DNA of 64,000 nucleotides from Candidatus Heimdallarchaeum aukensis (GTDB lineage: Archaea > Asgardarchaeota > Heimdallarchaeia > Heimdallarchaeales > Heimdallarchaeaceae). Position numbers and translations under genes: made by a program. How positions within the stretch are numbered: position 1 is the stretch's first letter; every line of letters begins with the position of its first letter. Of the stretch, positions 1-64,000 are shown piece by piece. The notes under the pieces were generated by a model. It was not told where the DNA came from. It did not search any database and saw only the letters and a list, made by a program, of their open reading frames with translations. The DNA lies in assembly GCA_021513695.1 (NCBI GenBank), contig CP084166.1, forward strand, positions 2,944,001 to 3,008,000. Direction: 5' to 3'.

Positions 1-903
1 TTTTTCTACTGCTGCACGTGCATGAAACATACTATCTGCTACTACCATAGCTATTACATCGCCAACATAGCGAGTTGTTTCTCCTTCATCTACAAAAATT
101 GGCCAATCAGGAATAATATGACCAATGAATCTTTTTCCAGGGACATCTTTAGCAGTAAGTATTTTGACTACACCGCAAGCTTTTTCTGCTTCTGTAAGGT
201 CAATTTTCTTTATTACTGCTCTAGGGTGTTCACTCAATAAAAATGCTCCATGAAGCATTCCTTCTACTTTCATATCAGCAATATATGGTTTTTGACCTAG
301 AGCCATGTCTAGACCACGATATCTTTTTGTACTATAACCTACTCCATCTTTCTTTGGTTCATATTCTCTCTTTAAACCATATTTTTCTCCAAAGAAATCT
401 GCTCTTCGTGGAGGATCATCAACATTAACGGGAGTTTTTGTTTTCCAATGTTCCTCTGCTGTTTCTATCGCATCTATAATACGTTGATAACCTGTACATC
501 TACATAAATTAGGACTTAATGCCCTAGCTTTCTCTTCTCTTGTAGATTTTGGATGAGTGTCAAGAAAAGACTTTATCCTTAACATAATTCCAGGTGTGCA
601 GAAACCACATTGTATTCCTCCCTCTTTAACTAATGCGTTAGCTAATAGCAATTTTTCTTCTTTTTCAAGACCTTCTATTGTTATAATGTTTTTTCCTTCT
701 ACACTTGATGGATCGCGATTACAAGAAGTCATAGCTTTTCCATCGATTAAAACTGTACATGCTCCGCAGTATCCTTGTCCAGAACATCCATCTTTACAAC
801 TGGTGATATCACATTTTTCTCTTAAAACGTCTAATAAACTCATACCTTCTTCATATTCTATTGTAATTTCTTCTCCATTAAGAATAAATGTTGTTTCTTT
901 CAT
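1..903 (-). CDS. Molybdopterin-dependent aldehyde oxidoreductase (XDH/Mop family), N-terminal part with fused 2Fe-2S ferredoxin-like and MoCo-binding domains. 5' partial: gene continues past the window start.
   Basis: Manual translation of the minus strand from the ATG at 901-903 gives MKETTFILNGEEITIEYEEGMSLLDVLREKCDITSCKDGCSGQGYCGACTVLIDGKAMTSC...GGIQCGFCTPGIMLRIK...LCRCTGYQRIIDAIE, i.e. the two [2Fe-2S] cysteine motifs of the XDH/CoxS/Mop small-subunit family. The following MoCo-domain sequence (VGYSTKRYRGLD...YVGDVIAMVVADS) runs to the window edge. This ORF is absent from the supplied track because it is truncated. Confidence 0.75.
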   Translation of the reverse strand, partial: MKETTFILNGEEITIEYEEGMSLLDVLREKCDITSCKDGCSGQGYCGACTVLIDGKAMTSCNRDPSSVEGKNIITIEGLEKEEKLLLANALVKEGGIQCGFCTPGIMLRIKSFLDTHPKSTREEKARALSPNLCRCTGYQRIIDAIETAEEHWKTKTPVNVDDPPRRADFFGEKYGLKREYEPKKDGVGYSTKRYRGLDMALGQKPYIADMKVEGMLHGAFLLSEHPRAVIKKIDLTEAEKACGVVKILTAKDVPGKRFIGHIIPDWPIFVDEGETTRYVGDVIAMVVADSMFHARAAVEK

Positions 904-1514
904 TGTTCATTCACATACTTTTTCCATTCTTCTAAAGTGTTTAGATTAAGTGTAACTTTTCTATCATTAACATTAATAATACGCACTTCATCATTTTTTT
1001 CTATTTTCTTTAATTCATAATCTAACCTATGATCGCTAGAACAAGACAATATATGATCAATAAACTTAGGAGATAGAAAGACAGGATGACCTTTTTTTCC
1101 TTTAAAACTAGGGATTACTGCAGAAACACCTTCAACCGCTTCAAGTATCTTGAACCAAGTCTCCTTATCTGGGCAAGATACATCAATTGGTAAAACAAAG
1201 GCTCCTTCATCACTAAACTCTCTCACTTTTTTTAATCCACATTGAATAGAAAAAAACTGACCTTTTTCTGTTTGTAAATTTCTAACGAGTATTTCTTTTC
1301 TTAATTTTGGAACTAGATCAACATAAAGATCATAATCTTTTCCAAGAACAATAACTATCTTTTCAAAACCAATCTCTTTTAGCTTTTCTATTTGGTTTTG
1401 TATAAAAAAAGTTCCTTTATAATCTAACAATCCTTTAGGTTTTCCCATTCTCCTTGAATCCCCTGCAGCAAGAATAATAACAGGAGGAAAAAAAAGATCT
1501 CTTTTCACATTCAA
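900..1514 (-). CDS. MobA/MocA-like molybdenum cofactor nucleotidyltransferase
   Basis: N-terminal motif ILAAGDSRRMGKPKGLL is typical of the MobA-like NTP transferase fold. The ATGA stop/start overlap with the upstream molybdo-enzyme gene gives a functional pairing. Confidence 0.65.
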   Translation of the reverse strand: MNVKRDLFFPPVIILAAGDSRRMGKPKGLLDYKGTFFIQNQIEKLKEIGFEKIVIVLGKDYDLYVDLVPKLRKEILVRNLQTEKGQFFSIQCGLKKVREFSDEGAFVLPIDVSCPDKETWFKILEAVEGVSAVIPSFKGKKGHPVFLSPKFIDHILSCSSDHRLDYELKKIEKNDEVRIINVNDRKVTLNLNTLEEWKKYVNEQ

Positions 1515-1767
1515 CCTTATCTTTCCAACATTCTTTTTATAGTAGTCATTTTTAAATAAATAAAAAGTTTATGAAATGAAAAAATAACTGATATTATTTA
1601 ACTAAATGCAAGGATTCAGAAAAACAAGTCTTATAATTCTAATGGAAGTAAAAAACAAAAAATTCTTTTTCTTTCTTTTCATCTAATGGAGGTTACAATA
1701 TACGTTTTCAGAATTTTTTAGAAGATAATAAAACAATGTTTAAATAATCCTTCATGCAAATTTAGTT

Positions 1768-4626
1768 TTGAGGTCATTCGTGTTGAAGAAGAAAAAAAGT
1801 TTAATTATAGCTTTAATTTTGGTTGCAACATTCACCTCTTTTGTAAACTTTCAAACAGCAGTTGTGAATGCAGAGAATTATCAGTTAAATAATGGAGATA
1901 CATTCGTCTATGATCATATATACAATTATGAAACTAATACAAGGGAAATATTCTTTCCTGATGAAAATAGAAATGATTATGCATATGAATCTATCTATAT
2001 TAATCAAGAAGAACATAAATACCTTAGAGGTTTTAATGTTACAAATACAGATTTAAGTTCAGATTACATCGAAGTTTTTGAAGTTAAAACAGGTGCCACT
2101 ATTTACTCTTATTATCAAAATAACACGTATTATAGATGGGGAGCAGATGGTTGGTATAAAGACTACTCAAATGAATACAACGATATCACATATTATTCTT
2201 GGGATTCAGGAAATGCTAATTATAGGAATTTAAATAATTATTCCAATCTAGTTTTTGATCCAACTGGTTATTTTGGAATATCAACATTTATCTCACAAGA
2301 AACTAGAGCATATAATGTTAATGGTGAAGTATTTACTTTACAAATAGATGTTTACTATTGTAAAACGAATGAGTGGGAAGATACATGGAATTCGACATGG
2401 TATGGTGTTGAGACTCCAACGCACAGTTTTAATTACGATGAATATTATTACTATGTTGACAACAACACTGGAATCTTGCTAGAATATAAGAAAATTCATC
2501 ACTATGATGTTACTTACAAATTTTATGAATACTTAGCTGATTATAATACTTATGTTAATTTCACACGTGTAAGAAATAAAAAGACTACAGATACATACAC
2601 ACTAATTAAATCTAGTAACTTCTATTCTACTGTTGATAATTCCTTTGTCCCATATTTTATTTTTAAGGACAATAGCTGGACACAACCTATAACAAACAGT
2701 ACAACAGGAATAACTTTTCCATTCCTATTTTCTAAAGACGTCGCGAAACTAGAATTTTATGTGTATAACTACCTATATGGATGTTGGAGATGGGATTTAG
2801 TAAATAGCCAAACAATTACTAGCACAGAGTTGAATTATACTGTCCCAATAGACTACTTTGGATATATACCTAATAATGTAAATAAAAATTTCAGAATTAT
2901 AGTTTATGATACAAAAGGCAACTTATTTATACAGTACCAATCTATTGAGGATGATAGGTACCCTATTCCCGATTGGCAGAGTCAAATAGAAACAAATAAA
3001 GAATATAAAGGAGTAGAAGACAAGGAACTGATCTTAAAATGTCTTTATATTTATTCTGACACTACTTGGAAAGTAGAAACAAGATTCTATTATAATCAGT
3101 CAGATTTAACACAATTTTGGTCAAACTATTATGAGGGTTATGGAAACAGGACATTAAATATTTGGATTAGCGGTATATGGGCTGTTGGAGACTATACAGT
3201 TAACATAACGTTTACTGACGCGGTCAATACTACTTATTCTACTATTGTTCCTGTAACTATCTATCCCAGTGGAACGGATGTAGACCCTCCAGATTTAAAT
3301 GTGCCTTGGTATGAAGAAAAAAATTTTGGAGAACCACATAAATGGGCTATCGGAGATTATGAAGAATTCTGGTTCAATACTTGGGATGATAACCCAAATT
3401 ACTATGAATTTTATGTTGATGGAGTTCTATATGATACAGGAAATTACTCTGAACAAATTAACTATTACTACAACTTTAATGATCTTATTAATGAAGTTGG
3501 ATTGCACAACCTTACTGTTATAACCTATGATCAATTTGGAAATTATAGGAAAGAATCAGTATGGGTAAAAGCTTATCCTGAAGGAACAGATTTAAAAAGA
3601 CCAGATTTATGGTGGAATGTTAACTCTTACTATGAATTAGGAAGCGCAGAACGATATAGTTTTTGGTTTAATGAGAAAAACCCTGATTATTACGAAATTA
3701 GACTAAACGATGAAATTATTTCATCAGGCAGCTATGATCAGAACTACTTTGAGATATACTTTACTGGTAAAGAATTATTTAGTGAAACAGGCGGACATAT
3801 TTTATCCCTCTTTGCTAATGATACCTCAGGAAATGAAATGTATTATGAAAAGGAAATTAATGTCGTTCCTAGTCAACCGGAGACTGATCCTCCCACATTC
3901 GAGAATATATATGATGTTGACTATTACAGAATTGGGGATTATTACGACATTTCCTTCTACATTAACGATAAATATCCTGATACTTACAATCTTTATATTA
4001 ATGGAAATCTAACGCTTTCCAATGTACCTTATGAAGGTTATGGATGGTATCCAGAGAATGAGCAACATTTGCAATTGCGAGATTATATCTTTGAAGAAGG
4101 AACCAATGAAATCTACATAGAAGCCTTCGATCAATGGGGAAACAATAATAATATTACAATTTACGTTAATGCCTATACTGAAGCCTATCAAGATGATTAT
4201 GATGCACCCCAGATAGATACTAACATGGACTATTGGCATGCAATTGAATACGTAATAGGTACTAGTAAAACAGTGAAATTTACATTATATGATGCAAATC
4301 CTGATTATTATGAACTCTACATTGACGACGAATTGATTAAAACCGATAGTTACACTGATGGGACTACTATCTCATTTAACCTTAATACCTACATTACAGA
4401 AGAAGGAATACATACAATAAAAATGGTTGCTTATGATGTTTTTGGAAATAGCAATGAATTAAAATTATCAATAAAAGCAATTTATGAATCAAGTTCTGAT
4501 GATACTAATGAAACTACTACACAAGATAAACAAACAATAGATTTACCATTTAGTGTATGGAGTATTTTTATCGCTTTACCTGTAATAACTATTATAGCTA
4601 AAAAGTTCAAAAAGTATAAAACATAA
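1768..4626 (+). CDS. Large secreted/cell-surface protein with four C-terminal ~100-aa tandem repeat domains and a C-terminal TM anchor
   Basis: TTG start followed by a signal-peptide-like MRSFVLKKKKSLIIALILVATFTSFVNFQTAVVNA. Composition is rich in Y/N/D/T. Four repeats contain W..D.NPDYYE.Y.D...GN....V.AY. The C-terminus is a hydrophobic helix plus a basic tail (IFIALPVITIIAKKFKKYKT). Confidence 0.7.
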   Translation: MRSFVLKKKKSLIIALILVATFTSFVNFQTAVVNAENYQLNNGDTFVYDHIYNYETNTREIFFPDENRNDYAYESIYINQEEHKYLRGFNVTNTDLSSDYIEVFEVKTGATIYSYYQNNTYYRWGADGWYKDYSNEYNDITYYSWDSGNANYRNLNNYSNLVFDPTGYFGISTFISQETRAYNVNGEVFTLQIDVYYCKTNEWEDTWNSTWYGVETPTHSFNYDEYYYYVDNNTGILLEYKKIHHYDVTYKFYEYLADYNTYVNFTRVRNKKTTDTYTLIKSSNFYSTVDNSFVPYFIFKDNSWTQPITNSTTGITFPFLFSKDVAKLEFYVYNYLYGCWRWDLVNSQTITSTELNYTVPIDYFGYIPNNVNKNFRIIVYDTKGNLFIQYQSIEDDRYPIPDWQSQIETNKEYKGVEDKELILKCLYIYSDTTWKVETRFYYNQSDLTQFWSNYYEGYGNRTLNIWISGIWAVGDYTVNITFTDAVNTTYSTIVPVTIYPSGTDVDPPDLNVPWYEEKNFGEPHKWAIGDYEEFWFNTWDDNPNYYEFYVDGVLYDTGNYSEQINYYYNFNDLINEVGLHNLTVITYDQFGNYRKESVWVKAYPEGTDLKRPDLWWNVNSYYELGSAERYSFWFNEKNPDYYEIRLNDEIISSGSYDQNYFEIYFTGKELFSETGGHILSLFANDTSGNEMYYEKEINVVPSQPETDPPTFENIYDVDYYRIGDYYDISFYINDKYPDTYNLYINGNLTLSNVPYEGYGWYPENEQHLQLRDYIFEEGTNEIYIEAFDQWGNNNNITIYVNAYTEAYQDDYDAPQIDTNMDYWHAIEYVIGTSKTVKFTLYDANPDYYELYIDDELIKTDSYTDGTTISFNLNTYITEEGIHTIKMVAYDVFGNSNELKLSIKAIYESSSDDTNETTTQDKQTIDLPFSVWSIFIALPVITIIAKKFKKYKT

Positions 4627-5034
4627 ATTTACTTACTTTCTTATTTTTTTATTAATGACTAATTTTAGAATAACAACAAAAAATAAGATGGATAGATTCA
4701 AAAATTAATATAAAATGTGAATGGAGATATTCTTGTACATCAGGTAAGCATTTCTAAATGTTTCGTGCATTTAGATATTCTAAAAAGGAGAAAATAAAAG
4801 CGCTGAAACAGGAGAAAAAGTGAGTAAAAAGTATAGATCTCGCAAAAATCATTTCATTCTAGTGAAAATTGAAATTTAGCAAAAGAAGAAAATTTGTTAG
4901 TAATCTTATAGGAAAGATATAAAAGCATCTCAGTTTAGTTGGAATTAAGATTCCATATGTCATTAGTGATTTTTCTATACTTTTTTAAACAGTTTAATTT
5001 TCATTGATTTAAAAAAGTAAAACTTGTGATTTAA

Positions 5035-7077
5035 TTGAATATATTCCCAAAATATCATCGCTTATTTTCTTCTGATGATGCTATACTTTTACCAAATTTT
5101 TCTGAAATTTGTTCTATTTATGATTTTTATGAGACTTTAATAGATAATTGGGACAAGATAATCAGAAAACCTTTAACTTCTCCTCATTTATCCACAATTT
5201 CTTACATTCTAATGAGTTACTCTGACTATGAACGATTAAAGGAATTATTTGACTTATTTTCCTCTCTTGAGGTTGCTAGCAATTATATTAAACTTTTAGC
5301 CAATCAAGGTAAGAAAGACGAAATTGAAAAAATTTTGAACTCTTATAGTCGGCTAAAAGAACCTATTGAATGTTGGTTGGACTTGATTGGTTGGGGGATT
5401 TACCATTTTAGTCAAATGCAACAAAAAAGTAAAATTTACGAGTTTTTAAAACAATTCGAAGAAGGTTTCCAAGAGCTTTCGAAATTAATGGAAAAGACTG
5501 ATCTTTCTTTTATTCATCTGCAAGCTTTTAAATTATTTATTGAGGGTTGCTCTTTGTATCATATGCAAGAGTACACTAAATCTGTTAAATTAGTAAAAAA
5601 AGCTGTTCATCTACTCACTAAAAACGATATTAAAGACAATTTTCTTCTTGGTTCAATATACAATCTTTTAGCAATCAACTACAGGTTTTCAGGTAGGGGA
5701 CCAGAGAAAGAGATGCTATACAAAGCTAGAGATACTTTTAATGAAGAAAAGATGGATAGGGGAGTAGCAATTGCAAAAGGGAATCTAGCCTATTTATTGA
5801 TACGTGAAGGAAAGTTCGAAGAAGCAATGACCTTACTTCTTGAATTTGATGAAATAATGAGAAAATATAGTGAAATAAGGAATTTAATCCTGAATTACAG
5901 TGATATTTACTATTGTTTAAAATCTCTAGGTAAAATGGATGAAGCTGAAAGGAACCTTGAAATTGCCATGCAACTGATGGAAGAATACAATTCTCCTAAT
6001 GAAGATATTTATATAGATGCCACAGAATTTTATGCATTGAAAGGTGAAATAGAAAAAGCAGAATTCTTTCTAAATAAATACATTCAATTTTTAGATGTAG
6101 AAGAAAAAGGAGAAACAGTCAAAAACGCTACTACACTTATTTATCAAGGTTTTATTGATTTTAGAAAGAAAAATTTTTATGATGCGGAAGTGAAATTAAA
6201 GAAAGGTCTAAGTATTGCTAGAAAACAGAATGTTATTCCTCTTGTTTTGCAGGCCCTAATATATTTGATAGAGTTAAACATATCAAAATACAAGATAGAA
6301 GCGAGTTCTTTTGTGAAAGAAGAAATAATAGAAGAAATAGAACTATTAAGCCAAGAAACTATTGTTATCCTGAAATCACACGATAATATATTTCAGATGA
6401 TTAATTATCAACAGTTGCTTGCCTCTGCCTATATCTTGTCAAATAAGGTTTCTCTAGCTATTTCATTACTTGAAGAAGCAGAAAAAATAAGCTTAGAACA
6501 CAATATGATAGGACATGTTGAAAAAATCAAAGAATTGATTGGTTTAGCAAAATCAGTCAATAACTATATGAATGAAGCTAAAATACAAATCCATCGTGAA
6601 CTAGAAAAAGACTTGCAGACCTATTCAACAAAAGCTGTTAGAGAATTAACAATTATTAGAGATCAAGAGGAAGCACCTACTCCATTATCTCTTTTAGTTA
6701 TTCAAGAAAGTGGATTACCTTGCTTTTCCTATAATTTTAAGGATAAAAGTTTTACTACCGATGAACTATTACTTTCAGGATTGATAAACGCTATACAAAA
6801 ATTTGGTTCAGAAATATCTTGGAAGAAAGGAAAATTCAGACTTATGGCGCATTCCGATTATATATTACTAATTGACCCCCATGAAAAATTTTCTATAGCC
6901 TTATTTGTGGAAGGTTATGATTCGAGTTTCAGGGAAAAAATGAGCGAATTTGCAAAATATGTGAAACCATTAATAGATAAATTAGATAGCCAAAAATACC
7001 TTGATGGAGAGACTTATACAGATCTCGATTTTAATCTAAAAGGAATAGTAGAAAGAATATTTATCACGGGCAATTAA
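5035..7077 (+). CDS. TPR-repeat protein with a C-terminal roadblock/longin-like domain
   Basis: Central TPR-like helical repeats (e.g. GNLAYLLIREGKFEEAMTLLLEF). The C-terminal ~120 aa (LSLLVIQESGLPCFSYNF...LLLSGLINAIQKFGSEIS...YILLIDPHEKFSIALFVEGYD) have the beta-alpha-beta-beta-alpha pattern of Roadblock/LC7/longin domains. TTG start; the true start may lie downstream. Confidence 0.55.
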   Translation: MNIFPKYHRLFSSDDAILLPNFSEICSIYDFYETLIDNWDKIIRKPLTSPHLSTISYILMSYSDYERLKELFDLFSSLEVASNYIKLLANQGKKDEIEKILNSYSRLKEPIECWLDLIGWGIYHFSQMQQKSKIYEFLKQFEEGFQELSKLMEKTDLSFIHLQAFKLFIEGCSLYHMQEYTKSVKLVKKAVHLLTKNDIKDNFLLGSIYNLLAINYRFSGRGPEKEMLYKARDTFNEEKMDRGVAIAKGNLAYLLIREGKFEEAMTLLLEFDEIMRKYSEIRNLILNYSDIYYCLKSLGKMDEAERNLEIAMQLMEEYNSPNEDIYIDATEFYALKGEIEKAEFFLNKYIQFLDVEEKGETVKNATTLIYQGFIDFRKKNFYDAEVKLKKGLSIARKQNVIPLVLQALIYLIELNISKYKIEASSFVKEEIIEEIELLSQETIVILKSHDNIFQMINYQQLLASAYILSNKVSLAISLLEEAEKISLEHNMIGHVEKIKELIGLAKSVNNYMNEAKIQIHRELEKDLQTYSTKAVRELTIIRDQEEAPTPLSLLVIQESGLPCFSYNFKDKSFTTDELLLSGLINAIQKFGSEISWKKGKFRLMAHSDYILLIDPHEKFSIALFVEGYDSSFREKMSEFAKYVKPLIDKLDSQKYLDGETYTDLDFNLKGIVERIFITGN

Positions 7078-7145
7078 AGAAGATTAATATTTCTTTTTTT
7101 TTATTTTGAAAAACGAAAAAAGAGAAAAAAGAATTCTTTATCCAT
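7078..7145. terminator. Bidirectional oligo-T/oligo-A intergenic terminator region between convergent genes
   Basis: A run ttctttttttttattttg on the + strand and an a-rich run (T-run on the minus strand) aaaaaagagaaaaaag lie between the convergent gene ends at 7077 and 7146. Archaeal terminators are oligo-T tracts. Confidence 0.3.
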
Positions 7146-8201
7146 TTATTTTGATAAAATCGATTCTCTAAAGAGCTTATTCAATAATCCTTTGCCAGGT
7201 TTCTTATTTCCTTTTTCGATTTCTTTAATCGTTTTGATAAGCATTTCATTGGTAGGCATCTTTACACCCAGTTTACTGCCTATCTCGTACACTTTTCCGT
7301 TTAGGTAATCAATCTCTGTTGTTTTTCCATTTCTGATATCTTGTAACATTGAGACTATTGCATTCTTGTGAGGAGCAACTATTCTCTTTAGAACGTTTTT
7401 GGCTATTCCAAAACTGATTATGTCGTAAACGTATAACACCTCAGCGAATAAAACTCCTTGAAATGGATTTAACTTTAACCCTAAAGCTTTAGCTACGTCT
7501 ACCATCTCTTTCCAGTTCCATAAGGACAAATAGATGGCTGCCTTTGTTCTTGCAATTTCTCCTAAAGGCATATCTCCTATTGCACAAATAGGGTTGATTG
7601 TGCTGTTTATCATTAGTTTCATCCAAACATCAGAAATGATATTATCCGAAACTTTTGTTGGAGCTACAAATTCTAGCACTTTAGGAATAAAATCTGGCAC
7701 ATCCTCGCTTTTAACTTCTTTTTCTTTTCCTATTCTTCCGATAACCAAGTCTCCTTCTGAAGTTTGCTCTGCTATTCCAATATCTACTAATTTGACATTG
7801 AATCCTACAACACAAGCAATTACTTTTTTGAAGTGTGACTCTTTTGCTATTTCTTCTGCAATTAATCCATTTTGAAGAGAAACTATAGGAACTTCTGGGT
7901 CGTAAATTTGTTCAAGCTGATTTATCACTTCGATTGTAGAGCTAGCTTTTAAGGTAATTAATATCGCGTCAGGTTTCCACTCTTTTTCATCTTGTAAATC
8001 ATCGATTGTCACTCCAACTACTTTTCCTTCTAACTTTCCTTTAGAAGAATTATAAACCATCTTTTTCTTTGAGAAGAATTCTTTGTGTCTTTCTTTACCT
8101 AAAATCCTAACATAAATGTTATTTGCAGCAAGAGGTGTAGCAACAGCTGTTCCTATTGCTCCAGGTCCAACTACTAGTAAATTTATATTTTCTTTATCCA
8201 T
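7146..8201 (-). CDS. panE: 2-dehydropantoate 2-reductase (ketopantoate reductase) family oxidoreductase
   Basis: N-terminal Rossmann motif LVVGPGAIGTAVA and the conserved DYLNG motif of the KPR/ApbA family. Its first codons overlap the end of iorB. Confidence 0.65.
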   Translation of the reverse strand: MDKENINLLVVGPGAIGTAVATPLAANNIYVRILGKERHKEFFSKKKMVYNSSKGKLEGKVVGVTIDDLQDEKEWKPDAILITLKASSTIEVINQLEQIYDPEVPIVSLQNGLIAEEIAKESHFKKVIACVVGFNVKLVDIGIAEQTSEGDLVIGRIGKEKEVKSEDVPDFIPKVLEFVAPTKVSDNIISDVWMKLMINSTINPICAIGDMPLGEIARTKAAIYLSLWNWKEMVDVAKALGLKLNPFQGVLFAEVLYVYDIISFGIAKNVLKRIVAPHKNAIVSMLQDIRNGKTTEIDYLNGKVYEIGSKLGVKMPTNEMLIKTIKEIEKGNKKPGKGLLNKLFRESILSK

Positions 8202-8809
8202 TTTTTACCCTCTTTGAAAGCTTTTTTATTAACTTGAGAAAGAAGAATGTTTTTCCCAAGAAGTTTCTTAACTATTTTTTCTCCAATTTCTTCAGTAATT
8301 CCCAATTCTTCGAAAGTTGTTAAAGCAGAAAATATCCCAACATTGTAAGGAATAAAATTACCTTTGAACTGTTTTTTAAAGTTCTCTCGGTCAAAAATGT
8401 AAAGTTCTTCAGCTCTTTCTTTGATCTCTTTGTCTATTTCTTCCTCTTCAGGAAAAACTTCTAAACCAAAATAGTTAGTATTTCTAATTTCAAAATAATC
8501 GAGTAAGATAACTTTTGGTTTCTGTTCTTTAATTCCATACAAGTATCTAAGAGTTTCCATTTTCTCTAGTCCAACAACTATGTCTACATCAGAACTAGCA
8601 AATAAAGGAGAACTTTCTTCATTTAATCGGAGAAAAGATTGAACTGACCCTCCACGCTGAGAAAGACCGTGTATCTCGTTGTAACAAACTTTTTTACCAG
8701 TATCAAGAGCTGATGTAGCTATCATTTTAGCCAAAGTAATGATTCCCTGACCGCCTAAACCTAAAAAGGCAATATTAACAGTTTCTTTGTTTTCTTTCAT
8801 CTTTCTCAC
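8183..8809 (-). CDS. iorB: Indolepyruvate:ferredoxin oxidoreductase beta subunit
   Basis: The pyruvate/ketoisovalerate oxidoreductase gamma-like domain motif IAFLGLGGQGIITLAKM...SQRGGSV lies immediately downstream of iorA. Confidence 0.8.
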   Translation of the reverse strand: MRKMKENKETVNIAFLGLGGQGIITLAKMIATSALDTGKKVCYNEIHGLSQRGGSVQSFLRLNEESSPLFASSDVDIVVGLEKMETLRYLYGIKEQKPKVILLDYFEIRNTNYFGLEVFPEEEEIDKEIKERAEELYIFDRENFKKQFKGNFIPYNVGIFSALTTFEELGITEEIGEKIVKKLLGKNILLSQVNKKAFKEGKKWIKKI

Positions 8810-10699
8810 CTACTTTATTGCATTAACGGGACAAACCATGGCGCAATAACCGCACCCCGTACAAGTGTCCTGTTTGATGATTATTCTTCCATCTTCTTTA
8901 ACTATAGAAGGACAAGCAAAGTCTATTAAACAATTACCGCATCTAGTACAAAGTTCTTGGTCAATAGATAAAGGTTTAACGGGAGTTTTCATATTTCTGA
9001 GTTTATTAACAATACATTCTCCCTTGAAAATTAAAACAGATGGACCTTGATATTCCAAAGCTTCTTTAACTATTTTCACGTTCTCTTTAACGTTTATTGC
9101 TTGGACAGATTTAATCCATTTTACTCCCAATCCCTTAACTACTTCCTCAAGATTGATTGGGTTGAAATCCTTTCTTTTCCAAGTAGTTGAGGAAGGAGAA
9201 GGTTGACCTCCAGTCATGGCTGTCAAAGAGTTATCTAAAATTGCTAAGGTTATGTTGTGGTTGTATTCTACAGCATCAAGAAGAGCAGGCATACCTGCAT
9301 GGAAGAATGTTCCATCACCAATAATAGCAATAACTTTCTTTCCATTGACTTTGGACATGCCTAAAGCTGTTCCTAGTCCTCCCCCCATACATAACCAATA
9401 ATCTCCAACATCTACAGGCTGAACTTGACCAAGAGCATAACAGCCGATATCAGACGGAATAATGAAATCTTCACCAGTAGCCTTCTTAATGGAATAAAAA
9501 GCTCCACGATGAGAGCAACCATCGCACAATCGGGGAAGAGTACGAGGAATTAAAAGCTCTTCACTATCAAAAATCTTCGGAAGAGGAGAAGGATCAGGAA
9601 TCTCATAGAAAACTGAATCATCATTTGGGTCAGCAACTATACGACTAAAAGCTTCCTTTAAGGCATCGGGTCTCAAAGAATTTTCATAAGGAATCTGCAA
9701 CTTCTCTTTACCAAGAACAGTGACATTTAAGTTGTATCTTCCTATAATAGCCAGTATCTCCGTTTCTAAATAAGGTTCAAGCTCTTCAACAAAGTATACG
9801 TATTTGTATTTTTTAACAATTTCAGCAATCTTCTCTTCGTTCAAAGGAAAGATGGCTCCAATTTTCAAAATATCTCCATCAAAGTTGTAGAGTTCAGCCA
9901 TATATTCAACAATAGGATAAATAGCTCCATGGGTGATGATTAATCTCTCAGATGAAGAAGAAGACTCCTTAAGAGAGATAAATTCGTCAAAGAGAGGATC
10001 TTTAACAAGTTCTTTCAAACTCTTATGTAAACCCTTGTGTAATAGATACCTTGCAGGAATTTGATATTTTATCTCCCTAACAAATTCTCCATTCCAGCTA
10101 AGTTTTTCTTCGACAGGCCTATGCTTGACAATTCCAGTGCTTAAAGAAGTAAAATTAGTCATTCGAAGCATACAAAGCATATTGTATTTTTCAGATAAAT
10201 CATAGATCTTAGGAATAAAATCCCTAATTTCCTGAGGAGTGGAGGGCTCAAAAACAGGAATGTGAGCAAATTTGCCCCAGAACCTAGAATCTTGCTCGTT
10301 TTGACTAGACTGACAACCAGGGTCATCAACAGCAACAATAACCATACCTCCTTGAACACCAAAGTAAGCTAAGGCCATCATCGCATCAGAAGCAACATTA
10401 ACTCCAACATGTTTCATAATAACAGCTGAACGAACACCCGATAAAGCTGCAGCGGCAGAAACCTCAAAAGCAACTTTCTCATTAACAGAGTATTCAAAAT
10501 ATAATTGTCCCTTCTCATGAAGCTTAGCCAATCTAACTTGAATTTCAGTACTAGGAGTACCAGGATAAGCAGCAGTAAAACCAACACCAGCTTCAAGTAA
10601 CCCTTGAACAACAGCATGATTTCCCATGAAAAGAGCTTCTTCGGTTTCAGCTATTCCATTATCAATTTTGTTTTTTCTTTTAACAGACATAATAATCAC
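8810..10699 (-). CDS. iorA: Indolepyruvate:ferredoxin oxidoreductase alpha subunit (TPP- and 2x[4Fe-4S]-binding)
   Basis: 629 aa with the TPP-binding region GDGTFFH and two C-terminal ferredoxin motifs, CTRCGNCLIDFACP and CTGCGYCAMVCP. This is the typical IorA architecture. Confidence 0.85.
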   Translation of the reverse strand: MIIMSVKRKNKIDNGIAETEEALFMGNHAVVQGLLEAGVGFTAAYPGTPSTEIQVRLAKLHEKGQLYFEYSVNEKVAFEVSAAAALSGVRSAVIMKHVGVNVASDAMMALAYFGVQGGMVIVAVDDPGCQSSQNEQDSRFWGKFAHIPVFEPSTPQEIRDFIPKIYDLSEKYNMLCMLRMTNFTSLSTGIVKHRPVEEKLSWNGEFVREIKYQIPARYLLHKGLHKSLKELVKDPLFDEFISLKESSSSSERLIITHGAIYPIVEYMAELYNFDGDILKIGAIFPLNEEKIAEIVKKYKYVYFVEELEPYLETEILAIIGRYNLNVTVLGKEKLQIPYENSLRPDALKEAFSRIVADPNDDSVFYEIPDPSPLPKIFDSEELLIPRTLPRLCDGCSHRGAFYSIKKATGEDFIIPSDIGCYALGQVQPVDVGDYWLCMGGGLGTALGMSKVNGKKVIAIIGDGTFFHAGMPALLDAVEYNHNITLAILDNSLTAMTGGQPSPSSTTWKRKDFNPINLEEVVKGLGVKWIKSVQAINVKENVKIVKEALEYQGPSVLIFKGECIVNKLRNMKTPVKPLSIDQELCTRCGNCLIDFACPSIVKEDGRIIIKQDTCTGCGYCAMVCPVNAIK

Positions 10700-10877
10700 G
10701 ATATAGAAGTAATAGATGTATCTCTTGAAAGATGAAAGTATAGTTATTTATAAATTTAATTTAGCTAAAATAAAATATACTATTGTAGATTATTGAAATT
10801 TAATTCAGTCTAATCATCAAAAAATAAAGAATATCGTTTATTTCAATTCCACTATGTCTGATTCTAACGTAATTATC

Positions 10878-11192
10878 TTATTGTGTTTTTAAGAGTTTTA
10901 CCAGAGGTTGAATCAACTTGTCAATTCTATCAAAGGCTTCTTTTATATCTTGTTCATATGCCCAAACGTGTATGTCTCCTAACAGCAGTTCTAAATTTCT
11001 ATCTTTTTCTGTTTTCATTAAGGCAAAACCTAACCAATGTCTAACTAATGCTAAAAACCCATCAATTGAACAATTACCTTTTAAAACTTCATTATATTGT
11101 TTTATTATCAATTGTGCTGCTGCAGTAAGAGTTAGTTCTTCTTTGATTTCCTTTGTGTTAGATTTCATTAAGTATAGATTCCTTATAAACAA
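10878..11192 (-). CDS. Hypothetical 104-aa protein at the trailer end of the CRISPR array
   Basis: Clean ORF with coding-like composition. The antisense + strand ORF 10918-11196 is low-complexity. No recognisable family. Confidence 0.35.
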   Translation of the reverse strand: MFIRNLYLMKSNTKEIKEELTLTAAAQLIIKQYNEVLKGNCSIDGFLALVRHWLGFALMKTEKDRNLELLLGDIHVWAYEQDIKEAFDRIDKLIQPLVKLLKTQ

Positions 11193-11372
11193 ATAAAGGT
11201 TGTTTTTAGTAGTGTTAAAAATGCATTTAGGTGGTTTTTCAGCTCGTCCCTTTACTTTTTACGATGTTTCTAAACTTTTTAAATCTTCAGAAACGGAAAA
11301 AATTGTTAGAAAAAACGTTTCTTACATAATAAAGAAAGAATTTGAATATGTTATTACTAAACAGCTTAATAT

Positions 11373-13865
11373 ATTTCAATCCCACTATGGTCTGATTCTA
11401 ACAAGATTTAACTGATTTTGCTGCGTGTAATATTCCTAGATTTCAATCCCACTATGGTCTGATTCTAACGATTTTAACGAGGGTAACTCTGACGCTGAGC
11501 ATATAAATTTCAATCCCACTATGGTCTGATTCTAACTAAAATAAAATAAAATACAATAAAGGTGATTAATATAATTTCAATCCCACTATGGTCTGATTCT
11601 AACTATGTGGGTAACTTTATTAACTTTAGATGTTAAAAACATTTCAATCCCACTATGGTCTGATTCTAACGCAATCGAACAAACTGACACAAATATTAAC
11701 CTATACATTTCAATCCCACTATGGTCTGATTCTAACACATTTTTGAACCATTTAACAAGTCTAAATTGTTCTATTTCAATCCCACTATGGTCTGATTCTA
11801 ACATTAGTGTTTGGTTTTTTGCTCTATTATTGTCTTTAATTTCAATCCCACTATGGTCTGATTCTAACACAATGATCAAATTTATACCACAACAATTAAT
11901 GCGAAATTTCAATCCCACTATGGTCTGATTCTAACCTACTAATCATGAAGATATAATCTATTCATTTAGTTAATTTCAATCCCACTATGGTCTGATTCTA
12001 ACAAGATAAATGGTCTGAAATCAAAAAACATCATACTTATTTCAATCCCACTATGGTCTGATTCTAACTTAATCATATTCTTATTAATTATGCTTCTGCT
12101 AGTGCATTTCAATCCCACTATGGTCTGATTCTAACAGACTCTTCCCCATTTGTGTGTGAGCAACTAAACAAAATTTCAATCCCACTATGGTCTGATTCTA
12201 ACGATGATCTAAGAGAATTAAACGAATATATCAGCAGAATTTCAATCCCACTATGGTCTGATTCTAACTATGATCCTACGCTTGCTTTGTAATCCTGATG
12301 ATGAATTTCAATCCCACTATGGTCTGATTCTAACTAAGAAAAGAACGCATCAAGCGTTTTCTTGAAGAATAATTTCAATCCCACTATGGTCTGATTCTAA
12401 CTCATCATCAAAATGCCGACGGCTCGACTGAATTTTAATTTCAATCCCACTATGGTCTGATTCTAACTCATTCCTCAACTTGAGAGCGTCAGAATGAGAA
12501 AAAATTTCAATCCCACTATGGTCTGATTCTAACAGGTTATTAATCTGTGAAATAATATTGCTTTCAGTATATTTCAATCCCACTATGGTCTGATTCTAAC
12601 GCAATCGAACAAACTGACACAAATATTAACCTATACATTTCAATCCCACTATGGTCTGATTCTAACACATTTTTGAACCATTTAACAAGTCTAAATTGTT
12701 CTATTTCAATCCCACTATGGTCTGATTCTAACATTAGTGTTTGGTTTTTTGCTCTATTATTGTCTTTAATTTCAATCCCACTATGGTCTGATTCTAACAC
12801 AATGATCAAATTTATACCACAACAATTAATGCGAAATTTCAATCCCACTATGGTCTGATTCTAACGTGATTTTATTAATGATTTTGTTAATAAGCTTAAT
12901 TCATTTCAATCCCACTATGGTCTGATTCTAACTAACTTAACCATGATTGCTGAAGAAGGCGACCCATTAATTTCAATCCCACTATGGTCTGATTCTAACG
13001 GAATATTATTGTTACTGTTAGGTTTTTTGGCTACTTATTTCAATCCCACTATGGTCTGATTCTAACAAATACGAATATTTAGGTAAATGTATTGCTCGAG
13101 CTAATTTCAATCCCACTATGGTCTGATTCTAACAAATACGAATATTTAGGTAAATGTATTGCTCGAGCTAATTTCAATCCCACTATGGTCTGATTCTAAC
13201 TGATCTACACAGTTTATGCTTTGATTGATCGATATTGATTTCAATCCCACTATGGTCTGATTCTAACAGAATTAGCAAATTCAGAAAGAGAGTTAGTTAC
13301 CTGATTTCAATCCCACTATGGTCTGATTCTAACATATGGTCAGAAGTAAACGCAAGATTAGAATTTATTGATTTCAATCCCACTATGGTCTGATTCTAAC
13401 AGCATTTGCCAAAGTAATTAATGCCGAATTCTTGCTTATTTCAATCCCACTATGGTCTGATTCTAACAAAGCAGTACAAATCAAATACAATAATAGATTG
13501 ATAATTTCAATCCCACTATGGTCTGATTCTAACCCAGGAGTTCCTCGCATTCAAAGCATGGAAAGAAAGATTTCAATCCCACTATGGTCTGATTCTAACG
13601 CTCTATTCCATCGCTGAGGCCTAAGCCTAATGCACATTTCAATCCCACTATGGTCTGATTCTAACATTATGGCCTACATAATTTAACAATTAGTATTGTT
13701 AGATTTCAATCCCACTATGGTCTGATTCTAACAATGTCGTAAATGCAGGAATGGAGATTTCTATATTGAATTTCAATCCCACTATGGTCTGATTCTAACC
13801 CATTTACTGAATTCTCTACACATTTAGATCAACTCATTTCAATCCCACTATGGTCTGATTCTAAC
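11373..13865 (-). CRISPR. CRISPR array of 38 identical 30-bp direct repeats and 37 spacers (36-37 bp). Transcription is inferred on the minus strand.
   Basis: The repeat ATTTCAATCCCACTATGGTCTGATTCTAAC occurs at 11373, 11440, 11507, 11574, 11641 and onward to 13836, with a period of 66-67 bp. Its reverse complement GTTAGAATCAGACCATAGTGGGATTGAAAT ends in ATTGAAAT, the usual 3' end giving the 8-nt crRNA 5' handle in type I-B/I-A/III systems. The array sits next to the cas2 3' end. Confidence 0.97.
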
Positions 13866-13964
13866 ACTTCATATTTCCTATATTTTTGATAATAATAAGG
13901 CTTTTCTTTTTATTTACATTCGTGTTCCTCCCATTTGGTGTTTACTTTATAAATATCTACATTC
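13866..13964 (-). promoter_or_regulatory. Putative CRISPR leader (AT-rich, between cas2 stop and the cas-proximal repeat)
   Basis: A 99-bp AT-rich non-coding stretch lies directly adjacent to the last repeat on the cas2 side. Its position matches the inferred minus-strand transcription of the array. Confidence 0.5.
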
Positions 13965-14228
13965 TTATAATATATTTGATTTATTTCCTTTTTGTATTCC
14001 TATTTCTTTTCTTTCTAAATATTTTTCATCTCTTAATGTATATACTAATATACTATCTTCACTTTTTTTTATCATTTTTTCAATATTTTTTATTATTGAG
14101 CGCAATTCTGCTTTTGTTATTTCTCCTTCAAAAACACTATTTTGTATCCATTCCAGATATGTTTTCAGAAACCTTCTTACTTTGTCTATTCTTTCTACTT
14201 TTATATCATATACTATAATAACATACAT
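13965..14228 (-). CDS. cas2: CRISPR-associated endoribonuclease Cas2
   Basis: 87 aa starting MYVIIVYDI...SVFEGEI, a typical Cas2, immediately downstream of cas1. Confidence 0.9.
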   Translation of the reverse strand: MYVIIVYDIKVERIDKVRRFLKTYLEWIQNSVFEGEITKAELRSIIKNIEKMIKKSEDSILVYTLRDEKYLERKEIGIQKGNKSNIL

Positions 14229-14231
14229 GCA

Positions 14232-15218
14232 TTACCACCACGATATAAGTGGTTTGTATTCTAATTCACCCAAAAAGTGTTTACAAAGCTTATATAATTC
14301 AAGCCTTATTAGCCTTTTGTAACTCACATTTCTTTTTAATTCTTTGTGTTTTATTCTTGTTTTTAATTTTTGGTCCCAAAGTTCAATGAATTTTCTTTTT
14401 CCTGTCTCTGATAGCAACAAGTTTCCTATTTTTCCTTCAAAATCTTTATCGTTGAGTATTTTCTTATTTACCAAAGTTAATATTACTCTATCTGATAATA
14501 TGGGTTTAAAAATCTCACTCACATCAAGAGCAAGAGAAAATCTTCTTTCAAAAGGTTCATGTAAATATGAAATTGTAGGATTCAGTTGTGTATTATATAT
14601 TTCTGAGAGTATTGTAGTGTATAGAAGCGAATTACCAAAACTAATTAAAGCGTTCATTCTATTTGTAGGAGGTCTTCTTTCTCTTTTCACAATCTTAAAT
14701 TCTTTAGGAACAATTTGATCAATAGCTAAGTAATATTTATTTCGAATACTGCCTTCCAATCCCATTATCTTCTTAATTTCTAATATTTCTTGAATTTTTT
14801 TTGTTTCTTCTTCTATTTTTGAAATTATGTCACCAATTATTGAATCTTTTCTTCTACTCTTTAGGATTTTAATTATGTTAAAAGCTGAACCTCGAACAAA
14901 TTTTTTAGCTAATTTCAATCTTTTTGGATAAGATAGATAGTGTGCTGCTTGTTTTATAATCATATCTCCGCTAAGCAGTGTTTCTCGGGGATATAATGTA
15001 CTTTTATACCAACCATAATGATCAAAAAAGTGCACTGGAATTCCTTTTTTTCCAAGAAATAATACCACTCCGCCTGATAGAGAAAGATTTCCATATGCGT
15101 AGATTGCATTTATTCTTTCAACAGGTAAAGCTCTTTTCACATCTTTACAATGGAAATACAATGTATTTTCTTTTCTGTATAAAATTCCATTTTTCACAAT
15201 ATAAAATTCTTTTTTCAT
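14232..15218 (-). CDS. cas1: CRISPR-associated integrase Cas1
   Basis: 328 aa. The conserved C-terminal Cas1 region is ...NRMNALISFGNSLLYTTILSEIYNTQLNPTISYLHEP. Confidence 0.9.
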   Translation of the reverse strand: MKKEFYIVKNGILYRKENTLYFHCKDVKRALPVERINAIYAYGNLSLSGGVVLFLGKKGIPVHFFDHYGWYKSTLYPRETLLSGDMIIKQAAHYLSYPKRLKLAKKFVRGSAFNIIKILKSRRKDSIIGDIISKIEEETKKIQEILEIKKIMGLEGSIRNKYYLAIDQIVPKEFKIVKRERRPPTNRMNALISFGNSLLYTTILSEIYNTQLNPTISYLHEPFERRFSLALDVSEIFKPILSDRVILTLVNKKILNDKDFEGKIGNLLLSETGKRKFIELWDQKLKTRIKHKELKRNVSYKRLIRLELYKLCKHFLGELEYKPLISWW

Positions 15219-15749
15219 CTAAACCACATAACAAAAGTCTTTATACGCACACTTTGTGCATTTTGATGTTTTGATTTTTTTTGGAAGCGGTTTTTCAATT
15301 ATTTTTTCAATTTTGTTCAAAATTAGAAGAAGTTCTTTTTTATTTTCTTCAGTTAAAGTGACATTTTTCTTTTTATTTTCCTTTGGGTAGCGAATTTCTC
15401 CTTCTGCTTTTACTCCGTATCGATCTAAAAAGTAAAGATAGTAAAGTAGCTGATAGTAGTCAGCTTCTTCGTTGATACTTGATTTTTTAACTTCATTTAA
15501 TATTAATTTGTTCTTTTTATGCAAAAAATCTACATTTATAGCATCTAAGATTGTAATGTTTTTTTTCTCTCTCCGATATGATTCTTCATGTATTTGCCTT
15601 CCAATCAAAACTTCTTCATTTTCATTTTCCAATTGAATATTCCTTGCATACAACCATAGTTTCCTTTTACAAATAAAATAATAAGATACCATTACTCCAG
15701 TTATTTGTTTTGAATGTCCAAATAAGTTATTCATCACGTTCACTTTCAA
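15219..15749 (-). CDS. cas4: CRISPR-associated RecB-like nuclease Cas4 (Fe-S)
   Basis: 176 aa with one N-terminal Cys and three C-terminal Cys (CTKCAYKDFC). It sits in the adaptation module between cas3 and cas1. Confidence 0.85.
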   Translation of the reverse strand: MKVNVMNNLFGHSKQITGVMVSYYFICKRKLWLYARNIQLENENEEVLIGRQIHEESYRREKKNITILDAINVDFLHKKNKLILNEVKKSSINEEADYYQLLYYLYFLDRYGVKAEGEIRYPKENKKKNVTLTEENKKELLLILNKIEKIIEKPLPKKIKTSKCTKCAYKDFCYVV

Positions 15750-18577
15750 ATTATAAAACTCTGATCAAAAACTTCATTTAGTTTCCTTATATCCAATCCC
15801 TCTTCATAAGAAAACTTGATTAAGTTTAGAAATTCTTTGTTTACTTTAATGTATCCTCCTAATTCCTCAAATTCTCCTGTTCTGACCTTTTCTTTTATTA
15901 AGTGAATTAAAAGACGACTCTTTGAATCTATTTGTACGTATCTATTTGAAAGAGAGACAGTAAACTTGTTTAAATATTTTTGCAATTTCTTTATTTCAAT
16001 ATATCTCTCATTTTTATTTTGATTATTACAAGTAATTTGTAAAAACTTTTTCCAGACTTTTTCTCCACAAATATTAGAATCTTCAACAATCTCATTTTTC
16101 TCTAAAAACTCTTTTTCACTTTCAGGTAGTAGACTCGGGTTAATTTTTAATGATATAGGTAAAAAAATGCTAATAGTGTCACTGTTAATTACTCTGATTT
16201 TTCCTAATTCTTTAAATCTTAAATAGTTCATTGGTTCAATTATTTGCGATATTGTTATTCCATACTCACTTTCTTCTTTCTTTTTATACTCAATGGTATA
16301 CCTGTAGAACTCAGCAAATCTTTTTTCCTTGATAAATTCTTCTAATTCTTCTTTTCTATTTTCTTGGACCTTAAATCTTGTATCTACACCGTATATCATT
16401 TCCGCAGAATCCATATTGTAGACATAGAGTATGCTCTCTTCTTTACTTCTCTTATTTTCTCGATTGATCCTTCCAGCTATTTGTTCGATTGAATCAAGTA
16501 TTGCATATTCTCTAAATCCGAAATCACAATCAATATCTACACCCGCTTCTACTGATTGAGTTGATACCAAAACAACATTCCTTTCATGTGTTTCCTGATT
16601 CATTAATTGAATGATCTCTTTTCGCCTATCTGGAAGAATAGTTGAATTCAATAGGAGTAATTCAAAATTTTTTTTATCTAGATTGTTTTTTAAGTGCTGA
16701 AAGATGTTTATGGAGTTTTGTATTGTATTAGTCACGCAAAGAATTTTTTTCTTCCTTCTTTTACAACAATTTTCATATATTTTCTCTATGAAAAAGTCTA
16801 AAGAAGCAATTTCTTTAATATAGAAATTCAGAGTGTTACGAAGGAATAACTTGCTTTGAAAATACATATCAGAATTTTTTAAAAGAACTGAACATTTGTT
16901 CTTTTGCTCATTATCAAGAAATAGAGATAAATCAGGAAGCGTTGCACTCATTAAAATAAAATACATATTATAATTCTCTGCTAGTTCTCCTATGAGATTA
17001 ATAAAGGCATTCCAAAGATTTACAGGGATTGATTGTACTTCATCCATGATAATAATACTGTTAACAAAATTGTGCAGTTTTATATTAGCTTTTCTGGAAT
17101 TTCTGAAGAAAGTTTCAATAAAGTTAACACTACTAATGATATTGATCTGATTGTTCAGAAACATCTGATTAAGAAGAATTTTAGTCTCTTCGAATTCTTC
17201 CATAGTAAAATCCCATTCTATAAGTGAATAAATCTCTGAAATTGAAATATGTTCATTTTCACTAGAGAGCGTTTCTTTAATGACTTTTGCATTTTGTTCT
17301 ATAATATTAATGAAAGGAAAAACATAGTTGATTCGTTGTAAATTTTTTGTGTGTTGGTTGTTCAGAATGTCTAATGCCAGTTTTATTGACGTATTTGTTT
17401 TTCCGCTCCCTGTTGGTGATCTAAAAAAGAAAATTCGTTTTGCTTTATTTAACTCCTTCTCTAGAATACTACTACATTCAATCAAAATTCTTGTTCGTAG
17501 CTCATTTATATCTTCGATAAAGTTAATGTTTTTCTTTAACAGTTTATCAACTAAAGTTTTATCTTTAATTTGTTGATTAAATATCTTGTTTTTAAAAAAG
17601 TTAGAAACCAAGTTTTTTTTACATTTTTCATCAATTAAATTGAATTCAAGTTCACTTATATCCCAGTTATTTACAAAAGAAGCTGTAGCATAGCTATCAG
17701 CTGAAATTAAGAGAGAAAATATAAGTTTATAAAAATGAAATAGAGTATTTCCATCTTGTAATTTCTCCAAAGTAAATTTTCTTATCTTCGAATTATTGCA
17801 ATATCTTCTGAAAAGACTTAAGTTATCATCTGATATTTCAATTAATGTGCATTTTTTAATAAAGTTTATGTTCCTCTCTTCTAGTAGTTTTTTTTCTCTC
17901 TCCTCTAAATACTCTTCTATATTCTTTAATCTAGAATGATGTCTATTTACACTACTATTTAGAACTAGACTTAAGAAAAACAATTGAAAAGTTAAAAGAA
18001 GAATCTTTTTTTCTTTTTTTTCTCCCTTTTTTTGCTGAATCCCTTTCATAATGTTAAAGATCTCTTGTATGTTAAAATAATCTAAAAATATCTGCCCAAA
18101 CTCACTGTGATTTTTTGAATTACCAAAGAAATTTTCTACCGTTTCCTTTATTTTTTGATCTAATTGTTGAAATGAAAGATTTAATTTTAACACTTTTCTT
18201 TGATAGTTTGGATTTATTTTTCCAAAGTCGTGAAAATAGATTATTCTTGCAATATTTGTTTTTATGAAATCTCCAAATTTGTTTAAAGAAAGAATATCTT
18301 GATCTATATTTAATGCATTATAAATTTTTGTTATCATGTTATTGAAAATATCTTTTAATTTATACTCCTTAATAATTCTTTCAAAAATTTTTAAAGTAAG
18401 TTCAGAGTGTTGAGATAAACTTTCTACTTCGCCTGTTGGAGACATGTGGGCTTTTATTGAACTTTCAACTAATTTAGAAAACTCTTCTACAAGGAATTTA
18501 TCATAACTATATTCACCTAAAATATTAGAACAGGAAAATTGTTTCTCCATTTTCATCACTAACAAGAATATATTCAT
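15746..18577 (-). CDS. cas3: Cas3 HD nuclease-helicase fusion
   Basis: N-terminal HD region (HSELT...FHDFGK). SF2 helicase motifs follow: FFRSPTGSGKT (Walker A) and IIMDEVQS (DExx box). The true start is probably an internal Met near 18550-18556, because the annotated start overlaps cas5 by 53 nt. Confidence 0.88.
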   Translation of the reverse strand: MNIFLLVMKMEKQFSCSNILGEYSYDKFLVEEFSKLVESSIKAHMSPTGEVESLSQHSELTLKIFERIIKEYKLKDIFNNMITKIYNALNIDQDILSLNKFGDFIKTNIARIIYFHDFGKINPNYQRKVLKLNLSFQQLDQKIKETVENFFGNSKNHSEFGQIFLDYFNIQEIFNIMKGIQQKKGEKKEKKILLLTFQLFFLSLVLNSSVNRHHSRLKNIEEYLEEREKKLLEERNINFIKKCTLIEISDDNLSLFRRYCNNSKIRKFTLEKLQDGNTLFHFYKLIFSLLISADSYATASFVNNWDISELEFNLIDEKCKKNLVSNFFKNKIFNQQIKDKTLVDKLLKKNINFIEDINELRTRILIECSSILEKELNKAKRIFFFRSPTGSGKTNTSIKLALDILNNQHTKNLQRINYVFPFINIIEQNAKVIKETLSSENEHISISEIYSLIEWDFTMEEFEETKILLNQMFLNNQINIISSVNFIETFFRNSRKANIKLHNFVNSIIIMDEVQSIPVNLWNAFINLIGELAENYNMYFILMSATLPDLSLFLDNEQKNKCSVLLKNSDMYFQSKLFLRNTLNFYIKEIASLDFFIEKIYENCCKRRKKKILCVTNTIQNSINIFQHLKNNLDKKNFELLLLNSTILPDRRKEIIQLMNQETHERNVVLVSTQSVEAGVDIDCDFGFREYAILDSIEQIAGRINRENKRSKEESILYVYNMDSAEMIYGVDTRFKVQENRKEELEEFIKEKRFAEFYRYTIEYKKKEESEYGITISQIIEPMNYLRFKELGKIRVINSDTISIFLPISLKINPSLLPESEKEFLEKNEIVEDSNICGEKVWKKFLQITCNNQNKNERYIEIKKLQKYLNKFTVSLSNRYVQIDSKSRLLIHLIKEKVRTGEFEELGGYIKVNKEFLNLIKFSYEEGLDIRKLNEVFDQSFII

Positions 18578-19319
18578 GAGTTATTGTTTCTTTCACCAAA
18601 AATTCAGAATTTGAAAAAACAACAGTTTTAAAAACATATTGATTTTCTCTGAAACCAATTGGATAATTTTGATAAAAGAAAAAGTCTATATCTGCATTTA
18701 CAATAAGATCTGTTTCATCTTTTGCTACAATATCATTAAAAACAATTGTTTTAAACCTTGTTTCTGTTTCACTAGTGATTTCTTTGTATTCATATTCTCC
18801 TTCATAAATAATACTTAATGGAAATTCGTTTTTCCCCATATAAGGCATGAAATGAGCTCGATTTTCTTGTAAATTTTTCTTTAGTTGAGCAAAAATGTTA
18901 TCTTGAGCAGTTCCTTTTTCTAAATAAATTCGATAAGCAGGCTTAATGAGAATTTGTTCATTTACAATTAAATTTCCTCCCGTTTCATAGCTTCCATAGC
19001 CATGAAAGTTAATAAATTGAATGAACTCTTTTCTTAAAGGCGAATAACTATTTTCAAAATCAGAGTCTTTATATGGTGCTTTAGAGCCTTTTTTAAGCTT
19101 TAAAGGTGTTATTCCAATTCTAATGCCAGAAAGTTTATCAATAAATTCAGGATTTTGCTTTTTTTCTCGATAACCTTCAAGACCTATCAGTGCTCCAAGA
19201 ATTCCAAGTACTGATGGTTTTGGAATAATATCATAGGTCAACTTTGTTTCAGTAATGTCAGGTTTACTAAAAGTTCCAAAGTCAGAAAAAATAATGAAGG
19301 ATAAAAGATTTCTCTTCAT
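18525..19319 (-). CDS. cas5: Cas5 (type I-B)
   Basis: Glycine-rich N-terminal segment PSVLGILGALIGLEG, characteristic of Cas5. Located between cas7 and cas3. Confidence 0.8.
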   Translation of the reverse strand: MKRNLLSFIIFSDFGTFSKPDITETKLTYDIIPKPSVLGILGALIGLEGYREKKQNPEFIDKLSGIRIGITPLKLKKGSKAPYKDSDFENSYSPLRKEFIQFINFHGYGSYETGGNLIVNEQILIKPAYRIYLEKGTAQDNIFAQLKKNLQENRAHFMPYMGKNEFPLSIIYEGEYEYKEITSETETRFKTIVFNDIVAKDETDLIVNADIDFFFYQNYPIGFRENQYVFKTVVFSNSEFLVKETITHEYILVSDENGETIFLF

Positions 19320-19327
19320 ATCCTCAC

Positions 19328-20350
19328 CTAACTACTTAAAATGCTCCCGGTTAAGAGATTTTTTATCTCAAAGGTAATTTTCTCGTTTGTACTACTTTTT
19401 TCGATTTCAGTTTTAGCAGGGTCGATATAAACTTCAACTGTTATAGGATTATTCGGTGATAACACTTCTTTATTTTGGTTGATATAGTCCAATAATCTGT
19501 TTATCTTTATTCTAATTTTTCCTTTTTCTTCTGTATTTTCAAAATCTACAAAGTGTTTAAGGTTTTGAAGACAAATTGGATTATCATATTCAATATAGAT
19601 GAAACACTCTGTTTCAGAACCTATTTTTGTTGTTGAATTAACATTATGGACTCCTAATCTTGCTGCTTCCTTGAATATATCTATATCTGAATTAGATAAA
19701 AGGTATTGTTCTTTTTTTTCTAGTTTTTGAAGAACAAAATCTGACATTAAAGCATTTGGATTAATGATGTAATCAAATACATAGTGTATCTCTAATGCTT
19801 TTGTTTCTTCACCTATAGTTGTGTGCTTTGCTTCCTGTCCTTCTTTATCATCTCTATATGGAGATAATATCTGATTTATGTAATGGATATTCTCTTTTGT
19901 TGCGTTGATCCCATAGGAAATTTGTATTGGTCCTGTTATCGATAAACTTGAAAGATTTTTGCTTTTTGGAGCAAAAGTTACTCCAAACATTCTTACATCA
20001 ATGCAAGAAAGCAAATTTCTTAGGATTTGTCTGTCATCTTCTTTTTTATTTTTGTCATCAGAACTAAATAATGCATAGTAATTTTCCTCTAAGGTCATTG
20101 GACTTAGGTTGTCATTCCTTCTTCTCCAAGCGAAAATCTTAGAATCAGTTTTATTGTCTAGGATATATTTTCTGATGCAGTATTTCAGCGATTTATCTGT
20201 AGCATATATAGTCCCTTTCTCATCAGGAAGTCTTCTTGGCGTTCCTGAAAAGTCAGCATTGAAATTACTGTTTACTGACTTTACAATGATTAAGCCACTT
20301 ACGTGCTTTTCAAAAAGGTTATTTTCTGTATTGTTTTGATTTTCTTTCAA
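19328..20350 (-). CDS. cas7: Cas7 (Csh2/Cst2-type, type I-B)
   Basis: LIIVKSVNSNFNADFSGTPRRLPDEKGTIYATD is the RAMP Cas7 N-terminal signature. Located between cas8b and cas5. Confidence 0.85.
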   Translation of the reverse strand: MKENQNNTENNLFEKHVSGLIIVKSVNSNFNADFSGTPRRLPDEKGTIYATDKSLKYCIRKYILDNKTDSKIFAWRRRNDNLSPMTLEENYYALFSSDDKNKKEDDRQILRNLLSCIDVRMFGVTFAPKSKNLSSLSITGPIQISYGINATKENIHYINQILSPYRDDKEGQEAKHTTIGEETKALEIHYVFDYIINPNALMSDFVLQKLEKKEQYLLSNSDIDIFKEAARLGVHNVNSTTKIGSETECFIYIEYDNPICLQNLKHFVDFENTEEKGKIRIKINRLLDYINQNKEVLSPNNPITVEVYIDPAKTEIEKSSTNEKITFEIKNLLTGSILSS

Positions 20351-20352
20351 TT

Positions 20353-22425
20353 TTAATCCTCCTTTTTCATGAAAAATATATTTTCATCAAAAAATCCAAC
20401 GTAGAAACTCATTTTAATCTCATTAAAGGGTTGTGAAAAGTTATTTGCCAAATAATTCAGTGTCTCAGCAAAAACGATGTGTCTAAAGTCCTTGTATTCA
20501 GAGATTTCATGAAGATATTTTTCTAGATATTTTTCTAACAAAATTCTCTTTAAGTTTATAGGCGATTGTACAGACACTAAAGGTGTTAGTAGTTTCATTT
20601 TTTTATCTGCGTTGGATTTGCTGATTAAGTAGTAAACCATTTGTCCTAAATAATAGGCAAATTTTTCAGGGGAATCGATCTTAAAAGATTCTCCGTTAAT
20701 TATTTTCTTTTTTTCTTCTCTTATTTTGTCTAACATGATCTCACCATTTTTATTTTTTTTAATAAAATTATCATTTACTTTACTAAAAAGATCAGCGTTA
20801 AGATAAAAGTTTAAAATTTCATGTATCTGACTTTTTGTTGAAGTATTTTTTCCAGTTTCACTGTGCATTATAAATTTATTTTCTAATAATTTAGTTGTAA
20901 TTTCAGCAATATCGTTATCTGTTAAACATATCTCGCTTCTATAAATTGTATCAAAGAATTTTTTTCTATACTTGTAGATAAGATATTTTTGTTCTGTTAT
21001 ACCACTTTTTTTCTTTGTGTCTAAATCCCCAAAGAACTTGATCTTAAGATCAAAAATTTTTTTTAACTTTTTCAACAAATCTTCTTTTCCAAATTTCTTA
21101 CTAGATTGTGTTCCAAGATATTCTTTATATTCGGAATTTCCGTTGAAGTACAGACGATAGTTAGATATGTAATCAAAAAAAATGATCGATTTTTTATTTA
21201 TTATATTTACTAATATGATATCAAATGAATTTAGGTTGCTTCTTTTTTGAATTTCCTTTATTGTCAAAAAAAAGAATTTTCTTTTATTTTTATTATCCTT
21301 TTCTAATGATTTTAATGACTTAATAAAGTCTATTTGTTCTTTAACTAAGCTTTCTTTGATAAAAAGTGGAAAAATGTTTATCTTATTTTCTTTAAGAAAA
21401 TAGAGAAAGTTATTAAAATATTCTGCGCATGAAATACAAATTTTTATTGTATGTTTAAGATGCCTGTCAAATTTAATAGAAAAAGGCTTTTTTTCATTAA
21501 ATGATGTATAATTTGAAATATTTCCCATTTCTCCTTTTCTTCCACAAACAGGGCAAGTAGACTCAATAATTGTGTCTCTGGTAACAAACAACTTAAGAAT
21601 AATGTATTGTTCAAAAAGCTCTTCTATAACTTGATAGTTTTTATAGTTTAAGAAAACATATGCTTTGTCACATAATCTCAATAGTATATTTAGTTTTTTT
21701 AGTAAACTATACTCTTGTTCTGATACTTGATTTCTTATATTATCTATGTACTTTTTGCTTTTAATATTCTTATATTCTCCTTCTTGTAAATTAGTTCCAC
21801 CTAAAATATCCTTATTATTTTGGTCTAATAAACCAAATATGTTAAGTAATTCTCGATAAAAATGTTCATAAGTGAGCATAATCTTTGTCTTTTCTTTGTT
21901 TTTGTTTGAAGTAATTATCTCATTGATAAATTCCTTTGTTTTGTTATTTTTGACTGTATTTAAAATTAATTTCAAGTATTCGTTTTTTAAGTTAAGTTTT
22001 GAGATTCTTTCGAGAGGTTTATTTTTTCCCTTTTCATAAAGCGGATTTCTGAATAAACTTCCTAGTTTAAAATGAAATAATGAAAAAGTGTTTAATCCGC
22101 TTGTACTTCCTATGTACTTATTAGAATCTGATATTGTGGAAGTATATTTTTTAAAATCTAGTACTTTTATTAGTTCTTTTTCTTTTCTTAAAAGACTAAA
22201 AGGTTCTTTATTTGGAAAATCTTGAACAAGCTCATCATTTAGATCGGTTATTATTCTAAATCCTTTATATGAATTTTCTAGATTCCAATCTACTTCAATG
22301 AGAAAAATAACAGGAAATTGTTCTTTAATAGAATCAATATCATAATCTTCACTTACTACTAACTGTTGAGTGTTTTTTTCCATCTTTTCAAGTTCTTTCA
22401 TAAATTTAATTGATTCGATTATCAT
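20353..22425 (-). CDS. cas8b: Cas8b (Csh1-like large subunit, type I-B)
   Basis: 690 aa large protein between cas6 and cas7, with an internal zinc-finger-like CPVCGRKGEMGN...CISCAEYF. This is the position and size expected for the I-B large subunit. Confidence 0.75.
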   Translation of the reverse strand: MIIESIKFMKELEKMEKNTQQLVVSEDYDIDSIKEQFPVIFLIEVDWNLENSYKGFRIITDLNDELVQDFPNKEPFSLLRKEKELIKVLDFKKYTSTISDSNKYIGSTSGLNTFSLFHFKLGSLFRNPLYEKGKNKPLERISKLNLKNEYLKLILNTVKNNKTKEFINEIITSNKNKEKTKIMLTYEHFYRELLNIFGLLDQNNKDILGGTNLQEGEYKNIKSKKYIDNIRNQVSEQEYSLLKKLNILLRLCDKAYVFLNYKNYQVIEELFEQYIILKLFVTRDTIIESTCPVCGRKGEMGNISNYTSFNEKKPFSIKFDRHLKHTIKICISCAEYFNNFLYFLKENKINIFPLFIKESLVKEQIDFIKSLKSLEKDNKNKRKFFFLTIKEIQKRSNLNSFDIILVNIINKKSIIFFDYISNYRLYFNGNSEYKEYLGTQSSKKFGKEDLLKKLKKIFDLKIKFFGDLDTKKKSGITEQKYLIYKYRKKFFDTIYRSEICLTDNDIAEITTKLLENKFIMHSETGKNTSTKSQIHEILNFYLNADLFSKVNDNFIKKNKNGEIMLDKIREEKKKIINGESFKIDSPEKFAYYLGQMVYYLISKSNADKKMKLLTPLVSVQSPINLKRILLEKYLEKYLHEISEYKDFRHIVFAETLNYLANNFSQPFNEIKMSFYVGFFDENIFFMKKED

Positions 22426-23141
22426 TCAATCACCTCAATACAACCAAATCCCAACCCTGTTTTCTCTCCAAGGCCTGTATTGTATGCAAATTTTAACAAT
22501 TCTCTACTCGCTTGGACATCAAATGTCATCAAAGTACATCTTCTGTAGCTATTTTTTATTAAAACTCTTTTTAGTTTTAAATTGCGAATACTCGTTATTT
22601 CAAAGAAGTCTTGCTTCGGTTTTCTTCCAAAATATCTATAATATCTTTCTAACAGGTTTTTATGTAAATTTTCACTAAATTTAAGATCCCTTGGTGTAAG
22701 GTCATAAGGTTTTAGCTTTCCTTCTTTGTTGCGTCTCAAAGTCTTAACATATATTGGAGAAAGTGTTTTTAAAGTACAATCTGATTTAATATTTTTTTTA
22801 TTTTCAATTTTAATTCTCTTTACTACAAACTGCTGGGTCCCTAAATGGAATTTTAAATCTTTAAAAACGCCTGTTGCTAATCCGTCTAAAAATTCGTTAT
22901 CGATGGATGTAAAGTAAAAGAATGCTTCTTTAAAATATAATCCTTTTTTTGAAAATTTTTTCTCTTCTATTATTAAATTTGAAAAATTGTAATATTTGAA
23001 CTTTGTTTTTCTGTGTAATCTTTGTGAGACTTCTTTCTTTGAATCACTGATTTTTCTTAATATTGCACTAGTTAACCAATGTTGATAATTAAAATTTAAT
23101 GGACCATCAGTGATCTTTTCAACAAAGATTTTTAATCTCAT
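22422..23141 (-). CDS. cas6: Cas6 crRNA endoribonuclease
   Basis: 239 aa with the C-terminal glycine-rich loop GLGEKTGLGFGCIEV typical of Cas6. It is the first gene of the cas operon. Confidence 0.85.
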   Translation of the reverse strand: MRLKIFVEKITDGPLNFNYQHWLTSAILRKISDSKKEVSQRLHRKTKFKYYNFSNLIIEEKKFSKKGLYFKEAFFYFTSIDNEFLDGLATGVFKDLKFHLGTQQFVVKRIKIENKKNIKSDCTLKTLSPIYVKTLRRNKEGKLKPYDLTPRDLKFSENLHKNLLERYYRYFGRKPKQDFFEITSIRNLKLKRVLIKNSYRRCTLMTFDVQASRELLKFAYNTGLGEKTGLGFGCIEVIE

Positions 23142-23306
23142 AATATCACATTTTCATTATATAATTGTCCTACACATATAAAAATATTTCGTATTTTTGC
23201 AACAATGTTATTTTTTTGGGACAGTATCGTATTACTATGACTGTTTTATTATCTATTGACAATCTTTTACCAAAAGATTTATTTTAAATAAATCAAATCT
23301 TTTCAT

Positions 23307-23945
23307 GTGAAGACAATTATAACTCCCTCTGGATTTGAGCCAAAGCCAATTATTTCTTTTATTGTTAAAGAAGGAATTAGTAAAGAAGATAGAATAATCA
23401 TCATAAGACCAAAAGAAGATAAGATGCCTAAAGATGCAAAAGATGCTCTCTCAGAAATTAAAAAATTTATTAGTTTAATATCAGAAGATATTGAAATAGA
23501 TCTTAAATTCGTTGACATTTCTGATTTCGATATTCTTCTAATTGATTTACTTGAAATATTCAAAAATATAAATGGAGAAGTTATTGTAAATACTTATGGA
23601 AGTGTTAGAGAAATTACAATTGGCTTAACAATAATTAATCTTCTTTTTAAAAGAAATATATCAAAAGTTTATCATTATTCGAGAATGGATGAAGAATGCT
23701 TCTTACTAAATCTACCTGCAATTGTCTTCCCATTGGAGGGTATGGAAAAAAAAATACTTTTATTACTGGAAAACTCTGCTATTAATGATTATAACAGTTT
23801 GGCTAAAACTTTAAAAGTTTCAAAAAGTACAATCTCACGCGTAGTCCATATTTTAAATGACAAGAAGCTGGTTTCTGTTACAGAAACAGGGAAGAAAAAA
23901 ATAATAAAATTGTCTGTATCAGGACGATTATTAGCAAATTTATGA
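23307..23945 (+). CDS. csa3: Csa3-like CRISPR-associated transcriptional regulator (CARF + winged HTH)
   Basis: N-terminal Rossmann-like CARF region (IITPSGFEPKPIISFIVKEG...IIIIRP) and a C-terminal HTH (LAKTLKVSKSTISRVVHILNDKKLV). Divergent from cas6. Confidence 0.6.
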   Translation: MKTIITPSGFEPKPIISFIVKEGISKEDRIIIIRPKEDKMPKDAKDALSEIKKFISLISEDIEIDLKFVDISDFDILLIDLLEIFKNINGEVIVNTYGSVREITIGLTIINLLFKRNISKVYHYSRMDEECFLLNLPAIVFPLEGMEKKILLLLENSAINDYNSLAKTLKVSKSTISRVVHILNDKKLVSVTETGKKKIIKLSVSGRLLANL

Positions 23946-23978
23946 AAAAATTTCTTTTCTTAATATTTCACTTTTTAT

Positions 23979-24003
23979 AATCAGACCATAGCGGGATTGA
24001 AAT
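23979..24003 (+). repeat. Solitary degenerate CRISPR repeat (25 of 30 nt, 1 mismatch), in opposite orientation to the main array
   Basis: The + strand reads aatcagaccatagCgggattgaaat. The reverse complement of the array repeat is gttagaatcagaccatagTgggattgaaat. No second repeat follows. Confidence 0.8.
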
Positions 24004-24324
24004 TATTATTCTATTTAGTTTGACTTATTATACTGGTCTGTTTGTAGAAATTTTCAAAGCAACTTTCGATAGTTACAGAAAAATCGTTATCTAATATCCA
24101 TGCGATGAAGAAACAGATGAAAGACTGATTCAATACTTTTTTGGAGATAAAAATGGAATTTTTTTAAATATCTTTTCTATATGCTTTTTAACAATGTTTT
24201 TAACAACTGCTTCTTTTTTTTGTTCTTTATTTTTAGTTTGTGATGCAAAGTTCTTTTTTCTATAAACTTCTCTGTCTTAAAGAGAATTTTCTTCATTTAT
24301 AAATAATCTTTTGAATTTTTAATT

Positions 24325-25305
24325 ATGACAGTCATACTTCAAACTAGAAATTTGTATAAGACATATGATAAAAAGGTTAAAGCCGTACAAGGAATAGATT
24401 TAGAAATAAAAAATGGAGAAGTTTTTGGATTACTTGGTCCAAATGGCGCAGGAAAAACGACTTTAATAAAGATGCTCGTTGGAATCTTGAAACCTGACAA
24501 AGGAGAAATTTTGTTCAATGGCATTAAATTAAACGGTACGACTGAACTAAAAGGACTGATAGGTTATGCTCCACAAGAATTAGTTTTCTATCCTTTCTTA
24601 ACTGTCTTAGAAAACATGCAACTTTTTGCTAGTCTTTACTCGATTAAAAATGCAAGAAAACGTATAGATGAAATTTTAGAACTTTTTCAACTTACAGAGT
24701 TGTCAAAAAGACAAGCTGAAAAGATGTCAGGAGGTCAGAAGCGTCGATTAAATATTGCTTTAAGTTTACTTCACTCACCACAGATTCTCTTTTTAGATGA
24801 ACCTTCTTCAGGTATGGATCCGCAGAGTAGAAATGTGTTATGGGAAAGTGTAGAACAATTAAAAGAGAAAGAAGGGGTAACCATCCTTTTATCAACTCAT
24901 TTAATGGAAGTAGCTGATAAACTGAGCGATAGAGTTGCGATAATTGATCATGGAAAGGTTCTAACAGTTGGAACACCTGATGAGTTAAAATCAAAACATG
25001 CATCTATTGAGACAGTGGAAATTCAATTTGCAAAAAATATTTCTCCTTTAATACAAGAAAAAATAACTCTTCAGTTGAAAGATAAGTATGAACAGCTTTC
25101 GACAGCAAATGACAGGTTCTTTATTAAAACAAAAAACGGTTTGAAAGCAATATCTGATATTATGAAAACTATTGAAAGTCTAGCAGTTCTTTCCTACTTA
25201 CAAGATATACAACTTCGTCTTGGAACGTTAGAAGATGTATTTTTGAATCTAACAGGAAAAGAACTTAGAGAAAATAATTTTAGTTTTGGAGGTGATAGGA
25301 GATGA
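24325..25305 (+). CDS. ABC transporter ATP-binding protein (ABC-2 exporter family)
   Basis: Walker A GLLGPNGAGKTT, ABC signature LSGGQKRRL, Walker B ILFLDEPSSGMD. ATGA overlap with the permease gene. Confidence 0.9.
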   Translation: MTVILQTRNLYKTYDKKVKAVQGIDLEIKNGEVFGLLGPNGAGKTTLIKMLVGILKPDKGEILFNGIKLNGTTELKGLIGYAPQELVFYPFLTVLENMQLFASLYSIKNARKRIDEILELFQLTELSKRQAEKMSGGQKRRLNIALSLLHSPQILFLDEPSSGMDPQSRNVLWESVEQLKEKEGVTILLSTHLMEVADKLSDRVAIIDHGKVLTVGTPDELKSKHASIETVEIQFAKNISPLIQEKITLQLKDKYEQLSTANDRFFIKTKNGLKAISDIMKTIESLAVLSYLQDIQLRLGTLEDVFLNLTGKELRENNFSFGGDRR

Positions 25306-26603
25306 ATTTGAGAAATAACAAGTTTGTTCAACTATTAAGTGTAAACCTTAAAGCAATTTATAGACAAAGAATGGTTCTTTTCTTTACGCTTCTCTTTCCC
25401 TTGATATTTATTGGTGTTTTCGGTATATCCTATGGTGGAGATGGGGCAACAACTCGTACTATGGATCTTATAGTAATTAACAATGATTTAGGTATTCCTG
25501 AAAACACTGTAGCTTTTTATGGAAATGAAACTGTTTCAGGGACATTTTACTCTGAAAAGTATTTAGAATTACTAGGCAATCTTGTTTACCCGGATTCAAA
25601 AGACAATAAATCTGTTTTTTTTATTACTGTCATCAATGAAACAGAAAGAGACAATGCACTGTTCAAACTTGAACGAAGAGAAATCGTTGCTCTTCTTACT
25701 TTACCTGAAGATTTTAGTTTAGGTATACTCTTTAGTTTTAGAACACAATTTAGCAACGATAGCTTCTTTTCTTTATTGACTAACAATTGGTCTGGTTACC
25801 CAGAAAGCTCACTTTCGGTAGAAATTACTATACTAGGAGACTCAAGTACAGAAGAGTTTGCTATTGCAGGGCCTATTATAAATGAATTCAGTAAAATGTT
25901 TTTTCAGCTAGGAAATGAACAACAAACTGGAGTGAATGTTAACATAATCGGAAACTACCAAACTAAAGGTTTCAGCACATTTTACTATATTGTTCCTGGT
26001 GTTATAATTTTCGGTGTGTTGCAATCCCTCACTTCTGGAGCAAGCAGAACTATGCGCGATGTAGACTCAAAGAATTTGGAAAGAATTCGTTTAACTCGTG
26101 TAGCTTCTTATACTTATGTAAGCGCGCTTATTGTTAGTCAAGCCTTGTTAGTTGCTATTCAAGTACCAATAATGTTTGTAACAGCAATGCTTTTTGGATT
26201 AGAACTATCGATACATGTATTAAGCGGAATAATTGTAGGAATTATTCTTTCTTTCGCCACTACAGGAATAGCCTTTTTGCTTGCTGGACTTGTACGTAAA
26301 GGTGACGAAGCAGAAGGGTTAGCTAATCTTATAGCTGTTCCAATGGCTTTTCTCTCTGGATCTTTTACCGTTATGCCAAACCCTGAAATTCTTCCTAATG
26401 TTGGCTGGTTAGGAGGAAACTCTTTGCGATTGTTTGATTTCTTGCCTTCTACCCCTGCTGTAAGAATATTACGTTCTTTAATTCTTGGACAAAGAACTTT
26501 AGGTGAGAATTGGTTTGATCTATGTCTATTAACTCTGCTAGCCTTTCTCTACCTTGGACTGGGGTTGGGTGTATATATTCAAAAACACTTGAGAATGAAA
26601 TAG
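25302..26603 (+). CDS. ABC-2 type transporter permease with a large extracellular loop
   Basis: 433 aa: one N-terminal TM helix, a ~170-aa loop, then 5-6 C-terminal TM helices. Translationally coupled to the ATPase. Confidence 0.8.
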   Translation: MNLRNNKFVQLLSVNLKAIYRQRMVLFFTLLFPLIFIGVFGISYGGDGATTRTMDLIVINNDLGIPENTVAFYGNETVSGTFYSEKYLELLGNLVYPDSKDNKSVFFITVINETERDNALFKLERREIVALLTLPEDFSLGILFSFRTQFSNDSFFSLLTNNWSGYPESSLSVEITILGDSSTEEFAIAGPIINEFSKMFFQLGNEQQTGVNVNIIGNYQTKGFSTFYYIVPGVIIFGVLQSLTSGASRTMRDVDSKNLERIRLTRVASYTYVSALIVSQALLVAIQVPIMFVTAMLFGLELSIHVLSGIIVGIILSFATTGIAFLLAGLVRKGDEAEGLANLIAVPMAFLSGSFTVMPNPEILPNVGWLGGNSLRLFDFLPSTPAVRILRSLILGQRTLGENWFDLCLLTLLAFLYLGLGLGVYIQKHLRMK

Positions 26604-26628
26604 TTCTTTATCTCTTTTTTGAGAATTT

Positions 26629-26976
26629 TTATCCTTCTTTTTTTTCTTCTAGTATGGTTGTTAATGCTGTGGTCATTAGATTTGCATACTCTTGGATAGA
26701 GTTTACCCCTTTCTCTGTTAAATATAAAATAGTTGTAGGTTTGGCTTTAATGAACGCTTTTTGAACTTCAATTAATCCATTCTCTTCTAGTTTCTTAATG
26801 TGAGAAGAAAGATTACCTGCAGTTAAGTCTAAAACCTTTTGAACTTCAGTGAAAAGAGCTTTTCCTTTAGGTAAAAGAAATATCATAATCGCTAGTCTAA
26901 CAGGTGTGTGAATAATATCATTAACACTAGCGACTTCTTTGAGAACATTCTCCTCCTCAGAACTCTCTTCACGCAT
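26629..26976 (-). CDS. ArsR/PadR-like winged-helix transcriptional regulator
   Basis: 115 aa. HTPVRLAIMIFLLPKGKALFTEVQKVLDLTAGNLSSHIKKLEENGLIEV fits a wHTH recognition helix plus wing. Confidence 0.55.
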   Translation of the reverse strand: MREESSEEENVLKEVASVNDIIHTPVRLAIMIFLLPKGKALFTEVQKVLDLTAGNLSSHIKKLEENGLIEVQKAFIKAKPTTILYLTEKGVNSIQEYANLMTTALTTILEEKKEG

Positions 26977-27054
26977 TCAATACACACTTAATCATTAATA
27001 TTATTAAACTCTTAATTAGTATTTCTGCTGAGAAATTTGTATAATTAATGCAAA

Positions 27055-27149
27055 GTGTTTAAACTAAACTTAGACATGTCAAATGATGCTCATCTTTTCT
27101 AGGAGAAGTTTTATTAGGCATGTTTAAACTAAACTTAGACATGTCAAAT
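27055..27149. promoter_or_regulatory. Two copies of a 30-bp direct repeat (tgtttaaactaaacttagacatgtcaaatg) in a divergent promoter region: candidate operator pair
   Basis: Identical copies at 27055-27084 and 27120-27149. Each contains the palindromes GTTTAAAC and ACATGT. They lie between the ArsR-family gene start (26976, minus) and the membrane protein gene start (27242, plus). Confidence 0.5.
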
Positions 27150-27241
27150 GGCTTACCATATTCTCTTTTTTTACTCTTAAATAGACTTTGTGAAGCAAAC
27201 TTCCTTCTTAGTTTAAATAAACATAAATCAATTACCATATA

Positions 27242-27898
27242 ATGGCAGAGGATATATCATCTAGCGAAATTAGAGAATTATTAAGTTATATGGAAAAAAT
27301 CAAAAATTTTGAGAAAAAGTATAAACTACAACTTGAATCAGTTCAGAAGATGATATGGGGATGTTTACTCCTTATTGCAGGTATTTTAGATTTCGTTTTT
27401 GCAGCTTATCTATTTAGATATGGTCCTGTTTTTATCCCCTGGATATTTATTGTCCCTGTCAGTGTGCTCTTAATGAATTTTGTTAGTAACCGTCCAATTT
27501 TAACAGAAGAAAAAAAGAAGAAAAAGCCATTCTATAAAGAACCAATCTATATTGGGCTTCTTTTAGTTATAGTTGTAATGATCGCTTTTGGAAATGCTAA
27601 CTTATACTATTTAATTATGCCAAGTATAGCAGTAATTATGGGGGTAGCAATCCTTGTTGATCATAAGTTTGTCTTAACAGGTAAAGAAAGGGCAATTGAA
27701 TATCTCACTCCTGTTCTGACCATAGCAACAGCTCTAGTAAATCTTTTAGGTTATTTCTTTATAAAGGAAATCAGTATTCCTGCCCTGGCTATTGAACCTA
27801 CAAACTTTACTATCTTTCACGGGTTAATCTTTGGCTTTGTTTTTGGTATAATGGAGATAATAGAGGCTATCTTGACGAGAAAAAAAACTTTTGCATGA
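27242..27898 (+). CDS. Hypothetical polytopic membrane protein
   Basis: 218 aa with a soluble N-terminal 30 aa followed by about 5 predicted TM helices. Confidence 0.5.
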   Translation: MAEDISSSEIRELLSYMEKIKNFEKKYKLQLESVQKMIWGCLLLIAGILDFVFAAYLFRYGPVFIPWIFIVPVSVLLMNFVSNRPILTEEKKKKKPFYKEPIYIGLLLVIVVMIAFGNANLYYLIMPSIAVIMGVAILVDHKFVLTGKERAIEYLTPVLTIATALVNLLGYFFIKEISIPALAIEPTNFTIFHGLIFGFVFGIMEIIEAILTRKKTFA

Positions 27899-27978
27899 CA
27901 AAAGACTTCCTCAAAATAATACCCTTTATCCCTCTCTTTCTCCTCTCGGACAAATAGTTAAAGCTCATCTTTTCTATC

Positions 27979-28251
27979 TTGGTTTTTATCGTCATAATCA
28001 ACATCCCTAGTGTTTTAGTAGTGTTAAACAAGTTTTGCTCTCCTCAAACTCTCTTTTTCTCTTTCCTTGATCGTTTACCTCTACCATCTTTAATTGTGGG
28101 ATTGATTGCTGGAATTGCAACAGGAGGACTTCTTCTTTTTGAACTGTTCCTGAGTTTTGATATGGATGTTTTAAAAAAAATCAGACTGGCTTTTTCAATA
28201 ATTGCAACAATATTGTCGATTATTCTAACGCTTATCAAGTTTTTAATGTGA
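27979..28251 (+). CDS. Hypothetical small membrane protein
   Basis: 90 aa with two hydrophobic helices. Weak support. Confidence 0.25.
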   Translation: MVFIVIINIPSVLVVLNKFCSPQTLFFSFLDRLPLPSLIVGLIAGIATGGLLLFELFLSFDMDVLKKIRLAFSIIATILSIILTLIKFLM

Positions 28252-28901
28252 TAACTTGATCAAATAGAGTTAAAGTTAGGTGTCATTCTCTTTGGAGGAA
28301 GTTTCGGAATTAGTGGAGTAATAAGTAATTTATTCAAGAACAATTAAAAGTTAAAAGATGTAATAGCTTCTTTTATTCCTTTTTTATACATTCCATTTGC
28401 TTACCTGCAATCAATTTACTTTAATTTCTAAAATAATTGTTTTATTCTTATTGACTAAATAAAGAAGATTTGTATTTAACATGTAATCTTGTTAATTTTA
28501 ATTAACAAGTTTTAATAGAAAGAAAACTCATCATCAACTACTACTTTTTATCAAAATAGTTCTTTATTATAAGTTGTTATCTAATAAGGAGATACATACA
28601 AGAAGGAAGATAATTTTACTCATGAAGAGTCCTTTTAACGAATATGAACGTAAAATGAGCTTAAAAAGAATAAATATCAACTTAATTTCGTATAAGGAAT
28701 ACATAAGTATGTACAAATCCAAGATTATGTTGCAAGAATGAAGCTGATTTACTGTAGTTCTCTTTTTTACTAATAATTATTTTTTGAAAAAGAAAAAATG
28801 GCTGTAATAACAAACAGTGATTGTGTGATGATATTAATTTCTTGTTAATGAAAGAGAAAAATTTATAGAAAATTGTCGATTAATCAACTTTGTGAATTTA
28901 T

Positions 28902-29984
28902 ATGAGAAACAAGGTTAGATTTTTCTTTAGTTTCTTATCAATTATAATCACTATTGTTTGTATATTGACCACTTTAGAATATACAACAGTGGGTAACAGA
29001 TCTCCAACTTCGACACAGATAATAATTATGAGTGATAGTGACTTTGATACATATGGTTTTCCTGGTTCTGGTTCATTGAAAGATCCTTATATCATTGAAG
29101 GTCTTAACATCGTAGGTGATGGTGATATAGGTATATACATCGCTAACACTTATATTTCCTATTATATCATTCGCGACTGTGTGATTCAAGGCTATGATTT
29201 CGGGATAGTGATTGACAGTAGTTATAAAACAGCTAGTATTGAAAACTGTGAGATTAACGTTAACTCGGTAGGAATAACCGTTATACAAAGTGCTAGTTTT
29301 TATGTAATAAATAACACTGTTCAAGCAAATTCTGCTGGTATTACTGTTGATGCTGGATATAATGCAATAGTTAATAACACAATTGTCGATACACCTTATG
29401 GTATTACAGCTTCACTTGTAGCAAAAGAAGGATTGATTTTAAATAATACAATCATCAATGCAGAGTGGGGAATAACAACAGATATTGAAGTAAAGAATAC
29501 TCAGATATGCTGGAATAGTATTATTAACGTATACTTTGCAGGTATAGGTATTAATACAGTGGATGATGTAACTAATTTAACAATACATCATAACACAATA
29601 ATTGCTGGAGAACAATTTGATTATAAAACGTTAGGAAGACAAGAAGGCGTTAATGATCAAGTATTTTGGTATGATAGCGAAACAAACGAAGGTAACTATT
29701 GGTCAGATTGGAGTCAAGTTGGTGAGTATGATATTTTAGATATTCAAGATGAAAAAACAAATAGTGATCTATATCCCCTAACAGAAGCACCAACACCACA
29801 AAATGCATTTCCGAGTCTTCCTATAAATCCTGAAGATAAAGTAGAACCAACTACTCCAAGCCCAACTTCAAATGATAACGGCGAAGAAGATACAAATAGT
29901 TTAACAATTAACATTAGTATTATCCTGATATCTTCAGTAATAATTACACTAATTAGGTCTAGAAAACTAAAAAAACGACATTAA
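28902..29984 (+). CDS. Secreted right-handed parallel beta-helix (PbH1/NosD-like) repeat protein with Thr/Pro linker and C-terminal TM anchor
   Basis: N-terminal signal/TM helix. Repeated GI(T/Y)... (N/D)NT(I/V) motifs (GITVIQSASFYVINNTVQANSAGITVDAGYNAIVNNTIVDTPYGITA) typical of PbH1 repeats. Linker EAPTPQNAFPSLPINPEDKVEPTTPSPTS, then a TM helix plus RKLKKRH. Confidence 0.7.
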   Translation: MRNKVRFFFSFLSIIITIVCILTTLEYTTVGNRSPTSTQIIIMSDSDFDTYGFPGSGSLKDPYIIEGLNIVGDGDIGIYIANTYISYYIIRDCVIQGYDFGIVIDSSYKTASIENCEINVNSVGITVIQSASFYVINNTVQANSAGITVDAGYNAIVNNTIVDTPYGITASLVAKEGLILNNTIINAEWGITTDIEVKNTQICWNSIINVYFAGIGINTVDDVTNLTIHHNTIIAGEQFDYKTLGRQEGVNDQVFWYDSETNEGNYWSDWSQVGEYDILDIQDEKTNSDLYPLTEAPTPQNAFPSLPINPEDKVEPTTPSPTSNDNGEEDTNSLTINISIILISSVIITLIRSRKLKKRH

Positions 29985-30315
29985 TAAGCAAATTCTAATA
30001 ATTTCTTATTTTTAGTTCATTTTTTCAAAATTTTGTCATATTAATAATTTTTTGTAACAAGTTTTATTTTATTAATTTCAGTTAGCAAACACGCAAACAC
30101 GCAAAAAACGAATAGATTAAATCAAAAATAAAAGAAAAAAGAAATTAAGGCAGTGAAACAGCTAAATTTTTCTTCTAGTCTTTAATTTCATTTTAAGATT
30201 GCTGTTATTAAATAGAAAACGATTGAAAAATAAACAAATTTAGCATCTGAATTGAGCAATAGTAATTTTTACAAAAAGAATATTTAAATATCTACAAATA
30301 ATTTTTTATAATGGA

Positions 30316-30501
30316 ATGAGTGAAATAACTGTGAAATTAAATATTTCAGAAAAGATTCTTCAAAAAGTTGATATTGATTCTATAATTAAAAGAATAGAAA
30401 AAGAGATATTGTTAGAATACAATCTAAATGAACTTCAGGGCTCTATGAAAGATAAAAATCTTGATGTTTTATTAGACGAGGTTGAAGAAGAGTGGAGTTA
30501 A
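30316..30501 (+). CDS. Hypothetical small acidic protein (61 aa). In frame with the downstream gene, separated only by TAA.
   Basis: Coding-like composition; stop TAA at 30499-30501. Confidence 0.35.
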   Translation: MSEITVKLNISEKILQKVDIDSIIKRIEKEILLEYNLNELQGSMKDKNLDVLLDEVEEEWS

Positions 30502-31689
30502 TTGATGACTCGCCTTTTTATTACTGAGAACATTTCAAGAGAAGCAGAGGAAGATCTTGAGCGATTGTTGTTGTCAGTTGATAAACGAGCTGAGTTATTT
30601 AATTACTCTCCTTTTATTCTCAGGATAGTTAATGAACTACTATTAGAACAAGGTTATACTGTAGGTCTAGGTTATAAATCTACACGAACAATTATTGACA
30701 ATTATTGGAAAGGCATTCGTCTTCCTATTCAAAGTGATGTTATTATAAGAATTACAGACAGAGTTAACATAGATTATTTTTGGGGTATAGTTGTCCTTCT
30801 AAGAGATAGAGTTGTTCACAATAAGATGTGGGCTGACCTTTACTCAATAACTAAGTTAAAACCTAAAAATGATCTAATTTTCCGCGGGATTTTTTCTAAT
30901 TTTGAAGAAAATGCTCTTAATTCGGTAGTGGAACAAATAAAATCTATAGTTGATAAGCACTCTTTAAGTTGTAAAATTGAGAACTATACTCTCTACAAAA
31001 GAACTAAGATAGTTGAAGATAAGGTTGTAGACCTTTATTTACCTTCAGATACTTCTTTTTCTTGTAAAATGTGCTCGATATGTGAGCTCCCTAGTAATTA
31101 TTCAATTAATCCTATTCCAAACAAATCTACTCAACATTTTCAAAGTTTATTTACTTGTCAAAGAATAGGTTTTCCATCTAATTTAGCATGCCTTACTCTC
31201 CAAGAAGCAATTGAAATCTCGACAAAAAGACAGGAGAGGCTAGAAAAGTTCTGTAAACCTGTTATGTTTTCAAAAAATGAAGAAGGGGTCATAGTAGATT
31301 ACCAATTAGCTCTTAATCAGAATGACGGATTATGTATCTTTTTTGACAAAGACAAAGGATTATGTAAAATTCATGAGTACAAACCTTTGAATTGCTTTAG
31401 TTATCCTTTTCTTATCACGAAGATCAATGATACGCAAATTTCAATTGAGCTGGATTTTTCTTGTCCTGGATTGTTTAAAGGAAAAACTGACAATTTATCT
31501 TCCTTTTTGGAAGCTATTTATTTTCGACTACTTCAAGGAGATAACTCTAGGATTGAGTTTAATAATGTTTATTCACTAAAATGGGATCTATCATCTTATT
31601 TTGGCGATTACGAAAGAGTGAAAGAAGAAGATATTGAAGAAACTTTAGGTTATTTATATCAAAAATACAACCAATTTATTGAGAAATAA
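30502..31689 (+). CDS. Hypothetical protein with C-terminal YkgJ-like CxxCxxCC putative zinc/iron-chelating domain
   Basis: LNQNDGLCIFFDKDKGLCKIHEYKPLNCFSYPF matches the Cys spacing of the UPF0153/YkgJ family. The likely ATG start is at 30505. Confidence 0.5.
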   Translation: MMTRLFITENISREAEEDLERLLLSVDKRAELFNYSPFILRIVNELLLEQGYTVGLGYKSTRTIIDNYWKGIRLPIQSDVIIRITDRVNIDYFWGIVVLLRDRVVHNKMWADLYSITKLKPKNDLIFRGIFSNFEENALNSVVEQIKSIVDKHSLSCKIENYTLYKRTKIVEDKVVDLYLPSDTSFSCKMCSICELPSNYSINPIPNKSTQHFQSLFTCQRIGFPSNLACLTLQEAIEISTKRQERLEKFCKPVMFSKNEEGVIVDYQLALNQNDGLCIFFDKDKGLCKIHEYKPLNCFSYPFLITKINDTQISIELDFSCPGLFKGKTDNLSSFLEAIYFRLLQGDNSRIEFNNVYSLKWDLSSYFGDYERVKEEDIEETLGYLYQKYNQFIEK

Positions 31690-31796
31690 TTGTATCTATA
31701 CTTTTTGACTTCAAAGAATATAAGTAGAATGTTAAATGAGAAAAAGCTCTTTATTTTCTTTATTTAGAGTTGTTTAAAAAAAAAGAAAAAAATACT

Positions 31797-32861
31797 TTAC
31801 CAGAACCACAAATATTGGGAAGGAATGAATATATTTACTAATAATCCTAAGATAAGGGTGAGTCCTGAAAGTCGAATTAAATGAAATGCAAATCCTACAT
31901 ACCATAGAGGCCATATAGGCCAATCTTTTGGAGGTTCCTCTGGTTTAGGCTTTAGGTAGTTTTTTGTTACAAATATGTATCTTGGAATTGACAGAAATGT
32001 AAGTATTAACCCTATTCCTTGATATTTAAAAGCAATTAGTACTATTACCACTACATAAAATAAGCCCATTAGAACGATATTTATTATTCTTGCATTTTTT
32101 TCTCCTATAATGACAGGTAAAGTCTTTATTCCTTTTTTCTTATCTGGATCATGTTTATCTATATGCTTTCCAAATAGTATTGTTGTAACGATTAAAGCGT
32201 AGGGTATTGTTGCTATCCAGACCCAATAGGGAATTTGGCCTAAAGTTGTAACATAGAATGTTCCACCTATCATTAAAGGTCCCCAAATGATGAATACTGC
32301 TGGCTCTCCCAATCCATGTTTCTTCAAGTTTATAGGCGGTGCAACATAAAATACACTAATAAATATTCCAGCTAAAGCAAAGAATAAGACGTACCAGTTT
32401 ACTGTGAGCATAAAGTAAATTAAAATTCCAACATCTATAAGATTTAGAGCTAAAGCTAGAAGAATTAGATTTCTTTTTGAAATAAGTCCTGCTAAGATAG
32501 GATGAGGAGCATACATTGCTCTTGCATATTCGTCGTCATCTACACCTTGTTGTAGATCAAAGAAATCGTTGATTATATTATTTACAGCATGGGCAATAAC
32601 AATTCCTATAGTACTCAGTACCCAGTTTAACCAGCTTATTTGTTTTGTAAATGAAAGAGCTAATAATCCTCCGATAATTCCTGACATTAAAGTCATAGAA
32701 AAAACGCAGGAGCGGATAATAAGAAGAAATTTAGAAATAAGATCCATTTCAGCGTTTTCAGGTAAATTACATGAGTTAAGGATAGTTGACCACTTTTTCA
32801 AAAGTGAAGGTTTATTTGTTTTTTTTCTTGTATTCTCTTCTTCTGCCATTTTGCTATTCAT
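31797..32861 (-). CDS. UbiA-family membrane prenyltransferase
   Basis: Polytopic membrane protein with the Asp-rich motif NDFFDLQQGVDDD, typical of the UbiA family first loop, and a second DxxxD-like HIDKHDPD. Confidence 0.6.
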   Translation of the reverse strand: MNSKMAEEENTRKKTNKPSLLKKWSTILNSCNLPENAEMDLISKFLLIIRSCVFSMTLMSGIIGGLLALSFTKQISWLNWVLSTIGIVIAHAVNNIINDFFDLQQGVDDDEYARAMYAPHPILAGLISKRNLILLALALNLIDVGILIYFMLTVNWYVLFFALAGIFISVFYVAPPINLKKHGLGEPAVFIIWGPLMIGGTFYVTTLGQIPYWVWIATIPYALIVTTILFGKHIDKHDPDKKKGIKTLPVIIGEKNARIINIVLMGLFYVVVIVLIAFKYQGIGLILTFLSIPRYIFVTKNYLKPKPEEPPKDWPIWPLWYVGFAFHLIRLSGLTLILGLLVNIFIPSQYLWFW

Positions 32862-32929
32862 GTTGGTTAAAAAAAAAATAGTACGTTAAAAAGATTATTA
32901 GATAAAAAAAAAGAAAAGAGAAAGAATCA

Positions 32930-34795
32930 TCATCTTTTTTTTCTTCTTGAAACTAGAGAAACTCCAACAACTGAAAATATTACAACCAGAAATGTCCATC
33001 CAGGTAGATCAAATGTTATTGTAGTAGTTCCTGTTTCGGTGTCTTCATTGTTTTTTATCTCGAATGGTTTATCTGACATATCCTCGGCCATCAAACCATC
33101 TTCAGTCTGTGCTACAACCTTAATAAGATAATTTTCTCCGTCTTCAACTGTTGTTGTGTCCCACAAGAGTAAAGGAACAACAGCTCCTTCAGATAATAGA
33201 TTCCAGCTTATTCCTTTATCTCTAGAGTAGTAAACATCATAAATTATGTCTTTTCCAAAAGAATCTTTTGCTTCTATCCATTCTATCCTAGCTGTTCCTG
33301 ACAAGATCTCTCCCCCATTCGGACTCACGATTCTTGGTGGAATTAAGTAATGTTCTTGTGTTCTATTGTTTATTATTGTAATTATAGGGTAATAGTCAAA
33401 ATTGTTAGCTGAACCATCAATTAAATAAGGTTCGTCAGCAATATTGTCGTTATTTTCATCTTGATTGGAATGATCTGACCAGTAATTATTGCTAAAACTA
33501 TTGCTATTGCCATTGTCTGCTGCCTGAGAGAATCCGAATTCCTTACTATTATTTATAAAATCATTAAAATAGACGGTAATGTCACCTTGTTCATTTTCAT
33601 CAACAATTTGAAGACCTCTATCATCGGAATTTTGAATAACATTGTTAGAAATTGCAACATCTCCTGTATCAAATAATGATATACCTATTTTATTGTCAAC
33701 AATTATGTTATCAAAGATGGTAACATTATCGCAGTTAGAACCAAGATTTATAGCAGAACCACTTCCTTTCTCGTTACCCACATCTATTCCATTATTAAAC
33801 AGGAAATTATTGTAAATGAGCAGATTCTTAGCTTCATGGAATGACAAAGCAGAGAATGGATCTGGAGCACCTGACATTGTATTGTTGAAAATTGATGTTT
33901 CGCCGTTAGAATCAACAAGAACAAAACAGTCTTTTATGGGATCAATTATTATATTATTGTAAATTTTGATTAATCCTTGAATTGCATAGAACATTCCTGT
34001 TTCAGCATTTTGAACATAATTACCTTCAACTAAGGCATAGAACTCCTCTCTAGTATGGACTTCAATTCCATTGTATCCTGCGTTTGTAACATAATTATTC
34101 GAGACTTTGGAAACTAAAGTACGTGTTCCTCTGTTCCCAATTTTTTCTTTTATATTAGCTTTCTCTTCTATTTGTTCAAATTTATTATAATAGGCTGGAT
34201 GGCAAACAATTCCGCTTTCAGAGACATCATTTATTTTATTGTTGTTAATTGTTATATCTTCACAATCAACACTGTAAATACCAATTGAAGATTGTACTAT
34301 TGAACATTTTTCAATTACAATTTTATTACAATATTCAATGAGTATTCCTGCATTCTCTGTTTCAGAAGCAACTACATTAACTATCTTTGCATTTTCTAAA
34401 TTAGAGAATTTTATAGAGTGTTTTCCTCCTGAAATAGTGCAAGAGTCAATAATAAAGTATACCTCTGTATTAACAATGAATATCCCTATCTCATTTTCAG
34501 GAGTCGATATGTTTAATCCTGAAATAATAAAGGGATCCCCAGATGTTCCACTTCCTGACCAGCTTTCATTTTCTGCTTTGTTGATAAAGTCAACATCTCC
34601 ATTAATATAGATTGTAGAAGAAGAAAAAGAAATCTGCTCAATTGGACTATATGAACAGTTACTTTGATTATAATCAGCTGAAGAAAAGAAGATGCTACAA
34701 CAGAGAAATGAAACAGAAAAGAGTAAAACAAGTTCCAATTTAAGAATAGAAGAAAAAAAAAATTTTTTATTTTTATCTTTTTTTATTGATTTCAT
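32930..34795 (-). CDS. Secreted parallel beta-helix repeat protein (paralog of 28902-29984) with an Ig/FN3-like domain and a PGW...RRKKR C-terminal anchor
   Basis: The N-terminal DPFIISGLNI...GIFIVNT region parallels the 28902 protein. Multiple PbH1-like repeats. The C-terminal end is TTITFDLPGWTFLVVIFSVVGVSLVSRRKKR. Confidence 0.7.
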   Translation of the reverse strand: MKSIKKDKNKKFFFSSILKLELVLLFSVSFLCCSIFFSSADYNQSNCSYSPIEQISFSSSTIYINGDVDFINKAENESWSGSGTSGDPFIISGLNISTPENEIGIFIVNTEVYFIIDSCTISGGKHSIKFSNLENAKIVNVVASETENAGILIEYCNKIVIEKCSIVQSSIGIYSVDCEDITINNNKINDVSESGIVCHPAYYNKFEQIEEKANIKEKIGNRGTRTLVSKVSNNYVTNAGYNGIEVHTREEFYALVEGNYVQNAETGMFYAIQGLIKIYNNIIIDPIKDCFVLVDSNGETSIFNNTMSGAPDPFSALSFHEAKNLLIYNNFLFNNGIDVGNEKGSGSAINLGSNCDNVTIFDNIIVDNKIGISLFDTGDVAISNNVIQNSDDRGLQIVDENEQGDITVYFNDFINNSKEFGFSQAADNGNSNSFSNNYWSDHSNQDENNDNIADEPYLIDGSANNFDYYPIITIINNRTQEHYLIPPRIVSPNGGEILSGTARIEWIEAKDSFGKDIIYDVYYSRDKGISWNLLSEGAVVPLLLWDTTTVEDGENYLIKVVAQTEDGLMAEDMSDKPFEIKNNEDTETGTTTITFDLPGWTFLVVIFSVVGVSLVSRRKKR

Positions 34796-34909
34796 AATTT
34801 ACCACCATTCAAAATTTAAATATTTCAGAAAAAGAATGGTTTACAGTAAACATGTTGGGAAATATTATATAACTTTTTTTAAAAAAATAGTTGTTCTTAA
34901 AAAAGAGAG

Positions 34910-35470
34910 TTATTTTCCTCTCGTTACTGCTGTAGAAAGTTTAATTCCTGTTTTTCCTAAAAAGAGAGAACCAACATTCATCAAAATGTTAATCAAAATT
35001 AGTATAATATACAAAGTTTTTGAACTATCAAAAACAAATATTAAAACTGAGCTAATAATAGAGAGAACTAAAGCTGAACTTCCTACAGAGATTTTCAACT
35101 TTAGAAAAGGGGTTTTTAGTTTTTTGTATCTTGTTTTTGCGTCAAATATCCCAGTAAAAATGGCTAGTAGGAAAACTATATCTAATAATAGATATGCAAT
35201 TCTAATTATAATATCTATAGTTGTAAGTGTTTTTTCAATAAGAATAAATCTCACTACTAATAATAGTAAAAGCGTTGGTACATATGATTGAGGGAAATGA
35301 ACGATAATTTGATGAAAATGATAATCGAGCATCTTCTTTCTTTTTTCAGAGATCGTTAGCTCATAGGGTTCAAATGCCTTTGCCTTTGCTCCACAAGTAG
35401 GACAATAATCTTTTATTTCCCCTTCTGTTGTTATATAACCACAAACTTTACAACGAATATATTTAGTCAA
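34910..35470 (-). CDS. Membrane protein with N-terminal rubredoxin-like zinc ribbon
   Basis: CKVCGYITTEGEIKDYCPTCG (CxxC...CxxC) followed by 3-4 TM helices. The overlapping + ORF 34692-35291 is judged spurious. Confidence 0.5.
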   Translation of the reverse strand: MTKYIRCKVCGYITTEGEIKDYCPTCGAKAKAFEPYELTISEKRKKMLDYHFHQIIVHFPQSYVPTLLLLLVVRFILIEKTLTTIDIIIRIAYLLLDIVFLLAIFTGIFDAKTRYKKLKTPFLKLKISVGSSALVLSIISSVLIFVFDSSKTLYIILILINILMNVGSLFLGKTGIKLSTAVTRGK

Positions 35471-35562
35471 AGTTAATCGTCATAGAATCCTTTTTCATAA
35501 TTAAAAAATATTTGGATTAGACTTTTTGTTCTGTGCTTTGAAATAGAAAAATGAAAAAAAGA

Positions 35563-36819
35563 CTAAATTTTGTCTATTATCCAGAAAACCCAATAAACTA
35601 TTATGAAAATTACTCCTATTACACTCACTATTCGTTTTTTACCTTCTAAAAGTTTGATTGCAGACAAATTCACAGCTCCAAAAATAAGCATAAATATCAA
35701 ACTAGCTGCAGTAGCTACTGTTTCAATGTCGAAGAACAAAATGAATATTATGCTCATTACTCCTGAAATAATGATTGCTCGGGTGGGTACTCTAGTTTTG
35801 CTATTTATTTCTGCAATTTTTGCAGGTATAACTCCTTCATGACTTAGCATGTATGATAGACGGGAAGAACCTAGTAATGTTGCATTTATTGCTGAGGCTG
35901 TGGATATTATTGCAGCTCCGGCCATAAGAAACGTTCCTGCAATTGGCAGAAAAGATTGAGCTGAGACAGTGAGAATTACCTCTCCCATTTCTTCATCAAT
36001 ATTTCCCATTCCTAAAACGCCTACAGTAACAATTGCAACAGAAACATAGATTATAAGGACTATAATTATTGAAACGAACATACCTATGGGTAGATCTCTT
36101 TGAGGATTTTTCATCTCTTCTACAGAATTTGTAAGAATCTCAAATCCTTCCATTGCAACGAAGATTAATACAGAGCTAATTAAAACCCCGTAAACTCCAG
36201 CATCACTAAAAAAAGGTTGAAAGTTTGAACTCTTAACTGCAGTTAATCCCATAATAACGTAAATTAACAAAATTGTTACTTTTAGAAAAACAAGAAAATT
36301 TTGCATTTTTGATGATTCTTTTACTCCTAGGAGATTAATTGCTATGAAAAGGGTTATACTCAATAATTGAAATGCAAAAGCAAGTATTGGTGTATTTAAA
36401 AAAGCTGGAAAAAGGATTTTTGGATTTAAGAAAGGTTTATGACCAAAATTAAAAATCTCAGCAAAATACCTGCCAAAAGTCATTGCGTATAAACTGACAG
36501 AAAAGCTATAACCTAACCACAGCAGAATGCCTAGACTTCCAGAAAAGATCTTGGATTTAAAAGCTTCTTTAGCGTAGATGAAAGCTCCTCCTGCTTTAGG
36601 ATATTTTAGAGCTAAAAAAGTATAACTATACGCTGTAAAAGTACTAACAACACCAGCAAGGATAAAAGCTAAAAAAGCGGCAGGCCCACTTTTAATAATT
36701 ACCAGACCTAGAATTGAAAATACTCCACCACCGATGAGTGCTCCAATAGCTATTCCTAGTGCCTCTTTTAGGCCTAGCTCTTTAGATAACTCAATCGGCG
36801 CTCCTTCTTGTGTGTCCAT
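35563..36819 (-). CDS. APC-family amino acid permease
   Basis: 418 aa with about 12 TM helices and an N-terminal GIAIGALIGGGVFSILG motif typical of amino acid/polyamine/organocation transporters. Confidence 0.8.
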   Translation of the reverse strand: MDTQEGAPIELSKELGLKEALGIAIGALIGGGVFSILGLVIIKSGPAAFLAFILAGVVSTFTAYSYTFLALKYPKAGGAFIYAKEAFKSKIFSGSLGILLWLGYSFSVSLYAMTFGRYFAEIFNFGHKPFLNPKILFPAFLNTPILAFAFQLLSITLFIAINLLGVKESSKMQNFLVFLKVTILLIYVIMGLTAVKSSNFQPFFSDAGVYGVLISSVLIFVAMEGFEILTNSVEEMKNPQRDLPIGMFVSIIIVLIIYVSVAIVTVGVLGMGNIDEEMGEVILTVSAQSFLPIAGTFLMAGAAIISTASAINATLLGSSRLSYMLSHEGVIPAKIAEINSKTRVPTRAIIISGVMSIIFILFFDIETVATAASLIFMLIFGAVNLSAIKLLEGKKRIVSVIGVIFIIVYWVFWIIDKI

Positions 36820-36956
36820 AAAATCAACTATGTTCGCAAATATTTACGATTTAAGAATTTTGCGATAATAAAAAATATAGTGCTAAAATTTGAATTTTAG
36901 TAGATTAAAAAAAGAGGAAGTGTAGTTTATGAAAAACCACACTCTTAATAAATGAA

Positions 36957-37301
36957 CTATAAACCAGCAATTACTAGAAGTATTCCTGCGATAAGAACTA
37001 GTATTGCTACTAGTCCTCCACCTATAATACCTAATATTATAAAAATTATTCCTGTAACTAATTCTTTAAGTCCGAATCTGCCTAATGAAATCAATATTGT
37101 TATAGCACCGACGGCTATTAAAATAATAGCTGCAATAATTGCATTTGCTAGGTTTCCCCCTAATGATAATGATGTAAATAAACTTACGATACTAGAAAGG
37201 ATATCTCCTAATAGCATAAGAACTCCGAGTGCGACCCATAAAATCCCACCAATTAAAGCTAGTATTCTCCCCCACTTCGCTATGTTAGCTTTTTTTGCCA
37301 T
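36957..37301 (-). CDS. Hypothetical small membrane protein
   Basis: 114 aa, glycine/isoleucine-rich, with 3 TM helices. The + strand alternative 36952-37323 is proline/isoleucine-rich and less protein-like. Confidence 0.35.
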   Translation of the reverse strand: MAKKANIAKWGRILALIGGILWVALGVLMLLGDILSSIVSLFTSLSLGGNLANAIIAAIILIAVGAITILISLGRFGLKELVTGIIFIILGIIGGGLVAILVLIAGILLVIAGL

Positions 37302-37382
37302 TGTAAATAAAACTATATTTTAACTGTTAAAAAACCTTTCTCGATGAAGGTTTCTTCCAATTTTTTTTATAAACATGTTGTT

Positions 37383-38270
37383 TTATGATTGTTGCATATG
37401 ATGGATTACTATACTTGGATTTAATAGCTTATCTCTGATCTTACAAGATAATGGACGTGAAAGAAAATTAAAAAATGATTCTTTTTTTGTTCTTCCAATT
37501 ATTACCAAATCGGGCTCATCTTTTTCAAAAATATATTCTAAAGTGCTAAAAACATCATGTCCTATTACTATTTTTGTTTTTAGTATTCTACCGAATATTT
37601 CCTCATATTGGTTGACATATTTTTCAAATTCCAAGTTTTCCTTTTTAATTTCTTTTTCATTTACTGCTTGATCAAGAGGAATGACTTCAGGGACAATATT
37701 TACATGGTATACATTAATTGTAGCACTTCTTTGGGGAGCAGCTATTGCTGATGCCCATCGTAAAAGAAAAGGATCTCGATTGGAGTAAGGTAAAAGAATA
37801 GCTATTTTTTTCATTTTTGTTGCTAGTTTTTCTAATTTTGGAGGGAAAACCTGTAAAACTTCTGCTTCGATATTTTTTATTACTTGATTAGAAACGCTGT
37901 TAACAACTATTTTATCAAAAAAAGATGGTTTTCGTCTTGCAGCCATAATAACTAATCTATATTTATGTTTGTTCCAATGTTCAATAATTGCTTTTGCAAT
38001 TTGTTTATTTTTAATATAAGTTAGATCGTAATTTATTTTGTACTTATTGAGTTTAGCGAGAAATTTATCAATGAAGGAATTTAAAGGTTTTCCAACATGA
38101 ATAATATCTAATTTTGCTCCATATTCATGAGCAATATAAAATGCTACATCCATTGCTGTTTTCTCAAAATTTTTCCCACCCAGTGGAAGCAAAATTTTGT
38201 CTAAAGTAATGAAAAATTCGTCTTGAAAATCAGGTTTTATTTTTCTTATAGTTTTTGCTTTGTTACTCAT
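37383..38270 (-). CDS. Tandem universal stress protein (UspA) domain protein
   Basis: Two Usp-like halves: KILLPLGG...LDIIHV...LVIMAARR, and KIAILLPYS...INVYHV...DLVIIGRTKKESFFNFLSRPLSCKIRDKLLNPSIVIH. Confidence 0.6.
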   Translation of the reverse strand: MSNKAKTIRKIKPDFQDEFFITLDKILLPLGGKNFEKTAMDVAFYIAHEYGAKLDIIHVGKPLNSFIDKFLAKLNKYKINYDLTYIKNKQIAKAIIEHWNKHKYRLVIMAARRKPSFFDKIVVNSVSNQVIKNIEAEVLQVFPPKLEKLATKMKKIAILLPYSNRDPFLLRWASAIAAPQRSATINVYHVNIVPEVIPLDQAVNEKEIKKENLEFEKYVNQYEEIFGRILKTKIVIGHDVFSTLEYIFEKDEPDLVIIGRTKKESFFNFLSRPLSCKIRDKLLNPSIVIHHMQQS

Positions 38271-38424
38271 TCATTGCTCCCAATAAAGAGGGACTTTGAT
38301 TTTATTTAAATTTATTCCTACATATGTAAGAATTATTCAACTAATTGAAAAAAGACTTTTCTACCTATTGTTTTTTTAAAAATCTACACAGAATATTTAA
38401 ATAAAAAAAAAGAATTAGGCTCTT

Positions 38425-39066
38425 ATGTCTTCGACAATTGTAAATCTATATCTGGGAGGATTAACTTTTAATAAGATTAAAGTTGATGAAACTGTTTCAA
38501 ACAAGTCAGTCACTTTACTATCATGGTTCGCTTTGTTTATTTACATGCTGCTTGAAGCAATTTTTTCAGTAATCGCGGGTAAACCTGCAGGACACAGTGC
38601 TTTTGCTCGTTATACAAACCTTTCTGGTTTTTGGTTATTTTTTGCTGTAATTGTTAGCTCGTTAATAGCTACAGTTGTTTTTGCAGCAATCTTATTAGGA
38701 CTCTTCAAACTATTCGAATTGACATGTGTCCTTATAAGACGATTATTTAAAACTGAGAAAGAAAGCAAAGAAGAAGTTAAAAAGATTAGTTTGACTTTTA
38801 ACGGTTTTATTAGAGTTGTTGCTGTGGGTGTAGTTTGGAAATATATTTCAGCAATAGGCGTTCTTTTCAGTGGCACCCCAAAAACTATAATAACGGGGCT
38901 AGGATACTTTATTTCACTATTTTGTATTGGCTTTGCATCAAAACGTTATAGTAAAAAATCAGTTTTTGTTGTAATCATAATTATGATTCTAGCATTCTTC
39001 ATAAGTTTCGCTTTAGGTGTTGTATGGAGCGACATATTAGAAAAGCTATTAGGTCTGACAAAATAA
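38425..39066 (+). CDS. Hypothetical polytopic membrane protein
   Basis: 213 aa with about 5 TM helices. Confidence 0.45.
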   Translation: MSSTIVNLYLGGLTFNKIKVDETVSNKSVTLLSWFALFIYMLLEAIFSVIAGKPAGHSAFARYTNLSGFWLFFAVIVSSLIATVVFAAILLGLFKLFELTCVLIRRLFKTEKESKEEVKKISLTFNGFIRVVAVGVVWKYISAIGVLFSGTPKTIITGLGYFISLFCIGFASKRYSKKSVFVVIIIMILAFFISFALGVVWSDILEKLLGLTK

Positions 39067-39121
39067 TAGAAAAAAAAAAGATATTTTTCATTCTACCTTT
39101 TTTAATACTTTTTTCTTAAAG

Positions 39122-39231
39122 TAGTACTTCCGAATTATCTCAAAAAGTATGAATTGAGAACACGCCAATGATAGTATGAACTCCTATAATTTTAACCTAT
39201 AGAAATCAGTCAACTTATTGCGGAAGTACTA
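39122..39231. repeat. 11-bp perfect inverted repeat (tagtacttccg / cggaagtacta) bracketing an 88-bp intergenic segment
   Basis: Arms at 39122-39132 and 39221-39231. Located between the convergent ends of the 38425 gene and purA. Confidence 0.6.
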
Positions 39232-39254
39232 TTAAAGAAAAAAAATTGTGAAAA

Positions 39255-40265
39255 CTAAATGTTCTCTCTAAGATCAATTATATGCTCTGAAGAAGGACCT
39301 GTACCGATTAAACTCACTTTAACCTTTGTTTCTTGTTCTACTCTGTCAATGAACTCTTGAGCTTCTCCTTTAATTTGATCAATTGATGTTGCTCCTTTCA
39401 ATTCAGGGAAAACTATATCAAATTTAGTTAAAGCAATCTGTGTAGCTCCATTTAGTCTTACTGACTTTTTTGCGAGTTCAAAATTAAATGGCGCTGCTCT
39501 TCTAGGACGACCTGTTACTGCTCCGTATTCTACCCATCCTCTTTTTTTCATTTCGTCTAAAGAGAGCTCTCCTGGAAGTTCTCCTTCTCCAACTCTAGTT
39601 ATAAAAGCTTTCATTACTACTAACACTTCGTCAACTTTTGTTGGGCCCACGCCCAGATCAGAACAAATACCAGCAGCACAAGTGTCGTGTGAAGTGACAT
39701 AAGGATATGAACCATGATAGAGAGATAAAAAGGCAGCTTGACTTCCTTCTGCAATAACACTTTCACCTGATTCAAGAACTTTGTTTATTTCAAAACTTAC
39801 ATCAGTTAAGTATTGTTTTAATTCAGGGATATCTCGAGCTAACTTTAATGTTCTCATTGCTCTGTCCATGTTAGCTGGTCCACATCCACTTCCAGTTGTC
39901 CCAATTTTTCCCGATAAATGTTTGTCTTTTGTATCCATATCAATGTGCTTTTGTTCAATTATTCCCGATTGAAAGTCTACTTTTAGTCTATCTTCAGTTT
40001 TAGTATTCTTTATCTCTTGAAGTAGAACAGTAGGATTTACAAGCACTCCTGCTCCTATAAGCAATTTTGCTTTGTTGTTAACAAAGCCAGAAGGAACCAT
40101 TCTTAACTTGTATTCTATCCCTTCATGTTGTATAGTATGTCCAGCATTGGGTCCTGTTCCCGCTCTAGCAATTATTGAAGGTTCATCTTTTATTGCCAAA
40201 TAGGAACAAATTTTTCCTTTTCCTTCGTCTCCCCAAAATCCTCCAGCTATGATAGTAAATGTCAT
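39255..40265 (-). CDS. purA: Adenylosuccinate synthetase (short archaeal type)
   Basis: 336 aa with the N-terminal P-loop GGFWGDEGKGKI and conserved ...GTTGSGCGPA. Confidence 0.85.
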   Translation of the reverse strand: MTFTIIAGGFWGDEGKGKICSYLAIKDEPSIIARAGTGPNAGHTIQHEGIEYKLRMVPSGFVNNKAKLLIGAGVLVNPTVLLQEIKNTKTEDRLKVDFQSGIIEQKHIDMDTKDKHLSGKIGTTGSGCGPANMDRAMRTLKLARDIPELKQYLTDVSFEINKVLESGESVIAEGSQAAFLSLYHGSYPYVTSHDTCAAGICSDLGVGPTKVDEVLVVMKAFITRVGEGELPGELSLDEMKKRGWVEYGAVTGRPRRAAPFNFELAKKSVRLNGATQIALTKFDIVFPELKGATSIDQIKGEAQEFIDRVEQETKVKVSLIGTGPSSEHIIDLRENI

Positions 40266-40439
40266 TTGTGGAAGGGAGAAAATTTAATATTTTAAATTAA
40301 TTGATAGGTAATAGCTTTATTTTTTCTAAAAATCAATTTTTCTCTCTTTTTGCTTATTTATTTTCTCTCTTTTTCTTATTTCATTCTCATACTTTTTTTG
40401 CAAATCTACGAAAAACTAATAAAGTTAGAATATAATTAA

Positions 40440-41009
40440 TTGATTATGTCAGCATTTGGTGTCGTCAAAATTGTACTACTTGGAGACTATGCTGCAGGAA
40501 AAACAACTCTAAAAAGAAGTTTTATGGGTCTTCATTTAGATGAAGTATACTTAAGCACTTTAGGAGTTGATCTAGCTTCTTATCATTTCGTTGATGATAA
40601 CTTTGATTTAAAGTATCAAATATGGGATCTCGGAGGGCAACCAGAATTTAAGACTATACGTGTTCAACAATATAAAGGTACAGAAGGAGGGTTACTTGTT
40701 TTTGATAAAGCAAGAGTTGAGACTTTCGAACATTTATCTGATTGGTTAGAAGAGCTTAGTAGCTCAATCTCTAATCGTGTTCCTATTTTCTTAATAGGTA
40801 ATAAATCAGATCTTCTTTCTCATGAAGAAAATGCTGAAATGGATAGAAAGGCAGAGAAATTTATAGAAGATAATCAAAATACTTACCCCGAGATTGATCT
40901 TAAAGGTTATTTTGCAACATGTGCTTTAACTGGTGAAAACGTTAGAGAAGCTTTTTTAGCTCTTGGTAAAGAAATAATTAAAATAAAGAGCGATAGAATG
41001 CTCATTTAA
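40440..41009 (+). CDS. Ras-superfamily small GTPase (Rab/Arf-like)
   Basis: G1 LLGDYAAGKTT, G2 Thr (YLSTLGVD), G3 WDLGGQ, G4 GNKSD. 189 aa. Confidence 0.75.
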   Translation: MIMSAFGVVKIVLLGDYAAGKTTLKRSFMGLHLDEVYLSTLGVDLASYHFVDDNFDLKYQIWDLGGQPEFKTIRVQQYKGTEGGLLVFDKARVETFEHLSDWLEELSSSISNRVPIFLIGNKSDLLSHEENAEMDRKAEKFIEDNQNTYPEIDLKGYFATCALTGENVREAFLALGKEIIKIKSDRMLI

Positions 41010-41102
41010 ATAGTAAGTAATTTTGTTCTTTCTCAATTTGCCATAGAATAGAACACAACATTCTTATTGATAATTTTTTAAAGCCTTATAACATTAAATA
41101 AT

Positions 41103-42029
41103 GTGATAATTATGGCATCTTTCTTGGGACAAATGATTGTTTCTTTATTACCACTACTCATCTTTCTTGGTCTTTATATTGGTTTCTTTATATGGGGAAG
41201 ATTTGCAAATAAAAAAATCAAAGAACAGAGACTTGACGATGTATTAACAGCTTTGGAACTTTACAATGATAATTATGTAAGAAAAGATCCAAATGATAGG
41301 CAAATAGAGTTAAGATTACAGTTGAAAGATGAATTTCAAGTAAAATCTGCTTCAGCTTGGATTATTCTTTTACCTAGAACAAGCTTTCCAACTATGTTTG
41401 TAGACAAACTATTCTTCAAAAACAAAGATTCTTTCGGGTTAGCTGCTAATTTCCATCATAAACCTAGAGTAGTTTTTGAACTTATTCCTTATAAGTTGAA
41501 ATCTGCAATTAGAAGGGATTTTGATTATTTAATTGAACTTGACGATATTAATACAAAGGATGAAGAAATAAACAATAAATTTCTAATTAAAAGTAATAAA
41601 CCTCAGGTAATTGGTCAATTTATACGAAGTAAATCTTTCATGAATATTTTACGCAAATATCATAACGAAATACAATGGCTAAGTGTTCGAACAGATAGTC
41701 CTCATTTTGAAATGAAATTCAATTTTCCCAAGGAAAATATAGATCTATTGCAACTTGTAAAATTCTGTTTTCTTTCGCTTAAATTTTTTGGAAAAGTTAC
41801 AGAATCAACGAAGAATCAACCTATTCCTGTTATTATTCCACCTAAAAAACTTACTGAAAAAGAAAAAGCAAAAAGAGAAAAAGAGAGACAAAAAGAAAAA
41901 GAAAGAATAATTAAGGAACAAAAGAAAAAGCGTGAAAAAGAAAAGAAAGAAATGAAGAAAAAGAAAAATCAAAATCTAAATCAAAATCAAAAGACTAAAA
42001 CTAGTGCAAAAAAGAAAACAAAGAAATAA
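41103..42029 (+). CDS. Hypothetical N-terminally membrane-anchored protein with a Lys/Glu-rich low-complexity C-terminal tail
   Basis: N-terminal TM helix (LLPLLIFLGLYIGFFIW). The C-terminus is KEKAKREKERQKEKERIIKEQKKKREKEKKEMKKKKNQ... Immediately downstream of the small GTPase. Confidence 0.5.
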   Translation: MIIMASFLGQMIVSLLPLLIFLGLYIGFFIWGRFANKKIKEQRLDDVLTALELYNDNYVRKDPNDRQIELRLQLKDEFQVKSASAWIILLPRTSFPTMFVDKLFFKNKDSFGLAANFHHKPRVVFELIPYKLKSAIRRDFDYLIELDDINTKDEEINNKFLIKSNKPQVIGQFIRSKSFMNILRKYHNEIQWLSVRTDSPHFEMKFNFPKENIDLLQLVKFCFLSLKFFGKVTESTKNQPIPVIIPPKKLTEKEKAKREKERQKEKERIIKEQKKKREKEKKEMKKKKNQNLNQNQKTKTSAKKKTKK

Positions 42030-42155
42030 AATCTTCATTTTTTCATTTTTCTCTTTAGTAATCACTAGTCAGTTTTAAATCACTTTGAAAAAATATTTCC
42101 AATCTTTTATCTCGAAATTGTCTAAAAAATTTAAAAAAAAGTTAGTAAAAGTGTT

Positions 42156-43613
42156 TTATTGTTGGATTGTTATCTCGTAAAGAAGTCTATTTTCTGGAGT
42201 TCTAAATGAGACAGTGATATTTCCATCATTAAATTGTAAATCTGCGAATCCAAAATGTGTATTATCAAAGAATAACGAGTTTTCTGTAAAGTATGTTGGA
42301 TCAAGGTCAAGAATTCCTCCCATTGTACCCACAATAAAATAATTTACTCCGTCCTGATTTATGTGTTCCATCTGATGGTCATGGCCAGAAAAAACTAAAT
42401 CTACTCCGTTCTCAAGGAAAAGGTCATGAAAAGTGTTTATCATATCTTGATTATCATACCATGGTACCCCATCATATTCTGTGCTTGAAGCGTAATAATA
42501 TGCATGATTCATTATTATTATCCAGTCATCTGGATTAAGAGTTTTTAATCTATTCTCGAACCATTCTTGTTGAGCTTTAGTATAAGTTTCGGTTCCCCAT
42601 TCCAAATCTAAAGTGAAAACATGGATGTTAGGACCAAAATCATATTGGTGCCATAGTTGTGAATCGCTAGAATTGTTTGGAGCTTTTTTAGGATAGAAAT
42701 ATTCTTTCCAAAAATCTACTCCTCCAAACCATCCATCGTGATTTCCGATTACATTGCGATAAGGAATTAGGGTGGTATATTTTGAGAAAAAGTCAATTTG
42801 TTCTTTATATTGGCTATCGTCATTACCCATCTCTACAATATCTCCCAAGCAGAAGAATGCACTGTAACCATTATCTGGTGAAGATATCTGTTCTAGTATA
42901 AGTTTTGTTGCGGTGATGTTATTATCTTCTGCTCCAATATGGGGATCAGAACTAACTGCAAAACGTAAATTATCTGTTGATGATGGGAAATATGTAAAAT
43001 TATAAACCGTACCTTCTCCATTAATCTGGTAGAAATATTGTGTATCAGCAACTAAATCCTCTAAAACAAAAACATGGATCTTGGTTTTCTGTTGCTCGTT
43101 TAGGCGTATAGTCATCTCTGATGTAGAACCAAATGTTAGATAATTTGTTGAAGCTTTTTGTGTATAAAATATAACCGCTAAGTTTGGATAACCACTTATT
43201 CCTGGTTGATCTATAATCATTAATTCTGGAGCTTTGTCCCCAACATGGTGATAAGGTTTAAGATAAACTATATACGCACCTGTTAGAATAATTCCAGCTA
43301 GAACAATTACATAGATATATTTTCCAGGAATCTTTTTCGGAATTTTCAATTTTTTCAACCTAATAACAAAATCTGAAATAAATCCAAGAGGAATGATCAC
43401 AGCTACAAGGCAAATTATAAGAAATGTTTTAGCTTGTGAGGGGTTCCATTTGAATAGATGCAGATTTCTCTGTAACAGAATCACCCATAAAACAAGAGCA
43501 AATGTTGTAAAGGATAAAATAAAACTAATTAAAACCACATAGCGTTTTATCGGTTTCCATTTGTTTATTAATTCTTTAATTTTCATATAATCACTATTGA
43601 AGAGCTTCTCCAA
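42156..43613 (-). CDS. Membrane-anchored calcineurin-like metallophosphoesterase (purple acid phosphatase-like)
   Basis: Metal-binding motifs SSDPHIG, GDIVEMGN, GNHD, MNHAYYY, GHDHQMEH. N-terminal TM helices. Confidence 0.75.
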   Translation of the reverse strand: MEKLFNSDYMKIKELINKWKPIKRYVVLISFILSFTTFALVLWVILLQRNLHLFKWNPSQAKTFLIICLVAVIIPLGFISDFVIRLKKLKIPKKIPGKYIYVIVLAGIILTGAYIVYLKPYHHVGDKAPELMIIDQPGISGYPNLAVIFYTQKASTNYLTFGSTSEMTIRLNEQQKTKIHVFVLEDLVADTQYFYQINGEGTVYNFTYFPSSTDNLRFAVSSDPHIGAEDNNITATKLILEQISSPDNGYSAFFCLGDIVEMGNDDSQYKEQIDFFSKYTTLIPYRNVIGNHDGWFGGVDFWKEYFYPKKAPNNSSDSQLWHQYDFGPNIHVFTLDLEWGTETYTKAQQEWFENRLKTLNPDDWIIIMNHAYYYASSTEYDGVPWYDNQDMINTFHDLFLENGVDLVFSGHDHQMEHINQDGVNYFIVGTMGGILDLDPTYFTENSLFFDNTHFGFADLQFNDGNITVSFRTPENRLLYEITIQQ

Positions 43614-43818
43614 TATCTTTTAAAAAAATTTAGTTGTCCTAAAGTGATAGAAATGAGCAGAAGTAAAAAATAAAGATAAAATTAATACTAAGTCAATATT
43701 TCACTTTTTGAAGTAATGTTTAAAAAGGTTATTTTTTCAAAATCGTTGAGTTTAAGTTTCTAAAACTTATTTTATCTTCGCTATTATACCTATTTCAAAT
43801 ACAAAAATTAACTAAAAA

Positions 43819-44676
43819 GTGATAACTGTGAAAATTATCTTAGATAGCTCATGTGACTTACCAGAAGAGTATGTAAAAAAGTATGACATAAAAATTGCTC
43901 CAGTTTCAATCATGATGGATGGAAAAATATACAGAGACAGGTTTGAAGTAACTCCTGAGGAGTTCTACACTGTTTTAAGAGAGAAAAGAGAAAATTTACC
44001 GACAACTTCGGGAACAAGTCCAATGGAGTTTTATAACTGTATAATGGAATGCACAAAGTCTGATAATTCTGTGTTAATAGCAACAATATCTTCAAAGTTG
44101 TCGACTACATGGCAATCAGCTAATATTGCAATTAAAAGATTTAAAGACAAGACATTCCATTTAATTGATTCTTTGTCTGGTTCTGGAGCTTTAGGGCTTC
44201 TTGGTTTAGCTGCAGGAAAACTGTATAAGAAAGGAGAAAAAGAAGAGGAGATTATAAGGAAAGTCAAAGATATTCAAAAGAAAACAGTTGCAATGGGTTA
44301 TGTTGACGATCTTTATAACTTGCAAAAAAGTGGTAGGATATCCCAATTCAAATATTATTTGTCAAATCTTTTGAATGCAAAGCCTATTATGCGGGTAAAG
44401 GACGGTTTTATCGTTCCGCTTGATAAAGCAAGAGGAAAAGCTAAAGCAATAGAGAAACTAATAAAACATCTCTTTAAAGCTATTAAATCAATAAATGAAA
44501 CTGAATTAGACTGCATGATCACCCATAGCGACGATATTGAAACAGCAGAATATATTATGAATAAACTAGATAAAAAACTGAGTTTTAATGAAAAAATAAT
44601 TCATTACCTTACTCCTGCTTTAGCTGTTCATTTAGGTTTAGGAACTATCGTGGTTAGTGTAGCACCTTCGCCTTGA
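43819..44676 (+). CDS. DegV-family fatty-acid-binding protein
   Basis: The N-terminus KIILDSSCDLPEEYVKKYDIKIAPVSIMMDGKIYRD is the canonical DegV start. Confidence 0.8.
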   Translation: MITVKIILDSSCDLPEEYVKKYDIKIAPVSIMMDGKIYRDRFEVTPEEFYTVLREKRENLPTTSGTSPMEFYNCIMECTKSDNSVLIATISSKLSTTWQSANIAIKRFKDKTFHLIDSLSGSGALGLLGLAAGKLYKKGEKEEEIIRKVKDIQKKTVAMGYVDDLYNLQKSGRISQFKYYLSNLLNAKPIMRVKDGFIVPLDKARGKAKAIEKLIKHLFKAIKSINETELDCMITHSDDIETAEYIMNKLDKKLSFNEKIIHYLTPALAVHLGLGTIVVSVAPSP

Positions 44677-44677
44677 A

Positions 44678-46225
44678 TTAATCCGCTAAATCTTTAGCTA
44701 CAAAATTTTTTGCTTGGACTATTACTTTATTAATGTACAGTGGAATATCTGAAGCCATTAGTCCATCACCATATTCTTTTGCTGCAAGTTCTCCAGCCTT
44801 TCCTGAAATATATGCAGCTAAACAAGCAGAAACAAAAGTGTCATCCGAAATTGCTAAGAGAGTAGCAGTTATTCCAGTTAAAACATCTCCAGTTCCTCCT
44901 ACAGTCATTCCTGGATGGCCAGTTGAGTTAAGTTTTGTTATCAAACCATTAGAAATAATATCTATTTTTCCTTTTTGTAAGATAGTCACACCCCATTTCT
45001 TAGCTAGTTCTTGAATAATTCTTTTTCTATCTTCTAATTTGTCTGGAAGTTCTGTTTGAAAAACACGATAAAATTCCATCTTGTGGGGAGTTATTACAGT
45101 ATCATGATTTCTGAGTAACTTCAATTCTTCAACACTTAAGCTTGAAAGAGCTCCTGCATCAATAATTAACTTTCTTCTATGTTTAGTTTTTAAAATTCCG
45201 GAAACTAACATTCTAGTATTTTCATTTCTGATTGTTCCAGGACCAATAATAAACACTGCTTTCTTAAATCTTCTATCTTCAAGCACTTTTTTTGCATCTT
45301 CTTCATTTAGTTCATCATTACTTCCAGGAATAGTTATTAAATCAGGAGAAAAAGAACTTATTATAGACCTAACATTTTTTGGAGTGTATATGTATACTAA
45401 ATCCGCTCCTGTCCTAAAAGCACCTAAAGCCGATAAAACTGGTGCTCCAGTATAATAAATTGATCCTCCTATTACCACAACTATCCCGTTGTCTCCTTTG
45501 TGACTGTCACTTTTTCTTTCTGGAAAAAACCACTTTAAATCTCCAATTCCTATGTAAGTTTCTGCTTCTGGGGGAATGCCTATATCTTTTACAACGATAG
45601 AACCAGCAGAAAAATCACCCTCTTTTATTTTATTTTTTCCTAAACAAATAATTTTTGCAGGTTCTTTAATAAATACAGAGTTATTTGTTTCTGGATTATA
45701 TCCTGAAGGAATGTCTATTGCTATAATTTTTTTCTTAAATTTCTTATTAAAAATATTAATTATTGAAAAAATAGGTTCTCTAGGAGTACCACTAATCCCA
45801 ATTCCTAATAAACCGTCTACTATCCAATCTTTGTCTGAAATATTTGTAAAGACTGATTGAATGTCATTAACATCTTTTATCCTAAACCATCTACTTTCTT
45901 CAAGTAATTCTTTCAGTTTCTCATAATTTTTTTGAGAAGATTGAGAATTGAAAGTATCTTTTTTCCCAACTAGGACTATTTTGCAATCATAACCTTCGTT
46001 AGTCAAATATCTCGCAGCTACTAAACCATCTCCACCATTATTCCCAAAGCCACAGAAAAAGAAAATGGTTGAGTCTTTCCCTATTTTTGGAACATTCATC
46101 ATCTCTTCTGCAATAGACTTTCCAGCTTTTTCCATAAGAGTCTCAATTGCGAAACCCATGGCAAAAGCATTATCTTCATAAGCTCTTGTTTCTCTTATAG
46201 TATAATATTCTAGTTGTTTGAGCAA
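44678..46225 (-). CDS. nnr: Bifunctional NAD(P)H-hydrate repair enzyme Nnr (YjeF-N epimerase + ADP-dependent dehydratase)
   Basis: YjeF_N motif FFFCGFGNNGGDGLVAARYL and C-terminal carbohydrate-kinase-like GGSIYYTGAPVLSALGAFRTGADLV ... GGTGDVLTG. Confidence 0.85.
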   Translation of the reverse strand: MLKQLEYYTIRETRAYEDNAFAMGFAIETLMEKAGKSIAEEMMNVPKIGKDSTIFFFCGFGNNGGDGLVAARYLTNEGYDCKIVLVGKKDTFNSQSSQKNYEKLKELLEESRWFRIKDVNDIQSVFTNISDKDWIVDGLLGIGISGTPREPIFSIINIFNKKFKKKIIAIDIPSGYNPETNNSVFIKEPAKIICLGKNKIKEGDFSAGSIVVKDIGIPPEAETYIGIGDLKWFFPERKSDSHKGDNGIVVVIGGSIYYTGAPVLSALGAFRTGADLVYIYTPKNVRSIISSFSPDLITIPGSNDELNEEDAKKVLEDRRFKKAVFIIGPGTIRNENTRMLVSGILKTKHRRKLIIDAGALSSLSVEELKLLRNHDTVITPHKMEFYRVFQTELPDKLEDRKRIIQELAKKWGVTILQKGKIDIISNGLITKLNSTGHPGMTVGGTGDVLTGITATLLAISDDTFVSACLAAYISGKAGELAAKEYGDGLMASDIPLYINKVIVQAKNFVAKDLAD

Positions 46226-46339
46226 TTAAATCAATTCTTAGTGAATTACTATTCTTAAAAATATTTTTAGCTAAGAAAAAATTTTTCTTCCTCTTCGAGA
46301 AAAAAAAGGTGGAAATGAAAAAGAAAAATAAGAAAAAAA

Positions 46340-46909
46340 TTAAAAGCGATCAGAGTATTTCTTTGCTTTATTGTGATTCTCGTTAAGTTCATTGTTTAAT
46401 TTTTCTAACAATTTTCTAGTTTTACTAATTATTTTTTTGTATTCTTTGAATTCTTCATTAAATGAACTTAATGACGATTGAATTAATTGCGTGTCTCCGC
46501 CATTTTCATTGAAAAAATTAATTGTTTTGCTGAGATTCTTAACCACAGTCCTTATTGTTTCAGTCTTAAACTGTTCTTTTTTATTGTGTTTTATTATTTC
46601 TTGAGCTGTCTTTACTGGAAAATCAAGCCCATCAATTTCCATCATAAGAACATGCCCATCAGCATAAATTTCGTCAAGCATTGAAAAAAGTGATCCTAGG
46701 GACGATAAATGTTTTACTACACCATTTTTTAATTTATTTAAAGAATTTTTTTCTTTTAAGGCTTTGTTAATTTTTTCTATAATGATTGGTCCTAAATTTT
46801 CTAATTTGCTTACAGTATCATTCCATTTTTCATAATATGTTTGAAATGATTCAATAATCGAGCCTGTTGCATAGGCTAGAGAATCTGTTCTTCTAATTTT
46901 GTTTTTCAT
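46340..46909 (-). CDS. Hypothetical protein (189 aa), upstream of nnr
   Basis: Clean ORF with helical/coiled-coil-like C-terminus. No recognisable family. Confidence 0.4.
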   Translation of the reverse strand: MKNKIRRTDSLAYATGSIIESFQTYYEKWNDTVSKLENLGPIIIEKINKALKEKNSLNKLKNGVVKHLSSLGSLFSMLDEIYADGHVLMMEIDGLDFPVKTAQEIIKHNKKEQFKTETIRTVVKNLSKTINFFNENGGDTQLIQSSLSSFNEEFKEYKKIISKTRKLLEKLNNELNENHNKAKKYSDRF

Positions 46910-47201
46910 TTTAAACAGCTCCTAAAAATTGTTTGATGATGAAAAAATTGCAAAAAATGAATGATATTTCAATCATCAGTATTGTTTACACTTAATCCTA
47001 AAAAAAGTTATCTACTTAGGAAAGTGGAAAAAAATTAAAATTAAATTGAGAATTCTCAAAATTGCTCCTATAATTGGATAGACCGTCGAAAATGTATTTT
47101 TAAAAATTTAAAATCTCTTTTCCATAATGCTGTTTGTTTAGTTGTACTTGAATAAAAAAGAATTTTTAACTAAAAAAGTTAATTATCTAATACTTTTTTA
47201 A

Positions 47202-48224
47202 GTGACACTCTTTCTTTCAGATATGACTACTTCACTGACCCCTGAAGTAAGAGGAAAGGTGCTAGATGTTCAGTTGTATATCGCTCAAAGTGCTGTTTTA
47301 GCGCATAATATATTATTTATTACAGAACCAAAACCCGGTGCTGCATCTCCAAACTATCCTTTTAAAGACACTAAAGCAGCTGACTTTCTCTCAGGAGCTA
47401 GTTGTCTTTTTTATCCTCTCTTTGAACTTTCTAAAAGAGGGATTTTAGTAGCACAGAACCACTTGTGGTATGAAGATGCAGAACTTGGTTATTTTTTGAA
47501 AAAAGGGGTTGAAGAGTCAAAAAGATGGGTGAGAGGAGAAGGAAATACGATTTTAGGTACTTTACTTATGTTTTCTCCTTTAACAGTTGGAGTAGCTAAC
47601 TTTTATGCTACAGAAGGGATGAGAACAAACATTCCATTAGACTTGGATGTCGTAACTAAAATAACTGAAAATTTCCTGAAGCAATCTAGCAATGTAGATT
47701 GTGAAAATGTAACTAATCTTTTAGTAAAATATGTTTCCAAAAATCTATTACCTTCAGATAAAGAAGAAGATGATTTCACATCTTTCCTTAATATTTACCA
47801 ATATGAAAATAACAACTTATACGAATTTACTAAATTTTATGAAGAGAGAGATTTGATTTTCTTTGAACTTGCGAATAGATACAAAATAACTATAAATCAA
47901 GGTTATCCATTTTTCAAAAAAATGTATGAGCAAACAGAAGATTTTATTCAATCAACTTCTCAGACTTTTCTCTATCTTCTTTCATTAAAGACAGATACTC
48001 ATATAGCTAAAAGATTCGGTAATGAAGTAGCAAAAGAAGTAAAAGCAAGAGCAAAAGAAATAATGAAAAATGATGGACTGTTTACTGAAAAAGGACAAAA
48101 ACTAATTTCAGAACTTGACACTTATTTACGCTTTTCAAAAGAAAGAATAATCAATCCTGGTTCAGTAGCAGATATAACTGCTACGACCTTGTTTATCGCT
48201 ATCCTTGATGGTTATCGACCTTAA
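47202..48224 (+). CDS. CitG/MdcB-family triphosphoribosyl-dephospho-CoA synthase-like protein
   Basis: N-terminal ITEPKPGAASPNY (compare the TPKPG motif of CitG) and C-terminal INPGSVADITATTLFIAIL (compare SPGGSADLL...FLA of CitG). Confidence 0.55.
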   Translation: MTLFLSDMTTSLTPEVRGKVLDVQLYIAQSAVLAHNILFITEPKPGAASPNYPFKDTKAADFLSGASCLFYPLFELSKRGILVAQNHLWYEDAELGYFLKKGVEESKRWVRGEGNTILGTLLMFSPLTVGVANFYATEGMRTNIPLDLDVVTKITENFLKQSSNVDCENVTNLLVKYVSKNLLPSDKEEDDFTSFLNIYQYENNNLYEFTKFYEERDLIFFELANRYKITINQGYPFFKKMYEQTEDFIQSTSQTFLYLLSLKTDTHIAKRFGNEVAKEVKARAKEIMKNDGLFTEKGQKLISELDTYLRFSKERIINPGSVADITATTLFIAILDGYRP

Positions 48225-48251
48225 CCAATAACAGCTATATTTTTCCTTTTG

Positions 48252-49262
48252 TTAACTAATAAAGTTAAGAATCTTTTTCAACATATCTTCGCTTGATTGT
48301 TTGGATTGGATATTTGCAACAATGTATCTATTAACTAGATTAAGTACTATAGAAACAGAATTACTGAATTTTAATAGTTGTATAAGTGATTCGCTGTTGA
48401 ATAAGTATTCAAAACCTTTTGTTGAAGCTTGGAAGAGATCAAGCAATGATTTATTCTTATTATCAAGTTTTTCTAGATCTGTACTCGCTGTTTTTGAAAC
48501 AACAACAATTTCTGTTTCTTTAATATTAAAAGTTTCATTAAATTTTTGTTTTATATCTGCTTGTGTCATTATTTTAAATTTCTTTATGTCATCGAAAGAA
48601 AAAGCATTTAGCTTTCTCTCTGTAATAATGTGAACGAATGGAAGGATTATTGAGTTGAAGACATTTCCTTTAAAATTAATGTGATAAGCAATAGATGTTG
48701 ATGTTTGAAATTGTGATTTAATTATCTTGTTTATACTTTTTCCTAGAACTTGCATTATAGTAAAATTATCAACATTATAATTAGGTGAATCAGCTCTTAC
48801 GAATAAAGCTTTTCCCTCTTTAGAAAATATCCCCCAAGCTAAAGGGTCATCTTGTTTACTTAGTAATTTATTAGCTAATTCTATTCCCGTATATTGAAGT
48901 ATGTTTTTACATTTTTCTTGAAAAGAAGAGAATGTAGAAACATTTCCTCTGAAATTTTCGATATCTTCTTTATGTTCTTTGAAAAAGTTTGTGGCAATTA
49001 AATTTAGTATCTCTTCAGCATAGTCCGCAGGCATATCTTCTAATACTTGTACTACAAATAAAACAGAATTGAATTTCTTCAAAATAAATTGACTTTCTTG
49101 TAACATTACCCTAGAGATACTTTCTTTAGTTGTCTCCTCTGCAAATTTCATTAAAGCAGTAATTAGACCTCCAACTAAAGCTTCATCTTCTTTTGCATAA
49201 TCCTTGTAATCAAAAACTGGTATCCCTTCATTTGTTATAATTAAGATTCTTTTTATCAACAT
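48252..49262 (-). CDS. Roadblock/LC7 (longin-like) domain protein, probably tandem roadblock
   Basis: N-terminal RILIITNEGIPVFDY...ALVGGLITALMKFAEE...SISRVMLQESQFILKKFNSVLFVVQV is a textbook roadblock pattern. A second similar segment reads WGIFSKEGKALFVRADS...FTIMQVLGKSINKII. Confidence 0.55.
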   Translation of the reverse strand: MLIKRILIITNEGIPVFDYKDYAKEDEALVGGLITALMKFAEETTKESISRVMLQESQFILKKFNSVLFVVQVLEDMPADYAEEILNLIATNFFKEHKEDIENFRGNVSTFSSFQEKCKNILQYTGIELANKLLSKQDDPLAWGIFSKEGKALFVRADSPNYNVDNFTIMQVLGKSINKIIKSQFQTSTSIAYHINFKGNVFNSIILPFVHIITERKLNAFSFDDIKKFKIMTQADIKQKFNETFNIKETEIVVVSKTASTDLEKLDNKNKSLLDLFQASTKGFEYLFNSESLIQLLKFSNSVSIVLNLVNRYIVANIQSKQSSEDMLKKILNFIS

Positions 49263-49271
49263 CTTTATTTT

Positions 49272-50162
49272 CTAACCTTTTTCTAGTTCAATATTTTTTA
49301 AAGTTTTAAATAATTCTTCTATAGTTGGAGGACTACTTAGAATTTGTTGTTTTTCTATTTCTTTGTAAACTTCAATAGCAAAATCATCTAATGAATTGAT
49401 AGGCATTACATCACTAAAGAAAGCAAAATCATGGTGATAAATAGTTACAGAATAGTAGCTTAGTGATGTGTGTTGTAAAGAAATAGAAAAATTACTTGAA
49501 CCTATCTTTATTTTATCAGGTTCTTCGAGAAGAAAGTTTCTTCTTTGGCTTGCAAGTCTTAATAGAATCGAAATAAAGTTTTTATTTTCTGGTTTAAGTG
49601 TATCACTAGAACAAAAAACAATAAATCTTCCTCTTCTTTTCTCTGCAAAAACAATTATTGGTTTATCATCAATAAAAGCGAGTGGGATATATTTTTTTAT
49701 ACCATTTTCTTTCATGAAGTTTGAGTCATTATTACACGAAATTTCAAAAGCTTTATGGCTGGAGAGATTGTTTCCTACAAGTCTAGTTTCTTTTGATATC
49801 TTTGGAATTCCATAATATACCTCATGTGTTAAAGAAATGCCTAATTCATCAATAAAAGCTTCAAACCACCTTCCTAGATCTTGTAAATATTTTGGAGGAG
49901 GGAGATTCAAAATAAGTGTTCCACCAACATCTATATAGTCTATAAGTTCTATAAATTCCTCTCGTAAAAGTCGTGTTGTTGGCCTGTTTATGATCAAAAT
50001 ATGTGTTTTTTCTAGATTTTTTCTTGTTAGTCCTCCTCTTCTAAATCTCCTTCGAATCAAATTGAATTTAACTAGAGCAATTTCTTCATCAATGCATTTA
50101 TACAATTCTTTAAGGTCTATTTTTTCTTTTAAAGAGAGATCGATGGAACAAAGTCTTTTCAT
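49272..50162 (-). CDS. Hypothetical protein (296 aa), co-directional with the roadblock gene and 10 bp upstream of it
   Basis: Clean ORF with no recognisable motif. The basic stretch RRRFRRGG may be relevant. Confidence 0.4.
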   Translation of the reverse strand: MKRLCSIDLSLKEKIDLKELYKCIDEEIALVKFNLIRRRFRRGGLTRKNLEKTHILIINRPTTRLLREEFIELIDYIDVGGTLILNLPPPKYLQDLGRWFEAFIDELGISLTHEVYYGIPKISKETRLVGNNLSSHKAFEISCNNDSNFMKENGIKKYIPLAFIDDKPIIVFAEKRRGRFIVFCSSDTLKPENKNFISILLRLASQRRNFLLEEPDKIKIGSSNFSISLQHTSLSYYSVTIYHHDFAFFSDVMPINSLDDFAIEVYKEIEKQQILSSPPTIEELFKTLKNIELEKG

Positions 50163-50273
50163 TCACTTCTTAATTATTTTTTATGCTTTAAAATTCTTTT
50201 GTGATGTAAAAATTTGAAGAGACGGTTTAATTTGTTATAATTCGGTCAATTATTAAGTTGATTAAATAAACTT

Positions 50274-51365
50274 ATGAATATCTCTATTTTTATTATTTTG
50301 AGAGATATGAATGAAGAATATAAGATGGTTATAGCTAATGAAGATCTAGTCATGCTTCTTTTAGGAACTATTGCTTTTATTTTAGCTTTTGTTGATTTAT
50401 CACAATCAGCATTTTCTTTTCCATCACTTTTATTATTTCTATTAGGTTGGGGTATTGAAAGATTTAGAAGAAGACCTCTACCAAAACAAGTTTTAAAAGC
50501 TAAACTTTTCTACCTAGCTCCTGTAAAAATAATAAGAAACTATGTTCTATATCAAATCATACTTTTGAACGGTCTTTATTTATTTGGGTTTGAAAAATCC
50601 AGTTTTGAGATAAGAACAGGTTTGATTTTTCTTTATTTGGCACTTATAATTGTTTCAATAGTTGAATTAGCAGGAAATGTAAGAATACCTGATAATTTAG
50701 TTATTATCCCAGAAATTGAAACAGAATCCGAGGAAGTTAAAAAGAAAAAAAGATTTCAAGTTCTATACGGAGCAAAGTTCATCACTTGGATAATATTTTC
50801 AAGTCTAATTTCAATAGGAATATTATCACTTAGCATAATATCTATCGTAAACTCAAACAGTATTGTTGTAATTATTCTTAGTTTCTTAATTCTTCTACCC
50901 GCAGGTGTCACTTATTATTATCATTATTACGAAGCAATAGTTAAAGAACATTCATTAGACGTTGATTATTTATTAAAGGCAACAGATTACTATGTAGAAT
51001 CAGAATTGCCAAAACTTGCTTATGAATTACTTTATAATTTTTTAGAAAAAGAGCCAAACAATATAGTTGCACTAGGAAAATTAGCTCTACTCTACTTAAA
51101 GGATGGAAATTATAAGAAGGTGTTAGAAACAACAGGTAAATCTTTAGCTTACATTGAAGAAGAGAAACTTGATGTACCTCATACCAAATCAAGAATGTAC
51201 GTTTTTAGAGCATTATCCCAAAAAGCTTTGGGAAAATACGAGGAAGCTTATAAATCTGTTAACAAAGCTTTAACCATTAACCCAGATAATATGGTTGCAA
51301 GAAAACTTAGACGTGAATTAAGAGCAATAGTTAAGAAAAAAGAGATTGACAGTAATCAAAAGTAA
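50274..51365 (+). CDS. Membrane protein with C-terminal TPR repeats
   Basis: 6-7 TM helices followed by TPR-like ALGKLALLYLKDGNYKKVLETTGKSL...FRALSQKALGKYEEAYKSVNKALTINPDN. Confidence 0.55.
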   Translation: MNISIFIILRDMNEEYKMVIANEDLVMLLLGTIAFILAFVDLSQSAFSFPSLLLFLLGWGIERFRRRPLPKQVLKAKLFYLAPVKIIRNYVLYQIILLNGLYLFGFEKSSFEIRTGLIFLYLALIIVSIVELAGNVRIPDNLVIIPEIETESEEVKKKKRFQVLYGAKFITWIIFSSLISIGILSLSIISIVNSNSIVVIILSFLILLPAGVTYYYHYYEAIVKEHSLDVDYLLKATDYYVESELPKLAYELLYNFLEKEPNNIVALGKLALLYLKDGNYKKVLETTGKSLAYIEEEKLDVPHTKSRMYVFRALSQKALGKYEEAYKSVNKALTINPDNMVARKLRRELRAIVKKKEIDSNQK

Positions 51366-51405
51366 ATTTTTTTTATGCTCTTCATTTTTTTTAATAGGGG
51401 ATAAA

Positions 51406-51798
51406 ATGAGTTCAACAAATTTCTCTGATGAAAAAGAAGTAAAAGAAAAAATCAAATCTCTCGTTCCATTAGATAAAAAACTTTCTCCAGTTTTACCCAA
51501 ACATGTGAGTGGAACTGTTAAGTGCTACATTGATGGTTGTAATAAACAATCATATTACACGCTTGGAGCTTTATTACCAAGTGTTTGGTTTACTCAAGAA
51601 ATAAAGCAGAAGCTAGTTCCTGTAATTGTTACTTCTTGTTTAGAGCATAGAAATGCCCTGATTGATAATCTCCCAGAAAAAACTGTTTCAGTTATAATTC
51701 GAGATGTTTCTCGGGATTCTTTTGAAATTGTTTCTGATATGCTTAAGCAAGCTTTAATCTCGAAAGAAGATGAATTAATAGTTTTCTATAGTTCCTGA
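51406..51798 (+). CDS. Hypothetical protein (~130 aa)
   Basis: The track ORF 51346-51798 has a low-complexity N-terminal extension; an internal Met at 51406 (MSSTNF) is the likelier start. No family recognised. Confidence 0.35.
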   Translation: MSSTNFSDEKEVKEKIKSLVPLDKKLSPVLPKHVSGTVKCYIDGCNKQSYYTLGALLPSVWFTQEIKQKLVPVIVTSCLEHRNALIDNLPEKTVSVIIRDVSRDSFEIVSDMLKQALISKEDELIVFYSS

Positions 51799-54395
51799 AT
51801 TTTTGGATTTTCTATTCTTTTTCCAATATTCTTTGATGTTTTTTCTATTTCTATTTCTTTCAAAACTGAAGATAATCTTTTTACAGCTTCTAAGCTGTGA
51901 ACAATCTGATCTAACCAAGAATAAATGTCACCAGGGTAAACTTGAATGTTCAAATTTTTTCTTATCTCTGTTGATATTCTAGTAGGATTGTATCCATTTA
52001 ATCTATAATTAACAATGATTTTGGAAAAAGTCTTCTCACCGCAATCACAAAAAGGTTTTTCAGGACAATCGCATACAAATATTTCTTTAGTCCATTTTGA
52101 AAAAGTGTCTAATATGAATGAACTGGGTTTTCTATCTATACCCCACGATTCACCAGAATACAAATCAAGAATTGCGCCTGAGAAAACACTAGTAGATATT
52201 GTTGACTTTAATAACCGTTCTACTTCTGCTTGCAATCTAGAAGATAAATAAGCAGCAGTAAAAGGTCTAATAGAAACAGCTAAATCTAAAACTAACTCTT
52301 TACTTTTGATATTTTTCTGCCTTCTCTTAATTTCTTGAACTAAGCGTAAGGCAAAAGGAGGGGCTAGGAAAGATAGAGAAGTAGCTTTTCCTAATTTTGT
52401 AGGATAAATGGTTTTATCTTTAAATTCGAGCATTTCCATTTTTACTAAATCTTTTATAATGTTGCTTAACTTGTTTGTTCTTCCGAGCAAGTTTGAAAAT
52501 ATCATTTTATCTCTTGTATCAATTTTAACTTTGGAAACAGCATTAATTATAGCGAGTACTTCTTCTTGTTCTTCTATTGTATCTAAAACTGGTTCTACGG
52601 GTTCTATCGGTTGTGTAAGTAATTTGAAGGCAATTTGCTCCTCTGTTAAATCTTGTCTAGAGTAAATTTTTCTTCCTGGTTCAACTAATAAGTAAACTTT
52701 ACCTTTATCATGAAACCCAAATCTTCCAGCTCTTCCTAACATTTGATGGAATTCTGCAACTGTTAACCATTCTGCCCCCATAGCTAAATTCTCAAAAATA
52801 ACTAGAGAAGCCGGAAAATCTACTCCAGCTCCTAAAGCAATAGTAGTAACAACAGTGGAAAAAGCTCCTGTTTCAAATTTACTTTCTATTCTTTTTCTTT
52901 GTGAGTAAGTTAATCCAGCATGATAATGTGTTGCTCTAACTCCTTTTTTAGTTAATAGACTGGCTATCTTTTCGCATCCTTTCCTTGAATTTGTAAAAAC
53001 TAAAGTCTGTCCTTTATATCCCATTGAAGACTTTACTCTTTCTTCTTTTCTGCAGAGATCAATCAGAAAATTAATTCTTTGTTCTTCAGAATCAGTAAGG
53101 ATTACATGTCTTTCTAGAGGAATAGGACGATCAGTATAAATTACAGGTTTAGAATTTAATTCCTTTGCCAGTTCTTTTGGGTTGCCAATTGTTGCTGAAA
53201 GATAAATAAATTGAGCCCTTGGAAAAAGAGCTTTTAATCTAGTGATTAAACCATTTAGCCTAAACCCTCTCTCTTTTGCCATTAACATCTGAATTTCATC
53301 AATACAAATAGTACCAACATTTCCCAATTCTTTAGCTCTTCCATCCCTAAGAACAAAATCAAGTGCTTCATACGTAGCAACAATAATATCTGATTGTAAA
53401 CTCCCATCAACAATCGGTTTTTCAATGTCAGTTAGTATTCTACTCATACCTACTTTAATTGAAGTTTTAAAACCGATTTTACGATATCTTTTTCTAAATT
53501 GTTCATATTTCTGATTTGTAAGGGCAACTAATGGAGACAGATAGATAAATTTCTTTTTTTCTTTTATAAGATTGGTAATCCCAGCTAATTCTCCTATCAG
53601 AGTTTTTCCTGAAGAGGTTCCAGCTACAATTAACAAATCTTTTTTTTCTAACAACCCTGATTCAAGTGCGAGCTTCTGAGCTGGAAGAAAATTTTTCACT
53701 CCTTCTTTAATCAGAAGTTCTTTGAATCTTGAAGGAATTGTTTTTAGATCTTCTACTTTTAGTGAAATATCTGGTTTAGAGGCTCGAATAATATCGAATA
53801 ATGTACTTTCTTTGTCATTAATATTTGATTCAACACCTAAAGTTATAGAGTTTAAAACCTCATCTAAAGAACCCTTTCTTCGAGCTTGTTGTTCATAGAA
53901 TTTTATTATCCCTGCAGAAAAATTGATTGAAGTTCTTTTTATTTCAGTAATTAACTCTCGTCTAATGCACAATTTACAAATGCTTTTCCCCTTAAAACGA
54001 ACATTATCTTCTTCACTTAATTCAGTCCATTTTTGCTTATTTAAACAATATCTACAAATGTTTGCTATTTTTGGTTTTTTTATTTTAAAAGTATTAAAAT
54101 ATTCAATAAATCCTTTCTGGTCAAAGGGAAGATCACTTTTTTCTACAACTAAATATGATGCATTTTTTAGATCTTCTGTTGCTTCTTTAGGACGTATGTA
54201 TTTTACCGTGTTTCTTCCTAATTTTAAGTATTTATAAACTCGAAGAAGGTTTTTTTCGTAAATGAACTGAAGTCTGCAGTGTGCAACTGCTTTTTTGTCT
54301 TTTTTCCCAGAAATATAAAAGTAAATTATATCAGTTGACAGTTTTTCTTTATTAAAGTTAAATAACACAGCAATGTATGGTTTAGGAATTTTCAT
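51786..54395 (-). CDS. SF2 DEAD/DEAH-box helicase (Ski2/Hel308-like) with N- and C-terminal Cys clusters
   Basis: Helicase motifs: I AGTSSGKTLIGE, II CIDEIQML, III LSATIGN, VI QMLGRAGR. Zn-finger-like N-terminal region CRYCLNKQ...CKLCIRR and C-terminal CDCPEKPFCDCGE. Start moved to the internal Met at 54395 (MKIPKPY), because the track start overlaps the upstream zinc-ribbon gene by 100 nt. Confidence 0.7.
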   Translation of the reverse strand: MKIPKPYIAVLFNFNKEKLSTDIIYFYISGKKDKKAVAHCRLQFIYEKNLLRVYKYLKLGRNTVKYIRPKEATEDLKNASYLVVEKSDLPFDQKGFIEYFNTFKIKKPKIANICRYCLNKQKWTELSEEDNVRFKGKSICKLCIRRELITEIKRTSINFSAGIIKFYEQQARRKGSLDEVLNSITLGVESNINDKESTLFDIIRASKPDISLKVEDLKTIPSRFKELLIKEGVKNFLPAQKLALESGLLEKKDLLIVAGTSSGKTLIGELAGITNLIKEKKKFIYLSPLVALTNQKYEQFRKRYRKIGFKTSIKVGMSRILTDIEKPIVDGSLQSDIIVATYEALDFVLRDGRAKELGNVGTICIDEIQMLMAKERGFRLNGLITRLKALFPRAQFIYLSATIGNPKELAKELNSKPVIYTDRPIPLERHVILTDSEEQRINFLIDLCRKEERVKSSMGYKGQTLVFTNSRKGCEKIASLLTKKGVRATHYHAGLTYSQRKRIESKFETGAFSTVVTTIALGAGVDFPASLVIFENLAMGAEWLTVAEFHQMLGRAGRFGFHDKGKVYLLVEPGRKIYSRQDLTEEQIAFKLLTQPIEPVEPVLDTIEEQEEVLAIINAVSKVKIDTRDKMIFSNLLGRTNKLSNIIKDLVKMEMLEFKDKTIYPTKLGKATSLSFLAPPFALRLVQEIKRRQKNIKSKELVLDLAVSIRPFTAAYLSSRLQAEVERLLKSTISTSVFSGAILDLYSGESWGIDRKPSSFILDTFSKWTKEIFVCDCPEKPFCDCGEKTFSKIIVNYRLNGYNPTRISTEIRKNLNIQVYPGDIYSWLDQIVHSLEAVKRLSSVLKEIEIEKTSKNIGKRIENPKIQEL

Positions 54396-54417
54396 TAAAA
54401 TCACAAAGACTAAAAAA

Positions 54418-54900
54418 TTATGTTTTTGAAAAGTTATATCCACAAGTTGGGCAAAAATTGACATTAACACCAACTTTTTCTTCACAATGTGGGCATTCTT
54501 TAAATAGCGGAGAACCACAATATTTGCAGAATTTAGTTTGCTTTACTTCATTTTTACATGTTGGACACATTACAGTTTTTTCTTTTGTTTGACTAGCTGT
54601 TCTATCTACAGGAGTAGAAATTTGGGGTAAAGTTGTTGGAACATATTCTTGATATTTGCTTGATGAGGGTGGATATCTATCACTTTTTGCTGGTTCTATC
54701 TTGCTAATAGTAAGTTCTGGGTCTATTTTATGAAGAAAATTTTTGATATTTGTGTTAGATTCTATAGAAAGAGGTTTCCTTTTTTGGGCTAATAGGGCTA
54801 GCTTTAGATACTCTACTACATCTTCTTGTTCTGCTCCACAATGAGGGCAGACCTTTAACGATTCTTCAATTTCTTCCCAACAACTTAAACATTTTTTCAC
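54418..54900 (-). CDS. Double zinc-ribbon protein
   Basis: N-terminal CLSCWEEIEESLKVCPHCG and C-terminal CPTCKNEVKQTKFCKYCGSPLFKECPHCEEKVGVNVNFCPTCG. Confidence 0.5.
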   Translation of the reverse strand: MKKCLSCWEEIEESLKVCPHCGAEQEDVVEYLKLALLAQKRKPLSIESNTNIKNFLHKIDPELTISKIEPAKSDRYPPSSSKYQEYVPTTLPQISTPVDRTASQTKEKTVMCPTCKNEVKQTKFCKYCGSPLFKECPHCEEKVGVNVNFCPTCGYNFSKT

Positions 54901-55043
54901 TGCATATCGCCTAATTCTTCTGTTTTTGAAAAGTTTTACAAGCTTATAAAAGTAGCTATTTTCGTATTTTATTTTTCTTTTTTTGCTAACGTAGAATTAT
55001 CGATAATTATATAAAGAAAAATAATTTTGTTTTCAAGATACAA

Positions 55044-55436
55044 ATGGCCAAGAAAAAAAAGATTAAGTGTAAGAAGTGTGGAGCTGAATGGTTACCAAAT
55101 GAGGTTGAAACAAAGAAAGAGTGGAACATGATTAGTCCAATGCCTGATAAAGACGGAAATGTAACCATAACAAGAATGGCATCTTGGAATTGTCCTTCTT
55201 GTGGTAAAAATGTAACTGGAGCAAAAGGTAAAACTAAGGGTGAATTCAGAGTAGAAGATACACCTAAATATAAAATTGAACATGCTTTAGACTCAGGAGA
55301 AGAAGTTGATCTCGAAGAATTGGCTGAAGAAATAGGGTTCAAAGTTGAAAATTTGATAAAAATTATTCCCGCTTATATGAAGAAGAAGGGATTAAAAGGA
55401 GAAATAAAAGGAAATAAATTCATTCCAAAGAAGTAA
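55044..55436 (+). CDS. Small lysine-rich zinc-ribbon protein
   Basis: CKKCGAEW...(31 aa)...CPSCGKN four-Cys ribbon and a basic N-terminus MAKKKKIK. The antisense ORF 55007-55342 is judged spurious. Confidence 0.5.
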   Translation: MAKKKKIKCKKCGAEWLPNEVETKKEWNMISPMPDKDGNVTITRMASWNCPSCGKNVTGAKGKTKGEFRVEDTPKYKIEHALDSGEEVDLEELAEEIGFKVENLIKIIPAYMKKKGLKGEIKGNKFIPKK

Positions 55437-55546
55437 TTTGTTTTACAAAAATTTTCTTTTTTTTAAATATCAGAATGGCAAAAATTTTTAAAGAGAAAAA
55501 TAGACAGAGGTCTGAAAACAAAAAGAAACAATGGAGCAGATAAATT

Positions 55547-55774
55547 ATGGTATACACAGCTTTTGATGGGATAATTTCAAAAAATGGATGGCTTATATTT
55601 TGGTTAGTACTTTTTACGATATTGACAATTTTTGGTATAATATTGGCATATTTGTATTTTAAATCGTCCCAAAATAAAACAAGAAAGGCTACAATATCTA
55701 TTATACTTTTCAATATTCTTGTAATAGCTTTTGAGTTGCAGCTTATTTTTATTAAAACAAATATTAATTTTTAA
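55547..55774 (+). CDS. Hypothetical small membrane protein
   Basis: 75 aa with two hydrophobic helices. Weak support. Confidence 0.25.
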   Translation: MVYTAFDGIISKNGWLIFWLVLFTILTIFGIILAYLYFKSSQNKTRKATISIILFNILVIAFELQLIFIKTNINF

Positions 55775-55903
55775 TACTCTTATTTTTCTCTCTTGATTTT
55801 TTAATTTTAGGTTCTTTCCTACACAGTTAGAATTTCAAAAAGGTTAAATAATCTAAAATGAATAAAAACAAGATAGCTAGTTATTTAGTGGTAGAATGAT
55901 ACA

Positions 55904-56752
55904 ATGAACTTCTTTAGTTATTTACCTTATTTAAACAGAGAAAATATAAGCTGGTTATTTAAAAAAAGTGAAAAAATAGATGAGATTACAGATGAAGATT
56001 TTGTCTTTCGACTAAAGAAAGTTCTAAACTCTGATACTCTAACTAGCTCTCAAAAAAGGAAAATCTGGCAAATCTCAATGGAGAATTTATTTTTTAATGA
56101 AATGCATCGTAGTTTCATCTTTACTCCAACTTCGAAATTTCCCAAAACAACTGAGATAAAGGCTGCAATAAGTAAAAAACTTCAAGTAATTGTTAAAGAA
56201 GAAAAAATAGCCTGTTCTCCCATTTATGTTTCAATGATGGAAAAAACCCCGTTACACTTTTTAATTTCATTCTCTTTAGAAAAAGTTACTAATTTTGAGA
56301 AATTTCTTGAACTACCCTTAAATAGACATTTGGTTTTTAATATTTTTCCAGAAAAAGGTTTTTGCACTTTTTGGCCACTAGATAGAGATGTTAAACTTAA
56401 AGTTGCATTGAAATTGATTAATGAACTCTTCGCTGATACCAAAGAGATAAAAGTAAATGCTCTACTCTTGCGCAAGTTTTCTACTCAAGATCAAATGAAA
56501 AGAATGGTTATTTCAACTCCTCCAGAAATAGCAGGTTTTTCTGGTTTGGATTCTATAGAATTTTATGGTTCAGATGTGATGTTAGGATTATCAGGATTAA
56601 AAAGAAGACATGATGCTGACGTAGAAAAGATTACTCGAGTTGGACCATTAACAGATTTAGAATCGGATAATATAAGGTTAAAAGCAGGAAAGGGTATACA
56701 AGTCAAAAACTATTCTGCTATAGATAAACTTCTTGCTGTTGTTAAAACATAA
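55904..56752 (+). CDS. Hypothetical protein (282 aa)
   Basis: Clean ORF with protein-like composition. No family recognised. Confidence 0.4.
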   Translation: MNFFSYLPYLNRENISWLFKKSEKIDEITDEDFVFRLKKVLNSDTLTSSQKRKIWQISMENLFFNEMHRSFIFTPTSKFPKTTEIKAAISKKLQVIVKEEKIACSPIYVSMMEKTPLHFLISFSLEKVTNFEKFLELPLNRHLVFNIFPEKGFCTFWPLDRDVKLKVALKLINELFADTKEIKVNALLLRKFSTQDQMKRMVISTPPEIAGFSGLDSIEFYGSDVMLGLSGLKRRHDADVEKITRVGPLTDLESDNIRLKAGKGIQVKNYSAIDKLLAVVKT

Positions 56753-56824
56753 TATTTATTTGTGCGGTTCCATTCTTTTTTCTAATGATAAGCTTGAAAT
56801 AAAAGTATAGGCATATCGAAAGTT

Positions 56825-56870
56825 TTTTTATAAAACTACTAAATGTAAAACAAAAAAGGAGTAAGATAAT
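56825..56870 (+). promoter_or_regulatory. Putative archaeal promoter (TATA-like tttttataaaa) and SD-like aggag upstream of the por operon
   Basis: TATA-like element at 56825-56835, purine-rich stretch upstream (BRE-like), ggagt at 56858-56862, ATG at 56871. Confidence 0.35.
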
Positions 56871-57425
56871 ATGATTGAACTACTTCAAATAAGTAGAGGT
56901 GGATCTGGAGGAGTAACTGGAGCTAAAATTTTAGCCGAGGCTGCAATGTATGAAGGACTAGACTCACAAGCAATTCCTAAATATGGGGCTGAAAGAAGAG
57001 GAGCTAAAGTTGAAGCTTATGTTCGTTTTGATTCTTCCCCTATAAGGATACATAGTCCAGTCTATAATCCAACACATGCTATGGTATTAGATTCATCACT
57101 CATTAAGGCTTTAGAGATAGACAAAGTTAGTAAAGATGGAATTATAATGATAAATTCCTCACATATTCCTGATTTTCTTAAAGGAACAAATAGAAAAGTA
57201 GCTTATGTAGATGCTACTAGTATTTCAAAGGAACTAGGCTTAGTTGTAAGTGGATTTACCCTTACAAACGTGACGATGTTAGGTTGTTTTGCGAAGGCAA
57301 CAGGAATAATAAAAATGGAAAACATAGAGAAAGCTATTGAAAAAACACTAGGCGCGAAAATTGCACCAAAGAATATTGAGGCTGCAAGACGCGCTTATGA
57401 ACAAACAAAGGTGGAAACAGCATGA
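56871..57425 (+). CDS. porG: Pyruvate/2-oxoacid:ferredoxin oxidoreductase gamma subunit
   Basis: GGSGGVTGAKILAEAAMYEGLDSQAIPKYGAERRGAKVEAYVRF is the canonical gamma-subunit motif. First gene of a four-gene overlapping operon. Confidence 0.85.
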   Translation: MIELLQISRGGSGGVTGAKILAEAAMYEGLDSQAIPKYGAERRGAKVEAYVRFDSSPIRIHSPVYNPTHAMVLDSSLIKALEIDKVSKDGIIMINSSHIPDFLKGTNRKVAYVDATSISKELGLVVSGFTLTNVTMLGCFAKATGIIKMENIEKAIEKTLGAKIAPKNIEAARRAYEQTKVETA

Positions 57426-57697
57426 CAGAAAAAGAACCAAGTATGCCAATTTTATATCCAATAGAAGGCGCTGCAGGATTAACTGGAGATTGGAGAACAC
57501 AAAGACCAATTGTTGATCCAGAAAAATGTAAAATGTGCAATATTTGTTGGCAATATTGTCCTGATTTAGCAATAACTGCAGCAAATAAAGAAGAAAACAA
57601 AGTAATTGTATTTGATTATACATTCTGTAAAGGGTGTGGAATTTGCGCTAGAGAATGTCCTTTTGGCGCAATTCATATGGAAAAAGAGGTGGACTAG
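57422..57697 (+). CDS. porD: Pyruvate/2-oxoacid:ferredoxin oxidoreductase delta subunit (2x[4Fe-4S] ferredoxin)
   Basis: Two ferredoxin-type Cys motifs (CKMCNICWQYCP and CKGCGICARECP). Confidence 0.85.
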   Translation: MTEKEPSMPILYPIEGAAGLTGDWRTQRPIVDPEKCKMCNICWQYCPDLAITAANKEENKVIVFDYTFCKGCGICARECPFGAIHMEKEVD

Positions 57698-58828
57698 ATG
57701 GCTGAAGAAGTAGTAATGTTAACTGGTAATCACTCTGTGTCAGAAGCAGTAAAGAGGGTTAAACCTGATGTTATTGCTGCTTACCCAATAACTCCACAAA
57801 CAGCAATTATAGAATATTTAAGCAGAGTGGTAGATTCTGGAGAACTAGATAGCCACTTTATTAGAGTTGAGTCTGAACATTCTGCTCTAGCAGCCGTTGC
57901 TGGAGCATCATGGGCTGGAGCAAGAACTTTTACAGCAACAAGCAGCCAAGGATTACTATATATGGGAGAATGGGTTTTCTGGACAGGTTATGCTCGCTTA
58001 CCCGTTGTAATGGCTGTTGTAAATAGATGTTTAGCTCCTGGATGGAGTATATGGGTAGATTTACAAGACTCAATGGCTTTTAGAGACGCAGGTTGGATAC
58101 AAATTTACAATAAGAATAATCAAGAGGTATTTGACACAACAATTCAATCCTATAAAATAGCAGAGAGTAAAGACATAGCTTTGCCTGTTATGCCATGTTT
58201 AGATGGATTTGTTCTCAGCCATACGAGTTCTAAAGTAATATTAAGTGACCCTGAAGAAGTTTATAATTTCGTAGGTGATTATTCAGATCCAATTATCGAA
58301 ATTGATACTGGTAAGCCTTTTGCTTATGGTTCCATAGTTATGCCTGATAAGTACAATAAGGATAGAAAAGATCTAATGGAAGCAATGGAAAGAGCTAAAG
58401 CTAAAATTAAAGCTGTAAACAAAGAATTTTCTGAAACCTTTGGAAGATCTTATGGAAATGGTCTAATTGAGAAATATGGAGATGATGACGCAGACTTAAC
58501 AATTGTAGGAATAGGAACTCTAGCTGATGAAACACAACAAGCAATTGACATGCTAACTTCAGAAGGGTTGAAAGTAAACTCTGTCAGAGTAAGAACATTT
58601 AGACCTTTCCCAACAGAAGATATAATTGACATTGCTAAAAAGAATCATAAGCTACTCGTAATTGATAGGTCAGTAAGTTTTGGTCACGAAGGACATTTAC
58701 AAATGGAAATTGAGTCAGTTCTAAAGAGAAATAATATTGACACTCCTGTTATTGGAAAGGTAATGGGATTGGGCGGAGAAGACGTTCCATATACTCGTAT
58801 CGCTAAAGCAGCGAGGGAGAATCTGTGA
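57698..58828 (+). CDS. porA: Pyruvate/2-oxoacid:ferredoxin oxidoreductase alpha subunit
   Basis: 376 aa with N-terminal VVMLTGNHSVSEAV...AAYPITPQT, typical of the POR/VOR alpha subunit. Confidence 0.85.
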   Translation: MAEEVVMLTGNHSVSEAVKRVKPDVIAAYPITPQTAIIEYLSRVVDSGELDSHFIRVESEHSALAAVAGASWAGARTFTATSSQGLLYMGEWVFWTGYARLPVVMAVVNRCLAPGWSIWVDLQDSMAFRDAGWIQIYNKNNQEVFDTTIQSYKIAESKDIALPVMPCLDGFVLSHTSSKVILSDPEEVYNFVGDYSDPIIEIDTGKPFAYGSIVMPDKYNKDRKDLMEAMERAKAKIKAVNKEFSETFGRSYGNGLIEKYGDDDADLTIVGIGTLADETQQAIDMLTSEGLKVNSVRVRTFRPFPTEDIIDIAKKNHKLLVIDRSVSFGHEGHLQMEIESVLKRNNIDTPVIGKVMGLGGEDVPYTRIAKAARENL

Positions 58829-58829
58829 G

Positions 58830-59741
58830 GTGAAAAAAATGCCAACAACAATTAAAGATTTAATGAATAATCCCAAAGAAGCATTGCTTAAAGGTCATTT
58901 TGCATGTGCAGGATGTGGAAGCGCTTTAGCTTTTCGTCATGCAATCGGTGCTATTGCTGATAAAGCTGTTGTAGTAATTCCTGCCTGTTGTACTTCAGTA
59001 TATCAAGGATTTGGAAGAGGAGTAGCTTTTGATGTTCCAACAATTAATGTAGCTTTTGCTTCATCTGATGCAGTTGCTGCAGGAATTAAACATGCAATGG
59101 ATAAAAAAGGAAAAGAAGCACATGTAATCGCTTGGGCTGGAGATGGAGGTACAGCTGATATAGGTATTGCTACTCTTATTGGTGCTTGTGATAGACAAGA
59201 TAATATCTTGCATATAATGTATAGTAACAATGTCTATAGTAACACCGGTGGGCAAAGAAGTGGAGATACTCCTATTGGTGCAAGAACAACAACTACACCT
59301 TTTGGAAACAAAACACAGAGGAAAATGGTTCCTTTCATAATGATGGCTAATAACGCTAGCTATGTTGCTACAGCTTCAGTAGCTTATATTCCTGATCTCG
59401 TTGATAAAGTGAAAAAGGCACTAAGCTATGATGGTTTCAAGTTTATTGAAATCGATGCTAGCTGCCCAGTAGCATGGAAATCAGATTCTGCTGACTCTAT
59501 TCATGTTGCAAGACTAGCTGTAGAAACTGGTGTTTGGCCACTATTTGAGTGGGATAGTAAATCAAACAAAGCAGTTCTAAGTAAAAGAGGAAGCAAATAT
59601 AGGAATAAAGAAAACAGAAAACCAATTGAAGAATGGTTAAATATTCAAGGAAGATTCAAAGGAATGTCTGAAGAAGAGATCAAGAACTTATATGCTGATG
59701 TTGATCGTCAATGGACTTTCCTCGAAAAATTCCTAGAATAA
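58830..59741 (+). CDS. porB: Pyruvate/2-oxoacid:ferredoxin oxidoreductase beta subunit (TPP-binding)
   Basis: CAGCGSALAFRH...GDGGTADIGIATLIGA (TPP-binding fold with Cys cluster), typical of the POR beta subunit. Confidence 0.85.
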   Translation: MKKMPTTIKDLMNNPKEALLKGHFACAGCGSALAFRHAIGAIADKAVVVIPACCTSVYQGFGRGVAFDVPTINVAFASSDAVAAGIKHAMDKKGKEAHVIAWAGDGGTADIGIATLIGACDRQDNILHIMYSNNVYSNTGGQRSGDTPIGARTTTTPFGNKTQRKMVPFIMMANNASYVATASVAYIPDLVDKVKKALSYDGFKFIEIDASCPVAWKSDSADSIHVARLAVETGVWPLFEWDSKSNKAVLSKRGSKYRNKENRKPIEEWLNIQGRFKGMSEEEIKNLYADVDRQWTFLEKFLE

Positions 59742-59801
59742 CTTTTTTTTCTATTTACCTTTATCGATGTTTTTTAATAATGATTAGAAAATTTAGAATT
59801 A

Positions 59802-60449
59802 GTGTCTAATTTGGATAACAATTCTAAAACAGAAGAGCTCTACAATATGATTATTGGTTTTATTGAAAGTGCAATAAAACTAAAAAGCCTTCCAAGACAA
59901 GGTTGGATTAGAGTAGGAATTCCACTTTCAGTAGTCGAAAGTGTAGCTGATCACTGCTATAATACGGCAATGTTGTCTTTGCTTTTAGTAGACTTGCACA
60001 ATGAATTATACAAGGATGAACAATTATCTTCAGAACTAGTAATGAGAATAGCTATTGTTCATGATTTACCAGAATGTAGATATCAGGATTTTGACAAACA
60101 AGTTGAGATTTTGGTGGGAAAAGATCATTATCTAGAATTCAAAACGCAGATTCTAACAAATGCAAGTAATGAGTTGCTTTCACTAATCCTAAATGAAAAT
60201 GTGAAAGATTTATGGAAAAAAACTTTAGATGATGTTATTGTTAAGTCCTCACGAGAGGCAAAATTTGTTAGTTACGTAGATAAACTTGAAGTAATTGTTC
60301 AAGCTTTAGCATATGAAAAACAAGGATATAACCCGCGTATTTTCGATGACTATTGGAAAACCTCACTAGACTATCTTAGTTCTTGTCCATTTGAGGTGAT
60401 AAACAATCTTGTCCCTCAATTAAAACAAGCTAGATCACAAAACTTCTAG
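59802..60449 (+). CDS. HD-domain phosphohydrolase (YfbR-like 5'-deoxynucleotidase family)
   Basis: VADHCYNTAMLSLLL...AIVHDLPECRYQDFD contains the H...HD...D metal ligands. Confidence 0.65.
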   Translation: MSNLDNNSKTEELYNMIIGFIESAIKLKSLPRQGWIRVGIPLSVVESVADHCYNTAMLSLLLVDLHNELYKDEQLSSELVMRIAIVHDLPECRYQDFDKQVEILVGKDHYLEFKTQILTNASNELLSLILNENVKDLWKKTLDDVIVKSSREAKFVSYVDKLEVIVQALAYEKQGYNPRIFDDYWKTSLDYLSSCPFEVINNLVPQLKQARSQNF

Positions 60450-60571
60450 TCTTTTTTTAAATAAATTAGAATAGATTTGTTTCCTTCTTAAATAATTTTA
60501 AATAGCAAAAAAGTTTAATAGTTTTAGATAAAATTTAGTTTATCGTTAATTATAATAATCGATGATGAAAC

Positions 60572-61753
60572 ATGGACCTAGAAGATAAATACAACGAACT
60601 TCAAGTTTCTCCTTTTAATATTCCTTTTCTTCGTGATTTGGGAATTAAAGCAGTAGCTATTGTAAACTTTGACATACTCTATGGTCCAGTCTGTTATTTG
60701 AAAGAACTTTCGAACTCCTCTTTTAGCGAGAAATTAAAAAAAGTAGATACATTAGCAGAACTCTATACTGGTTTTGCTAGAACTGAAATTGATGTTATAA
60801 CTACTCTAGATGAGAAAGTAATTGTTAGTAGTTATACAGAAAAACTTGAAACAAGTGAGGTTACTTCTCTTCTTTTTCTAGTTTGTGTTCTTTCTGCTGA
60901 TACTGAAAAACTAGTACAGTATTGTCGTTCTTTGACTAAAAGAATAAGAGGAGATCCTGAAAGATTTAATTCTGCATTATCTTTTATTATAGAACAAGAA
61001 AGAAAGAAGAGTCATGCATTAATTATAGAACGAAATGGAACTAGAATAAAAGGATTAAACATTAATGATGAAAGTATTGTTTCAGGTAATGAGTTTCTGA
61101 ATTTTAATGGATTTCTGTTTATTGATTATAACCGTGCAGAAGTAGACGGAAGATTTTTCCCAAAAAGGATAAACGAAAAAAAAGTTGATTTTAGAGCGTT
61201 AGTAAAGTTTATTGACACACAGAAAAATGAAGCTGAATTATCTTTTGGAGAGTTAATTACTCTTTACTATAAAGGCTTAGAGTTGCTCATTTATTTGCAT
61301 AATTCTGGAGCAATTATGGTCGGAACAAAAAAAATGAGATCGAGGATTAATTACAATTTTATTAATAAATGGTTTTTCAACTTTTTTGATGTGTATCTAG
61401 ATGTACATGGAATTCCAGAAGAAAAAGGGACTTTGGAAACCCTGAAATATTTAGATAGAGAAATATCTGGTGAACCTAAAAGATTTATTATTTCAGAGCT
61501 CATTGATTTAATGATCAATTCGGAGAAATCTACCCCAGAACTTTTAGTTAAACCTTCTTCAATAAAGAAAAGAGGATGGATAAGCTTAAGAACAGAATAT
61601 GAGCTCTTCTTGGAGTATCTCGAACTTTTTGATGGAAGTCTTTCAATATATAAAATTTCTCAAGAAATGTCTGTACCCCTTTCAAAAGTTGTAGAATTTA
61701 TTATTTTTCTGAAATCGAGAAATTTACTTGAAGTCTATAAGAAGAAAAGATAA
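60572..61753 (+). CDS. Hypothetical protein with N-terminal roadblock/longin-like domain and C-terminal winged helix
   Basis: N-terminus IKAVAIVNFDILYGPVCYL...EKVIVSSYTEK...TSLLFLVCVLSAD (roadblock-like). The C-terminus SLSIYKISQEMSVPLSKVVEFIIFLKSRNLLEVYKK is wHTH-like. Confidence 0.45.
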   Translation: MDLEDKYNELQVSPFNIPFLRDLGIKAVAIVNFDILYGPVCYLKELSNSSFSEKLKKVDTLAELYTGFARTEIDVITTLDEKVIVSSYTEKLETSEVTSLLFLVCVLSADTEKLVQYCRSLTKRIRGDPERFNSALSFIIEQERKKSHALIIERNGTRIKGLNINDESIVSGNEFLNFNGFLFIDYNRAEVDGRFFPKRINEKKVDFRALVKFIDTQKNEAELSFGELITLYYKGLELLIYLHNSGAIMVGTKKMRSRINYNFINKWFFNFFDVYLDVHGIPEEKGTLETLKYLDREISGEPKRFIISELIDLMINSEKSTPELLVKPSSIKKRGWISLRTEYELFLEYLELFDGSLSIYKISQEMSVPLSKVVEFIIFLKSRNLLEVYKKKR

Positions 61754-61768
61754 AAGAATTTTTATAGT

Positions 61769-62815
61769 TTGTCGAAATTATTATTAACATTAAAAAAACT
61801 TGAAAAGTGTAGACTAATGAGCAGATTTTCTCTTAAATTAGAAACAACAGAACAAGAATTAATCAATAAAATTGAAACTTTAAAGAAAATTTCCGCTCTT
61901 ATAGCTTCTAAAATACTAAAAGAACTGAAAATTTATGATTCTCTTCAAAGACCAAGGTCTCCTGAAGAAGTTTTCCACATGAACAATTATATAGGGCTAG
62001 AAAAAGAATTTCATTACATCTTTGAAATTTTAGCTGATATGAAACTCCTAGAAAAACAAGGAGAATTTTATCAAGAAGGGCCAACGAGGATTAGTTTGGA
62101 AAAAAAGTATCAGACTGAAATTTTAGAAGAAAATAATGATATTTTTGGTTCTATAAACTATCTTTTTGAGAAGATAAGTTCAAAATATATAAGTATCTTG
62201 AAAGGAGAGCAAGGAAAATTAAATTCTAAGGAGTTAATAAATTTTCTAGATTGTTTGCATGGCTCAGAATTTGTATTCATGATACGAGAATTGTTTTTCA
62301 AACAGCTAACAACTAGAGTAAGTATTTTTTCTGAAACTACTAAACTTAATATCTTGAACTGGGGAGTGGGATCAGGATATGATGCAGTACATATAGCTGA
62401 CTTTTTTGGTTTAAGGGCTTCAATTATAAGTATTGAACCTGATAATGAAGTTTATAGAGGAAAAGTTTTGCAAGATTTATATGAAATTTATAATCTGGAT
62501 TTTGTTGAAAGATCTCACTTAGAAATTTCTCTTTTGTCTGGAACAATTGATTTATTTTTTGGAAATGGGATATTCTTTTTTGAAAGCTTTTCTGAAATTG
62601 TGAAAGTCATTAAGAAATTGCTCAAAGATGAGGGTTTCCTTGCATTAATCATCAATAAGGATATAGACTTAGCTACAAAATGGGTTTTCTCTGTGTTTGA
62701 TAAATATAAAGTTGCAGAAGATAGAGATTCCTTAATAGCAAAATTCAAACATAGTGGTCTATCCAGAGTAAAATATGTAGGATTGAATGACAGTTTTGTA
62801 CTTTTACAAAAATGA
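61769..62815 (+). CDS. Hypothetical protein with C-terminal class I SAM-dependent methyltransferase fold
   Basis: Motif I-like ILNWGVGSGYDAVHIADF, then acidic-loop and LFFGNGIFFFESF / GFLALIINKD segments consistent with the Rossmann MTase core. Confidence 0.5.
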   Translation: MSKLLLTLKKLEKCRLMSRFSLKLETTEQELINKIETLKKISALIASKILKELKIYDSLQRPRSPEEVFHMNNYIGLEKEFHYIFEILADMKLLEKQGEFYQEGPTRISLEKKYQTEILEENNDIFGSINYLFEKISSKYISILKGEQGKLNSKELINFLDCLHGSEFVFMIRELFFKQLTTRVSIFSETTKLNILNWGVGSGYDAVHIADFFGLRASIISIEPDNEVYRGKVLQDLYEIYNLDFVERSHLEISLLSGTIDLFFGNGIFFFESFSEIVKVIKKLLKDEGFLALIINKDIDLATKWVFSVFDKYKVAEDRDSLIAKFKHSGLSRVKYVGLNDSFVLLQK

Positions 62816-62865
62816 AAAAGAAAGGAAGAATCTTAAAATAAAAAAAAGATAAATTACTTTTTTGT

Positions 62866-63987
62866 TTATTTCTTTTTCTGTTCTGCAAGTTTAGACTTTT
62901 CAGCTAATTCAGGTATTATTTGTAGGAAAGGTGCAATAGAGTTAGCGATTGTTGAAAAAGCATCTTCTTTAGAGCCTGTAATAATCATTTTATCAATTTC
63001 TAAGTTCTGGTAAATCTCTGGTAATCTTGCAATAATCATTTCTTGGAAGAAGCGACTATCTGCTTTTGCTAGAGCTTGTATTCTAGCTAATATACCTTCT
63101 GCTTCTGCTTTTCTAGCCTCTAAAATCATAGCAGCTTCACCTTTGGCTCTAGATTCAAGCTCAAATTGCTTTGCTGCTGCCATTCTACGGATTTTTTCAG
63201 CTTCAACGTCAACTTCTGAGGCAATTTTTCTGTATTTCTCTGCATTAGCTTCGATTTCAACCTTTGTTTGATAAGTTTTGGCTTCTACTTCTGTTCTTTT
63301 CTTTTCAAGTTCTTGGATTTTAATCTCTCTATCTTTTTGCTTAGTTTCAATGTCTAATTGTACTCCTTGTCTTTCCATTTCGACCTTTCGTTGAACTTCT
63401 AAGTCTCTAAGTTTAGTGGTTTCCTCCATATCTGCTTTCTTTAATCTGGCTAGTTTCTCCTGTTCAATTTTCATAATAGCGCTGACATTCTCCTTTAATT
63501 TAGGATCTATGATCTCTATTTCTCTAATTTCAACGCTTTCGATAATCAAACCCCAATCTCTTGTTAATGTGTGTAATTCTTTGACTACAGACTCAATTAT
63601 TGCTTGTCTGTCGCGTATTATTTTCTCTAGTTGCATGTTGGCAGTAACAGTTCGAATAATTGATTCTGTGGCGTTTTTGATTATATTTTCGACATAAGCA
63701 GGCGAGGACTGATCCCATACAACCCTAGCAAAAGCAACTTCAGGGTCAACAACTCTCCAAAAAACAAAAGCTGTTACTGATATCTCTTGAAATTCTCTAC
63801 TAACTACTTTTTCTTTTGCTTCCAAAAAAGTAGATTGTGTAGTTACTGGAATAGTTCTAATTTCGTCGATCAAAGGTAAAACAACAGCTTTTCCACCTTG
63901 TCCTGCTCTGATAACCTTTCCTCCACGAAAGTGAATGACGTAAAAACTAGTATCGAATTTACGATAACGTGACGCATAAAACATCAA
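62866..63987 (-). CDS. Flotillin-like SPFH/band-7 domain protein
   Basis: N-terminal SPFH region followed by a long E/A/K-rich coiled coil (EQEKLARLKKADMEETTKLRDLEVQRK...RAKGEAAMILEARKAEAEGILARIQALAKA), typical of flotillins. Confidence 0.75.
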   Translation of the reverse strand: MMFYASRYRKFDTSFYVIHFRGGKVIRAGQGGKAVVLPLIDEIRTIPVTTQSTFLEAKEKVVSREFQEISVTAFVFWRVVDPEVAFARVVWDQSSPAYVENIIKNATESIIRTVTANMQLEKIIRDRQAIIESVVKELHTLTRDWGLIIESVEIREIEIIDPKLKENVSAIMKIEQEKLARLKKADMEETTKLRDLEVQRKVEMERQGVQLDIETKQKDREIKIQELEKKRTEVEAKTYQTKVEIEANAEKYRKIASEVDVEAEKIRRMAAAKQFELESRAKGEAAMILEARKAEAEGILARIQALAKADSRFFQEMIIARLPEIYQNLEIDKMIITGSKEDAFSTIANSIAPFLQIIPELAEKSKLAEQKKK

Positions 63988-64000
63988 TCCAAGAACAATT

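Follow-up and report, generated by a model that had tools for sequence, protein, structure and literature searches.

A four-spacer block present twice, ten spacers apart, in a type I-B CRISPR array of an Asgard archaeon

The CRISPR array located at positions 11373–13865 of the window (the whole 64-kb stretch of DNA that was analysed) contains a block of four spacers that occurs twice, identical in sequence and order, with ten unrelated spacers between the two copies. The duplication is probably real and would have arisen when identical 30-nt repeats at different positions of the array recombined with each other. It represents one more instance of a known phenomenon, the duplication of spacer blocks, in this case in an Asgard archaeon, and it is unusual solely in being dispersed. 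The identity of the two copies, the polarity of the array, its subtype, the existence of diverged sister arrays and the occurrence of other duplicates in the same repeat family are direct observations described below; the correctness of the assembly and the route taken by recombination are what we infer from them.

Anatomy of the array and of the repeated block

The array covers 2,493 bp and was parsed into 38 identical 30-nt repeats and 37 spacers of either 36 nt (n = 16) or 37 nt (n = 21), 32 of which are distinct. Identical repeats at regular intervals together with a near-constant spacer length identify it as a CRISPR array, and its spacing is even throughout, with no N and no truncated unit. 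The repeat is essentially unstructured, as its fold is no better than that of shuffled sequences, and a search of Rfam matched it to no CRISPR-DR family. The array reads in minus-strand orientation, so that transcription would start from the leader at the 13866 end, where new spacers enter. This polarity is established by comparison with two sister arrays on related contigs of the same population (L001 and L008, see the next section), because both share just trailer-end spacers with the window; a variable leader end and a conserved trailer end are the mark of polarised growth. The leader (13866–13964) is identical in L001 and similar in Candidatus Heimdallarchaeum endolithica PR6. Spacers are numbered here from the leader unless otherwise indicated, and the coordinates of the array, the adjoining operon and their flanks are collected in Table 1.

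The set of signature genes beside the array assigns the system to subtype I-B. NCBIfam matches were obtained for Cas1b (3e-134), Cas5b (2e-30), Cas7/Csh2, Cas6, Cas3 (HD and helicase), Cas4 and Cas2, and Cas8b is divergent, being recognized by PADLOC (1e-16) with no match in NCBIfam or Pfam. The gene order cas6-cas8b-cas7-cas5-cas3-cas4-cas1-cas2 is presumably the same as in the type I-B systems of euryarchaea, e.g., Haloferax volcanii. The 3' end of the array repeat (...GTGGGATTGAAAT) is likewise close to what we take to be the end of the type I-B repeat of H. volcanii (...GTGGGATTGAAGC). In Haloferax, cleavage by Cas6b at the end of the repeat leaves an 8-nt 5' handle.

Table 1. Coordinates of the array, the repeated spacers, the cas operon and flanking features in the window
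Feature	Positions	Strand	Remarks
CRISPR array	11373–13865	-	Repeat in the transcribed sense GTTAGAATCAGACCATAGTGGGATTGAAAT; no other array in the 64-kb window
Leader	13866–13964	-	99 bp, from the end of cas2 to the start of the array; holds a TTTATAAA box
Trailer-proximal block copy	11641–11935	-	Spacers 30–33 from the leader (11671–11706, 11737–11772, 11803–11838, 11869–11905)
Ten unique spacers and nine repeats between the copies	11936–12570	-	Spacers 20–29 from the leader; make the duplication dispersed, not tandem
Leader-proximal block copy	12571–12865	-	Spacers 16–19 from the leader (12601–12636, 12667–12702, 12733–12768, 12799–12835)
Adjacent single-spacer duplicate	13037–13200	-	Spacer 11 = spacer 12 from the leader (13134–13170 = 13067–13103)
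Type I-B cas operon	13965–23141	-	Complete; adjoins the array
cas2	13965–14228	-	NCBIfam
cas1	14232–15218	-	NCBIfam
cas4	15219–15749	-	NCBIfam
cas3	15746–18577	-	NCBIfam
cas5	18525–19319	-	NCBIfam
cas7	19328–20350	-	NCBIfam
cas8b	20353–22425	-	PADLOC
cas6	22422–23141	-	NCBIfam
csa3-like CRISPR-associated regulator gene	23307–23945	+	Pfam Csa3_N, 2.9e-11
Lone repeat copy	23974–24003	+	3 mismatches; opposite orientation to the array, just past csa3; also in L001 and PR6
Degenerate repeat	10840–10868	-	One substitution and one deletion; positional homologue of the terminal repeat of the PR6 array

An exact repeat comparison showed that 11641–11935 and 12571–12865 are identical over 295 nt with zero mismatches. 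The repeated unit comprises four spacers together with their five bounding repeats, and the copies are offset by 930 bp, which corresponds to 14 repeat-spacer units. Both edges of the identity fall inside repeats and the spacers are the same and in the same order, as expected of duplication by repeat-mediated recombination or slippage. The sequence-only reading had equated spacers 5–8 (11671–11905) with spacers 19–22 (12601–12835) on the plus strand, which is exact to the base in both sequence and order, and had rightly stated that exactly four units were copied about 930 bp apart, the neighbouring spacers differing on both sides. Its numbering was counted from the trailer (oldest) end, so that the same spacers are 30–33 and 16–19 in the leader count. 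It had also pointed to "identical proteins" encoded at 11586–11918 and 12564–12848; the two translations are identical over their first 92 residues and diverge afterwards, and both correspond to spurious reading frames on the minus strand across the array.

In an all-against-all comparison of the spacers no similar pair was detected within the window array besides the duplicated ones, which excludes chance as the source of the block identity. Redundant copies account for 5 of the 37 window spacers. The tandem layout expected from one slippage or unequal crossover is not that of the block, in which ten unrelated spacers intervene; the only tandem duplicate in the array is the single spacer at 13067–13170, where the identity extends over 97 nt (13037–13133 = 13104–13200). 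This adjacent pair was absent from the sequence-only reading.

Sister arrays, flanking rearrangements and targets

The only related contigs were obtained by exact-protein look-ups with Cas2, Cas1 and a 96-aa ORF located on the trailer side of the array, and the two that bear an array (L001/L004/L006 and L008) represent a lineage that split off after the second-oldest spacer. The JGI contig L001/L004 is identical to the window at 11,068 of 11,071 bases of the cas operon (99.97%) and at 748 of 748 bases of the trailer flank; the L001 array consists of 72 repeats and has in common with the window only the two spacers farthest from cas2. The same two spacers are all that L008, which derives from a sister sample, shares with the window. 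These samples therefore contain sister arrays that have diverged although their flanks are nearly identical. Both L001 and L008 are short-read contigs, with Ns and with spacers and repeats that are cut short. The runs SRR15988954 and SRR15988958 yielded Logan contigs that are 100% identical to the flanks of the window array, and the ones that reach the array end at its first or last repeat. At a greater distance, Ca. H. endolithica PR6 (CP084167.1) has the same repeat, a Cas1 that is 94% identical and a cas operon that is about 85.5% identical; spacer 14 of the window (12933–12969) equals PR6 spacer 2 save for the first base.

Duplicates are common in the repeat family shared by the window, L001, L008 and PR6. 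One adjacent identical pair is reproduced in two separate assemblies (L001, spacers 38 = 39; L008, spacers 25 = 26), and an adjacent pair also occurs in PR6 (spacers 7 = 8), whose genome is a Canu assembly of nanopore reads. L001 and L008 each have, in addition, a dispersed duplicate of a single spacer (L001, spacers 6 = 16; L008, spacers 3 = 21).

Contig pattern, homology and exact-ORF searches, the negatives of which are weak, found no other sequence with the block or with any spacer younger than the two oldest. The exact pattern of block spacer 18/32 gave 0 matches in metagenome_contigs and genome_contigs; since the control, the oldest spacer carried by L001 and L008, also gave 0 in metagenome_contigs, the metagenome negatives carry little weight. 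When array ORFs were used as homology probes only array ORFs of other arrays were retrieved, at 39–56% identity. Three array ORFs had no exact match in protein look-ups, and neither a 104-aa version of the trailer ORF nor the IOR alpha protein is on record in such look-ups. Among the arrays compared (L001, L008, PR6) neither an un-duplicated ancestral array nor parent arrays were seen.

The degenerate repeat at 10840–10868 has a flank homologous to that of the terminal repeat of PR6. It is separated by 504 bp from the last perfect repeat (11373–11402), and this interval holds the 96-aa ORF (10878–11168), for which no family match was found in NCBIfam, Pfam or PADLOC. In PR6 the ortholog of this ORF is situated on the opposite side of the operon, past csa3. 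A 9-nt remnant of the end of the repeat lies ahead of it there, and it converges on a paralog of 41% identity that starts 41 nt after a lone inverted repeat. The window has the lone inverted repeat (23974–24003), but an ABC-transporter island replaces the position of the PR6 paralog. The placement of the 96-aa ORF and the presence of the island in place of the paralog therefore indicate that larger rearrangements at repeats have also taken place in the locus.

The same island is the target of spacers from the sister species. PR6 spacer 17 matches the window at 26169–26204 (36/36) and PR6 spacer 18 matches it at 26782–26816 (33/35), within a protospacer inferred to span 26780–26816. Both protospacers sit in the island adjoining the window cas operon and each is preceded by CCA, which suggests 5'-CCA as a putative PAM on the basis of two protospacers only; this and the divergent Cas8b are the points in which the window differs from euryarchaeal type I-B systems. 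The paired matches reproduce the pattern described for HeimM1, which in Ca. H. aukensis adjoins the C2 operon and is targeted by a pair of C1 spacers of PR6 (Wu et al., 2022; PMC8813620), and the window is accordingly assigned to Ca. H. aukensis or a strain very close to it. The C1 and C2 loci reported there for Ca. H. endolithica and Ca. H. aukensis have the same repeat, gene order and neighbourhood as the locus in the window. Duplicated spacers are not mentioned in the main text of that paper, where the string "duplicat" has one unrelated use.

A match to the published spacer-length table was considered, in which an array of 36- and 37-nt spacers only has proportions of 0.4167:0.5833 (15:21 if it contains 36 spacers) compared with 16:21 in the window. 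It was not relied on, because the table and the text are labelled inconsistently (the PR6 array is C1 in the text, whereas its profile of 18 spacers fits the one listed as C4).

For the four block spacers 0 protospacers were found in IMG/VR and the array repeat occurred in 0 of its contigs, in agreement with Wu et al. (2022; PMC8813620), who reported that viral databases gave no matches to the spacers. The supplementary files of that paper (including the mobilome FASTA) were searched on both strands for 20-mers taken from the block spacers, from the tandem spacer and from spacer 14, with 0 matches, although line breaks in the files could conceal some.

Origin of the duplication

According to the explanation favoured here, four repeat-spacer units would have been copied by recombination between repeats, leaving the block at its present distances of 15 and 29 spacers from the leader. 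The sequence-only reading had argued that the block did not arise by acquisition at the leader end, and this is borne out by the breakpoints, which lie inside repeats, and by the unchanged order of the four identical spacers. Its proposal of "unequal recombination inside the array" holds as regards mediation by the repeats; a single event of this kind gives only a tandem duplication or a deletion, whereas the copies observed are ten spacers apart. Given these ten unrelated spacers, one unequal crossover or replication slip in a single array is insufficient, and either process was rejected as the sole cause.

Three routes could account for the dispersed arrangement and are considered about equally likely, the last of them slightly less so. 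One is a single crossover between two sister arrays, or an integration by one-sided homology anchored on the trailer side. Both arrays would have shared spacers 30–37, after which one would have gained spacers 20–29 and the other spacers 1–15; the observed order would then result if the repeat that follows the block in one array became joined to the one that precedes spacer 20 in the other. The diverged sister arrays that co-exist in these samples would provide the substrate for such an event. Another is a single ectopic gene conversion or template-switch event, involving two switches, that would have pasted the four units into another repeat. The remaining route consists of a tandem duplication of 14 units followed by a deletion of 10 units, and it would need two long events compared with a reported mean deletion of 2.7 units (PMC11472070). 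The more specific proposal that the dispersed block marks the join of two arrays from co-existing Heimdallarchaeum strains, which would have diverged from a common stock of the block and the older spacers, is put forward tentatively and is considered unlikely.

The main alternative to a real duplication, already named in the sequence-only reading, is an assembly artefact, in which the assembler or scaffolder would have threaded at least two array variants into one path, either passing twice through a block that each genome has only once or following a loop found in a minority variant alone. It is regarded as a serious if somewhat unlikely possibility, as a 150-nt read does not span the 295-nt identity. 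The identity also exceeds k = 99, and a de Bruijn graph consequently collapses the block into a repeat node. A k = 99 graph of the array shows one simple loop, with a block node that has two predecessors and two successors, and resolves the 97-nt adjacent duplicate. The published genome of Ca. H. aukensis was produced with metaSPAdes (k 21–99) from 150-nt pairs, nanopore scaffolding and polishing with pilon; if the window is part of that genome, metaSPAdes and scaffolding could have mis-traversed the loop in a mixed population. Variants of the array do co-exist in the samples, L001 and L008 differing from the window and from each other, and short-read contigs of this array family carry evident errors (Ns, truncated spacers and repeats). 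The order of the units rests on one assembly: the searches, with their weak negatives, found no independent sequence of the block region, and the Logan contigs from the 100%-matching runs give no independent unit order, since they end at the first or last repeat. Such a loop, however, needs all four junctions of the block as k-mers, and if these came from reads, arrays with a single block must place it on opposite sides of spacers 20–29; the occurrence of the block on opposite sides of these spacers in different strains would itself be a rearrangement. Moreover, the window array displays none of the local signs of mis-assembly seen in L001 and L008, having no N, partial unit or irregular spacing, and duplicates recur in the sister arrays as well as in an assembly of long reads. 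Recombination between repeats in the cell thus remains the preferred explanation.

Two further explanations retain the duplication as real and assign it a different cause. Independent re-acquisition would require that the same four protospacers were captured again in the same order at a later encounter, for instance by primed adaptation from hot spots. Single dispersed duplicates may have been re-acquired (L001 spacers 6 = 16, L008 spacers 3 = 21), and the near-identity of window spacer 14 and PR6 spacer 2, which differ in the first base, indicates that one protospacer was sampled in two species. To obtain four spacers with the same ends, lengths and order in this manner is very unlikely, though; repeated series of spacers are treated in the literature as duplications on grounds of order (PMC8047081), and SpacerPlacer attributes only about 1% of duplicate candidates to re-acquisition (PMC11472070). 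On the basis of order and exact boundaries this explanation was rejected as extremely improbable. Shuttling by a mobile element, in which a virus or plasmid mini-array with the host repeat would have taken up the block and returned it elsewhere in the array, is in turn given very little probability. The locus has other repeat-bounded rearrangements (the 96-aa gene lies between its last two repeats) and adjoins a mobile island targeted by the sister species. Against this, the array repeat is in no IMG/VR contig, neither a protospacer nor a carrier was found for the block spacers, and simpler chromosomal routes suffice without a mobile element.

Relation to known duplications and significance

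Repeated blocks of spacers are a recognized outcome of repeat-mediated rearrangement (PMC8047081) and have been reported in Streptococcus thermophilus, S. agalactiae and Sulfolobus, among others (see PMC8047081 for a review, and PMC11472070 and PMC4524480 for frequencies). About 3% of the spacers in CRISPRCasdb arrays are duplication candidates (PMC11472070), and spacers duplicated within an array amount to 1–11% in several species (PMC4524480). The known cases resemble the present one in that an identical series of spacers occurs twice, with its edges in repeats and a conserved trailer, and they have been ascribed to misalignment or recombination of repeats and not to adaptation. They differ in that the copies described here are dispersed by 10 units, the host is an Asgard archaeon and no related array polarises the event. 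A likeness is also found with the "order divergence events" of Kupczok et al. (2015; PMC4524480), which result from recombination between homologous arrays of different strains and in which a shared segment is followed by differing segments; in the window, likewise, the block leads leaderward to spacers 20–29 once and to spacers 1–15 once, as would be seen after the joining of two diverged arrays. The difference is that both "arrays" lie in one molecule and that neither presumed parent was seen. Recombination of this kind has been reported to be rare (PMC11472070).

The duplication adds little to CRISPR biology in general, as repeats of spacer blocks have been known since the first comparisons of arrays. 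In practical terms, chronologies or strain typing that make use of this array should be read from the 13866 end, with spacers 16–19 and 30–33, as well as 11 and 12, regarded as non-chronological. An expected consequence of the second copy is that the four corresponding crRNAs would be present at about double dose, and the 295-nt direct repeats would promote deletion of the 14 intervening units, which predicts the existence of deletion variants that lack them. Should the block be the seam of two parental arrays, recombination between strains in an uncultured Asgard lineage could be followed cheaply with it as a marker; it would then constitute a footprint of homologous DNA exchange between cells in a natural Asgard population, by which two immune histories were pooled.

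Single-spacer duplicates and sister arrays

The window array carries a second duplication at 13037-13200, where the neighboring 37-nt spacers 13067-13103 and 13134-13170 are identical; adjacent duplicates of single spacers are also found in the sister arrays of two contigs from the same population (L001 and L008, Table) and in the sister species Ca. Heimdallarchaeum endolithica PR6. The cas operon of the window is 99.97% identical to that of the same-population contigs, and the only spacers that the L001 and L008 arrays have in common with the window array are the two oldest. The L001 and L008 arrays differ from each other by internal blocks of seven units, and these contigs contain Ns as well as truncated spacers and repeats.

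Positions of the features described
Feature	Sequence	Positions	Remarks
L001 array	L001	10364-15179	72 repeats
L008 array	L008	18-4351	65 repeats
Degenerate repeat	window	10840-10868	counterpart of the PR6 terminal repeat
96-aa ORF	window	10878-11168	minus strand; no family match
Lone repeat copy	window	23974-24003	opposite orientation to array; 3 mismatches; just past csa3
Protospacer 1	window	26169-26204	36/36 match to one of the two oldest PR6 spacers
Protospacer 2	window	26780-26816	33/35 match to the other

Trailer end and lone repeat

The 38 repeats of the window array (11373-13865) are all identical, down to the trailer-end copy. The degenerate terminal repeat usual in arrays sits 504 bp off in the window, displaced by an inserted segment with the 96-aa ORF, which lies between this repeat and the last perfect one (region 10840-11402). 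The ortholog of this ORF in PR6 (region 421-1218 of the PR6 sequence, L010) lies across the cas operon from the array; a 9-nt remnant of the repeat precedes it, and a paralog (41% identical) that follows a lone repeat adjoins it. The gene orders of the window and PR6 are circular permutations of each other. The lone repeat beyond csa3 keeps the same place in L001 and PR6.

Spacer matches between the window and PR6

Window spacer 14 (leader count, 12933-12969) equals PR6 spacer 2 (L010 11454-11490) except for the first base (T vs. C), hence the same protospacer was sampled by two species whose arrays are otherwise unrelated. Both window protospacers matched by PR6 spacers are located within an island of ABC-transporter genes, which covers 24325-26603 and continues further and is absent from the corresponding site in PR6. 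Each protospacer is preceded by CCA (n = 2), suggesting 5'-CCA as the PAM, and the island with its PR6-matched protospacers fits the published HeimM1 element.

Follow-up and report, generated by a model that had tools for sequence, protein, structure and literature searches.

Stand-alone CRISPR repeats and mini-arrays that regulate their own systems are a recent discovery, described chiefly in bacteria and haloarchaea. Type I-B mini-arrays upstream of cas6 target a site between themselves and cas6 (Shmakov et al. 2023, 10.1101/2023.03.03.530964), and CreR autorepression has been shown experimentally (Liu et al. 2023, 10.1101/2023.03.10.532045). Haloarchaeal type I-B CreTA relies on an ectopic repeat that yields a crRNA-like RNA, CreA, which redirects Cascade and represses transcription by partial pairing (PMC9458426). 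Solitary repeat units form a related group, and some of them may be mini-arrays with a deteriorated distal repeat (Shmakov et al. 2023). Here we describe an element of modest novelty, a further member of this stand-alone-repeat and crRNA-like class, in an Asgard archaeon.

Ca. Heimdallarchaeum aukensis is an Asgard archaeon with a circularised genome. The 64,000-nt stretch analyzed here (the window) holds a complete type I-B CRISPR-Cas locus in which csa3 is transcribed divergently from the cas operon (Table 1).

Table 1. Features of the aukensis locus (window coordinates) and of the mini-array on the endolithica-type contig L007 (contig coordinates)
Feature	Position	Strand	Remarks
Degenerate terminal repeat	10840-10868	-	GTTAGAATCAGAC-ATAGTGGAATTGAAAT; one deletion and one mismatch
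Giant-spacer-like segment, last array repeat to terminal repeat	10869-11372	-	504 nt
Main CRISPR array	11373-13865	-	38 identical 30-nt repeats; spacers 36-37 nt
Array repeat, crRNA-sense form		-	GTTAGAATCAGACCATAGTGGGATTGAAAT
Array leader	13866-13964		99 nt; abuts cas2
cas operon (cas6-cas8b-cas7-cas5-cas3-cas4-cas1-cas2)	13965-23141	-	type I-B
cas6/csa3 divergent intergenic region	23142-23306
csa3, CARF/HTH regulator	23307-23945	+	GTG start; TIGR01884, 82.5 bits
Gap from csa3 stop to orphan repeat	23946-23973	+	28 nt; T-rich (TTTCTTTTCTT, CTTTTT)
Orphan repeat, full 30-nt copy	23974-24003	+	TTTATAATCAGACCATAGCGGGATTGAAAT; 27/30 against the array repeat
Spacer stub	24004-24021	+	TATTATTCTATTTAGTTT; 13/18 against L007 spacer TATTGTTCTATAGCTTTT
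Expected distal repeat (R2) site after a 36-nt spacer	24040-24069	+	10/30; GTT..AGAA traces only
HeimM1	24168-28594	+	ABC ATPase, ABC-2 permease, winged-helix regulator, 218-aa ORF
L007 proximal repeat (R1)	2547-2576		TTTAGAATCAGACCATAGTGGGATTGAAAT; 29/30
L007 mini-array spacer			TATTGTTCTATAGCTTTTTTTGCTGCTGCACGATAGA; 37 nt
L007 distal repeat (R2)			perfect repeat

A repeat copy lies downstream of csa3, apart from the main array. The preliminary description of this DNA had reported a 25-nt match (AATCAGACCATAGCGGGATTGAAAT, 23979-24003, + strand) located 33 nt beyond the end of csa3, on the strand of that gene and inverted relative to the array; the coordinates bear this out, the match covering the last 25 nt (3′ end) of the array repeat apart from a single T>C substitution and the array lying 10.1 kb away. 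The full 30-nt copy begins 28 nt past the csa3 stop, which ends at 23945, and carries three changes relative to GTTAGAATCAGACCATAGTGGGATTGAAAT (G1T, G5T and T19C), leaving its 8-nt handle-coding 3′ end (ATTGAAAT) unchanged. A search of the 64-kb window at up to three mismatches returned 38 perfect array copies on the - strand and the orphan as the single copy on the + strand, dinucleotide shuffles gave no repeat match at the same threshold, and the next best non-array 30-mer in an all-position scan of the window reached 19/30. With a match of at least 16 bp, inside the locus and outside the array, the orphan is a solitary repeat. The absence of shuffle matches, together with the same sequence in further aukensis-type contigs (L001-L004 and L047) and an orthologous orphan in endolithica-type contigs (L005-L007), rules out chance similarity or an assembly artefact, a reading to which we assign negligible probability.

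Reading the orphan in crRNA-sense orientation, as had been proposed, is reasonable given its tag-like 3′ end, the array leader abutting cas2 and the degenerate terminal repeat at the far end of the array. Type I-B crRNAs carry the 8-nt tag AUUGAAAC, to which ATTGAAAT is similar (PMC3479195). The gap 23946-23973 and the csa3 3′ end have no similarity to the leader 13866-13964, and the site does not resemble a leader-bearing functional array, as a main-array-like leader is absent upstream. The next gene lies 320 nt beyond the orphan, and neither a small ORF nor a known RNA family accounts for the sequence of this gap; Rfam returned no match at the orphan, its one hit, C/D-box-like and sub-threshold, being at 24097-24158. 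Scans for promoters and terminators of bacterial type, which are not suited to archaea, remained at shuffle level.

The earlier statement that no partner repeat follows is true of aukensis, where the site expected for a distal repeat retains only scattered traces (Table 1). The best second-repeat candidate on the + strand, 24106-24135, scores 17/30, a value with about 0.1 occurrences expected by chance there, and ungapped scanning and gapped alignments place both this candidate and the 24040 traces at chance level. Possible inverted half-copies near 24019-24050 and 24139-24168 are likewise at chance level.

Comparison with related genomes reveals three states of this site. The five additional aukensis-type contigs are identical to the window across the orphan region and are therefore uninformative here. 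Among 5.8 billion protein clusters the sole other relative of csa3 is that of Ca. H. endolithica PR6 (90% amino-acid identity), and a csa3-based search of metagenome contigs found no relatives. PR6 carries the orphan at the same site and on the same strand (L005 10686-10715, TTTAGAATCAGACCATAGTGGGATTAAAAT, 28/30), so that the element is conserved in a related genome, and the lack of conservation that the preliminary description named as a ground for refutation is not observed. In every genome compared the orphan is sense-oriented, and 28-46 nt separate it from the csa3 stop. On L007, a 3.3-kb contig from a separate sample with a csa3 identical to that of PR6, a repeat, a 37-nt spacer and a second repeat stand exactly at the orphan site, followed by the same downstream sequence as in PR6. 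A second repeat-like unit one spacer length downstream, the mark of a mini-array with its two such units around a 20-60 bp spacer, is thus present in L007 and absent from the window. Judged from the sequences on either side, the PR6 state looks like a collapse by recombination between R1 and R2 with the spacer deleted. L007 is the one contig that shows the intact form, and in aukensis the element looks cut off within its spacer, about 165 nt short of the HeimM1 border.

Sequence retained in aukensis beyond the repeat connects the two species. In fixed register, the aukensis stub agrees with the L007 spacer at 10/11 of the first 11 nt and 13/18 of the first 18 nt, values reached by 1/1176 (empirical P ~1e-3) and 2/1176 pairs of real spacers, respectively; agreement falls to 2/19 in register over the following 19 nt, and gapped alignments of the stub region to L007 past ~20 nt are not significant (P = 0.25-0.4). 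As a yardstick of divergence we used the flanking cas genes, whose four-fold degenerate sites are ~30% different between the species. Against this rate, the aukensis and PR6 orphans differ at 3/30 positions (P = 0.009 for at most 3 of 30), and R1 with the adjoining 11 nt differs at 3/41 positions between aukensis and L007 (P = 4.5e-4); conservation of the 11-nt seed taken alone is not significant (P = 0.11). The gap between csa3 and the orphan is only 33% identical between aukensis and endolithica and contains an 18-nt indel. All three orphan copies share G1T and their remaining changes are private to a single lineage, with aukensis carrying the most private R1 substitutions (two, G5T and T19C) and L007 none. 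Conservation of R1 could also stem from gene conversion with the array. Beyond the stub, aukensis 24004-24167 has no significant homology to the endolithica insert (P = 0.29 and 0.82), and a similarity between the post-orphan sequence and the array trailer (P = 0.006, uncorrected for 28 comparisons) is a weak lead.

Homology between the stub and the L007 spacer indicates that the ancestor of both species already had R1 and a spacer, possibly with R2, downstream of csa3. We consider it probable that the orphan is the csa3-proximal R1, with the first ~11-18 nt of its spacer, of an old two-repeat mini-CRISPR at the outer margin of the type I-B locus that predates the split of aukensis and endolithica and is now decaying. 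Of the three preliminary options, a remnant of a second array lost by deletion comes closest and is partly right, backed by the L007 mini-array and the retained stub, but what was lost was a mini-array of two repeats, lacking a main-array-like leader, and not a further full array. We searched both strands of the 64-kb window for targets of the aukensis post-repeat sequence under type I rules with every sixth position ignored, using 40 shuffled spacers as control; the best matches lie inside cas1 and cas8b, lack CCA in their flanks and do not surpass those of the shuffled controls. In the cas6-csa3 intergenic region of aukensis itself, the longest match of the stub is a run of 6, a length that real spacers used as controls also reach. 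With its distal repeat gone, a stub lacking a target and two private substitutions, the aukensis element is likely a decaying remnant, and a truncated, decaying derivative is the most likely status of the window copy. If transcribed, the orphan would still serve as a Cas6 substrate, since a single repeat is enough for Cas6b cleavage in vitro (PMC3479195); a Cas6-processed aukensis RNA, if any, would start at 23996 with AUUGAAAU-UAUUAUUC.

The intact element of L007 has a candidate regulatory target. Positions 2-11 of its spacer (ATTGTTCTAT) match exactly once in its own 165-nt cas6-csa3 intergenic region, at 1776-1785 adjoining TTTTTTATAAAT, so that a seed match of at least 10 nt to the own cas promoter region, as in CreR, is found in L007 and is missing from the window. 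This seed-anchored run of 10 exceeds that of any of 49 real control spacers (maximum 9) and was reached by 3/2000 shuffled spacers (P = 0.0015). PR6, which has lost the spacer, has two changes in the corresponding 10-nt site. The L007 target is mismatched at spacer position 1 and has the 5′ flank TGC, unlike the two bona fide protospacers known (n = 2), both of which are preceded by CCA. In our reading, the target site falls between, and not on, the two best-conserved TATA-like promoter cores.

These features make CreR-like regulation by the intact L007 element a reasonable but unproven reading. The mini-array would be transcribed, through csa3 read-through or from its own promoter, and Cas6 would then cut 8 nt before the repeat 3′ end to release an RNA expected to begin AUUGAAAU-UAUUGUUC. 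This crRNA-like RNA, consisting of the AUUGAAAU handle and the spacer, would load into Cascade, which would pair through ~10 seed-proximal nt with cas6/csa3 intergenic DNA; pairing of ~10 nt is too short for Cas3 cleavage, and the outcome would thus be repression in the form of transcriptional tuning of cas6 and/or csa3. PR6 copes without the spacer, so any such function is dispensable, and in aukensis it has presumably been lost. The wider scenario is tentative and held at low confidence: a Heimdallarchaeum csa3-linked, CreR-like mini-CRISPR would tune the cas6/csa3 promoter via Cascade, mobile elements and recombination would have switched this circuit off, and solitary repeats may serve as docking points. 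If true, the locus would present crRNA-guided autoregulation coupled to a CARF/HTH regulator, its intact, collapsed and truncated states would record the shutdown of the circuit by mobile elements and repeat recombination, and solitary copies of the repeat family in several archaeal orders may be recombination or docking points for mobile DNA. Three natural states at one site lend themselves to a comparative test of the importance of such elements.

Set against crRNA-like and CreR mini-arrays, L007 shares two repeats around a spacer of normal length, conservation among close relatives and a match of ~10 seed-proximal nt to a site between mini-array and cas6. It differs in that the whole csa3 gene separates the mini-array from its putative target, the target has no CCA and is mismatched at spacer position 1, and both repeats are near-perfect and not degenerate. 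The window copy departs further, keeping one repeat and a spacer stub with the target absent. It corresponds without any difference of substance to the solitary repeat units of Shmakov et al. 2023, being near-identical to the array repeat, intergenic and partnerless, and by comparison with L007 it fits the case of a mini-array with a deteriorated distal repeat that those authors noted. Unlike CreTA, the locus offers no toxin candidate whose promoter matches the mini-array spacer, and the window stub and L007 spacer have no match to the promoter-like motif or the following ORFs. A collapsed array would also leave a lone repeat through repeat-repeat recombination, and PR6 is such a collapse, whereas the window copy lacks a main-array-like leader before it. 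The window copy also differs from a degenerate terminal repeat, as it is proximal and not at the trailer end and has changes at its 5′ end and middle. Racr and viral solitary repeats (Camara-Wilpert et al. 2023, PMC10651486) resemble the orphan as mimics of the host repeat beside mobile DNA. Unlike these, the orphan is part of the host locus: PR6 has it too although HeimM1 is missing at this site there, collinearity of the cas cassette runs through it, and homology to HeimM1 begins only at 24168, so the orphan is not borne by the mobile element. The end that codes for the 5′ handle is moreover retained, and a promoter upstream of the orphan was not identified. For annotation, the comparison shows that a lone repeat may be a mini-array stub and that close strains, not the array, reveal this. 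Term searches of the paper describing the Heimdallarchaeum genomes return no mention of the mini-CRISPR element (PMC8813620).

The orphan sits at a rearrangement-prone edge of the locus, adjoining HeimM1. This element has been published as integrated beside the C2 Cas operon and as the target of a pair of C1 spacers (PMC8813620), and term searches of that paper return no mention of a solitary repeat where the two meet. In the endolithica array, the two oldest spacers match HeimM1 at 26169-26204 (36/36) and 26780-26816 (35/37, BLAST), each protospacer being preceded by CCA. The aukensis and PR6 sequences are collinear from the array up to and including the orphan; this correspondence breaks off exactly at 24003 (L005 10715) and resumes at 28595 (L005 11585), leaving an aukensis-only stretch of 4.6 kb; HeimM1 is absent from the PR6 site, where the orphan is followed by two convergent ORFan genes of 96-97 aa and an inverted degenerate repeat (L005 11476-11505, 19/30). 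A 95% identical HeimM1 copy on the contig L043 starts at the equivalent of window position 24168, and two short-read contigs from strains of the aukensis type share an end at 24141, which together place the HeimM1 border ~140-165 nt past the orphan and not at the orphan itself. Ahead of HeimM1, L043 carries an oppositely oriented repeat, the trailer of the array and the initial 70 nt of the gene that borders the array on its left; neither the array nor cas genes intervene between the trailer-end repeat and HeimM1. Direct repeats that might flank HeimM1 as attachment sites are short and AT-rich, such as 24081-24096 and 28571-28586, and are unconvincing. The border zone of HeimM1 is now pinned to the repeat-bearing edge of the cas locus. 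The preliminary suggestion that the orphan is a scar of cas-cassette insertion is not supported as worded, because the two species are syntenic on either outer side of the locus.

Three other accounts of the orphan compete with a decaying mini-CRISPR remnant. The repeat might be purely a DNA-level recombination junction with mobile DNA that never had any RNA role, and much at this edge is in keeping with that: collinearity with PR6 stops exactly at the repeat 3′ end, what comes next is HeimM1 in aukensis and ORFan genes with an inverted degenerate repeat in PR6, L043 joins HeimM1 to the trailer-end repeat with no cas locus between them, and the last two array repeats are separated by a 504-nt foreign fragment whose junction shows GATTGAAAT / GATTGCAAT. 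Two Methanocellales genomes also break at the 3′ end of a solitary repeat, and the literature already proposes integration via solitary (viral) repeats. Yet the R1 x R2 collapse accounts for the exact break against PR6, homology to L007 continues 11-18 nt into the spacer with HeimM1 starting ~165 nt further on, and the match between the L007 spacer and the promoter would be left unexplained; we regard a pure junction as decidedly unlikely. It is unlikely, too, that in aukensis the single repeat continues to act as a crRNA-like regulator, with a seed (TATTATTCTAT) guiding Cascade to a target outside the window or to a non-canonical site. Cas6 would then make the 5′ handle, and termination or trimming would set the 3′ end. 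The handle is intact and the seed conserved at 10/11, CreA RNAs can arise from one ectopic repeat (PMC9458426), and a Haloferax I-B crRNA made independently of Cas6b is reported to support interference (PMC4326828); against this, no target in the 64-kb window beats shuffles, the longest run in the own intergenic region is only 6, and R1 carries two private substitutions.

A third account, in which Cas6 binds or processes the csa3 mRNA at the orphan in its 3′ UTR and so governs transcript stability, follows the recognition hairpin suggested in the preliminary description and strikes us as highly improbable. The constant sense orientation within 28-46 nt of the csa3 stop agrees with it, as does the sufficiency of one repeat for Cas6b cleavage in vitro (PMC3479195), and in other archaea solitary copies of the repeat family tend to lie near the ends of co-oriented ORFs (9/12 assessable copies at most ~125 nt downstream, in a manual tally over mechanically listed ORFs), a trend that at about P = 0.07 is only suggestive. 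The hairpin itself is unsupported. Repeat RNA folds weakly (MFE -3.0 kcal/mol, z -0.07), and none of the changes carried by the orphan copies is compensatory. Folded together with the orphan, the 3′ region of csa3 does not outperform shuffled sequences (z -0.65), so the stable hairpin of a Cas6 stem-loop substrate is not predicted for the orphan. The interval from the csa3 stop codon to the repeat contains T-runs, which we read as typical of archaeal termination; the architecture in L007 is moreover a mini-array and not a 3′ UTR element.

The repeat of this locus belongs to a family (GTTAAAATCAGACCATAGTGGGATTGAAAT and close variants) with arrays in Methanocellales, Thermoplasmatota and Methanolliviera MAGs, and it occurs also in contigs binned as Clostridia and Nealsonbacteria. 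Halobacteriota contigs hold single copies only, and several genomes contain solitary copies or repeat-gene-repeat arrangements. In the two Methanocellales genomes mentioned above, collinearity stops exactly at the 3′ end of the solitary repeat, which overlaps the stop codon of a gene, and in one metagenome contig a gene is followed at a distance of 4 nt by a co-oriented, perfect solitary repeat of the Heimdallarchaeum type. The Heimdallarchaeum repeat was not found in viral contigs.

A second out-of-array repeat, absent from the preliminary description, lies 504 nt past the last array repeat at 10840-10868 and is the positional equivalent of the last repeat of the endolithica array. The intervening segment has the microhomology GATTGAAAT / GATTGCAAT at its junction and is homologous end-to-end (70%) to positions 227-721 of the contig L040, which consists mostly of ORFan genes. 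It contains a promoter-like motif, a 96-aa ORFan (10878-11168) and a truncated divergent gene, whose L040 counterpart bears the P-loop-like motif GLPGSGKS. A Pfam search with this ORFan gave no hit, and 1.84 billion representatives include only two relatives. The family has four known members, and the aukensis protein, encoded within the array end, is the orthologue of one of the genes that follow the orphan in PR6. Its AlphaFold model, which has no meaningful PDB match, is a four-helix bundle with a pLDDT of 80.

Two protospacers lie within HeimM1, the published mobile element downstream of the orphan repeat, and they correspond to the two trailer-most spacers of the array in the sister species Candidatus H. 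endolithica. The protospacer in the permease gene matches one of these endolithica spacers at 36/36 positions, and that in the regulator gene matches the other at 35/37 positions by BLAST. Both protospacers are preceded by CCA, identifying this trinucleotide as a candidate PAM for the Heimdallarchaeum type I-B system.

Coordinates of features in the window and in related contigs (L005, endolithica PR6; L037, endolithica array; L043, contig with a 95% identical HeimM1 copy; other contigs, solitary copies of the array's repeat family)
Feature	Location	Strand	Remark
Protospacers	window 26169-26204 and 26780-26816		ABC-2 permease gene and winged-helix regulator gene
Matching endolithica spacers	L037 3805-3840 and 3738-3774		two trailer-most of array
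504-nt segment	window 10869-11372		between last perfect array repeat and degenerate terminal repeat
Degenerate terminal repeat	window 10840-10868		beyond 504-nt segment
96-aa ORFan ORF	window 10878-11168	-	inside 504-nt segment
ORFan paralogue 1	L005 10757-11050	+	
ORFan paralogue 2	L005 11145-11435	-	
Degenerate repeat	L005 11476-11505	-	
Repeat/trailer portion	L043 542-731		
HeimM1 copy	L043 740-4400		
Solitary repeats	L030 3089-3118; L031 5708-5737; L041 3501-3530; also L010, L029, L027, L028, L036		

In L043, an inverted repeat (29/30, C9T) together with the array trailer and the initial 70 nt of the array's left-hand gene immediately precedes HeimM1, and the array and cas genes are absent between these trailer-side sequences and the element. 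This arrangement suggests either that a whole CRISPR-Cas cassette was lost or gained as a repeat-bounded unit, or that HeimM1 captured an array end. The cas cassette (window 14000-23500) has a G+C content of 24-30% compared to 31-37% in flanking genes, and its repeat is one base off a family widespread in methanogen-related archaea; both features are compatible with a horizontal origin of the cassette.

Genomes of Methanocellales, Methanolliviera and Halobacteriota, as well as one metagenome contig, carry solitary repeats of the array's family at sites distant from cas genes, usually immediately downstream of a co-oriented gene. Collinearity in one species pair stops precisely at the 3′ end of the solitary repeat, and two repeats in Methanolliviera enclose one whole gene.

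The 504-nt segment is placed like a giant spacer within the end of the aukensis array, with microhomology GATTGAAAT / GATTGCAAT at its junction. Its whole length is homologous to L040, a contig of mostly ORFan genes, and it includes a divergent gene that is truncated; in L040, the counterpart of this gene encodes a P-loop-like GLPGSGKS motif. Only four members of the 96-aa ORFan family are known, and a search for a fold match to it found none. Two convergent paralogues sharing 41% identity immediately follow the orphan in endolithica PR6, each with a repeat or degenerate repeat 40-41 nt ahead of its ATG and the motif CAAC..TTATTTGTTT common to their upstream regions. Within the main aukensis array, a four-spacer block is duplicated at an offset of 930 nt (window 11671-11905 = 12601-12835) and a single spacer is tandemly duplicated (13067-13103 = 13134-13170).

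Between the orphan and HeimM1, a sub-threshold Rfam match to a C/D-box snoRNA family (window 24097-24158, + strand; 23.6 bits, E = 0.13) is probably due to chance because the box spacing looks atypical. The HeimM1 intergenic region separating the winged-helix regulator gene from a 218-aa ORF contains a perfect 30-nt direct repeat, TGTTTAAACTAAACTTAGACATGTCAAATG (27056-27085 and 27121-27150, 65 nt apart), whose two copies may serve as paired operator sites. Where the aukensis-specific region ends on the right, ~350 nt (28085-28433) are 74% identical, in inverted orientation, to L005 15552-15906, placed 4 kb further along in endolithica.
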